DNA from: a virus
Lineage: Duplodnaviria; Caudoviricetes
Virus record (IMG/VR): IMGVR_UViG_3300008251_000010
Location: 1-45,971 of that record
Length of the DNA stretch: 45,971 nucleotides
Direction: 5' to 3' (one strand)
Positions within the stretch are counted from its first letter, which is position 1; each line of letters starts with the position of its first letter. Position numbers and translations under genes: made by a program. Positions 1 through 45,971 of the stretch are shown here, piece after piece. The notes beneath the pieces were generated by a model that saw only the letters and a program-made list of their open reading frames with translations, was not told where the DNA came from and did not search any database.

Positions 1-9
1 AAATTAAGT

Positions 10-246
10 ATGGATGGCCTAAGAAGAAATAGCACTCATGACTTTAACGAGTTTAGTAACTTTTTAAAATCTATATTAGATGACATTGCTTGTGATGTTG
101 ATACAGACCAGTTAATAGAACTGCATGATCAAGTGGCTCAAAACTTAGGTACTTTAAATTGCGTGTTCGATGCAGAAAATGAGTTATTTAATGATATGTC
201 TGAAAAGTTAGATGTTAACTTTTTAGGTGAAGATGATGAAGGTTAA
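10..246 (+). CDS. Small acidic hypothetical phage protein
   Basis: 78-aa ORF, first of a tightly packed run of short + strand ORFs. Confidence 0.55.
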   Translation: MDGLRRNSTHDFNEFSNFLKSILDDIACDVDTDQLIELHDQVAQNLGTLNCVFDAENELFNDMSEKLDVNFLGEDDEG

Positions 247-255
247 AGGACAGTA

Positions 256-420
256 ATGAAAAACGATGATTTAGCCGAGTTAATATTTAAAGCAATACAA
301 GAAAATCCAGAGGAAACTTTGGGAATTTTAGGTCGCTCTCTTGTTTTAGTTGCACAAGATTTGGGTGGTAATTTGGAATTTAATTGTGATTTAGGCAAAG
401 TCACTATTGAACGTAAATAA
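256..420 (+). CDS. Small hypothetical protein, 54 aa (not in ORF track)
   Basis: AAAGGA RBS then ATG at 256; MKNDDLAELIFKAIQENPEETLGILGRSLVLVAQDLGGNLEFNCDLGKVTIERK; fills the gap between neighbours. Confidence 0.6.
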   Translation: MKNDDLAELIFKAIQENPEETLGILGRSLVLVAQDLGGNLEFNCDLGKVTIERK

Positions 421-440
421 CAAAATCTAGGTAGTAAATA

Positions 441-629
441 ATGAGTTTATGGCTAGTTCTACTTTGTTTATACATTTATGTGGCGGGAATGTTTACCGAA
501 TACACGCACAATCACACATGCAAAATGCTGTACTCAATCTTATTAAGTGCTGTTTGGCCTGTTTATATATTCATTGGTCTAAAAAGTAATAAACATGGCG
601 TACCAAAATATTACAAAAGTAGGTTTTAG
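441..629 (+). CDS. Small membrane protein
   Basis: 62 aa with two hydrophobic segments and a WP motif (SAVWPVY), common in small phage membrane proteins. Confidence 0.55.
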   Translation: MSLWLVLLCLYIYVAGMFTEYTHNHTCKMLYSILLSAVWPVYIFIGLKSNKHGVPKYYKSRF

Positions 630-631
630 CT

Positions 632-784
632 ATGCCACAAGATAAAGCATTAGCACACTATAAAGCGATAGCGGAAAAGCTCTCAGTTGCTTTAAATGAA
701 GTCGTGTTAGATAAGAATTATGACACTAAGCATCAAGCAAATCTGGCACAAATAGCGTATTTCAAGCTGAAAAACGCTAGTTAG
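632..784 (+). CDS. Small hypothetical protein, 50 aa (not in ORF track)
   Basis: ATG 2 nt after the upstream stop; MPQDKALAHYKAIAEKLSVALNEVVLDKNYDTKHQANLAQIAYFKLKNAS. Confidence 0.5.
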   Translation: MPQDKALAHYKAIAEKLSVALNEVVLDKNYDTKHQANLAQIAYFKLKNAS

Positions 785-813
785 GTTATCAAAATATAAG
801 GTATTGACCACTT

Positions 814-1209
814 ATGAACATTGAAAAAATAAAATTTGAAGATATTGCAAACTTTCAACTTGCGAGTACCGACTATCAAAAGCGCGTTATTGAGCAAACT
901 TTTACTGATACATTTAAAGCACAAGAAGATTTATTTATGGCGGTGCTTGAACAATATGCAATAGATACCAAACAGCCGGTTGAAAGCTTATTAGTAAAGG
1001 GCCGATTACGAAAGTTTGTATTACAAGATGGAACTGAACGCCAAGCAGTTGATGGTACGTTATTAATTGAGTTTCATAAATTGAATAAAGAGATAGTACC
1101 AGGAGAACGTTCCCAGTTTTTTAATACTCAGTTTAACTATAAAATACTGTACCCTGAGCCAACTTATCAATGTACTTATGATTCAAAAACAAACATAACA
1201 ACAAAATAA
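814..1209 (+). CDS. Hypothetical phage protein
   Basis: 131-aa ORF with upstream TAAGGT; converges on the resolvase. Confidence 0.6.
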   Translation: MNIEKIKFEDIANFQLASTDYQKRVIEQTFTDTFKAQEDLFMAVLEQYAIDTKQPVESLLVKGRLRKFVLQDGTERQAVDGTLLIEFHKLNKEIVPGERSQFFNTQFNYKILYPEPTYQCTYDSKTNITTK

Positions 1210-1231
1210 ACATAACATATTGTCGTTTTGT

Positions 1232-1948
1232 CTATTTATTGGCTTTTCGATGATCTTTTATGGCTTTTTTAACTTGTACGATATTCATTTCTTTATCATA
1301 AATCCCCAGGTCGCGAGCTAAACAAATAAGCTCGTCCCGCCTATCGAGCCATTTATGTAATGTGGCTGGTAATGTATTGACATTATGCGCGCATTTAACT
1401 TTGGTTACGCCATTATATAACCAGAGTAATATTTGATTTTCAAAAATATCTAACCTGCTGCTAATAATTGCCCCTTTAGCACGACCAACTGGCAAACCCT
1501 TACCCTTTCGGCGCTTAACTGCCGCCTTCGCTTTTAAACTGCGTTGCTTAGAAAAATCTTGGCTGGCAAATGCTTTACCCATAATGATAAAAAGCATGCT
1601 CATATCATTTTTGTGATCGGGCGTGATAACTTCACCGCCCAAACAAAAGTGAATTGAAGCGCCAATATTTAAAATGCGCGTGATCACTTCTAATAAATCG
1701 CTGACCGAATCACGGCCCAGGCGTTCAATATCATTAACCAACAACCTATCACCAGATGTTAACTTTTCAATCAAGCCAATCAGGCCACGCTCATGTTTAC
1801 TAGTGCTTGCACCTGACAACTGAATTTCTAACCAAGAATCAATATACAACCCTAAATTACTGGCATAAACATTAATACTATCGCGTTGCGCTCGGGCATT
1901 TTGCTTATGTTTATCACTCACGCGCGTATAAGCGTAATTTTTAGCCAC
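1232..1948 (-). CDS. Serine recombinase (resolvase/invertase family)
   Basis: YAYTRVS catalytic motif, SGAS, DRLLVNDIERLGR, GRAKG and a C-terminal HTH-like region. Confidence 0.9.
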   Translation of the reverse strand: MAKNYAYTRVSDKHKQNARAQRDSINVYASNLGLYIDSWLEIQLSGASTSKHERGLIGLIEKLTSGDRLLVNDIERLGRDSVSDLLEVITRILNIGASIHFCLGGEVITPDHKNDMSMLFIIMGKAFASQDFSKQRSLKAKAAVKRRKGKGLPVGRAKGAIISSRLDIFENQILLWLYNGVTKVKCAHNVNTLPATLHKWLDRRDELICLARDLGIYDKEMNIVQVKKAIKDHRKANK

Positions 1949-1959
1949 TTTGGTAAATT

Positions 1960-2050
1960 AACTCTAGAGTTGTTTTATATCGCTAGAGTTTACATTTGTA
2001 AGCGATCGATAAACAAATAAAACATATTCTAGAGGTTACTCTAAAGTTAA
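1960..2050. promoter_or_regulatory. Putative res site / resolvase promoter region
   Basis: AACTCTAGAGTT palindrome at 1960-1971, further CTAGAG/CTAAAG copies and an imperfect inverted repeat directly upstream of the resolvase. Confidence 0.45.
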
Positions 2051-2128
2051 ATTTTTATTTTATACGCTTTGGCTTGGGTTTTGCTATGTGGTTGACGACA
2101 TACAAGAAAACTAAATAAAGGAATACTC

Positions 2129-2296
2129 ATGCAAGAAACTATTTTAGCGCTACTATTAGCGTTCACACCCGCAGATGATGCAGCAAAAAACGAACCTGTT
2201 GCCCAGCCAATGCACGGCGGCGGCATAATTATTACTAAAATAGAAGAAGTTCAGCCAAGGCACGGCGGCGGCATAATCATCACAAAAAAAGATTAA
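2129..2296 (+). CDS. Micro-peptide precursor, 55 aa, with hydrophobic leader and two repeated QP(M/R)HGGGIIITK units (not in ORF track)
   Basis: AAAGGA RBS; MQETILALLLAFTPADDAAKNEPVAQPMHGGGIIITKIEEVQPRHGGGIIITKKD; the 48-nt-period repeat differs mostly at synonymous positions (ATT/ATC, ACT/ACA). Confidence 0.75.
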   Translation: MQETILALLLAFTPADDAAKNEPVAQPMHGGGIIITKIEEVQPRHGGGIIITKKD

Positions 2297-2307
2297 AATC
2301 AACAGCA

Positions 2308-2339
2308 TGTAATGCCGTGTAATGCCGTGTAATATTACA
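2308..2339. repeat. Tandem TGTAATGCCG x2 followed by TGTAATATTACA palindrome
   Basis: Directly visible 10-bp-period repeat between the peptide gene and the membrane protein gene. Confidence 0.7.
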
Positions 2340-2397
2340 ATCATTGCAAAATACTCAATACAGCTGTTATTATCGCCTTTCTTTGCAGGGAGGCGGT

Positions 2398-2961
2398 ATG
2401 TTAGAGCAATTTATACATTATTTTGAAGCAACAATAAAAAACACGCCTACGGCAGTGTTGACCAATATCGGCTTTTTACCGGCCACAGCTCTTGCCATGA
2501 TCCGCTATAACAAAAATAAAGAAACCCTTTCAAACCTACTTACCATATCAGTAGTATCAGCCATCTTTTTAATTTCCGCATTTGAAATGGAGCTGGCAAT
2601 GGAATATATACGCGAACATCACAGCAAAGGCAGTCTACGTAATATTTTAATGGTATTTGCATCACAGAGCATATTAGGTGTGATCGTTTTATATAAATTA
2701 CATACCCGAAAAGCCTACGATATAGGCTCATTATTTTTTCATTTAAGCGCAATACAAATCACTTTTGCGGTCATGCACACTTTATTATGGATAAAGTTAG
2801 TTGTACCAGATTGGAATCAAGCGTATTTAACATCACACGCAATATATTCAGCATTAAGCTTATATTTAACCGCCACAATTCAAATAGCGTGTTTATTTCC
2901 CAAAATCATCAATACACGCTTAAAGCACTTAATTAACCCATTCGCATTTATGAGTAGATAA
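2398..2961 (+). CDS. Multi-pass inner-membrane protein (cassette 1), about 187 aa
   Basis: GGGAGG RBS before ATG 2398 (preferred over the track start at 2344); about 5 hydrophobic segments. Confidence 0.75.
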   Translation: MLEQFIHYFEATIKNTPTAVLTNIGFLPATALAMIRYNKNKETLSNLLTISVVSAIFLISAFEMELAMEYIREHHSKGSLRNILMVFASQSILGVIVLYKLHTRKAYDIGSLFFHLSAIQITFAVMHTLLWIKLVVPDWNQAYLTSHAIYSALSLYLTATIQIACLFPKIINTRLKHLINPFAFMSR

Positions 2962-2962
2962 C

Positions 2963-3406
2963 ATGGATTTTATAACCTCTTTTTTTTCAAACTTAAGCTA
3001 TTTCGAAATAATTTCCATCGCGTTAGTGGCTTTAGTGGCAATTCACTTAGTACAATTATTTTATTGCCCAGTGACCAATCGATTTAATAAAAAAATTAAA
3101 AACAAAGAGCACCTAATTTGTTGGCATCAGTTAAAATCTAGAGAAGAATCAGATCGGTCAATTTCATTAGAACATCTAAAGAAGTCAGACAAACTGCTGT
3201 TAGATTTGGCATACGAGTCAAATATGCACGCAAAAATAGTGATGCCAAAAGAAGATAAAACAGTTAAAAGACCATCACGAACAATTGACGAGGGTGCAAA
3301 CGCTTTAATGCGTAAATTATCAGAAGATGGTCATAAGGTAGTAGATTTAAGCATGGCAAGGGCCATAAAAAAAGGCTATTTATATCAAAAGGAAGATGAA
3401 ATTTAA
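2963..3406 (+). CDS. Membrane-anchored protein with charged C-terminal domain (cassette 1 partner)
   Basis: Starts 1 nt after the upstream stop; one N-terminal hydrophobic helix then a soluble region. Confidence 0.7.
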   Translation: MDFITSFFSNLSYFEIISIALVALVAIHLVQLFYCPVTNRFNKKIKNKEHLICWHQLKSREESDRSISLEHLKKSDKLLLDLAYESNMHAKIVMPKEDKTVKRPSRTIDEGANALMRKLSEDGHKVVDLSMARAIKKGYLYQKEDEI

Positions 3407-3864
3407 GCGGTTTCATCCGTATTAGCCGATAAATGACGCTGTAGTTCTTCGGCTACATCACGCAACATCAAATCAGCAACAGCAGTATTATACGACTCAT
3501 TATTAACAAACTCTTTAGATACATGATTCGCCATTGCCAATTTAGCCAATGCTTTTTGCAAACCCACCTTAACCACTTGCAAATCAGTTTCTTTAATCTG
3601 ATTTACCTCAACACCATACAGCAGCCAATCTAAACTTACGCCACGGCCTTTAGAATTTAAATCAAGTACAGCAGCATTTAACCAGGTTAAAGGGATCTCC
3701 CCTCGCGCTTTCATTTGCTTAGGCGCATCTGGCCCAAAGTCAAAAATTCTAGCAAGGTGCGTATTCTTAGTGACTTTATACAAACTACACAAGCGGCTCA
3801 TAATCTCGTCAAACCATAGTTTGCGAGCCTCTAGTGACATAGTTTTTGTAACTTGCTTAATCAT
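3403..3864 (-). CDS. CI-like HTH repressor without peptidase domain
   Basis: IMSRL..LY....NTHLARIF.......QMKARGEIP...GVSLDWLLYG matches the phage 186/P2-type CI repressor N-terminal pattern. Confidence 0.75.
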   Translation of the reverse strand: MIKQVTKTMSLEARKLWFDEIMSRLCSLYKVTKNTHLARIFDFGPDAPKQMKARGEIPLTWLNAAVLDLNSKGRGVSLDWLLYGVEVNQIKETDLQVVKVGLQKALAKLAMANHVSKEFVNNESYNTAVADLMLRDVAEELQRHLSANTDETA

Positions 3865-3894
3865 AAGTAAAAGTCGAATTGTTAGAATCGTTAA

Positions 3895-3918
3895 AAAATA
3901 ACATATTTGTTATTTTTA
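3895..3918. promoter_or_regulatory. Palindromic operator candidate in divergent promoter region
   Basis: AAAAATAACA-TATT-TGTTATTTTT between the repressor and the second peptide cassette. Confidence 0.5.
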
Positions 3919-4046
3919 TCTACCTAAAAAATAAAAAAGTAATCATATTGATAACCTTATTGTAAATATAGTTGTCGAATGGTAGATTAACCATTCCCTT
4001 TATAGGGTAATTTACTCTTAATTTAAAAACGTAGAAGGAAAGCAAA

Positions 4047-4148
4047 ATGACATTAGGCAAATACAACCAATGTAGCGATAAAGATCAAAAACAAACAAAA
4101 GGTCCAGGTGGTGGTGGTGGTGCAGGTGACGGCACTAAAAAAGACTAA
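4047..4148 (+). CDS. Gly-rich micro-peptide, 33 aa (not in ORF track)
   Basis: AGAAGGA RBS; MTLGKYNQCSDKDQKQTKGPGGGGGAGDGTKKD; same TKKD C-terminus and same position ahead of a membrane gene as the 2129 peptide. Confidence 0.7.
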   Translation: MTLGKYNQCSDKDQKQTKGPGGGGGAGDGTKKD

Positions 4149-4192
4149 TCACACAGATTAGTTAAATGTAAAAAGGATTTGGACGGATACCA

Positions 4193-4903
4193 ATGGAAAC
4201 ACTTTTAACAACACTGCAAAACAACGCATTAATAACCAGCTTACATACTCAATTAGCGTTATTAATTACTGGCATAGTCATCAGCAAAAATAATAAAAAC
4301 TTACGTTGGATATTTGCCTTTTTATTTACCGCACGATTAATCGATACCTACTTATTATTACCACTTCATCAATATATGAATGATGAAGCAGAAATCGCCA
4401 CTTATTGCTTTTGGGCATTGAGTGCTTATTGCTGTTATAAATTTTTATTACTGCGCCCCTACTTCACCTATAAAATAGGTGTATGGCTACAACTATTAAC
4501 CAGCAATACCAAATTAAATACCAGTCAAGCATTACCAAGCCGCTATCCTATCAAATTCACCAAAACAGAATATTTATTGGCACGTATTTACGGCGGCTTT
4601 AGCCTTTGCAGCCTAACACTTGTTTTATACCTATTGATAAAAAATGGCATGGCTTACGACATTCCACCAGGTCAAGCGCAATGGCTAATTAATATTGCCA
4701 ACCTATTAACAGGTAAAGAAGTGACACAAGGTACATTTTTATTAATGTTAGCGCGTTCGCTTAATACATTACTCACCGCAGCTGAATATATCTTACTGGC
4801 AACGCTGATCATCAAAGAATTACCAAATTACATCAACAGTAAAATAAATGACAACACCATAAAAAACAAACACAAGGATACTGGCGCACATGAAACTTTC
4901 TGA
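4193..4903 (+). CDS. Multi-pass inner-membrane protein (cassette 2)
   Basis: 236 aa with about 5 hydrophobic segments; GGA-rich RBS region. Confidence 0.8.
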   Translation: METLLTTLQNNALITSLHTQLALLITGIVISKNNKNLRWIFAFLFTARLIDTYLLLPLHQYMNDEAEIATYCFWALSAYCCYKFLLLRPYFTYKIGVWLQLLTSNTKLNTSQALPSRYPIKFTKTEYLLARIYGGFSLCSLTLVLYLLIKNGMAYDIPPGQAQWLINIANLLTGKEVTQGTFLLMLARSLNTLLTAAEYILLATLIIKELPNYINSKINDNTIKNKHKDTGAHETF

Positions 4904-5279
4904 ATCTCAAGCACTGTTAAAAGATATGGCAATTTGTGCCATACGCGATAGCGAACAAAAAATAAATACCAACCAATTAGCCAAAAGTATGCGCTTAAAA
5001 GGTGATGAAGTAGAAAGTTGGTTAACACCAGGTAATGGCTGTACGCCAACACAAACACAATTTATGGCAATGCAAAAAGCAATATTGCGTGGGCCAAAAT
5101 CACTATTTATAGAAGAACAAATGCAAAACCTTGACGAAATAGACACCTTTGGTGATTTAATAGAGCAAGGTATTGAATCAGATCAAATGAAAGCGGGTTG
5201 GCATATTTCAGCAGTTCGTAGCCTAAAACGTATTGTAGGTGACTGCCGCACTAACCTGACTTTGCTTGATACAAAGTAG
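4890..5279 (+). CDS. Putative HTH DNA-binding protein (cassette 2 partner)
   Basis: Overlaps the upstream stop; NTNQLAKSMRLKGDEVESWLTP...TP resembles an XRE/CII-like HTH. Confidence 0.55.
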   Translation: MKLSESQALLKDMAICAIRDSEQKINTNQLAKSMRLKGDEVESWLTPGNGCTPTQTQFMAMQKAILRGPKSLFIEEQMQNLDEIDTFGDLIEQGIESDQMKAGWHISAVRSLKRIVGDCRTNLTLLDTK

Positions 5280-5565
5280 TACAAGCTCTAACCACATAGC
5301 GATGGGCGCTTTTGCCTATCGTCTTTCGTTTATTATCTACAATGCACTGCCAACTATCTTCATAACCAAACCAGCTACTTGATTGTTTTTCACCACTATA
5401 CATTTCATAGTTATCTGCACAGTATTGCCATGTTGGCCTTGCTTGGCTGGCAACTTTAAGTTTTGGCAATTCATCTAACATACACTGCTCTACACTTTTA
5501 GCATGAGCGCTCAGTGGTATAAATAAAGCGGTAAATACAATAATTAAACCTAATTTACTTTTCAT
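5251..5565 (-). CDS. Secreted four-cysteine protein (resembles VF_A0006 family)
   Basis: Signal peptide ending SAHA; two similar Cys-pair units (CMLDE..YC, CIVDN..ACTTLY). Confidence 0.6.
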   Translation of the reverse strand: MKSKLGLIIVFTALFIPLSAHAKSVEQCMLDELPKLKVASQARPTWQYCADNYEMYSGEKQSSSWFGYEDSWQCIVDNKRKTIGKSAHRYVVRACTTLYQAKSG

Positions 5566-5642
5566 TTAATAATCCATTAAAAACAAAAGCTTGATTATAA
5601 ACCTAGTTGTATAAAAGTACAAAACTCAAACTTCTTCAACTT

Positions 5643-5713
5643 TGCATAGCATTAATGCTATGCATAACTAAAATAATACATTATAGTTATGCATAGCATC
5701 AATGCTACACATA
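5643..5713. promoter_or_regulatory. Two parS-like palindromes upstream of parA
   Basis: Perfect 22-bp palindrome TGCATAGCATTAATGCTATGCA (5643-5664) and TATGCATAGCATCAATGCTACACATA (5688-5713). Confidence 0.7.
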
Positions 5714-5728
5714 AAAAAGGCGGGTAAA

Positions 5729-6508
5729 ATGGCAAGGACAATAATGGTAGGTGTAGGTAAAGGCGGAGTAGGAAAAACCACATCAGTTGTAAATTTAGGG
5801 TTTGAACTTTCTAGCTCAGGTAAAAGCGTACTCATACTCGACTTTGACGGGCAAGCAGATACAACCAAGTTTTTAAAACGCACTAATACAGAATACTTTG
5901 TAGGTGACTTATTACTAGATAGGCACTTTGATATAAATAAAGTAATTTACCCCGCAATCATAAACGGGCAAGAACAAGGTAACTTACATATTATTCCTGG
6001 TCGCAAAGATGATGCTATGACAAAACTTGATATGGATTTATTCCCATTACCCAAGCGAGAAGAACGCCTAAACATGCACCTCAGTAAAATTAAAGACCAA
6101 TACGATTTTATATTAATAGATACCAATCCAGGCACATCGGTATTGGGTTTAAATGCGGTATTTGCAGCAGATGAATTTATATTCCCCACCGAGTTTAAAG
6201 AACACTCCCTCGATGGCGTAGATTCATTAATAAAGCATATAGAAGATACAACCTTTATAGATGAATCAGAAATAAAGTTTTTAGTAGTGCCATGCAAAAT
6301 TGCCAAAGCTGCAAAAAAATCATTGGCCTATGGCACAGAATACCTAGCAGGAAGATTTCCCAACAACACAGCAAAAACAACAATTTGGTATAGAGAAGTA
6401 TTTGGTGATGCAGAATTAGATCACGAACCCGTATCAGTATTTTCAAAGGGCCACCAAGCAGCCATGTTTTATAAAAATTTAGCAAAAGAGGTAATAGATA
6501 ATGTTTAA
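5729..6508 (+). CDS. parA: ParA/Soj family partition ATPase
   Basis: Deviant Walker A KGGVGKTT, LILDFDGQ, YDFILIDT; likely start MARTIM at 5729. Confidence 0.92.
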   Translation: MARTIMVGVGKGGVGKTTSVVNLGFELSSSGKSVLILDFDGQADTTKFLKRTNTEYFVGDLLLDRHFDINKVIYPAIINGQEQGNLHIIPGRKDDAMTKLDMDLFPLPKREERLNMHLSKIKDQYDFILIDTNPGTSVLGLNAVFAADEFIFPTEFKEHSLDGVDSLIKHIEDTTFIDESEIKFLVVPCKIAKAAKKSLAYGTEYLAGRFPNNTAKTTIWYREVFGDAELDHEPVSVFSKGHQAAMFYKNLAKEVIDNV

Positions 6509-6902
6509 CCAAGAGCGCTTTGACGAGCTAAACACAAAAGCAAAGCTATCACCTCAAGAGCGTGGAGAGCTAAAAAGCCTGACGCGCTTAAAATTAAAAG
6601 CAGATGAAGCGGCTACAGGAAAAGATAAAAAAAGAACAAATGAATTTTCAATTAAGCCTACAACAAAATCGGCTACAACTCCTGTTAGATTTATAGCCAG
6701 TGAACAGGCGTTAATGACAAAAATATTAGACAACCTAAAAGATAACAATGAAGATTTAGTGCTACAAAATTTAGGCGGCAGTTTAAAAGATTTAAATAAA
6801 ACTAAATTAATTAGAGCTGCAATATTAGCCTTAGATGATTTAAGTTCTGAACAAATAGTTGATTATATTAAACAAGTTAAAATTAATATGGTAAGAGGAT
6901 AG
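6501..6902 (+). CDS. Small centromere-binding partner (type Ib-like, probable ribbon-helix-helix)
   Basis: Overlaps the parA stop; basic N-terminus then strand-helix-helix pattern (TTPVRF...LNKTKLIRAAI). Confidence 0.65.
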   Translation: MFNQERFDELNTKAKLSPQERGELKSLTRLKLKADEAATGKDKKRTNEFSIKPTTKSATTPVRFIASEQALMTKILDNLKDNNEDLVLQNLGGSLKDLNKTKLIRAAILALDDLSSEQIVDYIKQVKINMVRG

Positions 6903-6929
6903 TATGTGTAGCACCAATGCTATGCATAC
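6902..6929. promoter_or_regulatory. parS-like palindrome downstream of par operon
   Basis: GTATGTGTAGCA-CCAA-TGCTATGCATAC, same consensus as the upstream sites. Confidence 0.65.
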
Positions 6930-7009
6930 CATAAAGCAGTAAAACGAGTTGACTATGGGGTACGCCAATACCCCAAAGTCGATAACATAAAAGTAATGGA
7001 GATCACCCT

Positions 7010-7156
7010 ATGTCAGACACTAATTGTAACGCAATTGATAAGCAGAGTCTAAGCCAGTTGCACAGTATGCCAATTGATAAAATATTAACCTGGTTAGCAA
7101 CAAAGCAACCTTGGATGCAGCAACATATAATTAAAGAGCTCACATCAATTCATTAG
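7010..7156 (+). CDS. Small hypothetical protein, 48 aa (not in ORF track)
   Basis: GGAGA RBS; MSDTNCNAIDKQSLSQLHSMPIDKILTWLATKQPWMQQHIIKELTSIH; preceded by a hairpin at about 6951-6980. Confidence 0.5.
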   Translation: MSDTNCNAIDKQSLSQLHSMPIDKILTWLATKQPWMQQHIIKELTSIH

Positions 7157-7180
7157 CCTTTTAATTCATTAGCACTTAAC

Positions 7181-7212
7181 AAGTATGCATATCACTAGTG
7201 CTATGCATACTT
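7181..7212. promoter_or_regulatory. parS-like palindrome
   Basis: AAGTATGCATATCACTAGTGCTATGCATACTT, 32-bp palindrome with one mismatched pair. Confidence 0.65.
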
Positions 7213-7245
7213 TTAAAATTAGCCTAACAGCGTTTAGAGGTCATA

Positions 7246-7524
7246 ATGCCCAGCACAGTAAACAAAGCAACATCCACTCAAACATCAACAAGTCAGCAAT
7301 GGCCCGCAGACAATTTGGCATACATTACCGCTTGTCAGTTAGCAGGAGGCGATAAACCGAACCAATGGCAACTCATTGCAGGTTACAGGATATTAATTCG
7401 CTCTACGATGCACAGGCGCGTTTTAAACTTACCCGTTAGCCAACATGTAAAAGAATACAAAGCAGCCAAAGCCATATTATTTCCACATACAGTTAAATCC
7501 CAGTTTAAAAAGAGCAATATATGA
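7246..7524 (+). CDS. Hypothetical protein
   Basis: 92 aa, AGAGG RBS, ATGA-coupled to the next gene. Confidence 0.55.
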   Translation: MPSTVNKATSTQTSTSQQWPADNLAYITACQLAGGDKPNQWQLIAGYRILIRSTMHRRVLNLPVSQHVKEYKAAKAILFPHTVKSQFKKSNI

Positions 7525-7769
7525 CAGTAGATAAAATTGATGTTCAAACCGAACTGGCTAAAAAGCGCCAAAATCAAAACGAACGTAAAGCAAAAAGCAG
7601 GGCCAAGTTAGAAAAGTTTGATATGAAAGAAGTGCGCTTTGAAGCAAGTAAAAGCGAAAGGGATCAACTTAATGATTTATGCACTGCCACCACTGGCGAA
7701 CCATTTAGCAAACAAGAAATGATATTAAAACTAATACGCGAGGCCCATGCAAAAATACAAATACCATAG
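7521..7769 (+). CDS. Small basic DNA-binding regulator (probable ribbon-helix-helix)
   Basis: Basic helix (ERKAKSRAK) then strand-helix-helix (EVRFEAS..ERDQLNDLC...SKQEMILKLI). Confidence 0.55.
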   Translation: MTVDKIDVQTELAKKRQNQNERKAKSRAKLEKFDMKEVRFEASKSERDQLNDLCTATTGEPFSKQEMILKLIREAHAKIQIP

Positions 7770-7824
7770 AATACGCTTAAAACAAACATTGTGACGGGTC
7801 ACAGTAGTTGAATTAGATAAAAGC

Positions 7825-7871
7825 AAAAAGGGGTCGGAGTCAATTAAATTAATGTACTCCGACCCCTTTTT
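7825..7871. repeat. REP-like palindrome, copy 1 of 3
   Basis: AAAAAGGGGTCGGAGT-caattaaattaatgt-ACTCCGACCCCTTTTT. Confidence 0.85.
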
Positions 7872-7879
7872 AATTGCAG

Positions 7880-8500
7880 AGGGAAAAAGCTTTTGTACTC
7901 AATGTGCGTAGCACATGTAGCGGAGCGAAACTTCTTTCCGTGATGTATTTAAGTATCGGTAAACGCGAATAACGAATCGAAGATAGTCAAGAGAGATCAT
8001 TGTCGGACTCAATTCGACCACAGTAGTTAACAGGCGCACTATCTCAAGTAGAAAATAAATATTTTTATATGCCCCCTGATAAACAAAATCTTTTCCTAAC
8101 GTATTACATAAAACCAAAAGATATTACTGTAATGAAGTCCCACTGGGGCATCTAGTTCTACCCCATGAAAACTTAGATTAATTCGCGTTAGCGATTTCTT
8201 AATCTAAGGATTGATTAAAGGGGTAGGCATTATTGGGGTATGCAGGTTTGCCCTTTAGGGCAGGGCCGGCAGGGGCAGCGCCCCTAAGAGGGGTATGCAC
8301 TCAACGCGAAAAATATATTTAAATTATTACTCGATGCTCTAGCGAGGTTACGAGCCTTATATTTAAAGGTATTTAAAAGACTCTATATAAAGCCATCACG
8401 AACTTTATCTTCAACGGCAATAACCACCACTAATTTAAGCTAAACCATCACCAGTGTAGTTACAGGGATTACAACTTATCACCAATTAAAATCTAAAAAT
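7880..8500. other. Putative replication origin region
   Basis: No convincing ORF; next to the putative rep gene; nested inverted repeats at 8158-8226, GC-rich hairpins at 8250-8285, AT-rich tracts. Confidence 0.45.
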
Positions 8501-8682
8501 ATAAAAGGGGTTATAGTTGATTAATGAACAAAAAAACAACATTTATATACTATCAACCACCTTAAAAAATAGAGATATACAAACACAAAACACACTAAAG
8601 TATAAAAAACGTTCAATAAAAAACACTCAGGCACGGCAAAACACAGCACTTGGCGCTGTTATAAATAAAATATGGTGTAAAG

Positions 8683-9450
8683 CTAAGTGGTTGCTTGGTT
8701 CTGACTCATAATTTCAGCAAAGGATCGGGTTTTACCTCTTTGGTTTTTAGAGGCGTTACCAGGTGATACGGGTTGAGGTTTACTTCTTTTGATCTTGATC
8801 TTACTCGGTAGGGAAAAAACATAACGTACAGCGCGTTTAGCGGTATCTTTAGCATAATCAATCGCTTTAGATTTTAGCATCGTTGCCATTAAACGCTTAA
8901 CAGTCATAAAAGCCCAATTAGTTTTAGTGCAAATGTCAGAAATGGTTTGTCTGTAGCTTTTATTTTTGTTCTTTGAATTTATAAAATTAGATCTAATTTT
9001 AGTGGCTATTACCGCATTAAGCATCAGAGCCTTGTGTTCATGGCGCGAATCATGTCGGCTTTTAGATGTGAACCCCTTAAAATCTACAGCGTAAAGATTA
9101 AAGTAATTACCTTTTAATTTTTTCTTCATCGCTTGATGCGCTACCAAATGACTAAAAGCAACGTCATGCGCTGGGTTAATGGTGATAGTACGCTTATAGC
9201 CTTTCTCCGCTTTATCTTGAATGATCATATCTTTTTTTATTAAATCATCAATGGCTTTTTTAACTGCATTAACAGAGTAGTTTAAATGTTTTGCTATGGC
9301 GGAAACTTGAGACTTAAATTGACCAAAAGTCGCATTAAAATGGGCTATATGAGAAAAGACTAAAGTCTGTGTTTCAGACTGGGTGACTTGTAATACCTCA
9401 AGAGAGAAGTACACAATTTTATTTTTAGCTGGCTTACTATTAATTGTCAT
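8683..9450 (-). CDS. Putative replication initiator with two winged-HTH-like units
   Basis: SQVSAIAKHLNYSVNAVKKAIDDLIKKDMI and TISDICTKTNWAFMTVKRLMATM; very basic; next to the par locus and origin-like DNA. Confidence 0.55.
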   Translation of the reverse strand: MTINSKPAKNKIVYFSLEVLQVTQSETQTLVFSHIAHFNATFGQFKSQVSAIAKHLNYSVNAVKKAIDDLIKKDMIIQDKAEKGYKRTITINPAHDVAFSHLVAHQAMKKKLKGNYFNLYAVDFKGFTSKSRHDSRHEHKALMLNAVIATKIRSNFINSKNKNKSYRQTISDICTKTNWAFMTVKRLMATMLKSKAIDYAKDTAKRAVRYVFSLPSKIKIKRSKPQPVSPGNASKNQRGKTRSFAEIMSQNQATT

Positions 9451-9580
9451 TTTTTATTTTTCTTGTGTTTTGAGTTTGCACACACACAAGAAAAACGCTA
9501 ATATAGCTTTACAGCATATTCTTGTGTTTGCTGTCGGGGTAGATGTTACTAGCATGCTATCCGACCAAATTACATAAAAT

Positions 9581-9609
9581 AACCCATTCTGCCAGGACTG
9601 GGTTTTTTT
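9581..9609 (+). terminator. Intrinsic terminator antisense to the rep leader
   Basis: AACCCA..TGGGTT stem followed by a T run on the + strand. Confidence 0.5.
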
Positions 9610-9818
9610 ATGCCTAAAATTCGAGTCTTTGTTTTTATCATCGTCAACCGCCTTAATTACAGTAAAAAACACTGCTTAGCTGACTGGTCTTTAATTCTAA
9701 TCAAAAACGAGTAATTACGCAAATTTATATTTATGATGGCTTTTAGCCTATATAAATACATAAAGTGGGTAATGATGAAAGGATCAAAGATCTAATCCTT
9801 TCAAAAGACTATACCCGA

Positions 9819-12800
9819 TCACTGAGCGCCATACAAAGCATATTCATTTTTCAAGTGATCTAAGTGCGGATTAAGCATCAAACCATTGTCTGACTTTTTG
9901 CTGTACTGCTTACGGCGGCGTATACTTTTGATTAAAGTAGCCCTTGTTAATTTATATTCAGGATTTGCCACATTATACTTATCTATCATGGCTAATACCT
10001 CTTGCTGGCGTTCGGTATCGTCTAATCGTTTAGCCATTGCATAACGATTTAATAATAAACGTCTACGGCCTAATATACGTTGCTCAGCACCTTTAATACT
10101 TGAGTTGTTAGAATAGGCTTCACCTACTGCCGCAGGGCTAAAACCACTGCCTTGCAATACCACTTCAAGCAAACTTAAATCTTCGCCTTTTATGATTTCA
10201 TCACCGCGTAAATTAGTGACTCCCTCATTGTTATAGCGGATTGCTTTACGTACATCTTTGGCGAACTTAGGTAACGCATATTCAATACCACGCCAAGTGT
10301 GATCTTCTTTAATTAACTGACTTGCCATACCGCCACTTAATGCCAAACCATATACCGGCCCTAAAAACTGCTCAGCATAATAAGCCACTTTGTCACGGCC
10401 CTCTAATTCGCGGTTAGATTCACGTAACCATAAATTATTTAAACTCACACGACTTTGAATATTTGCACCGGTTTCATTTAATAAACCGTTCATTGCAATA
10501 CGGGCCATATCTTCGCCAAACATACTGCTTAGATTTTGACGTAAAGCAACATCTGCATCCCACGGCTCGTCCTCGTCATCGCCTAATAAATTAGCGAGGC
10601 CGGTCATAACAGAATAAAGTGGTAAACCGGCAGTACCAGCAAATACACCCGTCATGCCCATAATGCCCCAAAATTGCTTTTTCGCCTGGGCTGCTTCGTC
10701 TTTGTCTTTACTAAACTGGTTTTTAAAATCGCGCCATAAACGTACCGTCATGTTTAAGCTGTACTGTCTAAATAATAACAATACTTTAGCAAAATCATTT
10801 TGCATGTATCTGGCACGATTAGCGCTAGAATAATCAAAGTGTGATTCAATGGTTAAGTCATGTGCCGTTTTTACTGCCTCTTTAAAACCTTTGCCATCTT
10901 CGCGGGCCAGCCTAAAACTTGCCATTGCCGTTACTTCACGGTTAAGCCTTTCAGCATGGTGAAATAAATAACTGGCGCGAGACATCCACTTTTGCATTTT
11001 AGGGTTATAGCTTTCGCCGCCCTCTGCAACACCGGCTAAATCGTGTGCCATTGTTTTATCTATTAAACCGCTTTGCATAAAATACTTCATGGCGCGGCGT
11101 TCTTCGGTATTGAGTGGCGATTTATCTAAATGACCTTTGCCTTTTAATAATTCACCGCCCGCTTTAAGTAACATTTTACCGGCCTTTTTAAAGCCGTATC
11201 TGCTGGCTAAAACAGGATATGCAATTAAAGGTGTTTGCGATAAATTGACCATCGCAGCCGCAGGACTCACACCTAAGTAATACATAAAACCAAAGCTGGT
11301 TAAATTTGTTGCCAGTGGGCTACCTGTCGGGTTCATTATCCAACCGTGACGCGATTGCATTTCGTTGGTTAAGTCGCGGGCCTTATTGTTTTTAGGCACA
11401 GTAGGCTGGTTATGTGCTTCATCACGCATAATGTTAAGCGCCTTATCAAGCCTATGAGCAAATGCCAATTTAGAAATTTCGTATGCACCATGAAATGTAT
11501 TATGGGCAAATGACTTAATCGCATCTTGGCTATAACCGGCTGTTCCTTTACGGCGAATAAAATGCTTACGCATCGACATGTCAGGCAACGACTGTAAATA
11601 TAATTGATATACATCATCACTTACCTGGTCATTTAACTTAGGTAATAAATCACGAATGAATTGCGGGCTAATAGAATCTAATGCACTGTTAAAGTCTGCT
11701 TTTTTACCGCCTGTTATTTCTACCTCATTACCAAACTCTTTGCGTTTTTCTTCAAGCCATTGGCCTTGCTCATACTCAGTTTCAAATAAACTGAATTCAA
11801 TGACTTCACCTTTTACTTTTTGCCCGTCAACTTCGCTATCTGGCTTTTTAACCACACCGCTATATTCACCATGACGACTTAATGGAATATAAAAACCGCG
11901 TTTATGATTTTGTTCATACTGAAACTGCCACATATCTAAGGTACGTTTAGCATATTGTTTATTGGCTGTTTCTTCTTTAATACGTTGCACAAAAGCATTG
12001 TTTTTAATTTCAGCTTGCTTTTGATAGGCATCAACAATGTCAGTCATTTGCTTTTGCCATTTGTCAGGCAAGGCTTTAAAGCGGGCATGTAGTGCATTGT
12101 AAGCTTGTTCACGTTCGCCGTTTTCTTCTTTAATTAAAGCAGCTTGGGCAAACTTCATAGTTTTGCTGAATTCGTCTTGATCTTCTAAGCTTTTAGTTTC
12201 AAGTGCCTTGGTCATTAACTTAGATTTTAAATCATCATAACGTTGCTCAGTCATAGCAGGAATATACTTTTCCATACGCGGATCAACATTATCTAAGGTG
12301 GCATCATGTAATAAGTCAGCAAATAATTTACCGCCGTCTTTATCGCTATCGTGTAGTGCTTGCCATGCTTTTACTTGGTCAAAGCTGGTTGTTTGCATGG
12401 TAGAACGCCACGCATCAATTTTTTGTACGGTATCTTCAAAGGCAGTCATAGCCCCTTTGTAAGCCACACTTAAATCTTTTGCGACACCTTGCAAGTAAGT
12501 GCGGGGCATCATGCCCAACACTTTACGGCGGTGTTTGGCATAGAGCGAATGCGCTCTATCACCTAGCGACTTTTTTAATAAGTCTTTGTCCTCCTGGTTC
12601 ATATTGCTTAAATCAGTGACACCATTTAAGGCATTGCTCATTAAGTCATTGGCTTTAGTGATTTGCGCACTAATATGATCGGGTACTGATTTAGCGTAAA
12701 AAGTTTTACCGCCGTCATTACCTGGGCCATTTGGATCGGTTGGATTAGTGGCTTTTTTCATACTGCGCTCAATAGCATTGAGTACGCCTTGTATTTCACT

Positions 12801-15800
12801 TTGGCTAATTTGTTCAGCCGGTAAAATACCCACTTTACGTAAGCCTTTAATTAATACGTTTTTAATACGCACCCAAAGGGCGCTCAACTTGCCTAAATCA
12901 GCTTGTGCCAGTTTACCTATTACCTCATTGGCTTGGGCTGCTTGGTCAAATTCAGGATAGTTTTGTTCAACGTCTTGCCATACATCACTTAGTTTACCCT
13001 CTCGCCCTGCAATGACTCGGCTAATAAGCTGCTCATAATCTGCTTTATTAAGCACTTTATTTAAACCATGATGGGCAATCACTTCTTCACGTAAAATCTT
13101 TTTAAGGGCCGTACCACTGCCAATATTGTCACGTACTACATACACTTGCCCATTTTGATAACTGGCTTGTGCTAAGCCCTCGCTAGGTGGATTAGGTAAG
13201 TCACTTTGACTTTGTACGATTTCAACTTTGACCTGTGCCGCACCCTTTAAGCCAGTGATAAAGTTATTAACAATGCGCTTAGCTAAAACATTAGGAATAC
13301 TTTTAGCCGGTTGTTCTGTGGTTTTGGCGTAAAGCGCTATGCCCTTATCAGTCTCTTTGGTTTTAAGGGTTGCAAACAAGTGATCGTAAGCTTGCTTTAA
13401 AGCCGGAACTTCATCAATCACAGGATAAGGATAAGATTTTTCATCCTCCAAGCCCCATGCTTGTTCGCTGGTAATATTAGCTAAATAATCATTAGTCCAA
13501 TTGTTATCTTTCGCCTTGCCAATAATATAACTTTCAAAAGTACGGGCTGCCATTTCAATCGTTTTGGCCCAATATGCTTTAGATCTACGGGCATCTAATT
13601 TAGTTGACCTTGCTGGTAAACCTGAGTTTTTGATCACTCGTACAATTTGATTAAATGCTTTGGCAACTTCTGGGCGTATTGCTTCATTAGGTAGGGCATA
13701 CGGATGTTCAGTAATAAAACCTCTGTCTGATTTTTGTTTACCAAAGTAATCATCAAATGCATGAAACCATTCATGGGCCAAAGAACCCGCACCTGATTTT
13801 TTAGTTAAATTAATCACTACCTTACCAGGTTCGTAATGTGCCGCTGCTGGCGTTTTTCCACCGCTGCCACGCGCACCAAATGCTAAACCTAACGCGCCAT
13901 CTAAACTCAATGCTTTAGGCGGTATATTTAATAGCTCGGCTAAATCCATTAAACCATCATAAGCTTGGTTTAAATCTTTTTGACGTTTACCTTGCTCTAC
14001 CCAATTACCAAATTCTACGCCTCTAAAACCAAAGGTATCAGCAAATACAGCAGGCGTTACATTGTCGGCATAACGCTCTGGGCCAATACGTGCCTGATTA
14101 ACTGGCTTGCGCATATTAGGTGTGGCTTTCATTTGCTGTAGTGTGGTTTCAACATCATCACGGTTACTTTCTAAATATGCTCTGGCCTCTTTGGTTGTGG
14201 CAAAGTCTTTAATTTTTAAAACACCACTTGCGCCTTTCCAACCTAAATAAACCGTTTTATCAGCACGGCTAACATACACACTAATTTTACTGTGTTTACC
14301 TGTTTTACTGGTTGCATTGTTATCACTATTAATAACGGTTTCAAGTGCCTTTTGCGTTACCTCTAACGACTCGTTACCCTCTAAACCTAAACGTCTGCCA
14401 TTGTGCATGACTTCATAAATTGGTTTGTTTGGGTCGCGTTCTTCGCCTTTATATAAAGAATAGCCACGACCCTCAATACGATATTTAGCAGCCACTTTTA
14501 ATTTATTGGGAGCTGTTTTAGCTAATACCGCAACCGCATCTTTAATGCCTCTAAAGGTATGACCTAAATCGTCAATATCATTAATAATATCGCTGACACT
14601 GGCAACGTCTTTAATAAGCAATTTAGTTAAGTTTCTAATGGTTTGAACTTGCTTAGTCCAACGAGTTAACTTATGTGCCACTCTTGGCTTGCTCGGTATG
14701 GCATCACGTAATAATGCAATAACAGCCATTTTGTCACCACTTACGCCTGACTCTGCCAATTTTTCATAATCAGGCTGTGGAAAGGTTTTACTTAATGGCT
14801 CACTGCTTAAATCTATTTCTTTATTAAGTGACTCTTTAAATGCACCCCAGACTTCTTTTTTAGCACCGCCAATTTTTTCACCAAAATCATTAATGGCTTC
14901 TTGCGGTTCTACTTGGGTTTCATCCTGAATATCATTTTGTGAGTTATCCACATTTTCTGTGGTTAACTCGGTGCTTTGCTCTGTATTATTTTCGGTACTA
15001 TCGTCGGTGCTTTCCTCTGCATTTGCTGATTCATCTTGCTTAGACTCACTATGTATAGCGGGGGTGCTATGCATATCGGTATTTTGTGCTTCAACCGATA
15101 AATCAGCCGTAGTGTCATCGGTATTAACGTCACCTTTTTCACTTTGTATATCATCAGTGCTATGCATAGCATCCTGTGCCAATTCACCAGCAATGTTTTC
15201 ACCAGTGTAAGCATGGTCACTGCTGACGGTTGTTGTGTTTGCCACTTGATCTGCTTTTGGTGTCCAGTTGCCCTCACTGGCAAACCAGTTAGTTAACGCA
15301 TGATCTAAACGCTTTTTAGCGTGTGCTTTTTCGCGGGTATCTTTAATGCGATTAAGCTCACGTTCTTTTGCCATATCAACACGCGCTATGGCCTCGGCCT
15401 TATTGCTATCACCTTGTTTGTTAGCATTAGCAAAAGCCTGTGCCATTGCCTCACTTGGTTGGTAGCTTTGTGGAATGGTTTTATTAATATCATTTAAAGC
15501 GGCATCAAGTTTTAACTGCTGGCGTTTATTGGCAGCTATGGCTAACTGTTTTTTAAATGTTTTACGTTTTGGCTTTAAAGTTTTAGCGAGGTTTTGCAAA
15601 CGGGTAGAATTAGCACGGCGCTCGGCTATGATCAAACCGCTTTTAGTGGGATTAGTTTGGCGCTGTGTCTGTTGCTCTAATACCGTCTCACGGCGAGTAA
15701 CTTGTGATGCTTGTTGCGCTAAATCAGCTTGGTGTTGGGATTTTGCTTGGTCAAAATCACCATCGCGCACCACTTGATTTACTTGCTCGGTTTTTTGCCA

Positions 15801-18056
15801 ATAATCAGCTTCATCGGCAATATCTTGCTGCTGTTTTTTTTGTTTGTTTTCTACAATTTCATCAACCACATTTTTTGCATATTGCTTACGGCCTTGAATT
15901 TTTGTTGCTGCATTCACAATCACATCTTTGGCTTGTTCTTGCTTGGCTTGCTCAAAACGTCTTTGCTCTGCGGCTAAATATATTTCACTGGCTGCTTGTG
16001 GTTTAGGTGCATTTTTAGCTTTTTGATTCGCTAATGATTGCGCTTCAAGTGCTGCGGTTGCCTCGCGGTCTTGCTGCATTTGTTTTGCAAGGTTTGTTTC
16101 TTTACGTTGTGATTTAGTGGGCTGATTATCCACTACACTTTGTAACCTGCTGGCTGTGGCATCACCATTTGATGCAATAGAAAACACTTGTTGGTTTAGG
16201 GTTTCTAAATCTGCGGGGCTTTGCTCACTGCTAAAGAAAGTCTCTTTTGCTTGCTGTAATCTAACAGGGTCGATTGCCTCGGCATCTTGCACCATTTGCA
16301 TATCGAGGCTTTGTGTTTCAAGGGGGGCTTTGTTGTTATCAACGAGTTTATCTCTTAATACACTACGTTGTTCGCTTAATGAATTAGCTGTATTTGTTGG
16401 GGCTTGGGTATTATTAACATCAGGTACGTCCATGCCTAAACTTGGTGCGGGTTGTTGGCTTGTTGGGCTAGTTGTTTGGTTAGGTAATGGCACGGCTAAT
16501 ACTTCGCCAGTTTCAGGGTCGATATTGTCCATGTTCATAGCCGATGTTTGTGGGCTATTAAAACTGCTTTGCTGTGCTGGCGCTTGATGGCTATTAGTAT
16601 TTAATACCCCCAACAAGCCTTGTTTAAATGCGTGTTCGTTTTTATCTTTTTTAAAGTTATCTTCTAGAATTCGGGTATGTTCGTAGTTTAAAACCCTTGC
16701 TGCGGCTACCGGCTGTTTTAAGTTTAATGGAATGGTACGCGCTATTTTTTGTTTTTGTACCTTGGCACGGTCTTTATCATGCCATTGATTTACTTGTTGT
16801 ACTGCTTGGCTTAATTGTTGGTCTACATCTGCGGCACTGGTATCGGGGCGCACATTATCAACTGAGGGTTTAATGGCTGATAAATCAACTTGCTGTGCTG
16901 TTTGCTCTGCGGTTTTCTGTGCTGCATTTTGATTAGCTTGTGCCTGTTGCTGTGCATTTATTTGGCTTTGGGCATTAGCTTGGGTTTGCGCCACAATATC
17001 AGCGGTTTGCTGTTGTGCGGCATCGAGGGAGGCATGACCTGTTTTAGCCACTGGAGCGGCTTTTACTGGTTGGCCTGGTTCATTCATACCGGCTCTTTTA
17101 TTAACACCATGACCAATTGCAGCCATTGTGCCACCCATTGCACCACCAATTAATGCCTCATTTAAACCACTGGCTATTACGCCTCGGGTTGGGTCAATGG
17201 TGCTGTCTACCGTTTGTGCATGTTGCTTAACGGTATATGCCTCGGTTGCACCTTGCGCAAATTCGCTTGATCCCTCTACTGCAAAACCTTTGGCTACAGA
17301 AGATTTAAAGCTTTTACCTAATGCTTTGCCTAAGCCTTTAGCAATAATCGGATCGCCTATGGCGCTGGCTGCAAAGTTAGCAATTAATAGCTTAGGGTCG
17401 CTCATTACCTCAGATTCAATTTGCTCTTTTAAGCTATGTTTGGCTTTTTCAAATATTTCAGCTGGTGATAGGTTTGGCGCTTGTTGGCTTTGTTCTGTAA
17501 AGTGCTGCTTAAACTTGTCGCTTTGCGCTAAGGTTTCATCACTCATGTTTTCAATAAGCTGCTGTGCTTGTAACCCTGCTTGACCTGTTGCCGCCCCCCC
17601 ACCTAACGCACCCATACTGGCACTGGTGGTAAGGGCTTTGGCTTTTGCACCGAGTTTAAATGCGGTACTTGCACCTTTGGCAATTGCACCACCTGGTAAC
17701 GCCGTTGGTAAAAATTGACCTGTTACATTGGCAAGGTTTAATACCCATGCACCTAAATCAGTTACGCCCTCGCCTAAACCAATATTGCCGTTGGCATCTT
17801 CAACAATGAATTCCTTTTGCATTGATGTACGACCATCGTCACTCATTTGATTTATTTGGTCTTGGCTAATGTCATTGAGTGAATCGGCTATGCCATCAGC
17901 ACCTAAAAAATTAAATAAACCGGCTGAGGCACTAAATGCCCCCATTTGTAAGGCATCTATTGAATCGCCAAGCATGCCTTGTTCGCTTTGTGGTTGTACT
18001 GGTGCGCTGGCAAATAAATTGGCCGCTTGTTGTTGTGCTAGTAGGTTAAAACTCAT
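9819..18056 (-). CDS. Giant polyvalent internal virion/ejection protein (LPD5/LPD1-like, metallopeptidase-like and PLxRFG-like regions)
   Basis: 2745 aa; INDFGEKIGGAKK, FRGVEFGNWV, LAHEWFHAFD, EMAARTFESY, EEVIAHHGL and YIPLSRHG motifs; last gene of the virion operon. Confidence 0.8.
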   Translation of the reverse strand: MSFNLLAQQQAANLFASAPVQPQSEQGMLGDSIDALQMGAFSASAGLFNFLGADGIADSLNDISQDQINQMSDDGRTSMQKEFIVEDANGNIGLGEGVTDLGAWVLNLANVTGQFLPTALPGGAIAKGASTAFKLGAKAKALTTSASMGALGGGAATGQAGLQAQQLIENMSDETLAQSDKFKQHFTEQSQQAPNLSPAEIFEKAKHSLKEQIESEVMSDPKLLIANFAASAIGDPIIAKGLGKALGKSFKSSVAKGFAVEGSSEFAQGATEAYTVKQHAQTVDSTIDPTRGVIASGLNEALIGGAMGGTMAAIGHGVNKRAGMNEPGQPVKAAPVAKTGHASLDAAQQQTADIVAQTQANAQSQINAQQQAQANQNAAQKTAEQTAQQVDLSAIKPSVDNVRPDTSAADVDQQLSQAVQQVNQWHDKDRAKVQKQKIARTIPLNLKQPVAAARVLNYEHTRILEDNFKKDKNEHAFKQGLLGVLNTNSHQAPAQQSSFNSPQTSAMNMDNIDPETGEVLAVPLPNQTTSPTSQQPAPSLGMDVPDVNNTQAPTNTANSLSEQRSVLRDKLVDNNKAPLETQSLDMQMVQDAEAIDPVRLQQAKETFFSSEQSPADLETLNQQVFSIASNGDATASRLQSVVDNQPTKSQRKETNLAKQMQQDREATAALEAQSLANQKAKNAPKPQAASEIYLAAEQRRFEQAKQEQAKDVIVNAATKIQGRKQYAKNVVDEIVENKQKKQQQDIADEADYWQKTEQVNQVVRDGDFDQAKSQHQADLAQQASQVTRRETVLEQQTQRQTNPTKSGLIIAERRANSTRLQNLAKTLKPKRKTFKKQLAIAANKRQQLKLDAALNDINKTIPQSYQPSEAMAQAFANANKQGDSNKAEAIARVDMAKERELNRIKDTREKAHAKKRLDHALTNWFASEGNWTPKADQVANTTTVSSDHAYTGENIAGELAQDAMHSTDDIQSEKGDVNTDDTTADLSVEAQNTDMHSTPAIHSESKQDESANAEESTDDSTENNTEQSTELTTENVDNSQNDIQDETQVEPQEAINDFGEKIGGAKKEVWGAFKESLNKEIDLSSEPLSKTFPQPDYEKLAESGVSGDKMAVIALLRDAIPSKPRVAHKLTRWTKQVQTIRNLTKLLIKDVASVSDIINDIDDLGHTFRGIKDAVAVLAKTAPNKLKVAAKYRIEGRGYSLYKGEERDPNKPIYEVMHNGRRLGLEGNESLEVTQKALETVINSDNNATSKTGKHSKISVYVSRADKTVYLGWKGASGVLKIKDFATTKEARAYLESNRDDVETTLQQMKATPNMRKPVNQARIGPERYADNVTPAVFADTFGFRGVEFGNWVEQGKRQKDLNQAYDGLMDLAELLNIPPKALSLDGALGLAFGARGSGGKTPAAAHYEPGKVVINLTKKSGAGSLAHEWFHAFDDYFGKQKSDRGFITEHPYALPNEAIRPEVAKAFNQIVRVIKNSGLPARSTKLDARRSKAYWAKTIEMAARTFESYIIGKAKDNNWTNDYLANITSEQAWGLEDEKSYPYPVIDEVPALKQAYDHLFATLKTKETDKGIALYAKTTEQPAKSIPNVLAKRIVNNFITGLKGAAQVKVEIVQSQSDLPNPPSEGLAQASYQNGQVYVVRDNIGSGTALKKILREEVIAHHGLNKVLNKADYEQLISRVIAGREGKLSDVWQDVEQNYPEFDQAAQANEVIGKLAQADLGKLSALWVRIKNVLIKGLRKVGILPAEQISQSEIQGVLNAIERSMKKATNPTDPNGPGNDGGKTFYAKSVPDHISAQITKANDLMSNALNGVTDLSNMNQEDKDLLKKSLGDRAHSLYAKHRRKVLGMMPRTYLQGVAKDLSVAYKGAMTAFEDTVQKIDAWRSTMQTTSFDQVKAWQALHDSDKDGGKLFADLLHDATLDNVDPRMEKYIPAMTEQRYDDLKSKLMTKALETKSLEDQDEFSKTMKFAQAALIKEENGEREQAYNALHARFKALPDKWQKQMTDIVDAYQKQAEIKNNAFVQRIKEETANKQYAKRTLDMWQFQYEQNHKRGFYIPLSRHGEYSGVVKKPDSEVDGQKVKGEVIEFSLFETEYEQGQWLEEKRKEFGNEVEITGGKKADFNSALDSISPQFIRDLLPKLNDQVSDDVYQLYLQSLPDMSMRKHFIRRKGTAGYSQDAIKSFAHNTFHGAYEISKLAFAHRLDKALNIMRDEAHNQPTVPKNNKARDLTNEMQSRHGWIMNPTGSPLATNLTSFGFMYYLGVSPAAAMVNLSQTPLIAYPVLASRYGFKKAGKMLLKAGGELLKGKGHLDKSPLNTEERRAMKYFMQSGLIDKTMAHDLAGVAEGGESYNPKMQKWMSRASYLFHHAERLNREVTAMASFRLAREDGKGFKEAVKTAHDLTIESHFDYSSANRARYMQNDFAKVLLLFRQYSLNMTVRLWRDFKNQFSKDKDEAAQAKKQFWGIMGMTGVFAGTAGLPLYSVMTGLANLLGDDEDEPWDADVALRQNLSSMFGEDMARIAMNGLLNETGANIQSRVSLNNLWLRESNRELEGRDKVAYYAEQFLGPVYGLALSGGMASQLIKEDHTWRGIEYALPKFAKDVRKAIRYNNEGVTNLRGDEIIKGEDLSLLEVVLQGSGFSPAAVGEAYSNNSSIKGAEQRILGRRRLLLNRYAMAKRLDDTERQQEVLAMIDKYNVANPEYKLTRATLIKSIRRRKQYSKKSDNGLMLNPHLDHLKNEYALYGAQ

Positions 18057-19120
18057 TAAAGATTAGCTCCTGGCATTGGCATGGAATACTGGGTTGATTT
18101 GCCCATTAACGATTGCAATAAGGCGATGTCTTGCTGCGTAGCTGTACCGGCTTTTACTTTTTGATTAAGGCTGGCAATGTTATTTATTTTTTGAGACTGG
18201 CTAAGTGATTGCTGTTGCTGTGCAAAGCGGTCTGTACCGTTGGCATACTCTTGCTGATACAGTTGATATTGTTTTTCCATTGGCACTAAATCACTGGCTG
18301 CACCATTGCCAAACAAACCGCCGCCTGTGGGTGCTTTAGCTTGGGTAACTTGTTGTTCTGCCCCTTGGCTTAATTTGAACTCGTCAAAGCTTAACGCCGG
18401 TGGGCGCTGTGCTTGCTCGGTTTCTAATGCACTCATTTGTTGGGCAATGGTTTGACGGGCATTATTTGGGTTCTCTGGTGTGGCGGGATTAACTGGGGTT
18501 GCCGCTTTTGCTAATTGGGTTTTTAATGTTTGGCTTTCATCAACTAAATACGCCAGTTCAGAATTGGCTAACTGTTCAGCGTTGTTATCAGCCAATTGCA
18601 TTTTAAATTTCATTTTTTCAACCAAGATAGGCTGTGCCATTTTTTGGGCTTGCTCTGGTGATAATTCACTGGCTGCAACTTGCTCTTGGAGGTTGGCAAT
18701 TTGACTATCAAAGCGATTAAGTGAATTTTTAACACCATTAATAAAACCTTGTTGCTCAGTTAAAGTAAGGCGATCTTGTGCGGTATCGTTTTGCATATTT
18801 GCAATGGCTTTAGTATTGGCTTGGCTGGTTTTATGCTGCTCACCTTGCTGGGTTAACTGTTGCTGTTTAAAGCTGTTATTCGCCTCGGTTTGTGCCTGTT
18901 GGTTGGTTAACTGTTGTTGCTTAAAGCTATCGTTTTTAGTATCACGTTGCTTTTGATATTCAAAACTTTGCTTTTGTAAGCGCTCAAGTGAGGCTTGCTT
19001 TAATTGATTAGCCTCACGTTGATTGTACTGATTAATTAAACCACCAGTTGCCGCCAGTAATTGCCCTAAGCCACTGAATAACACACCTTGTGCAAGGCGC
19101 TTATCTTGTCGTCTACTCAT
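18056..19120 (-). CDS. Gln-rich putative ejection/internal virion protein
   Basis: Gly/hydrophobic N-terminus, Q-rich coiled coil, coupled to the giant gene. Confidence 0.65.
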   Translation of the reverse strand: MSRRQDKRLAQGVLFSGLGQLLAATGGLINQYNQREANQLKQASLERLQKQSFEYQKQRDTKNDSFKQQQLTNQQAQTEANNSFKQQQLTQQGEQHKTSQANTKAIANMQNDTAQDRLTLTEQQGFINGVKNSLNRFDSQIANLQEQVAASELSPEQAQKMAQPILVEKMKFKMQLADNNAEQLANSELAYLVDESQTLKTQLAKAATPVNPATPENPNNARQTIAQQMSALETEQAQRPPALSFDEFKLSQGAEQQVTQAKAPTGGGLFGNGAASDLVPMEKQYQLYQQEYANGTDRFAQQQQSLSQSQKINNIASLNQKVKAGTATQQDIALLQSLMGKSTQYSMPMPGANL

Positions 19121-19694
19121 GGACTGCTCCTTGCTCTGGCGCGGGTTGTTCTGTTGCTGGCTGCTGGGCTTGTTCTTGGTCTTTCATTTGTTGCCAGGCT
19201 TTTTGTCCATCTGGTGTGCTTTTTAAATCATCAAGCTTTTGATTAATGTTTTGCTCGTTAATGCTGCCGTTATCAATATTGGCCTTGGTATAATTTTTAA
19301 CAACGGTTTTAGTGGCGGTTTCGATTGTCTCCTCATTTATTTCTGAGGCATCCATTAACCCTGCTGCTTCAACCATTTCAAATACTTCTTCTAATAAATC
19401 AGGTAATACTTCACTTTGCACCGCATCTGATAACTGGGTTTGTGTTTGGTTTTCAAACTGCTTGGCAAGTAACGCAATGACCCGACCGACACCGACCGGA
19501 ATACTTTCAGCACCTTGTAATGCTTTTATGATCATCGGCTGTGTTTGCTCACTATGCAGCGACATATTGGCAAAGGCTAAAAACTTGTCTAACTGCTCTT
19601 GCTCTTGCTGACTGGCATTTTCAACACCTGGTTCATTCATGCCATGCGGCTGTGCTGCTGACTGGTTTTCATTTGGGTTTGTCATATCTTGCAT
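19113..19694 (-). CDS. Acidic virion-associated hypothetical protein
   Basis: 193 aa, within the ejection protein cluster. Confidence 0.65.
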   Translation of the reverse strand: MQDMTNPNENQSAAQPHGMNEPGVENASQQEQEQLDKFLAFANMSLHSEQTQPMIIKALQGAESIPVGVGRVIALLAKQFENQTQTQLSDAVQSEVLPDLLEEVFEMVEAAGLMDASEINEETIETATKTVVKNYTKANIDNGSINEQNINQKLDDLKSTPDGQKAWQQMKDQEQAQQPATEQPAPEQGAVHE

Positions 19695-19703
19695 GTGTTA
19701 GCC

Positions 19704-20672
19704 TTATGAATAAGTGATAAGTTCAGGGTGAGTACGCTTAAGTGCAATCACATCGTCTAGATTATTCACTGTGGTTTGTGTGCCTGGTTCTGCCATGCCT
19801 TGGCCTTTCCCCGTTGCATATTGCTTTGTGCCTGTCATGGCGCTATACATGCCAAGCTGATTACCAGGTTCGTTCATGCCAAAGCTGCCGTCTTTATCCA
19901 TGCCATAATAATTATTAGGCTCGTATGACCCTGCACCTTGGGAGTTTTGATATTGCCCATACGCACTGAGTGCTAAACCACCCGCTTGGATCATTTCACC
20001 TGTGGTCATACCTGCGGCGGCTACCTCACCCACGGTAAGTCCACCGTTAACAACTGCGGTATTCACTGCGGTATTCGTTGCTGCAATACCGGTTTCTAAA
20101 CTGGCAAGTGTGCCGCCTTGACTAGCTAGAGCATTTGACCCAGCTGTGTTCATTGCTGCTGTGCTGGTTGCAGTACTAGTACCCGACATGGTGGCTGCAC
20201 CGGTTTCGGCTAGAGTGGCAGAATTAGCAACGGTTGGTACGGCTGTTTGCCCTACCGCTGTTGTGGCAACTGTGCCTACAGCTGTTGAAGCTGCTACCGT
20301 TCCTGCGCCAGCGGCATACGCACCGGTGATACCACCGGTTAAGCTTGACCCTGCGACGGCAATTTGCCCACCCATTAAGGCCGACCCCGCACCGGCAATC
20401 CCAGCATAAGCACTCGATAACCCCGCACTTGCACCGGCCATAAATGAGCCACCGGCAGCCATTGACCCCATAGCCCCTAATGCAGCACCGGCGGTAAAAT
20501 ACACCGCTACCGCAATCGCAACCCATTTCACTACATCTTTCAAACCTTTATCCCAGGCTTTTTTCAGTGGTTTGTTGGTTTTTTTAAACATATTTTTTTC
20601 GTGCTTAAGTATCTTTTTTTCAATGCCAAAAGGTTTCAATGTTTTTTTGACAAACTTTTTAAGTTTACTCAT
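19704..20672 (-). CDS. Putative ejection/DNA-transfer protein
   Basis: Basic amphipathic N-terminus, hydrophobic VAIAVAVYFTAGAAL, long Gly/Ala/Thr-rich region. Confidence 0.65.
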   Translation of the reverse strand: MSKLKKFVKKTLKPFGIEKKILKHEKNMFKKTNKPLKKAWDKGLKDVVKWVAIAVAVYFTAGAALGAMGSMAAGGSFMAGASAGLSSAYAGIAGAGSALMGGQIAVAGSSLTGGITGAYAAGAGTVAASTAVGTVATTAVGQTAVPTVANSATLAETGAATMSGTSTATSTAAMNTAGSNALASQGGTLASLETGIAATNTAVNTAVVNGGLTVGEVAAAGMTTGEMIQAGGLALSAYGQYQNSQGAGSYEPNNYYGMDKDGSFGMNEPGNQLGMYSAMTGTKQYATGKGQGMAEPGTQTTVNNLDDVIALKRTHPELITYS

Positions 20673-21142
20673 AGGTGTTTCCTTAATTTGGTATGTATTG
20701 CACCATCACTGATATAACCCAGCGCGCTATATAATCGGCTGGTTTGGTCGCTATCACCGCGACCACTAGAGTTTGCTAATACGGCCTCACGGCATTTAGG
20801 AAACTTTCGCCACCAGGTATCAAAAGTTGTTAATAATGCTTTGGCTGCAAAAGCTGTGTTGTATTGCTGGCTGGGTTTAACGTAAAACATTAAATCAGTG
20901 GCGCTTTCGTCATCGCTACACCAAAGCGTGTCTATTTGCGCAAGCATAAAGCCGATAATGGCACCGTCTTTTTCTGCGACATATAAAAATGATTTGCGAT
21001 CAGCCATTGCCGCTAACAAGGTATGCTGCACTTTTCGCTTATTGATTTTCAATTGATAGTTAGGCGCACTGGCATTAGCCATTTTGCACAATGCCATTAA
21101 CTGCGATATATCATTTTTGTTGGGGAGTGCTGGGCGTATCAT
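20669..21142 (-). CDS. GNAT-fold acetyltransferase-like protein
   Basis: MIRPA..DISQL, FLYVAEKDGAIIGF, FYVKP, RLYSALGY; typical position in podovirus ejection modules. Confidence 0.8.
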   Translation of the reverse strand: MIRPALPNKNDISQLMALCKMANASAPNYQLKINKRKVQHTLLAAMADRKSFLYVAEKDGAIIGFMLAQIDTLWCSDDESATDLMFYVKPSQQYNTAFAAKALLTTFDTWWRKFPKCREAVLANSSGRGDSDQTSRLYSALGYISDGAIHTKLRKHL

Positions 21143-22971
21143 CTGCGTAACCTCTGTAAGTTGTCTTCAATTGGCATCGGTTTGCGTATTGGGTTGATGT
21201 GCTTACTGATTGGCTTATTGCTTTGATCAGGGGGTGTAAAATCGACATTACCTCCTGGGGCTGGCATACCAATGCTCGGTTTTTTATATTGTGTATGTTG
21301 TTGTGATTTCAGGGTATTTATTGCTCGGTGTTCTTGGTCTCGACCACCACCACCACCACCACCACCACCACCACCACCACCACCACCACCACCACCACCT
21401 GAATCGTTACCGCCGCCTGAGTTATTACCACTCCCAACAGCCGGATCAACTGCATTACCATTGTTCGCATTGTTATTGCCAAAATCAGTGGTAAGTGACC
21501 AACTCATATACAAATCTTCTAAATCGTTTTGCATTTGGCTACGTTCGCGCGCAATGGCTGAACGTTGTTGTTCTGGTGTCAGTTCAGGATTGTTATAAAT
21601 GGCTTGAATGACATTATTAAAACTGCCTTTTAATTGACTGGCTTGGTCGTAATATTGTGATTTATATTGGGCATTGATTTGCATACCGGTTTTGTTTATA
21701 TCGGCTTCAATGCTGGTTTGTAATTTATCGAATTCAGCTTGGCGGTTTTTCTCGTCACGAAGCTGGGTGAAGTCGCGCTCTTTTTGCTGCTCGCTTGACT
21801 GCCAATCTCGTTGACCATCTTGCATGCTTTGGTCATGTTCACGGTTTTGATTGTTTTGATCTGTTTGCCAATTTTGCTGTTGATCAAGTTGGTCTTTATT
21901 ATGACCCGCTTGCGCTTCAAGTTCTTGTAAACGCTGTTGACCTTGCTGATCTATAATGCCCCGCTGCGTATCAGCACGGAGTTTTTCAAGTTCAGTTTGT
22001 TGATCACGGTTTAATTGGTTTTCATCTTTGGTAAAGTCTTGTTGTTTATCTAACTGGGCATCGTTATAACCCGCTTGCGCTTCAAGCTCAGTTAAACGCT
22101 GTTGACCTTGGGCTGAAATTTCGCCCAATTTATTTTGATTACGTAACTTTTCAAGTTCAGTTTGTTGCGCTCTGTCTAAACCGCTTTGCTCTTTGGTAAA
22201 GTCTTGCTGTTGATCAAGTTGCTCTTTGTCGTAACCGGCTTTTGCTGATAACTCGGCAAGACGTTGTTGGCCTTGCGTATCTAACATGCCTTTTTCATGG
22301 CTTTGCTGTAATGATTGCAATTCTGCTTTTTGAGTGCGGTCTAAGGTGTTTTCACCTGATTGCCAGCTTTGCTGATCGTCTTGCATGGTTTTATCGTGGT
22401 CACGATTTAAAACACTTTCACCACTTTGCCAAGATTGCTTATCAGTTTGTAATTTACTTTGTTGACCAAACTCGTTTTGCTGCATTTTAAAATTACTATT
22501 AATTTGCGCATCACCTTGAGCAATAGCTAAAGCATTTTTAATAGCTGCATCTTGACCGGCCTCTAAAGCCAGTGTTGAGTTTTGCAAACCCATAGCGCGC
22601 TTTTGCTCTATGGCCTCGGCACGGGCTTTTTGTAAATAAGGGCTATTTTCATCTAATACACTATTGAGGTTTTCAGATACCGTATATTTGGTATTATCTG
22701 GTTCGCTTGCTGGCTTGTTTTGTGGGCCACTTGGTGTACCAGGTGCAGCCATGCCGACACCATTAGCCACTTTTGATTGGGTTGGCGCAAAAGTAGGGGT
22801 TTGCTTGGCAGTAACCGTAATCGGTTTAACTGATTTGTTAACGGCTTTGTTTTCGCCTGGTGCTTGCAAAAATAGGGGTTGGGCCATTGCTGACTTGTTT
22901 TGAGGCTGTTTATTTTGTTGCTGACTTGCGTGTTTTGGTTGCTGCACATTCGGTTGCATACAAAGCTCCAA
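21139..22971 (-). CDS. Repetitive Gln-rich virion protein
   Basis: 610 aa; three 55-aa repeats, WQSGE repeats and a Gly19 tract; exact start uncertain. Confidence 0.7.
   Translation of the reverse strand: MELCMQPNVQQPKHASQQQNKQPQNKSAMAQPLFLQAPGENKAVNKSVKPITVTAKQTPTFAPTQSKVANGVGMAAPGTPSGPQNKPASEPDNTKYTVSENLNSVLDENSPYLQKARAEAIEQKRAMGLQNSTLALEAGQDAAIKNALAIAQGDAQINSNFKMQQNEFGQQSKLQTDKQSWQSGESVLNRDHDKTMQDDQQSWQSGENTLDRTQKAELQSLQQSHEKGMLDTQGQQRLAELSAKAGYDKEQLDQQQDFTKEQSGLDRAQQTELEKLRNQNKLGEISAQGQQRLTELEAQAGYNDAQLDKQQDFTKDENQLNRDQQTELEKLRADTQRGIIDQQGQQRLQELEAQAGHNKDQLDQQQNWQTDQNNQNREHDQSMQDGQRDWQSSEQQKERDFTQLRDEKNRQAEFDKLQTSIEADINKTGMQINAQYKSQYYDQASQLKGSFNNVIQAIYNNPELTPEQQRSAIARERSQMQNDLEDLYMSWSLTTDFGNNNANNGNAVDPAVGSGNNSGGGNDSGGGGGGGGGGGGGGGGGGGRDQEHRAINTLKSQQHTQYKKPSIGMPAPGGNVDFTPPDQSNKPISKHINPIRKPMPIEDNLQRLRR
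21343..21399. repeat. Perfect (ACC)19 microsatellite encoding poly-Gly
   Basis: 57 nt of uninterrupted ACC (GGT codons on the minus strand). Confidence 0.9.
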
Positions 22972-23076
22972 AAGCGCACAAAGGTTTGGGGAAACCTGAT
23001 TGATTATTGTATCTAAATTAAGCTAAAAACAAAACACTTTTAGCATCGCTTTTAGACGGGGTTTTATTATTTATGT

Positions 23077-23120
23077 GATACCTAACCGATACCTAACTAA
23101 TACCTAATAAATACCTAGGA
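23077..23120. repeat. Four tandem 11-bp repeats with ATACCTA core
   Basis: GATACCTAACC GATACCTAACT AATACCTAATA AATACCTAGGA, intergenic. Confidence 0.8.
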
Positions 23121-23122
23121 AA

Positions 23123-23659
23123 CTAGGCCAAGCTTGGCTCATACACTGAGATATTTAATGTTGAAAACAAATATTCAATCACTCTGGTATCAACATACAT
23201 ATTGAGTGCATCTTGGGTGATTTTCCACTCACCCTCATTAGGCCAGATTATTTTTAACGTACAGATACCCGCAATAATATCAGCGCCTATTGTACGACCT
23301 TGCGCACCCAACAATCCCTCGATTGGTGGTGCGAAATGTTCAGGGGTTTGTGCTGTACCTATGTGACTCAGTACAGTGCCGCTTTCATCTTGCATTTGAA
23401 TAGTAAAGGTTGTTTCACCGCCTTTTTGTACTTTTATACGATAGTCATCGGTTTGTTCTTTACCAGTTGGGTTAGCGGCATCGGTGACGATAGCGCTGGT
23501 TATTTTAACGTTTATTTTGGTGGAGTCAGGAATAATAACAAGGGGATGATATTCAAATCTATCTATTGCTTCCCCGCTGCGAACCTCTACCCAATCACCC
23601 TCTACAGCTTGCCTTTGGGGTTCAATTGGTAAATTAGTATTTCTGTCTAATACAATCAT
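23123..23659 (-). CDS. Beta-rich tail-fibre-associated protein
   Basis: 178 aa, follows the tail fibre-like genes. Confidence 0.55.
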   Translation of the reverse strand: MIVLDRNTNLPIEPQRQAVEGDWVEVRSGEAIDRFEYHPLVIIPDSTKINVKITSAIVTDAANPTGKEQTDDYRIKVQKGGETTFTIQMQDESGTVLSHIGTAQTPEHFAPPIEGLLGAQGRTIGADIIAGICTLKIIWPNEGEWKITQDALNMYVDTRVIEYLFSTLNISVYEPSLA

Positions 23660-23661
23660 AT

Positions 23662-24519
23662 TTAAAACTCCTGCGGTATGTACGTTGAGTAAGCCACACC
23701 CGCACTTTGATGATGCGCATTATTAGGTACTGCAACGCTTGACCAAATTGACACAATTAATGATTTAGTAAATGGAATGCCAATACTTGTTTCAATCACG
23801 GTCTGTGCTGGTGTGGGCATATGGACATTAGGCAGTTCGTTATCGCTTCGCCAACCAGAATCGCTGTAAGTACCACGCCCTATAGACTCCGAATCACTAG
23901 TATATGCTGAATCATAAGGGGGAAAATCTCCGACAATCAATCTTTGATAATATCCACTTAGATCAACTAATGTACCGGTAAATAGAAATTCTTCATCATC
24001 ACGCACAACTTTAATTGTTACATCAACATTAGCGCCATAATATGCAGGACTAAATACATGAGTTAAAACACCCGCTTGATTTTGTAAATTGATCACTTCA
24101 TGCTCTAGCGCATCGTTTGGAAAATTCACGTACTTAGCTTTATAACCTTGCGTTGCAGTGTCTTTACCTAGCGCATTAAAAAAAGTTGCAGCAGTTGAGC
24201 TAGACCTAACATTTGGACTTGTTTTTATCCACAAAGCAGCGGCATCAACAACAGATACCGGCATCTTGCGATTAGACATCAATGGAGTTGAATAATCACC
24301 ATTTTTAAGCGCGGCACGATTGGCAACCAACAAATCTTTATCACTGCTTGAATTATTGAGTGCATCTATATGCACTTGTATTGCGGCATCGAGGGCGGTG
24401 GTATCTACCTTAGTATTATCACACGCCTTTTTTAATAGCATTAAACCTTGTGGGGTTTCGCTGCCAGTGAGTGCCGCTATTTTAGCGGCTAACTGGGTTT
24501 CTAAATTTGTGGTATTCAT
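23662..24519 (-). CDS. Putative tail fibre / receptor-binding subunit
   Basis: Duplicated helical N-terminal unit (LETQLAAKIAAL / LDAAIQVHIDAL) then a beta-rich domain. Confidence 0.55.
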   Translation of the reverse strand: MNTTNLETQLAAKIAALTGSETPQGLMLLKKACDNTKVDTTALDAAIQVHIDALNNSSSDKDLLVANRAALKNGDYSTPLMSNRKMPVSVVDAAALWIKTSPNVRSSSTAATFFNALGKDTATQGYKAKYVNFPNDALEHEVINLQNQAGVLTHVFSPAYYGANVDVTIKVVRDDEEFLFTGTLVDLSGYYQRLIVGDFPPYDSAYTSDSESIGRGTYSDSGWRSDNELPNVHMPTPAQTVIETSIGIPFTKSLIVSIWSSVAVPNNAHHQSAGVAYSTYIPQEF

Positions 24520-24547
24520 TTATATTCCTGCTTTTTATATGGCGGCT

Positions 24548-25135
24548 TTATATGGCTGCAAGGGCAAGTAACTCGGCATCTTTTGCTTGGGCCATTGCAT
24601 CAGTAATGCCACTGCCTGAATAAGATTCTGCTTTTTTCTTCCAATGTACTAATGAGTAATCGCTTGTGCCTGGTATGATTTGATCTTCTGGATAGCTCAC
24701 ATATTTTTGCAACAAGGCTAAGGTATCAGCGCTGGCGTTTTTACTGCTTAATGCTTCACTGGCACTGGTTGCTGCGTCACTTTTACTAGTAGCGGCAAAG
24801 TTAGCACTGCCTTGGGCGTTGCTTTCACTGGTTGCGGCTGCGCTGGCACTGTTAGCTGTGGTAGTAATGGCGTTTTGAATTTTGGTATCAAAGGCTGTTA
24901 AATCATAAAAATCTAACGCGCCTTGGGCATTAAACATAATCAAGCTATTAGCATAGGTTTTATTAGGTAACTGATTACTGCCACTAAACCCTGTGGGCAT
25001 TTTTAATAAATTGGTATCGTACCAATTGTAAATTTCAGCAAAGCTTGAGGCGATACCATCAAGCTTTAAATTCATGGAATCAGCCCGTACCAAAGTACCA
25101 GGCTGAAACGCATTTTGATGTAACCATTTAGACAT
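24548..25135 (-). CDS. Short tail fibre anchor protein
   Basis: PGTLVRADSMN..LDGI..SF podovirus fibre N-terminus; Ala/Ser-rich SASAAATSESNA repeats. Confidence 0.7.
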   Translation of the reverse strand: MSKWLHQNAFQPGTLVRADSMNLKLDGIASSFAEIYNWYDTNLLKMPTGFSGSNQLPNKTYANSLIMFNAQGALDFYDLTAFDTKIQNAITTTANSASAAATSESNAQGSANFAATSKSDAATSASEALSSKNASADTLALLQKYVSYPEDQIIPGTSDYSLVHWKKKAESYSGSGITDAMAQAKDAELLALAAI

Positions 25136-25160
25136 TAACGCCTCCTATTTATGAAAACAA

Positions 25161-25209
25161 AAAAAAGGGGTCGGAGTACATTTAATTAATGTACTCCGAC
25201 CCCTTTTTT
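25161..25209. repeat. REP-like palindrome, copy 2 of 3
   Basis: AAAAAAGGGGTCGGAGTACATT-taatt-AATGTACTCCGACCCCTTTTTT. Confidence 0.85.
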
Positions 25210-26824
25210 ATTTGCGCCAGCCTAAGCGGGCAAAGTGATATATCACTGCTGATATAATATGTGGCCCAGCATGTAATGATTCGGTACGTATAAACGCGCT
25301 TATTTCTGTACCGCGCCCTGATATGGTAAGCGGTGCATTAAATAAACTGGCTGCTGACCAATACACATCGTCAAATAATGCTTGCCCCCAATAACCACCA
25401 CCACCGATTGCTTTTATATTTAAGTTGCTATGCTCTGCAATTGTGGGTGCTGAATGGTCAAAGTCGGGAACAACTAATAGTTTTGTTTCGGATACGACTT
25501 TGGCTTCAATTTCTAACTTTACAAACTTTTTGCGTATGGCGTTAAGTTTACAAGGGGTAAACGCTGGGCGCATTACTGTGACTATGGCATTACCGTCAAA
25601 ACTTGTGCCGCGCTCCATTTGATAGACATAACCTTTATCATCACCAAAAAATACTTGCTCTGCGCCTGTGTTATCTTCTGCGTTCCAAGTGCAACTGACG
25701 TTTTTATAAAAGTCGAACTGGCTAAAGCCTAATAAGTTTGCACCTGAAAATGAAGCAATCAACCCTGTGCCATCATCAAAAAATAAACGGTATTGGTTTT
25801 TTTCACGTACTACGGTACTGGCAACAATGCGTTTTCGATATTTACCAAGCAAAGGATCAACTAGTTGGCTGAAACTGCTCATGTCAAAATTACCAAATTC
25901 TTGCACTCTACTAAGGCGAGTAATGCCGCGATCATCTACGTAAACGCTATCGCCTATGGTTTGCACTGTGTTTGGTACGATACCAGTATCTTTTGATAAA
26001 TCGGTTAAGCGCCAGTTTGGGTCTTGATCGCCTCGGCCATATAATAAGTATGTCCGGTTTCTACAAAAGATGGCTGTCACATCATTTGGCTGGGCATCTA
26101 TTTCGAGTATATCGCTGGCGGTGGCAAGTTCGCCTTGTCCGGCTGGTGCAGCCCAATCTAGTTTTGGGGTATATTGCAATGAACCATTGGGATAGCCCAT
26201 TAATACTAATTCACTTGGCAATATTTCAACTGATATAGGGGTATCATTTGCGCCCATACCCGCATTTGTAATTTGGGTAAATGCTGTGCCATCAAATACA
26301 AAGGCTTTATTTTTACCGTCTACGCCTATTATTTCGGGTACTCGCCCACGACTTACCCAACGTAAAGCCCTAAATTTATAGCTGCCATCTGGTAATAAGC
26401 TTGGGGTAACTACTAATTGCCAACCTGAATTGGTGGCACGATATAACGCACAGTTAGCCCCGTCTGCGGTGTTTCTAAAAGCATATTTAATGCCTAGCAA
26501 CATGAAACCACCTAACACTTTACCGCTACCTGGTACGGGCTGTATTAAGGCTCTAAGTCTTTCACGTTCGACTAATACATCAGCGAGTTCTACTGCATCA
26601 TCAACATAAGGGCCGTTTGGCGGTATGGCACTCGAGGGTGCGGCTTGTCCGTCAAATCGCTCAAAACCGGTAACTGATTGATAATCACCTAATTGATTTA
26701 TTTCGTAGTTAAGCAGTTGCACACAATTACCGTCGGGCATTTCTAGGCTAGTAGCGACTTGATTTAAGCCACCACTTAACCGCACGGTATGCGCTTTTTT
26801 TGGGTTTGTTTTTATGGGCTGCAT
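25208..26824 (-). CDS. Tail nozzle / tubular protein B-like
   Basis: 538 aa, LSGGLN N-terminal motif, beta-rich, follows the adaptor gene. Confidence 0.7.
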   Translation of the reverse strand: MQPIKTNPKKAHTVRLSGGLNQVATSLEMPDGNCVQLLNYEINQLGDYQSVTGFERFDGQAAPSSAIPPNGPYVDDAVELADVLVERERLRALIQPVPGSGKVLGGFMLLGIKYAFRNTADGANCALYRATNSGWQLVVTPSLLPDGSYKFRALRWVSRGRVPEIIGVDGKNKAFVFDGTAFTQITNAGMGANDTPISVEILPSELVLMGYPNGSLQYTPKLDWAAPAGQGELATASDILEIDAQPNDVTAIFCRNRTYLLYGRGDQDPNWRLTDLSKDTGIVPNTVQTIGDSVYVDDRGITRLSRVQEFGNFDMSSFSQLVDPLLGKYRKRIVASTVVREKNQYRLFFDDGTGLIASFSGANLLGFSQFDFYKNVSCTWNAEDNTGAEQVFFGDDKGYVYQMERGTSFDGNAIVTVMRPAFTPCKLNAIRKKFVKLEIEAKVVSETKLLVVPDFDHSAPTIAEHSNLNIKAIGGGGYWGQALFDDVYWSAASLFNAPLTISGRGTEISAFIRTESLHAGPHIISAVIYHFARLGWRK

Positions 26825-26859
26825 GGCTTTACCTAACGATTATTAACAGATGAAAAACT

Positions 26860-26904
26860 AAAAGGGGTCGGAGTTAATTAATTTAATTGACTCCGACCCC
26901 TTTT
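26860..26904. repeat. REP-like palindrome, copy 3 of 3
   Basis: AAAAGGGGTCGGAGT-taattaatttaattg-ACTCCGACCCCTTTT. Confidence 0.85.
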
Positions 26905-26907
26905 TAT

Positions 26908-27558
26908 TTATTGGTGGGCAAAGTCCCAAGAGGGCAGATATTGTGAGTGCATGTTTTGCAATGCCTCTGCATATTTTTGTGTCATATGTTGATACAATGC
27001 GCCATCTTCTTGTTGTTGTGCTAAATCAAGTGCGGCCATGTATACAATGGCCCAGCGGTGGCGTAGGTCGATGTTGGGTACGTCTTCATTGTTGATAAAA
27101 AACTGGGGCTTTTTTTTGTATTCTAAATGCAGGTTATACGCCTGATCGGGTATCGGATATAACACTACTTTGCTTACACCACCAATTAAATCTTGGGTAA
27201 CATAGCGCGGCTGACCTTGCTCAGTACCAAATCTAAATCGGTCTTTAAACTCTACAGGCGATAAATAAGTGAGTGGGGTTTGCTCACAAAACAGTTTATC
27301 TATGCCTTTGAGTTCGGGTGCATTTAAATCGGCGGGCATGTAATTTTTACGCCCTACAACGGTTAGGCTTTGTTGCTCGTCTTTTAAAAACGCCCAATAT
27401 TTTTGCTCATCTTGAATGGCTAACCATGCGGCTTGCACTGACTCTACTACTTGTTTTGCTTCACCGTTCTGGTTTAATACTGAGCCTGGCCCAGAACCGG
27501 AGAACTGCACTTTTGCTAATGTTAGCTGACACAGTTCTAAGAAGTTACCGGTGATCAT
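26908..27558 (-). CDS. Head-tail adaptor / tubular protein A-like
   Basis: NFLELCQ..., GQPRY, LYPIPDQAY, HRWAIVY motifs typical of podovirus adaptors. Confidence 0.75.
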   Translation of the reverse strand: MITGNFLELCQLTLAKVQFSGSGPGSVLNQNGEAKQVVESVQAAWLAIQDEQKYWAFLKDEQQSLTVVGRKNYMPADLNAPELKGIDKLFCEQTPLTYLSPVEFKDRFRFGTEQGQPRYVTQDLIGGVSKVVLYPIPDQAYNLHLEYKKKPQFFINNEDVPNIDLRHRWAIVYMAALDLAQQQEDGALYQHMTQKYAEALQNMHSQYLPSWDFAHQ

Positions 27559-28121
27559 TATTGGCTTAACGCTGCTAATTCACGTTCACTAAATTCTGTA
27601 CCAATTCTATTTTTTTGGCGTTCATAAATAGGCACTAATCGGCTGATCTGAAAGCGAGGCGTTCTTGTAATTTCGTTTGTTAAATTACCTTGCTCGTCTT
27701 TTTTACGCTCTATGTTTTTAGGCGCTTCAATGGCATAAATTGCAGCCATAGGTAAACCCACGCGCGTATCGCGCTTTACTGACCAAGAACCATGCTTACC
27801 ATTACGGGCATTAACATCTGACTGTCCCTCTAGGTCTGTACCTTTTGGAATAATACAGATATAGCCTATTGGCTGCTCTTGTTTGTTTTCGAAAGTATCA
27901 CTTTGGCTATTAGCTTGACTTAATGCATTGCCACCTGATTCCACGATTGATTTTGATACATCAGCTACGGGAATACCTAACTGCTCAGCGAGTTTAACTT
28001 TCAGTTCATCGAGTGTTGTGCGTTCAGGCAAATCTATGCCGTACACATCTTTTAATTCTTTAAATAACGGGGCTTTTGTTTTTTCTTTTGCGATTGATTG
28101 CGAATTTTGAAATTGTGACAT
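27558..28121 (-). CDS. Hypothetical morphogenesis protein
   Basis: Likely start MSQFQN at 28121, downstream of the capsid terminator. Confidence 0.6.
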   Translation of the reverse strand: MSQFQNSQSIAKEKTKAPLFKELKDVYGIDLPERTTLDELKVKLAEQLGIPVADVSKSIVESGGNALSQANSQSDTFENKQEQPIGYICIIPKGTDLEGQSDVNARNGKHGSWSVKRDTRVGLPMAAIYAIEAPKNIERKKDEQGNLTNEITRTPRFQISRLVPIYERQKNRIGTEFSERELAALSQ

Positions 28122-28134
28122 TTTATTTTCCCAT

Positions 28135-28161
28135 AAAAAAACCCTGCGCATTAGCAGGGTT
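28135..28161 (-). terminator. Intrinsic terminator after major capsid gene
   Basis: ACCCTGC/GCAGGGT stem with U tract on the minus strand. Confidence 0.75.
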
Positions 28162-28190
28162 ATATTTTTATTAATTTAGTGAATGTTTAA

Positions 28191-29213
28191 TTAAGCTGGT
28201 ACTGTGAACTCTAAGCGCTCTAACCAAGTGTCATTTAATATTTTTGCATTAAAGTACATTTTCCATGCAATAGAACCTGTTTGGCCTAATTCATCACCCG
28301 GCGTTGCATTACCAGGCTGGCGTACAATTGGTTTAATTGGCCCACCTAACGGGAATTTTTCGCCACGTACTGCAATATGACCAAATGATTCTTTAGCCAA
28401 AACAATCATTTGGTAGATGTTTACATTTGCACCACCATTTGACTCCATGCCTGTAGCACCTGTGACACCACCGGCATCTAAAATGGAATCGAACTCTGGT
28501 GAAGTTACAATGCGCGTTTGTTCAAATTGACCAAACTCGTCATCACACACTGTTTTACCTGTGCCGTAATCGGCAACCAATTTAAAGCCAGGTAATGCAC
28601 GTAATATATCTTCACAATCGGTATGACATACTGCGATATATGCCGATTCAACTGACTTTGTACCGTATTGCGGTGTTGATTTTGCGACTTGAGTAAACTT
28701 AGTGCCTTTCATGCGGCGTAGCATTTTTTGTGCATGGCGGATCATAGAGGCATCTAAGGTATCAACCACATCTACACGTTGTGTTTTACCACCTGCATAC
28801 GTCACAGATGTACCATTAGTGATCACATCCCACATTACCATTTCTGCGGTAATACCGGCTTGCTCACCTTGCGATTCGATCATGTCTTTTGTGACATTAT
28901 TTTCATGCAAATCTACCACTTGGTCAGTAATAGGCATCCACGCACCAAACTGCTTAATTTCTGCTATCACTTTTTCATATTGGAAAACCGTACCGCTAGG
29001 TGCTTGGCCCTCTACTAAAGCGACACGAATAGGCGCTAATGACTTTTTACGCTGCCAGTGAATTTGATTACCTGACTTTTTAGATAAAAACGCTGGCACA
29101 CCAAACTTGCCCAAAACTTCTTTGTTCATGGCATGTTTAAGATATGTTTTTTCTGCTTGAAAACCGACTGTCTGGTCAATTTGACCGTATTTATTCATTG
29201 TTGGTGCTGACAT
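28191..29213 (-). CDS. Major capsid protein (N4 gp56-like family)
   Basis: 340 aa; VLGKFG, LVEGQAPSG, KQFGAWMPITD, CHTDCE, DELGQTGSIAWK, ILNDTW motifs. Confidence 0.88.
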   Translation of the reverse strand: MSAPTMNKYGQIDQTVGFQAEKTYLKHAMNKEVLGKFGVPAFLSKKSGNQIHWQRKKSLAPIRVALVEGQAPSGTVFQYEKVIAEIKQFGAWMPITDQVVDLHENNVTKDMIESQGEQAGITAEMVMWDVITNGTSVTYAGGKTQRVDVVDTLDASMIRHAQKMLRRMKGTKFTQVAKSTPQYGTKSVESAYIAVCHTDCEDILRALPGFKLVADYGTGKTVCDDEFGQFEQTRIVTSPEFDSILDAGGVTGATGMESNGGANVNIYQMIVLAKESFGHIAVRGEKFPLGGPIKPIVRQPGNATPGDELGQTGSIAWKMYFNAKILNDTWLERLEFTVPA

Positions 29214-29229
29214 GGCACTCTCCTAAAAA

Positions 29230-30090
29230 TTAGCTGTATTCTTTATTCATTTCCGCTTCTAAATCAAATGCACCTTCTTGCGCCTGTGCGGGATAAGCTC
29301 CACTTGAATTGGGCTTTCCTGCTGGCTTTCGGATGTGTGGTTTAGGGGCGGCGGTTTGTGCCTTGAAGTTGTTTAATGTCTGAATGACATCTGCGGGATT
29401 GGCTGACATAGCACGTTGCTTTGAAAAATCATCTAAACCTTGGTAGTAGCTCACAAACTCAGGACTATTCCATGTGGTTTCAAATCCATCATGCACACTG
29501 GCTACGGTGTTTTTGAATAGGGATTGCTGATTTGCTTGCTCTTGCTCTAAGTGATATTGCGCATCTTCGGTTAGCTGATTATGTATGTTTAAGCTGGTTT
29601 CGTGCTGGCCTTGCAGTGCGGCATTTTGCGCACTGAATTGGCTTTGCAATTCAGGCATTTCTTCCAGAAGTTCTTTGGTATCGTCACTTTGCGTTGGCGG
29701 CACATAAGCTTGTGGCGCACTTTGCTCTAACTTGGTCACTTTGGTTTGTAAGGCACTTACTCGCCCTTGTGACGATTGGAATTTATGCAGATTGTCTTTG
29801 GCAATTTGCTCCCAGTCAGTTGTTGCAGTTGATTGCTCAGCGTGTACGGCGCTGGGCGTTTCATCGGCAAGTGTATCGGTGTCGTTACCTAAGCCGCCTT
29901 GGTCACTGTGCTGTTCACTGGATAATTCGGCGCTTGAGCCTGTTTGCAATGCAGTATCAAGTGTTGCGGGATCATCTAAGCTGTATTCAGCGTTGTACAT
30001 TTGTTCAAGCGTTAGCTCTGAGCTACTTTGTAGGTCTAGTCCTGCTGCTTGTAAATGTGTGTGTTCAGGGTCGGTTACTGGATTGGTCAT
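29230..30090 (-). CDS. Capsid scaffolding protein
   Basis: Acidic low-complexity N-terminus, coiled coil (FQSSQGRVSALQ), directly upstream of the capsid gene; start MTNPV preferred. Confidence 0.7.
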   Translation of the reverse strand: MTNPVTDPEHTHLQAAGLDLQSSSELTLEQMYNAEYSLDDPATLDTALQTGSSAELSSEQHSDQGGLGNDTDTLADETPSAVHAEQSTATTDWEQIAKDNLHKFQSSQGRVSALQTKVTKLEQSAPQAYVPPTQSDDTKELLEEMPELQSQFSAQNAALQGQHETSLNIHNQLTEDAQYHLEQEQANQQSLFKNTVASVHDGFETTWNSPEFVSYYQGLDDFSKQRAMSANPADVIQTLNNFKAQTAAPKPHIRKPAGKPNSSGAYPAQAQEGAFDLEAEMNKEYS

Positions 30091-30136
30091 TGGGTTGTAC
30101 CTTGTATTAAGCACGGGCAAACTTTTGCGCGGGCAT

Positions 30137-30170
30137 AAAAAAACCGCCTAAGTGCAAAACACTAAGGCGG
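30137..30170 (-). terminator. Intrinsic terminator between portal region and scaffold
   Basis: CCGCCT..AGGCGG stem with U tract on the minus strand. Confidence 0.65.
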
Positions 30171-30256
30171 CTAAAAAAGGCGTAACAGCTTGGCTGTTAG
30201 GCCCAGGGAAATTGTTTATTTGTTACATTAAAACTGATATTTAAAACTTAATAATT

Positions 30257-30430
30257 TCAATCTTGGCGTTCTAAATTATCAAGTTTTTTTTTAAGTTCTT
30301 CTAGGGCGAGATGTTGCCCGCGCATTAAATCTGAATCACGTTGTTCTACATTGGTTTCTAAAATGTTTTCGGCTAGTGTTTTTTGCTCAGATTCGATGTA
30401 TTTTATAAGGGTTTGTTTACTGACATTCAT
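30257..30430 (-). CDS. Small helical protein after portal, 57 aa (not in ORF track)
   Basis: TAATG overlap with the portal stop; MNVSKQTLIKYIESEQKTLAENILETNVEQRDSDLMRGQHLALEELKKKLDNLERQD. Confidence 0.7.
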   Translation of the reverse strand: MNVSKQTLIKYIESEQKTLAENILETNVEQRDSDLMRGQHLALEELKKKLDNLERQD

Positions 30431-32676
30431 TAAGCTGACTCCAAACCTATATTTGCTCTTTCGCCTTGGGTTTGTTTTAAAGCAAGTTCGGCATTAAAAC
30501 GATTGGTTTGCACGGTTTCAAGATTGAGTTTTAAGGTTGCCTCGCGTTCAAGTCTAAATTCTAACTCTTTCATACGCTGGTTAAATTCAGCCTCTTTAAT
30601 TTGACCTGTTGTTTGCAGTTTATTTAATTCGGTTTGCTGTTTTATCAGTTCAATTTCACGTTTATTAACTTGATCTTTTTCAGCTAATTGATTTTTTAAA
30701 CTGTATTCAAGTTGCAGCAATTGGGATTTGGCTTGTAGTTCATTATCTTGGCCTTGACCCTCGCCTTGTTCATCTTCTTTTGGCTGTTGTGACTCTTGCA
30801 GTTGCTTTATTTCGTCATCAGTTGGAATTAGGCTGTCGTCCATTGCATTGATTTGACACCATTCACGTAACCATTGAATTGCTTTTATTTGTACTACTGG
30901 CATGAGTGCTGGATTAGTGGATGCCATATTCAGCATGTTGATTATGTTTTGACTTTGTACTTCGCGTACTAATAATGCAGATACGCCTTTGGCATTTACA
31001 TTGTAATCGCCTTTAACATTATCATCGTCATGCTCTGCCATGTTGTAATGATAAAAGCCGGTGATAATGGGCTTTATCATATTGTGATCCCAATCCATCA
31101 CTTGGTTTCTGCGCACGGTATTGGCAGCATTCATTAACATAGACATACCGCCTAATGTTTGTGATGCTGGTCCTTGCTCACCTTGTTGCAACATTGGCAC
31201 ACCGGTTAGCTCGTCCATTGCGCCTTTTGCCAGGGCAATCACATTGGCGTTTTCGTTTTGGCGTGATTCTATATTAAAGGTTTCGAATGCCTCTTTGATT
31301 GACGCATTTAGCTTTTTAATGCGCCACGGCTTACCTGCTTTGACTTCGTATTTGCCATCGAACGGTTCAACTATTCCCTCACGTATGGCTATCATAGGTA
31401 TACCCGATATAGCGCTGTTATCTAACATCATGCGCCATGCGGTGTTATATACATCTTGGGCATGACCGCCTAAATGCAAAACGCCTTTGCCAAAAATACA
31501 GGTGTCGTCTTCTTCCCAGTTCCAAACTTGGTAAGGTTGTACTTGTTCACGGTCAAATAATAATGGCTCTATGTTCAGTACAATGCCGCCACAATAGGTG
31601 ACTTCGACATCGGGCATTTGTTTTAATTCATCAATTTCTTGTTGGTGTTCGTCTGCACCACTGGCTGCTAAAAACTCGTCTTTTACGGCTTCGGGTACTT
31701 GACCTATAAATGTCCATATTTCGTATCTATCATCATCACTTGATGTTTGCATACCCGCTAATGCCCGTATATTGTCGAGCATTTCGGTATTGTGCTGGGT
31801 TTTGTTACCGTCTTTATTAAGCTGTAATAAACGGCGGGTACTGGCTTTTATTAATGGGTTTTCGCTATCGTTTGCCCAGCGTTGTAATTCGGCTTTGGTG
31901 GTATAGTCGCGCTCAAAAAAGAATCGTGAATCTTCGGTTGTTGAGGCTGTCATATCTGGGTAAAAATCCCAAGGTCGCACTTGGCGTAGCCCTAGTGTAT
32001 GTTTAATAATACGTTGCTTTTGCCACTTATTATCTTTGCCTTTACCAAACTGGTACTGCGGTGCATCTATTTTAATAGGCGAACGCACGATGCCTGTGCC
32101 TAAACGTGATCCGTCTTGTATTACTTTGCGCCATTGTGATTCTGCTTTACATTCGATAAGTTGATCTTCAATCAACAATTCCATTGCTGCGGCTTTTTCT
32201 TTAGCTTGTTGCTGCTCTCTGGATGCTAAGTCTTTTTCGGTGACTTGTTCTGTTTCGCCTTGCTCGTTTTGTACTTCTAATGGCTGACCATCTATTGTTA
32301 CTTTTTTATCTGATTGCAGTGCTTTGTCTAAGTCTGGTATTGGTGTGGCTGATATGCCCCATGCCTTGCCTGAACTGGGAATAGCGGTTTCTGATATTTG
32401 TGCTTCACCGGCATTACACTTTTGGCGTAGGTGGTTCATGTATACTTTTGAGCGACCTTGCATATCTTTTAGTTCTGCATCGGTATATGTGCCATTAAAG
32501 CGCTGTAAATCTTCTATCAATCTTTGGTCGATAATAGACCTTGCTGCTATTTGAACGGCTAATAGGGTTTCTAGATGTTGGGCAAAAAAGTCTAACTTAG
32601 TTAGCTCGTTGTACTCAGTATCTTGCCAGTGTGGGTATTGTTTTTGTACTGCTTGCGATACTTTTAAGCGATTCAT
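30430..32676 (-). CDS. Portal protein
   Basis: 748 aa after TerL; RLGTGIVR, VRPWDFYPD, TLGGMSMLM, GDYNV; coiled-coil C-terminus. Confidence 0.85.
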   Translation of the reverse strand: MNRLKVSQAVQKQYPHWQDTEYNELTKLDFFAQHLETLLAVQIAARSIIDQRLIEDLQRFNGTYTDAELKDMQGRSKVYMNHLRQKCNAGEAQISETAIPSSGKAWGISATPIPDLDKALQSDKKVTIDGQPLEVQNEQGETEQVTEKDLASREQQQAKEKAAAMELLIEDQLIECKAESQWRKVIQDGSRLGTGIVRSPIKIDAPQYQFGKGKDNKWQKQRIIKHTLGLRQVRPWDFYPDMTASTTEDSRFFFERDYTTKAELQRWANDSENPLIKASTRRLLQLNKDGNKTQHNTEMLDNIRALAGMQTSSDDDRYEIWTFIGQVPEAVKDEFLAASGADEHQQEIDELKQMPDVEVTYCGGIVLNIEPLLFDREQVQPYQVWNWEEDDTCIFGKGVLHLGGHAQDVYNTAWRMMLDNSAISGIPMIAIREGIVEPFDGKYEVKAGKPWRIKKLNASIKEAFETFNIESRQNENANVIALAKGAMDELTGVPMLQQGEQGPASQTLGGMSMLMNAANTVRRNQVMDWDHNMIKPIITGFYHYNMAEHDDDNVKGDYNVNAKGVSALLVREVQSQNIINMLNMASTNPALMPVVQIKAIQWLREWCQINAMDDSLIPTDDEIKQLQESQQPKEDEQGEGQGQDNELQAKSQLLQLEYSLKNQLAEKDQVNKREIELIKQQTELNKLQTTGQIKEAEFNQRMKELEFRLEREATLKLNLETVQTNRFNAELALKQTQGERANIGLESA

Positions 32677-32684
32677 GTTATGCC

Positions 32685-34247
32685 CTAGTAGCCGGTGTTT
32701 GAATTAGTTGTATAGTCGGCATAACTGCCTGGTAAAGTTTCGGTTTGTTCTGGCTCACCCCGCAAGCCCTGACATAAATACTGTAAGGCATCATGTGGAT
32801 GTGAGTGTTTATCTTTGTCTGGCTTTTCTTGGTAGCGTTCATCACCACTGACTTGTAATCTTTTATATTTATAGCCGGTAATAAAGCCTTTATTTAATAC
32901 TGTTACATCTACAGAATTAAGTAATAACATGGGCTGTCCGTAGCCCACGGTATTGCCTAAGAAATAGCGCACTGACTCAAGCCGCAGTTTAATGTTGTTC
33001 GACTTATCTGGCGCTAGTTCAAAGTGAGTAAAACCATGTTCGGTTAATATATCGAGGTCGTTATCTTCGGTTGAATCTCGGGCTACACCGGAGGGATCTA
33101 TCCAACCTTGTATTTGACCAGGCTTAATGCCCATTTCGCGCAATATGGGTTTAGCGATTTCTTTTAAAAACAGCCTAAGACCAATATTTTCGCCTATGAT
33201 CTCTTTTAAAATACGCAACTGACCGTTTGCCATTTCTTGCGCAATAATAAATGCAGGGTTACGTTTACCATCGAGGCCCGCATAGATGGGTCTGTTTTTA
33301 ACCGGTATGAGTTTATCTTTAGAGATATGCCAATCTTGGCTAAATGAATTTTCGTACACTGGCTTACCTGCTCTGACAATGGCGTATTCGTTTAAGATAT
33401 TGGCGCGAACTGTGTTTATGTCGCTGGCCTCAGTGATTTGTTTAAAGTAATACCGATAACCATTTGCATCGTTTTGTTTTTTTAAGTTATCTACGTTTTC
33501 GGCATGTTCATTGGCAATAAATAACTTTTTTAATACGCGTTTATGTAGATGTTTATCAGCGACACATTTTTTCATCCAACTGGTATATTGCTGGGGTTTA
33601 ATTTTGGTTATATCTATCAGTGCAGGGGGCTGAATAAAGTGTGTCCACTCTGCTGGTTTTATCTTTTGTTCTAACGTGTACCACCAGTGATCAGGTGCAG
33701 GTGAATTGGTGTCCATTATCACACCATTCCATGTTGCACCTGGCCCATCTTTAGTTGATGGGTAACGCCCTGTTCTTGAATATCCCGCCTCTATAATTTC
33801 AAGAGGTAGGTACTGACTCTCGTTGAAATAGCATGATGTTAATTCTAGGGACATTAGATTGTCTATATCGAGCGTGGTATCAAGGCTCATAAACAACCAT
33901 TCAATATGCACGGTTGTGCCATCGGGTAATTTACGCTTCATTACTGCGGTGATTGGCGATTTACCTTTCATGGGCGCTAATGATGGTGGAAACCAATCTT
34001 GAAAAGTTTTGATTGTGGTTGTTTCTAATTGCCGATAACTATTACGCACCACTGCATGACGGGTTTTACGAATGCCGTTTTCATCTGGTTGCTGTATAAC
34101 GCAACTGATATACATTAACTTTTGTAAGCATTGTACTGACTTACCTGAACCCACCGGTCCACGTATGGCTTGATAGTCGTTCGTGCAGTCAAAAAAAGCG
34201 ATAGCGGTAGGTGTACGTTTGTACTTTATGGCCTTTTTTGATTTCAT
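32685..34247 (-). CDS. terL: Terminase large subunit
   Basis: GPVGSGKS Walker A, MDTNSP, YAGLD, IDPSG, SHPHDALQY nuclease motifs. Confidence 0.92.
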   Translation of the reverse strand: MKSKKAIKYKRTPTAIAFFDCTNDYQAIRGPVGSGKSVQCLQKLMYISCVIQQPDENGIRKTRHAVVRNSYRQLETTTIKTFQDWFPPSLAPMKGKSPITAVMKRKLPDGTTVHIEWLFMSLDTTLDIDNLMSLELTSCYFNESQYLPLEIIEAGYSRTGRYPSTKDGPGATWNGVIMDTNSPAPDHWWYTLEQKIKPAEWTHFIQPPALIDITKIKPQQYTSWMKKCVADKHLHKRVLKKLFIANEHAENVDNLKKQNDANGYRYYFKQITEASDINTVRANILNEYAIVRAGKPVYENSFSQDWHISKDKLIPVKNRPIYAGLDGKRNPAFIIAQEMANGQLRILKEIIGENIGLRLFLKEIAKPILREMGIKPGQIQGWIDPSGVARDSTEDNDLDILTEHGFTHFELAPDKSNNIKLRLESVRYFLGNTVGYGQPMLLLNSVDVTVLNKGFITGYKYKRLQVSGDERYQEKPDKDKHSHPHDALQYLCQGLRGEPEQTETLPGSYADYTTNSNTGY

Positions 34248-34828
34248 TATTCTATGCTATAAGTGAATTCTTGCAGTTCTTCATCTGGCTTATCATTAAG
34301 ATCATGTGCTTGGCGAGACAGTTGCATGACTGTATTGGCTGCTTTGGTAAAGTGCCCTAATGATTTTCCTAAGTCTTCAATAGAATATTCCGCTTCAAAT
34401 TGGTCGCCATTTTTACTGATTGCGGTAAACGTTGGGTTTTGTAACTTTTCCATTACTAGGTTTTTATACAGATTTACTGCGGTTCTGGCTTCACGTATAT
34501 CTGTGCGGTGTTCTTCTATCACCATAACATTAGCTATGGCACTTGATTCAATCGCTTGCTGTTGCTCTGTAAATCCTAACTTAGCCGATTGTTGTGCTGA
34601 TACATCAACTTGGGTAAGTGCTAAAATATCTTTGGTACGTTGCGCTACTTTATCTTTTAAAGGTTTGCCCCAAGGTTCGCCCGATTTTTCGGCACGGCTA
34701 ATACGGCTATAAATAGTAGGCGCTTTGATATTGTGCTTTTTAGCCAGTTCACTTACTTTTGTACCGGCTTGATATTCTGCTTTTATTAGCGGCCAATTGG
34801 GTTCTGACTTATTATTTTTATCAGCCAT
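34247..34828 (-). CDS. terS: Terminase small subunit
   Basis: PNWPLIKAEYQAG...ELAKKHNI N-terminal HTH; coupled to terL. Confidence 0.85.
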   Translation of the reverse strand: MADKNNKSEPNWPLIKAEYQAGTKVSELAKKHNIKAPTIYSRISRAEKSGEPWGKPLKDKVAQRTKDILALTQVDVSAQQSAKLGFTEQQQAIESSAIANVMVIEEHRTDIREARTAVNLYKNLVMEKLQNPTFTAISKNGDQFEAEYSIEDLGKSLGHFTKAANTVMQLSRQAHDLNDKPDEELQEFTYSIE

Positions 34829-34831
34829 GTA

Positions 34832-35080
34832 TTAGCCCTCTATGGTTTTTATAGAGACTTTTTGCACACCTGTTGCGGTGATACGCAATAAACTGCCTCG
34901 TGCTAGTTGATGTTGCTCTGTCTCTGGGCTTAGCTCTGTTGCCACCTCTAAATCGGCATGAACATGCACTAGCTCTATTTTTGCGCCTTTGTTTATATAC
35001 TCAATGATTTTTTTATTATCACCGTGAACCAGACTTTGTACTGGGGTGCTGCTGGCATCAATAATGCGATTGTCTGACAT
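34832..35080 (-). CDS. Small hypothetical protein
   Basis: 82 aa with AGGA RBS, just upstream of terS. Confidence 0.6.
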   Translation of the reverse strand: MSDNRIIDASSTPVQSLVHGDNKKIIEYINKGAKIELVHVHADLEVATELSPETEQHQLARGSLLRITATGVQKVSIKTIEG

Positions 35081-35121
35081 AACGAATTCCTAGTGATTAG
35101 CTGTTGTAAATAAACAGGCAT

Positions 35122-35143
35122 AAAAAAACCCGCTAAGTGCGGG
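35122..35143 (-). terminator. Intrinsic terminator
   Basis: CCCGC-taagt-GCGGG with U tract on the minus strand. Confidence 0.6.
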
Positions 35144-35168
35144 CTGTGTTTTTATAGTGTGTTGTTAG

Positions 35169-35498
35169 CTATGCTGTTTCTGACTGTGATTGTTTAGGCA
35201 TAAAAGCAGGGTGATTTTTGTGTAACCATTGCCCCTGCGCCTCTGATAATACTAACAATCGCCCCGTTGGCGTTTCAGTTCGCATTTGGTCGATTATTGC
35301 AACTAACTGTGTTGTTGTTAAACCTGTTTGCTCTGAGTCGTTTGTTGAATTAAAACCTTGCTCGTAAAGCTTTACAATTTCACCCTCAAACCCATGTGGA
35401 AACGTACCAGATAAATAAAACTTACCATCGTACAAAGGTGCGTCTGGGTTAGCTGCTAGTAACAGTTGGGCATAATCTGTGTGCATTATGTGATACAT
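35169..35498 (-). CDS. Hypothetical protein
   Basis: 109 aa, GGAGG RBS inside the upstream gene end. Confidence 0.65.
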   Translation of the reverse strand: MYHIMHTDYAQLLLAANPDAPLYDGKFYLSGTFPHGFEGEIVKLYEQGFNSTNDSEQTGLTTTQLVAIIDQMRTETPTGRLLVLSEAQGQWLHKNHPAFMPKQSQSETA

Positions 35499-35500
35499 GG

Positions 35501-36838
35501 TTATGCCTCCTTTATCTCACGTTGAAAAACAATATTTTTAACAGTCGAACCCGCATCAACATCAGAATCAAACCATAAGTTCCTTAGAGGTACAAATGTA
35601 CTAAATTCATTAAAACCTGACTCAAGACTTCTTTGTTGGTTGTAGGTATCCGTTGCATCCCTTGTGTAAAGCAACATGCTCGTAGTGTCAGTAGTAACAG
35701 TGACTCTATAGTTACCTGCGGGTACAAGTTGACCTCCCCATCTACCTGAAAGCGCCCCCCAAGTGTTTGCATTTTTAGAGTAACTCCCATCTAAGTTGTC
35801 AGTCCAAGAAGCAGCCACACTAGGAGGCTCAAAGTAATTTATGACAGACAACCAACTCTTATCTTTATCGCTATACGCCATTAACTCGCGTAGATTTTCG
35901 GGGATGTTGATGTATTGGATTGCGTTTGATACTTGCTTGATGCTGACAGCGCCAAAAACTGCATAGCCAACAGCATTACCGCCATGCATGCGTAAAGATA
36001 AACGACTACCTACAGGCTTAAATGAGCCTTTATTTAAGCCCTCTAAGTTACCTTGCCAAATGATATTCGAACCATTATCTAAATCTCTAACTTGCAGATA
36101 CCCTCTAGCTGTTCCTGTATCTTTTATAAAACCTACAATCTCTACTGGCTCACCTGCTATTACATTAATATCTTGAGCTATAGTAGAATACGTATCGGCT
36201 TGCTCTAGCCTAACCTCTCCATCACTCCATGTTGGCGTAACTGGCAAAGTGACATGCCAATTAGTTGAGCCAGCCTCATAGTTGCCATTTTTAACTAATT
36301 CAAGTCCGTAAACATTCTCTTTAGGTAGCTCATAATTAGCTGTTTTATTGCCAAGTTCGTATGTTTCAGTCACGCCAATTTTTATAAATTCAATATCGTA
36401 AAATATAAAGTCACAATAATATATCGAGCCTTTGTATCGACCTATATATGTAATTTCAAGTGGACTTAAAATTGTTAACTCTATTACATAAGATTTACCG
36501 TCAGTAGGGTATTTTGTAACACCTGAAATGATTTCAACACCATTGATAGTAGCGCTACAGTTATTAGTCTGAAATAAATCATTTTTAAAATGCAATAAAG
36601 CAGGAGTCCCAGAGCCATCTTTAGGCGATAAAAATACACTTGTAATTCCGGAGTATACTCCTGTAGGCGCAACAAACTTAAACCTAACAACATTCCCCGC
36701 AACTAAATTAATAGGCTTTAAAAGCTCATAATGACTCGCTTGCACTGGGTCTAGCTTTATCATGTAGCGTTGTTTAAGTTTTTTTGGCAGTAAGCGATTG
36801 AGCTTTTTAAACTTTTTTAACTTAAACAATGATTTCAT
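35501..36838 (-). CDS. Beta-rich protein with carbohydrate-binding/lectin-like modules
   Basis: 445 aa; ELVKNGNYEAGSTNW...VSIKQV resembles CBM-like jelly-roll modules; very basic N-terminus. Confidence 0.55.
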   Translation of the reverse strand: MKSLFKLKKFKKLNRLLPKKLKQRYMIKLDPVQASHYELLKPINLVAGNVVRFKFVAPTGVYSGITSVFLSPKDGSGTPALLHFKNDLFQTNNCSATINGVEIISGVTKYPTDGKSYVIELTILSPLEITYIGRYKGSIYYCDFIFYDIEFIKIGVTETYELGNKTANYELPKENVYGLELVKNGNYEAGSTNWHVTLPVTPTWSDGEVRLEQADTYSTIAQDINVIAGEPVEIVGFIKDTGTARGYLQVRDLDNGSNIIWQGNLEGLNKGSFKPVGSRLSLRMHGGNAVGYAVFGAVSIKQVSNAIQYINIPENLRELMAYSDKDKSWLSVINYFEPPSVAASWTDNLDGSYSKNANTWGALSGRWGGQLVPAGNYRVTVTTDTTSMLLYTRDATDTYNQQRSLESGFNEFSTFVPLRNLWFDSDVDAGSTVKNIVFQREIKEA

Positions 36839-36839
36839 T

Positions 36840-37427
36840 TTAGGCTCTTTTAATTTTGTCTCTGATTATTGCAGCTAGTTGCGGGGCGTTTTGGTTATCA
36901 AAGCCACCGCTATGACTTAAATACAGGCTAGATAAATCTATATTAATTACTCTTGGGTCATTGCCTGTGTAACCAGTTGCGCCCATTTGCCCCCAAATAA
37001 AGTCTTTATTATTTTTAAAGGGCGGAATGTAACGCAACCAAGTTGACAGCTTTACCGGTAAATCACCTTTTGAGTGATATACAAATATCTTTTTAAGATG
37101 GCTGGGAAACTTAAAATTACTTTTAAGTGCAGGGTTAATTAAATGCAGTTGCTTAAATGGCGCACCTAAATTGGCAGCCATCGCCAATACTGAACAACCA
37201 TTAGAATGACCTATGCCAATATCGTTTGGCTCTGATAAACCATTGAGCATAGCCGCTAAGTTATCATTAAAATAAGCCACACCCGCTAAAGATAAGTGAC
37301 CATAATCAGCTTGTTTGATTTTGGTATTAGGGCGTTTTAAATGTGGTATCAGCTTATCTAAGGTATTAGCGCCACCGTCCCTGACATTGAAGCCATGCGC
37401 CAACAACACACGATTTTTCGGTTTCAT
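36840..37427 (-). CDS. Alpha/beta hydrolase
   Basis: LLAHGFN, GHSNG nucleophile elbow, LINPAL, GD and SHSG (Ser-Asp-His triad). Confidence 0.8.
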   Translation of the reverse strand: MKPKNRVLLAHGFNVRDGGANTLDKLIPHLKRPNTKIKQADYGHLSLAGVAYFNDNLAAMLNGLSEPNDIGIGHSNGCSVLAMAANLGAPFKQLHLINPALKSNFKFPSHLKKIFVYHSKGDLPVKLSTWLRYIPPFKNNKDFIWGQMGATGYTGNDPRVINIDLSSLYLSHSGGFDNQNAPQLAAIIRDKIKRA

Positions 37428-37648
37428 AAATCACCTGCACAATGCACTTTGATAGTATGACCAGCTGCATGTTGATTGGTGACATCACGAATAATAGATC
37501 GGCTTAGCTCTGGTGCTTTACAATATAACTTAATGCCTTTAGCCATTACGATACCGGCGGTATTGGCCTTATTAATTACGGTGGTTTCACAACCGGCTAA
37601 ACTGAGACTTGTTGCAATGATGGCAGCGCTTATTAATAACTTTTTCAT
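37424..37648 (-). CDS. Small lipoprotein (possible spanin-like)
   Basis: MKKLLISAAIIATSLSLAGC lipobox; overlaps the 3' end of the putative endolysin. Confidence 0.7.
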   Translation of the reverse strand: MKKLLISAAIIATSLSLAGCETTVINKANTAGIVMAKGIKLYCKAPELSRSIIRDVTNQHAAGHTIKVHCAGDL

Positions 37649-38111
37649 TAACGTATTCCTGTGACTTTTTGATGTAGTGATCAACATGACCAGCGCCTTT
37701 AACTGAGTTATAAAGTAACTTCCAAAGTGCGGCTCGTTGTTTAAGTGTTGCGGGGATCAGTTCTTCACGTTTTAACCAAAACAATCGACACCAAATAAAC
37801 GACAACAAGGGATTATGTTGCAGTTCAAACCACTGCACTCTATCTACTTCAATACCAAAGTGTTTTAGAATTAATTTTTTATGTTTGCTGCGGGCTGTTT
37901 GCTTTATATATTCAAAGGGCTTTTTATCAAATTGATGCAAGCCCATACCGGCTAAATTGGTTGGGTCACGATATAAACCTAAGTTAGTTTCGGTAGCTGC
38001 AATCTCTAATAACAATAAATGTGCATTACCATTGCTGCCATAACCCAATACATCACACACCGCATGTGCTAAATCGAATGCCTGGGCAATCGAGGTTAAA
38101 CCGTAGTACAT
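37587..38111 (-). CDS. Putative endolysin (lysozyme-like fold)
   Basis: Between holin-like and lipoprotein genes; IAATETNLG..., GLHQFD, WKLLYNS pattern. Confidence 0.6.
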   Translation of the reverse strand: MYYGLTSIAQAFDLAHAVCDVLGYGSNGNAHLLLLEIAATETNLGLYRDPTNLAGMGLHQFDKKPFEYIKQTARSKHKKLILKHFGIEVDRVQWFELQHNPLLSFIWCRLFWLKREELIPATLKQRAALWKLLYNSVKGAGHVDHYIKKSQEYVNEKVINKRCHHCNKSQFSRL

Positions 38112-38112
38112 G

Positions 38113-38460
38113 TTATGCCTCTTTATTTTTAAACAGTTGTGATATGTAGCTTTTCATTTCATCAAACAATTGTTTTTGGCGGCCCTCTTGCTCTTTAAAG
38201 TCTTCTTTGATTTCTGTTTTTAAATCTTTTAGTTCTTGGCTAAATTTTGCTTGCTGAACATAGTTACCAGCAGCATAGGTTTTAAATGAATTAAATTTTT
38301 CATCTAGTGCGTTTACTTTTGTCCAAAGTTTTTCGCGATCTGCGGCACTATCTGTTTTATCTTCTTGGCGGTTCATTCTTTGACCTGCCACAAATGCCAC
38401 TGCAATCGTGACCAGCACACCAAACAAAGCAATAAGGTTTTGATTATCCATAAGCACCAA
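38113..38460 (-). CDS. Single-TM coiled-coil protein (holin/antiholin-like)
   Basis: N-terminal TM helix and charged coiled coil; first gene of the late operon. Confidence 0.55.
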   Translation of the reverse strand: MVLMDNQNLIALFGVLVTIAVAFVAGQRMNRQEDKTDSAADREKLWTKVNALDEKFNSFKTYAAGNYVQQAKFSQELKDLKTEIKEDFKEQEGRQKQLFDEMKSYISQLFKNKEA

Positions 38461-38473
38461 GAAAAAAAGGAAT

Positions 38474-38512
38474 AAAAAAATCCCGCATTAGCTGAGGACT
38501 CATGCAGGATTT
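38474..38512 (-). terminator. Leader terminator ahead of lysis/late operon
   Basis: AAATCC(C/T)GCAT stem with U tract on the minus strand, between the Q-like gene and lysis genes. Confidence 0.6.
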
Positions 38513-38698
38513 GGACGGATTATGTTGTTGACGCAATAACGTCACTGTGGGAACAAATATACGCTCAACTTTAAAAAAAAATAGCCGTATTTTATGGATT
38601 AGTGACACTAGTAAACTTTACGAATACCCGTGCTAATACATCAATAGCGTTATAGCTGGCGCTTAGGGTAGGCTCGATAAAGGTCACTTTATTTAAAA

Positions 38699-39070
38699 TT
38701 AACTGATACTGCTAGCATAGAAATAGGCAACTAAACAACATGCAGCACAATATATAGCAGCATATAAAAAAGACCGTTTGTGACGGGTCACAAAACCCTT
38801 TGCACTTTTAGCCAGTAATAAAGATTTTAGCTTTTTAAACTCATTGTTCATGGCTTTATCTAAAGTGGCATGGCGTATCTCATTGGCTTTACGATAGATT
38901 ACTTTAGACTTACCATTGTCTTTCACTTCAAATGTTTTAATTTTGTATGAGTGAATACGGCAATCGTAACCAATTACTTTGCCTAGCTCTCGGGTTTTAA
39001 TGCACTGCACTATTTCATCAGCGTCAAATATTAATGATTCTGATGGATTGGTATTTACGTTAACTTGATT
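38699..39070 (-). CDS. Hypothetical protein with C-terminal TM helix
   Basis: Likely start near MNQVNV, overlapping the Q-like stop (start approximate); hydrophobic C-terminus. Confidence 0.55.
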   Translation of the reverse strand, partial: NQVNVNTNPSESLIFDADEIVQCIKTRELGKVIGYDCRIHSYKIKTFEVKDNGKSKVIYRKANEIRHATLDKAMNNEFKKLKSLLLAKSAKGFVTRHKRSFLYAAIYCAACCLVAYFYASSIS

Positions 39071-39432
39071 CATTTGTAATACTCGTGTGAAATATAACAA
39101 TGCGCAGCTTTAAGACGATTGTAATAAGTAGTCTCAGTACAATTGAGTTGATACGCTTTTTGTTTGTTATTTAAATTAAGGCAAGAGGGCAAAACACTGT
39201 AATGCAATATGATCAGTTGCGCCCATTGTTGATGTTTTTTTCGTTCTGACTTAGCCAGTGCAGTAATAATATCGTCAATCAATTGTTCGCTATCATCACA
39301 TAAACCTTTACCGCCACCTGATTGACTATTCATCAAGCTGGCTAATATAGAATTAGATGAAGCTAACGTACGACCTTTACTTGACCATTGCGCCCAGCGC
39401 TCAATTAACGAATTTAAACCGGCATCAATCAT
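39070..39432 (-). CDS. Antitermination protein Q-like late regulator
   Basis: LIERWAQW, ILHY, KAYQLNCTETTYYNRLKAAH HTH; upstream of the late operon. Confidence 0.75.
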   Translation of the reverse strand: MIDAGLNSLIERWAQWSSKGRTLASSNSILASLMNSQSGGGKGLCDDSEQLIDDIITALAKSERKKHQQWAQLIILHYSVLPSCLNLNNKQKAYQLNCTETTYYNRLKAAHCYISHEYYK

Positions 39433-39435
39433 TTG

Positions 39436-39942
39436 CTATCTCGTTATAGCATTAATGCTACTTGAGCGTTTTCGACCTCTGCTTATTTGTTCTTTAAACG
39501 AGCCGATTTCAGCACTATGGCGATAAGCTTCTCTCTTTTTAAAATAACGTAACTCTAATTCATCAAATGCTTGCTGTACTTTTATAAACGCTTTACCCAT
39601 TAATGCGGGGTTACTGGCAGTTACAAATCTATCGTTTTTACCAAATGCAATTTGGTCGGTCATTTCAGCAAACCATAACTGACCACCGTATTTTTCAATC
39701 CACAGCACTTCGGGTGTGCGGTCAACATTCAATAATATTAATACTTCATCATTGACCCAAGGTGATAAATGCATTTGATTAACAAGCTTCATTGTTTCAG
39801 CCGTGCCATTCGTTTTATCTCGAAGTGACTTTAAATCTAACTCAGATACAACTCTGTTTTTAAGTTGAAGCTGTTGCTTAATCTCTTTAATAATTGCCTT
39901 TTGTGATGCCTCAGAATTTGCAACTAAACCAATAATAATCAT
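39436..39942 (-). CDS. Degenerate dNMP-kinase-like protein
   Basis: MIIIGL start and LILLNVDRTPEVLWIEKYGGQLW resemble phage dNMP kinases, but there is no GxGK P-loop. Confidence 0.4.
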   Translation of the reverse strand: MIIIGLVANSEASQKAIIKEIKQQLQLKNRVVSELDLKSLRDKTNGTAETMKLVNQMHLSPWVNDEVLILLNVDRTPEVLWIEKYGGQLWFAEMTDQIAFGKNDRFVTASNPALMGKAFIKVQQAFDELELRYFKKREAYRHSAEIGSFKEQISRGRKRSSSINAITR

Positions 39943-40157
39943 AACGCCGTCCGTTTTAATATTAATAACAATGAATGTGCGTGTAATTATTACGCATTTT
40001 TATAATTTTTTACAACTTTTGTTTAAGTATTTCTCAATAAATATAAAAAAAGTTACAAATCAGCGTTAAATAGTGGCAAGTATTTTGTGTTGCGAGGTTG
40101 TTTTATATTCGATAAAACATAGAATATAAGAAGACGACGGATGGATGGGTAACAACT

Positions 40158-40730
40158 ATGAAGATGACGCAAATTGTAATAAAAGCAGACGATCTAGAGT
40201 ACAGCACAGAAAACATGACAGCAAAACAACGCCGTGAACTGACAACTAGTAATCTAATAACAATAATGGACATTCAGTTTGATGGCCGCAGAACTGAATT
40301 TCTAAATTGGTATAACAAACATAAGCCGGCAGAATTAACGACATACAGCTATACCGCTGTTACTAGTTGGATAGATCGCAACACAGCAGCTATTGATTTA
40401 GACTATTTAATGTGGATTGCACAAGAACTTGGCTTACCAAGCATGTCGATAATGGGGATACAAGAGCAAGGAGAGTACACTCGACAACTAAGTAAACCAG
40501 TGAATGACAGTGTATATATAGATGCCAGTAATGCACAATACACAAGCCAGTTAACAAGTGAATTCACCGGCACTGGCTGGTATGTATTACGTCATAACGA
40601 TAAAAGAATCGTGCGCCAAATCACACAAAAGCCAAGTGGTTTTGAGTTATCGACCAATATGAATCAAGAGATTTTAAAAGATTTAAACGATATAACAATA
40701 ATAGAACGCATAGAATCGTTCACAGTTTAA
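40158..40730 (+). CDS. Probable repressor (divergent HTH plus S24-like C-terminal remnant)
   Basis: Divergent from the Q operon; SYTAVTSWIDRN...LMWIAQELG; C-terminal VYID...GWYVL...IVRQI beta pattern. Confidence 0.55.
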   Translation: MKMTQIVIKADDLEYSTENMTAKQRRELTTSNLITIMDIQFDGRRTEFLNWYNKHKPAELTTYSYTAVTSWIDRNTAAIDLDYLMWIAQELGLPSMSIMGIQEQGEYTRQLSKPVNDSVYIDASNAQYTSQLTSEFTGTGWYVLRHNDKRIVRQITQKPSGFELSTNMNQEILKDLNDITIIERIESFTV

Positions 40731-40771
40731 AGCGACACATAAACCTGCAACACACAATCTCCCAACCAAAT

Positions 40772-40800
40772 AACGGTTATCACTTTGATAGCCGTTTTTT
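40772..40800 (+). terminator. Intrinsic terminator after repressor
   Basis: AACGGTTATCA-ctt-TGATAGCCGTT plus T tract. Confidence 0.75.
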
Positions 40801-40879
40801 ATCCCCTTTGTCACATTAAAAACAATTAATACGCCAAAAGCTTGCAATAACTATAAATTTGCGTAATTATTCGCGCACC

Positions 40880-41166
40880 TTAATTACCAACCAGTTTTTA
40901 AGTTAGCGGGTGTGATGTCCTGCGTTCAGTCTTGTTACACATTAAATCATTCACTTACTTGATTTTAACCTTTGTCGGTGTGTAACAGGACTTACCAAAT
41001 TCGCTCATGGCAGCAGAGCAAATAGCACAAAATTGGGGGCTGCCCGTTAACTAACCTAGTTAGTTAATGTAAAACACTTAACCAGGTGATTTACATTAGC
41101 TAATCACTTCCCTTGTTTAATCCATGAAACAAAAAGCCCGAACACTTAATGTGATCGGGCTTTTTT
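40880..41166 (+). ncRNA. Candidate structured non-coding RNA
   Basis: No long ORF; several stems; operator-like motif upstream and terminator at the end; strand inferred. Confidence 0.35.
41131..41166. terminator. Bidirectional intrinsic terminator
   Basis: AAAAAGCCCGA...TCGGGCTTTTTT. Confidence 0.8.
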
Positions 41167-41188
41167 ATTGGGTTGTATTTAAGTTTAT

Positions 41189-41467
41189 TTAACTTTGTGA
41201 CGGGTCACACTTAAAATCAATAAATGCAGTGGCATAAAACCATTGTGTTTTAGTTTTATACTTAACCATAATGTTACCGTGTTCTCTTACAACATCATAA
41301 ATACGCATACGTTCACCATGTTTCTTTTTAGCTGAGCAAACATAACTAGGTATTAGTTCATCTTGATATTGTTGTCTGTATTTATTTTTAGGGGAGTAAC
41401 TATCTTTGATTGCACCAGAAATTAGCATAGCAGCGAAAATTACTGCAATCATACTGTAAATATTCAT
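41189..41467 (-). CDS. Small exported or membrane-anchored protein
   Basis: 92 aa, N-terminal hydrophobic helix, two Cys, strong GGGGG RBS. Confidence 0.6.
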   Translation of the reverse strand: MNIYSMIAVIFAAMLISGAIKDSYSPKNKYRQQYQDELIPSYVCSAKKKHGERMRIYDVVREHGNIMVKYKTKTQWFYATAFIDFKCDPSQS

Positions 41468-41476
41468 TAACCCCCC

Positions 41477-42325
41477 TTACTCAACTACAATCCAATCTTC
41501 GGCTAGTGTATCTGAACCGCTTGGAGTCCATGTTGCTACATCGTTTTGTGCAGTTTTCAAAGCCCAGTAATCACGATAAGGCACAACATCATTTTCAAAC
41601 ACATCTTTAATCGCCTCCATTTTTGCAGGATATTGCCCAGCACTAACAATATACGCAAACATATCAGCACCATTCCAACCAGTTCGTGCAATACGCTTAC
41701 CTTGCTTTGCTTGTTCAACGGCCCAACCAAAACAACCAGGCGTTAATGCCGGTTGATAACATGTATTATTAACTAACGCTTTTTTAAGGTTATAACCCTC
41801 CAGTAACCATAATTGATTTTTAGCTTCAAGTTCTGCGTTCTCAATTGCAATCTTTGCCCCTACTTCCTCATCAAAGTTCTCAATTGAAGCACATGCACTA
41901 TATTCATTAGCTAAAGTGAACTTACTACCATCAGCGAACAATAATATTGCAACAGCAACCGTTGTTGTGGTGTTTGGCACAACATACGTATGATAAGTAA
42001 CATTGTTCATTAATGTATTAATTTGTTCTGGTGTCACTCTTGGTGCAGTTAAACCTTTATCCAAAATCATTTGCTCAATAGGATTTGCACTATCTATCAC
42101 ATTCCTTTCAGCAAACGTTTCAGCATCAACATGATAAATATCATCTTCATTTAAGTAACAAATATAATCACCTGGCACTGGTGTTTGATGTGCTTTGAAA
42201 TTTACCTTCTGATCACCTAACTGATAAAACCAATTAGATTCACCAGATACTTTTTCAAGTAAACCCTCTGGTAAAATGACACATGCATTACGAACAGTTG
42301 GCTTACTTTGATAATCTTTAAACAT
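41477..42325 (-). CDS. Three-domain fusion: PGDY-motif domain, N4 gp49/Sf6 gp66-like domain and DUF2829 (Tad2-like) domain
   Basis: TAPRVTPEQI...SACASIENFDEEVGAKIA...LWLLEGY; FGWAVEQAKQGKRIARTGWNG...WTPSGSDTLAEDW. Confidence 0.8.
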   Translation of the reverse strand: MFKDYQSKPTVRNACVILPEGLLEKVSGESNWFYQLGDQKVNFKAHQTPVPGDYICYLNEDDIYHVDAETFAERNVIDSANPIEQMILDKGLTAPRVTPEQINTLMNNVTYHTYVVPNTTTTVAVAILLFADGSKFTLANEYSACASIENFDEEVGAKIAIENAELEAKNQLWLLEGYNLKKALVNNTCYQPALTPGCFGWAVEQAKQGKRIARTGWNGADMFAYIVSAGQYPAKMEAIKDVFENDVVPYRDYWALKTAQNDVATWTPSGSDTLAEDWIVVE

Positions 42326-42329
42326 AACT

Positions 42330-42675
42330 TTAACTTTCCTTTATTTACTGCATAAACAAGTCGCAGTGTGCGACAGACAATTGAACAAAACTTTTTTACG
42401 CATAACTGTGCATAATTTCGTGCTAACACTACGCGCTAACACTCGACAAAAACGCGCCTTTAAAATCAAAAACCTAAAACAAAACTCGAACGTGAATTTG
42501 AGAGTGGAATGTGACATAGCAATATTAGTGTTTTCACTCCTGAAATTTTCAAAGTATTACGGCATTTATCGAACAAATAAGGATTTTGCTTTTTGTTTGC
42601 TTTACTGCATAAATCAACCGCAACCGATTTTAGTCAAAAGCAAAAACGTCACATTCCTACAGTGACTATGACAAA
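42330..42675. other. Possible attP region
   Basis: Intergenic DNA downstream of the integrase with TTTACTGCATAAA direct repeat (42344, 42601) and AATGTGAC/GTCACATT inverted pair. Confidence 0.35.
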
Positions 42676-43995
42676 TTAATGACTGCGCATAATGTGCGGC
42701 AGCTTTTGGCGCAAAGCTTTACGATTACGTGCTAATGCCGCGCTAACAGCCTTTTCACTGTCCAACAAACCCAACTCAAGCATGACGCTTGCCCAATTAT
42801 GCAAAGCTCTGGTACATGAATCACGACCATCAGTTTGAATATATGTGCGGTCTAAATCTTTCATTTTGTGCGCTAAAAGCCATTGACCAACGATATAATT
42901 CACATTGTTTTCTTGTGTCCAAGTGTTAGCAAACTTACGAACGTCATGTGCTGACCAATTTGTTTTAGAAAATCGCTTTAAAACCTGACTTGCTGAATTA
43001 GGATGGATAGACTTATTAGGATCTTCTCGGCTTGGGAATAGATACGCGCTTTCAACACCCTGACGTTTATGCGCTCGCTTTAACTGAGTTAAAACTTCAT
43101 CAATAATTGGATTGGTATATATAAAGTGATCTTTCCCGCCTTTTGCTTTAACTTTTAAAGTGCCATTGAGTTGATCCCAATCAGACCATTTTGATTGAGA
43201 ATATTCCCCAATACGGCCAAAAGTTAAAAAAGTAAGCTGCACTAAAGCAATCGTTTTAGCATGTGGGTGTTCATGCAAGCGCTTAAAAATATAAGGCATT
43301 TCATCCATAGTTAAACGACCCGCACGACCAGAACGCTCGGTTTCAGATTTTTTATAAAAAGAATTTGAAGTGAAATTAATACAAGGATTTACTTTAATTA
43401 GTTTAAGACGGCTTGCCTCTTTTAATGCAGTAAGCAACACGCCAAGCACTTTTCGTGCAGATGATATTTTTAATTTAGTAGCCAGTTCTCGCGTAAACTC
43501 TTTAACAACTAGCAAGCTAAGACTTAAAATTTTTCTTTCATTAAAATAGGGTGAGAGATATTTAGTGATATTACTATTAATTTGATTTGCGCGATCAACG
43601 GTTATTTGTTCACCTTTCACATACTCGCCGTACCACGCTAATAATTGCGATACATTCGTGATTTTTCCATATTGAGCAGCTTTAACAATATCAACGTCAG
43701 AGCGATAGCACTTTTCTTGTACCATTCTTCTTGCAAGGGTTCTCGCTTTACCTGGTGCAACATCACCGCGCTGACCAATGCGAAACCATTTAGAATTTTT
43801 AAAGCCAGGTATACGAAAAACAGCAGAGAACGTACCGGCCTCACGACAGTTAGAAAAACGATAATAAAGTTGCGGCACTTCACTATCTTTAAGCACTTTC
43901 ACATGCTTTTGCAGCGCATACTTTGCAATTTCATCGTCATTAATCTTAATTTTAACAGTTGCCGCTTTTTTTAATGTCTGGCTATTACTATGCAA
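42676..43995 (-). CDS. int: Tyrosine integrase with N-terminal arm-binding domain
   Basis: FGRIGE, KAKGG, HDVRK, LAHK, RTY catalytic residues; N-terminal LKDSEVPQL..R...G...IG pattern. Confidence 0.88.
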   Translation of the reverse strand: MHSNSQTLKKAATVKIKINDDEIAKYALQKHVKVLKDSEVPQLYYRFSNCREAGTFSAVFRIPGFKNSKWFRIGQRGDVAPGKARTLARRMVQEKCYRSDVDIVKAAQYGKITNVSQLLAWYGEYVKGEQITVDRANQINSNITKYLSPYFNERKILSLSLLVVKEFTRELATKLKISSARKVLGVLLTALKEASRLKLIKVNPCINFTSNSFYKKSETERSGRAGRLTMDEMPYIFKRLHEHPHAKTIALVQLTFLTFGRIGEYSQSKWSDWDQLNGTLKVKAKGGKDHFIYTNPIIDEVLTQLKRAHKRQGVESAYLFPSREDPNKSIHPNSASQVLKRFSKTNWSAHDVRKFANTWTQENNVNYIVGQWLLAHKMKDLDRTYIQTDGRDSCTRALHNWASVMLELGLLDSEKAVSAALARNRKALRQKLPHIMRSH

Positions 43996-44261
43996 AATAA
44001 CGCTCTAATTACGCAAATTTACAAATATATTACTCAAAAAGATAAAAAAGAAAAGAAAAACTTAACAGAAGTGGCTTGGCTCATTATAAATGCATCAAAA
44101 TATGCCGTATTGCTCGGGTGTCATTAGGGGAGTGAGCAGAGCGCAGCTGTAATCCGCACTCTACTCAGTAAACCGCCAACACCTATGCAAGCAATTTACG
44201 ACGTGGATTATACAAAAATCTGACTGCAATGCTTGAGTAAATTCCCCTGTTAAATTAATTA

Positions 44262-44303
44262 TAGTAAAACGCTTTACATAAAGTAAAACACTATACTAAT
44301 ATA
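44262..44303 (+). promoter_or_regulatory. Putative promoter with paired operators
   Basis: TTTACA -35-like and TAATAT -10-like hexamers overlapped by two AGTAAAAC copies. Confidence 0.45.
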
Positions 44304-44333
44304 AGGCTATCTAATATTTGCTCGGTTGGTTTT

Positions 44334-44822
44334 ATGACATTACTGGAATATATAAAAGTTAATTACAAAGGAAGTAAAAGCGACTTTGCAAAAGCGCAGG
44401 GTGTGCAATTACCTCAAGTCACCCAATGGTTAAATAAGAAGTTTATCGTTATTGAGGGCGTTTTACATTCGCCAAGACGTGATTTAGATAGTGGCAATTG
44501 CTTTAAAGTTGGCAGTACATCTAAAAGCGTTACAATGAATTATTTAAATGACGAACTGGAACGTTTACTTGATTCAGTGGTAAATACAGAAAAGGTTTTA
44601 AGTTATCCAGATAGAATTAAGGGTGATTACAACAGCCATGTGTATATTAATAATACATTGCTCAAAGTAATTGAAATATTTGATGTCTTATATCAATTAG
44701 GTTTTAGTGATGATGAATTTAAACATTTAGAATGCTTTAAGTGGGGCTTTAGGAATGACACAAAACATAAACAAGAGTTCCATAAAGCTGCTGCTTTAAA
44801 GATAGATGAAGAGACCATATAA
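44334..44822 (+). CDS. Protein with N-terminal Cro-like HTH
   Basis: MTLLEYI...GSKSDFAKAQGVQLPQVTQWL. Confidence 0.65.
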   Translation: MTLLEYIKVNYKGSKSDFAKAQGVQLPQVTQWLNKKFIVIEGVLHSPRRDLDSGNCFKVGSTSKSVTMNYLNDELERLLDSVVNTEKVLSYPDRIKGDYNSHVYINNTLLKVIEIFDVLYQLGFSDDEFKHLECFKWGFRNDTKHKQEFHKAAALKIDEETI

Positions 44823-45111
44823 AATTAAAGGAATGACAATGGAAAGATATTTAGCAGGTTATTTATTTAAAATAAGCCACACAGAAGTTCATTATTTAAG
44901 AAACAAGAAAATTGATGGCCGCAAAAAGTACAGCGGTAACTTTACGACAGATAGAAAACAGGCTTATTTATTTAATGAAATTTCAGATTTCAAAGATCAT
45001 TTAACAGCATTTTTAGATAAAGCTAACAGCGAACCATCAAGTCACGATTATCATTTTTGTATGACTTATGAAAAAGTAAAAGTGAAACCTAAATCAACTG
45101 CAACAGAATAA
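44806..45111 (+). CDS. Hypothetical phage protein
   Basis: 101-aa ORF (true start may be a downstream ATG after AAAGGA). Confidence 0.55.
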   Translation: MKRPYKIKGMTMERYLAGYLFKISHTEVHYLRNKKIDGRKKYSGNFTTDRKQAYLFNEISDFKDHLTAFLDKANSEPSSHDYHFCMTYEKVKVKPKSTATE

Positions 45112-45140
45112 CCAAGTCAGGTCGGTAAAAAGGAAATAAA

Positions 45141-45302
45141 ATGGATATTGAAATTGATGACGTTTTTTCACGTTACTCTAATGATGAAATAGTTAAAGTA
45201 ATTTTAGTGACTGACACACAAGTTACTTATCAAGTAGATGATGGTGGTAGGTTTGATTCATCTATTGAAAGGTTTCTTAGAGAATTTACAAAATTAATTT
45301 AA
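45141..45302 (+). CDS. Small hypothetical protein, 53 aa (not in ORF track)
   Basis: AAGGA RBS; MDIEIDDVFSRYSNDEIVKVILVTDTQVTYQVDDGGRFDSSIERFLREFTKLI. Confidence 0.6.
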   Translation: MDIEIDDVFSRYSNDEIVKVILVTDTQVTYQVDDGGRFDSSIERFLREFTKLI

Positions 45303-45383
45303 CAAAATGACTAAGTCTGCACGCTTTTTAGCGTGCAAAACATAATCCCTCAAAAATAATTCAAATTAATTTCATTTTACCCC

Positions 45384-45416
45384 TTGCTTTTGTTTCCATT
45401 GGAAACTAATATAAAT
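45384..45416 (+). promoter_or_regulatory. Putative sigma70 promoter with palindromic operator
   Basis: TTGCTT ... TAATAT with GTTTCCATTGGAAAC palindrome in the spacer. Confidence 0.5.
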
Positions 45417-45482
45417 GCCAAGTTAATAAGTTAACTGCTGAACAAGCAGCGGCAATTAAGCCATAACAAACAAGGAAATATT

Positions 45483-45719
45483 ATGAATAGTGCAGAATTT
45501 AGAGCGTTAAAAGATGGTACAAAATCTGAAATAGTTAACGGCTTAACTAATGAAATATTAGATACAATAAAGCAAGGCGGTATAACTAAAATATCAGAAA
45601 TAAAACCTGATGTTGAGCTAATGGTTAAAGATCTTTTTGGTGACGCTGACAAAAGAATCCTTATTGAAAATGTTATGGATAAAATTGACAGTAAATTAAT
45701 TGTCGCAATAAAAGATTAA
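45483..45719 (+). CDS. Hypothetical protein
   Basis: 78 aa, AAGGA RBS. Confidence 0.6.
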   Translation: MNSAEFRALKDGTKSEIVNGLTNEILDTIKQGGITKISEIKPDVELMVKDLFGDADKRILIENVMDKIDSKLIVAIKD

Positions 45720-45762
45720 TAAAATAGGGCGAATGGTCGCCCATTACTCTTATGGAATAAAC

Positions 45763-45966
45763 ATGGCATCAACAGAACGTACGGAACAACTTAATACTCT
45801 AGTAAAACAAGCGGGTACTGATAGAGATGCAGTAAAGTTGATTGAGCAGATAAAAGGCTGCTCTCCAACACATTCAGCAATATACAAATCACGAAATGGA
45901 GCTGGTACTGATTACGTTGTGCAAAGTTATATAGACGATTTAACAGTAGCTTTAGCAACAAAATAA
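45763..45966 (+). CDS. Small putative HTH protein
   Basis: Start MASTER after a GGA RBS preferred; SPTHSAIYKSR helix. Confidence 0.5.
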   Translation: MASTERTEQLNTLVKQAGTDRDAVKLIEQIKGCSPTHSAIYKSRNGAGTDYVVQSYIDDLTVALATK

Positions 45967-45971
45967 CTAAT

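Follow-up and report, generated by a model that had tools for sequence, protein, structure and literature searches.

Peptide, membrane protein and repressor genes in a marine phage: a likely undescribed Gram-negative peptide-signaling system also used by phages

The window, by which we mean the whole 45,971-nt stretch of viral DNA analyzed, carries two adjacent groups of small genes, each led by a glycine-rich peptide and a membrane protein. Cassette 1 begins with the 55-aa precursor of peptide 1 (positions 2129..2296, plus strand), which combines a short hydrophobic leader (hydropathy 3.26) with two 16-residue units, each containing a PxHGGGIIITK core; the underlying 48-nt DNA repeat is 81% identical. 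Downstream on the same strand are MP1 (2398..2961), a 187-aa protein of what we term family A with five predicted transmembrane (TM) helices, predicted N-out/C-in topology and a predicted receptor role, and a 147-aa partner (2963..3406) with an N-terminal membrane anchor and a cytoplasmic helical domain, a predicted transducer or anti-repressor. A 153-aa CI-like helix-turn-helix (HTH) protein is encoded convergently on the minus strand (3403..3864) and diverges from cassette 2, which lies on the plus strand. The latter comprises the 33-aa peptide 2 (4047..4148), with a Gly-rich core, a single Cys outside that core and no hydrophobic leader (hydropathy -0.28); MP2 (4193..4903), a 236-aa helical membrane protein of family C; and a 129-aa soluble protein (4890..5279) whose gene overlaps that of MP2. 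All seven open reading frames, and the SD-like sequences 5' of both peptides, are as given in the original prediction.

The cassettes had been described as twins of one repeated module, a description that we abandon in favor of two different families. MP1 and MP2 share no similarity by BLAST and have no direct profile match (A3 versus A1, E 0.35); in the model of each, about five long helices form a bundle. Two motifs proposed as shared cassette signatures were also rejected because neither is conserved. Both window peptides do end in TKKD, but the closest orthologue of peptide 2 ends in TKND, and related peptides end in other Lys-rich words. Similarly, NKN is present in MP1 and MP2 but occurs in two of 32 MP1-family and four of six MP2-family members. 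Of 10 further loci, each read over 10-20 kb, three show the twin layout again.

Family A was found at 27 places in 21 of 140 Pseudoalteromonas genomes. The original prediction staked itself on homologues of the membrane proteins having co-varying, Gly-rich micro-ORFs upstream, and this point was borne out: a Gly-cluster micro-ORF precedes the membrane gene at 22 of the 27 loci versus four of 216 control genes, a pairing far above chance expectation. In all 22 peptides the N-terminus is hydrophobic (hydropathy of the best 8-residue stretch 1.86-2.65), and in most the core is repeated; 18 upstream peptides of related loci were aligned with peptide 1. The adjacent peptide is missing at five of the 27 loci, which counts against a signaling reading. 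The window peptides matched no NCBIfam leader model, and the peptide-1 core, searched as a DNA pattern, matched 12 viral stretches, all of which lack a family-A protein.

MP1 and its relatives were assigned to no Pfam, PHROG or NCBIfam family. Y150 is the only invariant residue of family A (A29, S151 and P168 are nearly so), and no His or Cys is invariant. The predicted MP1 structure (pLDDT 88) has a predicted topology that places acidic loops outside, facing the Lys-rich peptide tails. Counting against a receptor, allelic differences are scattered over TM1-TM4, beyond the outer loops. Searching 401 genomes at family level and 401 at order level did not add to the known family-A hits, nine order-level matches (E 0.002-0.009) being taken as noise. 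Among GenBank phages, tblastn with MP1, MP2, P0011 and the L050 protein gave no match; IMG/VR, scanned with A1, A2 and the L050 protein, gave none either. In the PDB, fold searches with the MP1 and MP2 models recovered generic helical bundles only (top Z scores 12.4 and 9.8, against a designed protein), and in BFVD nothing at E<=0.001. The BFVD leads for MP1 are several unnamed viral proteins of 139-183 aa at TM scores of 0.5-0.6. In the ESM Atlas, the clusters nearest to MP1 (0.93-0.95) and MP2 (0.82-0.84) consist of hypothetical Pseudomonadota proteins with no Pfam family.

Peptide and membrane protein vary together. Across 16 loci, core identity correlates with identity over the first 130 residues of the membrane protein (Spearman 0.62; with the partner controlled for, partial Mantel 0.63, p 0.0002), versus -0.01 for partner identity. 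Loci with partners that are 94-99% identical can have different cores and membrane N-parts down to 42-65% identical; peptide core and membrane protein swap jointly while the partner remains >90% identical. At the amino-acid level the cores change fast, and the flanks are conserved. The peptide leader follows the membrane protein about as closely as the core does (partial 0.62), which counts against the signaling reading. Physical linkage alone, with neighbors recombining as a block, also yields co-variation, and the sampled genomes are related.

The partner matches the partner profile of related loci with 18.5 bits over residues 14-83. At two loci, L020 and L027, the partner is fused to an AraC DNA-binding domain (HTH_18/AraC, E 6.5e-13); among the complete strong loci, these two are the ones without a CI-like gene. 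A convergent CI-like gene is present at 21 of the 27 family-A loci, eight of which were built into a profile that the window protein matches with 73.9 bits. This score, and the absence by Pfam of any peptidase domain, including the C-terminal S24 autoprotease of SOS-cleavable CI, agree with its earlier description as a peptidase-less CI-like repressor, but the Pfam match itself (PF07022, E 0.0019, N-terminal HTH only, residues 21-86) is weak and below cut-off. The gene does lie between the cassettes, as had been noted, but it belongs to cassette 1 as the fourth gene and is not a separate element. This conserved unit has four genes, encoding a peptide that bears a leader and repeats of a GGG-hydrophobic core, a five-TM protein, an anchored partner and, convergently, a CI-like protein. 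The fixed CI-like neighbor and the two AraC fusions support a predicted regulatory output. The divergent intergenic region (3865..4046) likely controls both the CI-like gene and cassette 2; it is identical to related locus L032 at 158 of 178 aligned bases. No sigma-70 match was found in it, and the promoter scan gave fewer sites than shuffles (7 versus 16.9).

MP2 of cassette 2 (model pLDDT 70) has no Pfam family and matches the family C profile (prob 94.4, E 9e-8), and glycine-rich micro-ORFs accompany the family C membrane genes. By a strict test, an upstream peptide was found at 11 of 18 Pseudoalteromonas loci and eight of 29 wider loci, frequencies that count against the signaling reading, and an A1 search of the 140 Pseudoalteromonas genomes returned nothing. 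The L032 orthologue of peptide 2 is also 33 aa long, with 19 identical, four synonymous and 11 non-synonymous codons. L032 likewise encodes an orthologue of the 129-aa protein, for which the label HTH-like was not upheld: its 6.8 bits against the XRE profile do not exceed the shuffle maximum of 8.9, and a smaller profile gave 9.9 bits.

A third family, B, extends the pattern to cultured phages. It may be a distant relative of family A, but the match is weak (hhalign E 0.0012 over 132 columns, prob 19%; A5 profile top score 20.2 versus 4.7 reversed; reverse profile test 11.3 versus 9.4 bits). Profile comparison of family C gave E 0.0065 with A and 0.33 with B. The order peptide-membrane protein-partner recurs in family B at 27 of the 30 loci examined for a peptide, with double-glycine-like leaders, and S52-C53-F54, H107 and C112 are invariant. 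Up to six membrane genes, most without their own peptide, form tandem arrays, and there are up to 17 receptor-like paralogues per genome. Among 301 order-level genomes, family B gave one strong and three weak matches. Cassette B is carried by the cultured phages C5a, ACA1 and ACA2. Pseudoalteromonas phage C5a gp05-gp07 and ACA1 gp5-gp7, annotated as hypothetical, have the same gene order, but cassette A and the CI-like gene are absent from the stretch read. These genes seem not to have been recognized as a system: the terms gp5, gp6, signal and quorum do not occur in the main text of PMC10612066.

Peptide signaling in Gram-positive bacteria and their phages is textbook knowledge. The membrane-receptor quorum-sensing peptides of Gram-positive bacteria are encoded beside a membrane protein, and the pair swaps as a variable block. 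The cassettes resemble these systems (ComC/ComD/ComE, BlpC/H/R, EntF; agrBDCA; ComQXPA) in having a peptide beside a membrane protein, swapped jointly within conserved flanks, and in the double-glycine-like leaders of family B. However, the cassette lacks a histidine kinase, response regulator, AgrB, prenyltransferase and C39 transporter; the membrane protein has no cytoplasmic enzyme domain, and output seems to pass via the single-pass partner. No histidine kinase or receiver family was found in the window or in families A, B and C, whose proteins are too short for one, and the window has no C39 ABC exporter. The agr peptide core contains a ring-forming Cys; peptide 1 and the family-A cores contain none.

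Arbitrium (AimP-AimR-AimX of Bacillus phages) is similar in having a phage-borne small peptide gene beside a regulator, with an export leader that for peptide 1 is a predicted one, and variants resembling specificity groups. There, according to PMC11945551, AimP is re-imported by Opp and then binds the soluble, DNA-binding AimR. In contrast, the present system has a candidate five-TM receptor, an anchored partner, a separate CI-like factor, Gram-negative hosts and chromosomal copies. In agreement with the original prediction, no TPR family such as the soluble arbitrium/RRNPP receptors was found among the 45 window proteins (Pfam, PHROGs), nor was a histidine kinase; the neighbors of the peptides are membrane proteins. 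The system is not arbitrium. PMC11945551 describes Gram-negative quorum sensing mainly via small molecules such as AHLs, and our literature search, with limited coverage of subscription papers, did not find the system described. The layout in this marine phage is likely an undescribed Gram-negative peptide-signaling system that phages also use.

Our best reading, toward which we lean slightly on the sequence evidence, is a secreted peptide, a five-TM receptor, an anchored transducer and a repressor. Once exported, the precursor would be cleaved to yield one to four short Gly-Gly-hydrophobic peptides, and these would serve as ligands for the cognate inner-membrane protein with its five helices. 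The membrane-anchored partner may then relay the signal to the CI-like transcription factor, changing its activity. Cassette 2 is a second peptide-membrane protein pair, from another family; by acting on its divergent promoter, the CI-like protein could link the cassettes into a two-step or two-input circuit. Several unrelated temperate phages have the unit in their regulatory/replication region, and Pseudoalteromonas has it at a fixed chromosomal site; thus the phage most likely uses it to count or overhear peptide signals of kin phages or hosts. Given the chromosomal copies, the system is not phage-specific. Only position suggests an effect on lysis versus lysogeny. The unit may control lifestyle, exclusion or immunity, but a lifestyle role is not implied, because the P2-like prophage L058 has a separate immunity-type repressor and many strains carry the unit on the chromosome.

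A class II microcin or bacteriocin locus would also pair a Gly-rich peptide, with a double-glycine-like leader, with a small cognate membrane protein, and would likewise account for the orphan arrays. That the peptides are toxins of this type, the membrane proteins their immunity factors and the arrays collected immunity genes would fit the joint allele swaps and the family B arrays and paralogue numbers. It would also fit the family B leaders, with weak, below-cut-off matches of two of six scanned B/C peptides to EntF inducer and CCPGW bacteriocin models, and the GenBank note that ACA1 gp5 weakly resembles TIGR01847. Nevertheless, the predicted mature cores, about 8-25 residues long, repeated and often acidic, are unlike class II microcins, which are longer and pore-forming; the locus has built-in regulators and no dedicated exporter nearby, and the constant transcription-factor link and AraC-fused partners suit sensing better. 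We consider toxin and immunity unlikely. A maturation role, with the membrane protein processing or exporting the adjacent peptide in the manner of AgrB and the receptor lying elsewhere, seems slightly more doubtful. Its size (about 190 aa) and co-variation recall agrB-agrD, family B has invariant Cys and His, peptide 2 lacks a leader, and none of the 45 window proteins scanned is a peptide transporter. Family A, however, has no such invariant residues, its peptides bear their own hydrophobic leader, some membrane-gene arrays lack a substrate, and no AgrB or peptidase Pfam match was found among 32 members of family A, 24 of family B and 17 of family C.

Peptides acting only within the producing cell, either as small partners tuning the membrane protein or as cis-acting leader ORFs gating its translation, would send no cell-to-cell signal. 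The leaderless peptide 2, the termination of micro-ORFs 0-130 nt upstream of the membrane gene and the lack of a recognizable peptide at several family C loci are compatible with this, but a cis leader needs neither the export-type leaders of families A and B, nor repeated cores, nor cores that diverge rapidly between conserved flanks, and we regard it as improbable. It is more improbable still that the cassettes are superinfection-exclusion or anti-phage morons, with membrane proteins that block entry or kill infected cells and a peptide inhibitor. Small inner-membrane proteins are common exclusion factors and the cassettes sit in variable accessory regions of temperate phages, but the fixed four-gene order with a transcription factor speaks against this, as do the AraC fusions and the fact that many strains have stable copies on the chromosome.

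Possibly, although we are doubtful, the five-TM proteins form an unclassified receptor superfamily with many specificity groups, common to Pseudoalteromonas chromosomes and unrelated temperate phages, on which Gram-negative bacteria base communication by ribosomal peptides. In this phage, two tiers of the system, stacked around a peptidase-less repressor, would then set the lysis-lysogeny decision according to phage and host peptides, a Gram-negative functional counterpart of arbitrium built from wholly different parts. If the signaling reading is true, a kinase-free unit of peptide, five-TM receptor, anchored transducer and repressor, with swappable alleles and phage copies, would be a new signaling architecture. 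Whether Gram-negative phages talk by peptides would then be directly testable in named cassette-A strains (P. lipolytica CGMCC 1.8499 and P. gelatinilytica NH153) and in the cultured cassette-B phages.

All open reading frames of both cassettes were recovered where the original prediction had placed them. In cassette 1 (2129-3864), peptide 1 starts with a short hydrophobic leader, after which come two units of 16 residues, each built on the core HGGGIIITK; peptide 2, in cassette 2 (4047-5279), is leaderless and contains a Gly run. At E 0.01, none of the cassette proteins matched Pfam or PHROGs except, weakly, the CI-like protein. The cassettes had been read as twins, a likeness that dissolved on comparison: their membrane proteins, MP1 and MP2, show no similarity, the NKN motif occurs in just 2 of 32 MP1 relatives, the TKKD peptide ending is not conserved, and the HTH nature of the 129-aa protein of cassette 2 was not confirmed. 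Between peptide 1 and MP1, a 10-nt direct repeat (2.5 copies, 2308-2335) overlaps a terminator-like site of the minus strand.

Cassette 1 represents a module that is real, conserved and apparently undescribed; no description was found in the literature searched. A first profile search for the MP1 family (family A) gave 13 matches among 1.84 billion proteins, of which a repetitive 394-aa match was excluded from the alignment. The resulting profile, run against 140 genomes of Pseudoalteromonas, the genus of P. gelatinilytica and of the named cassette relatives, located the family at 27 places in 21 genomes. As predicted, homologues retain an upstream Gly-rich micro-ORF: in 22 of 27 loci, one with a Gly cluster ends no more than 130 nt before the membrane gene, versus 4 of 216 control genes (other genes of the fetched loci and the window). 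All 22 peptides measure 42-65 aa; their N-termini are hydrophobic, and a GSGGIVII-like core trailed by lysines is present in one to four copies. The core motif, built from these same peptides, had 45 matches in 278,836 six-frame residues, 44 of them within the peptides. The five loci lacking an adjacent peptide are the five weakest profile matches. Three (L023, L024, L030) have neither peptide, partner nor CI-like gene nearby. In L029 a 47-aa peptide lies farther upstream, with an intervening 116-aa gene, and the membrane gene has an internal stop; L028 is arranged similarly, yet no peptide was found. The rearranged L029 unit (910-2579) lies beside an integrase in the order peptide, partner-like gene, membrane gene, CI-like gene.

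Downstream, 21 of the 27 loci encode an N-anchored partner, then a convergent CI-like gene; 8 of these 21 CI-like genes went into the CI-like profile. The window CI-like protein, absent from that profile of like-placed genes, scored 73.9 bits against it, and the window partner scored 18.5 bits against the partner profile of related loci. L020 and L027 lack a following CI-like gene, and their partners carry an AraC-type HTH at the C-terminal end. This exchange is the strongest hint that transcription is the output of the unit. The unit occurs in phages with resolvase and ParA neighbors as in the window (L046-L048), next to the integrase in P2-like prophages (L058, L059) and next to terminase in L050. 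It is also chromosomal in P. lipolytica, P. gelatinilytica and others, at a fixed site presumably flanked by exonuclease I and bicarbonate transporter genes.

The anticipated co-variation was found in family A. Across 16 loci with two-copy peptides, core identity tracks the membrane protein N-part (first 130 residues; Spearman 0.62; partial Mantel given partner 0.63, p 0.0002) and does not track the partner (-0.01). Partners 94-99% identical can accompany different cores and N-parts of 42-65% identity. The core is the same in L009 and L014, whose N-parts are 79% identical while their partners are 69% identical. Like gene order and anatomy, this co-variation is an observed property of the unit. 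Behind the family-A membrane gene, G001 and G006 retain a C-terminal piece of another allele. Remnants of this kind, at L003 5602-5709 and G001:C13:716300-716395, are read as scars of allele replacement. Specificity-group swapping of this pattern is known from agr and comQXP, and the swapping of family-A peptide and membrane protein matches it. However, the co-variation does not prove binding, because block recombination of neighboring genes yields the same picture, the leader tracks the membrane protein as well (0.62), the genomes are relatives of one another, and the differences are spread over TM1-TM4.

A further family (B) occupies 181 places in 50 of the 140 genomes, with up to 17 per genome, and a peptide is present in 27 of the best 30 loci, which were fetched. 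These peptides typically have a double-glycine-like leader and a core GG..EPP or QP, and many loci have the anchored partner downstream. Tandem arrays place three to six membrane genes behind one peptide gene or none; chromosomal arrays in L105 (3908-7625), L106 (3002-5894), L107 (3300-5425) and L109 (3271-5673) are headed by a single peptide gene or an IS. The family also occurs at 11 IMG/VR loci (peptide in 7 of 8 readable ones) and in cultured phages C5a, ACA1 and ACA2. Families A and B probably share distant homology, one of two reciprocal profile tests being weak. Neither A, B nor the MP2 family (C) is covered by a Pfam family; two single-member matches in A were taken as noise.

When 10-20 kb around each of 10 distinct family-A loci were read, three showed another peptide gene with its membrane gene, in divergent orientation to the CI-like gene (G078 and G042, family B; G104, family C, ordered CI-like, Cro-like, peptide, membrane gene), and seven showed none. 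A search with the G104 family-C protein gave matches at 19 places, in 18 of the 140 genomes. The profile of these places matched the MP2 alignment with probability 94.4 (E 9e-8), and real scores were 24-33 bits versus a maximum of 16-18 bits in block shuffles. By a strict test, a Gly-rich micro-ORF is present in 11 of 18 Pseudoalteromonas loci and in 8 of 29 loci sampled more widely (matches in 21 of 301 genomes; 30 of 61 places fetched). A co-directional XRE-like gene, by a profile built from 9 of the 48 loci, lies upstream in 36 of these 48. Compared with these loci, cassette 2 has the CI-like gene directly adjoining the peptide, with no gene between, a leaderless peptide and an unclassified downstream gene. 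The sole independent cassette-2 orthologue with DNA is L032, L031 and L033 being identical copies. Its MP2 is 80% identical; it keeps the CI-like gene, the downstream gene, 158 of 178 intergenic bases and the 33-aa peptide, whose Gly core is altered (11 non-synonymous, 4 synonymous codons). In L142, L143, L145, L146 and L161 the ORF upstream of family C is a Gln/Ser/Ala-rich 70-116-aa protein rather than a micro-peptide, and several of these end in a short Gly-containing tail.

The window is a complete linear virus record (GC 39%) encoding capsid, head-tail adaptor, terminase, polyvalent protein, integrase, ParA, a replication-initiator-like HTH protein and resolvase. The cassettes sit in the stretch of this temperate phage that serves regulation and maintenance, flanked by the resolvase gene (1232-1948) and parA (5702-6508), and the neighborhood resolvase-cassette A-CI-like-parA recurs in L046, L047 and L048. 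The gap from the resolvase start to peptide 1 contains repeated CTCTA(G/A)AG words (1960-2050), likely a resolvase binding site. Palindromic TGCATAGCAT/ATGCTATGCA repeats before parA (5643-5714) and behind the next gene (6917-6926) are candidate parS or operator sites. The coexistence of a ParA and Rep-like module (5702-9450) with a tyrosine integrase (42676-43995) suggests that the phage may persist as a plasmid or integrated prophage. Other features include a DarB-like 2745-aa polyvalent protein (9819-18056) with LPD5, LPD1 and LPD39 domains, a protein fusing a gp49/Sf6 gp66 domain to a Tad2-like (Thoeris anti-defence) domain (41477-42325), and, convergent on cassette 2, a 104-aa protein without family match (5251-5565, minus strand) with a signal-peptide-like N-terminus and several Cys.

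MP1 is modeled with five membrane-length helices (AlphaFold2, pLDDT 88), and charge bias across 32 family-A sequences suggests an N-out/C-in topology with acidic outer segments; for MP2 the model is a helical bundle of lower certainty (pLDDT 70). Fold searches found no clear structural relative of either model. We lean toward a signaling chain, though with little more than even confidence. The precursor would be exported and give short mature peptides, which would bind the cognate five-TM receptor; the anchored partner would pass the signal to the CI-like factor, which in the window phage would control cassette 2. Judged by their position, the cassettes may also affect lysogeny.

Family-B arrays resemble sets of orphan receptors or of orphan immunity genes, and a toxin-immunity pair is an unlikely reading of the unit. 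That the membrane protein is a processing enzyme seems a shade less likely still; no residue of catalytic type is invariant in family A. An intracellular or cis-acting peptide is improbable, and a role in exclusion the least probable of these. The signaling module may function in the manner of arbitrium or of Gram-positive pheromone systems, although no TPR receptor like that of the former, and no kinase or AgrB-family sequence like those of the latter, was found in it. If the signaling reading is true, the module would be categorically new.
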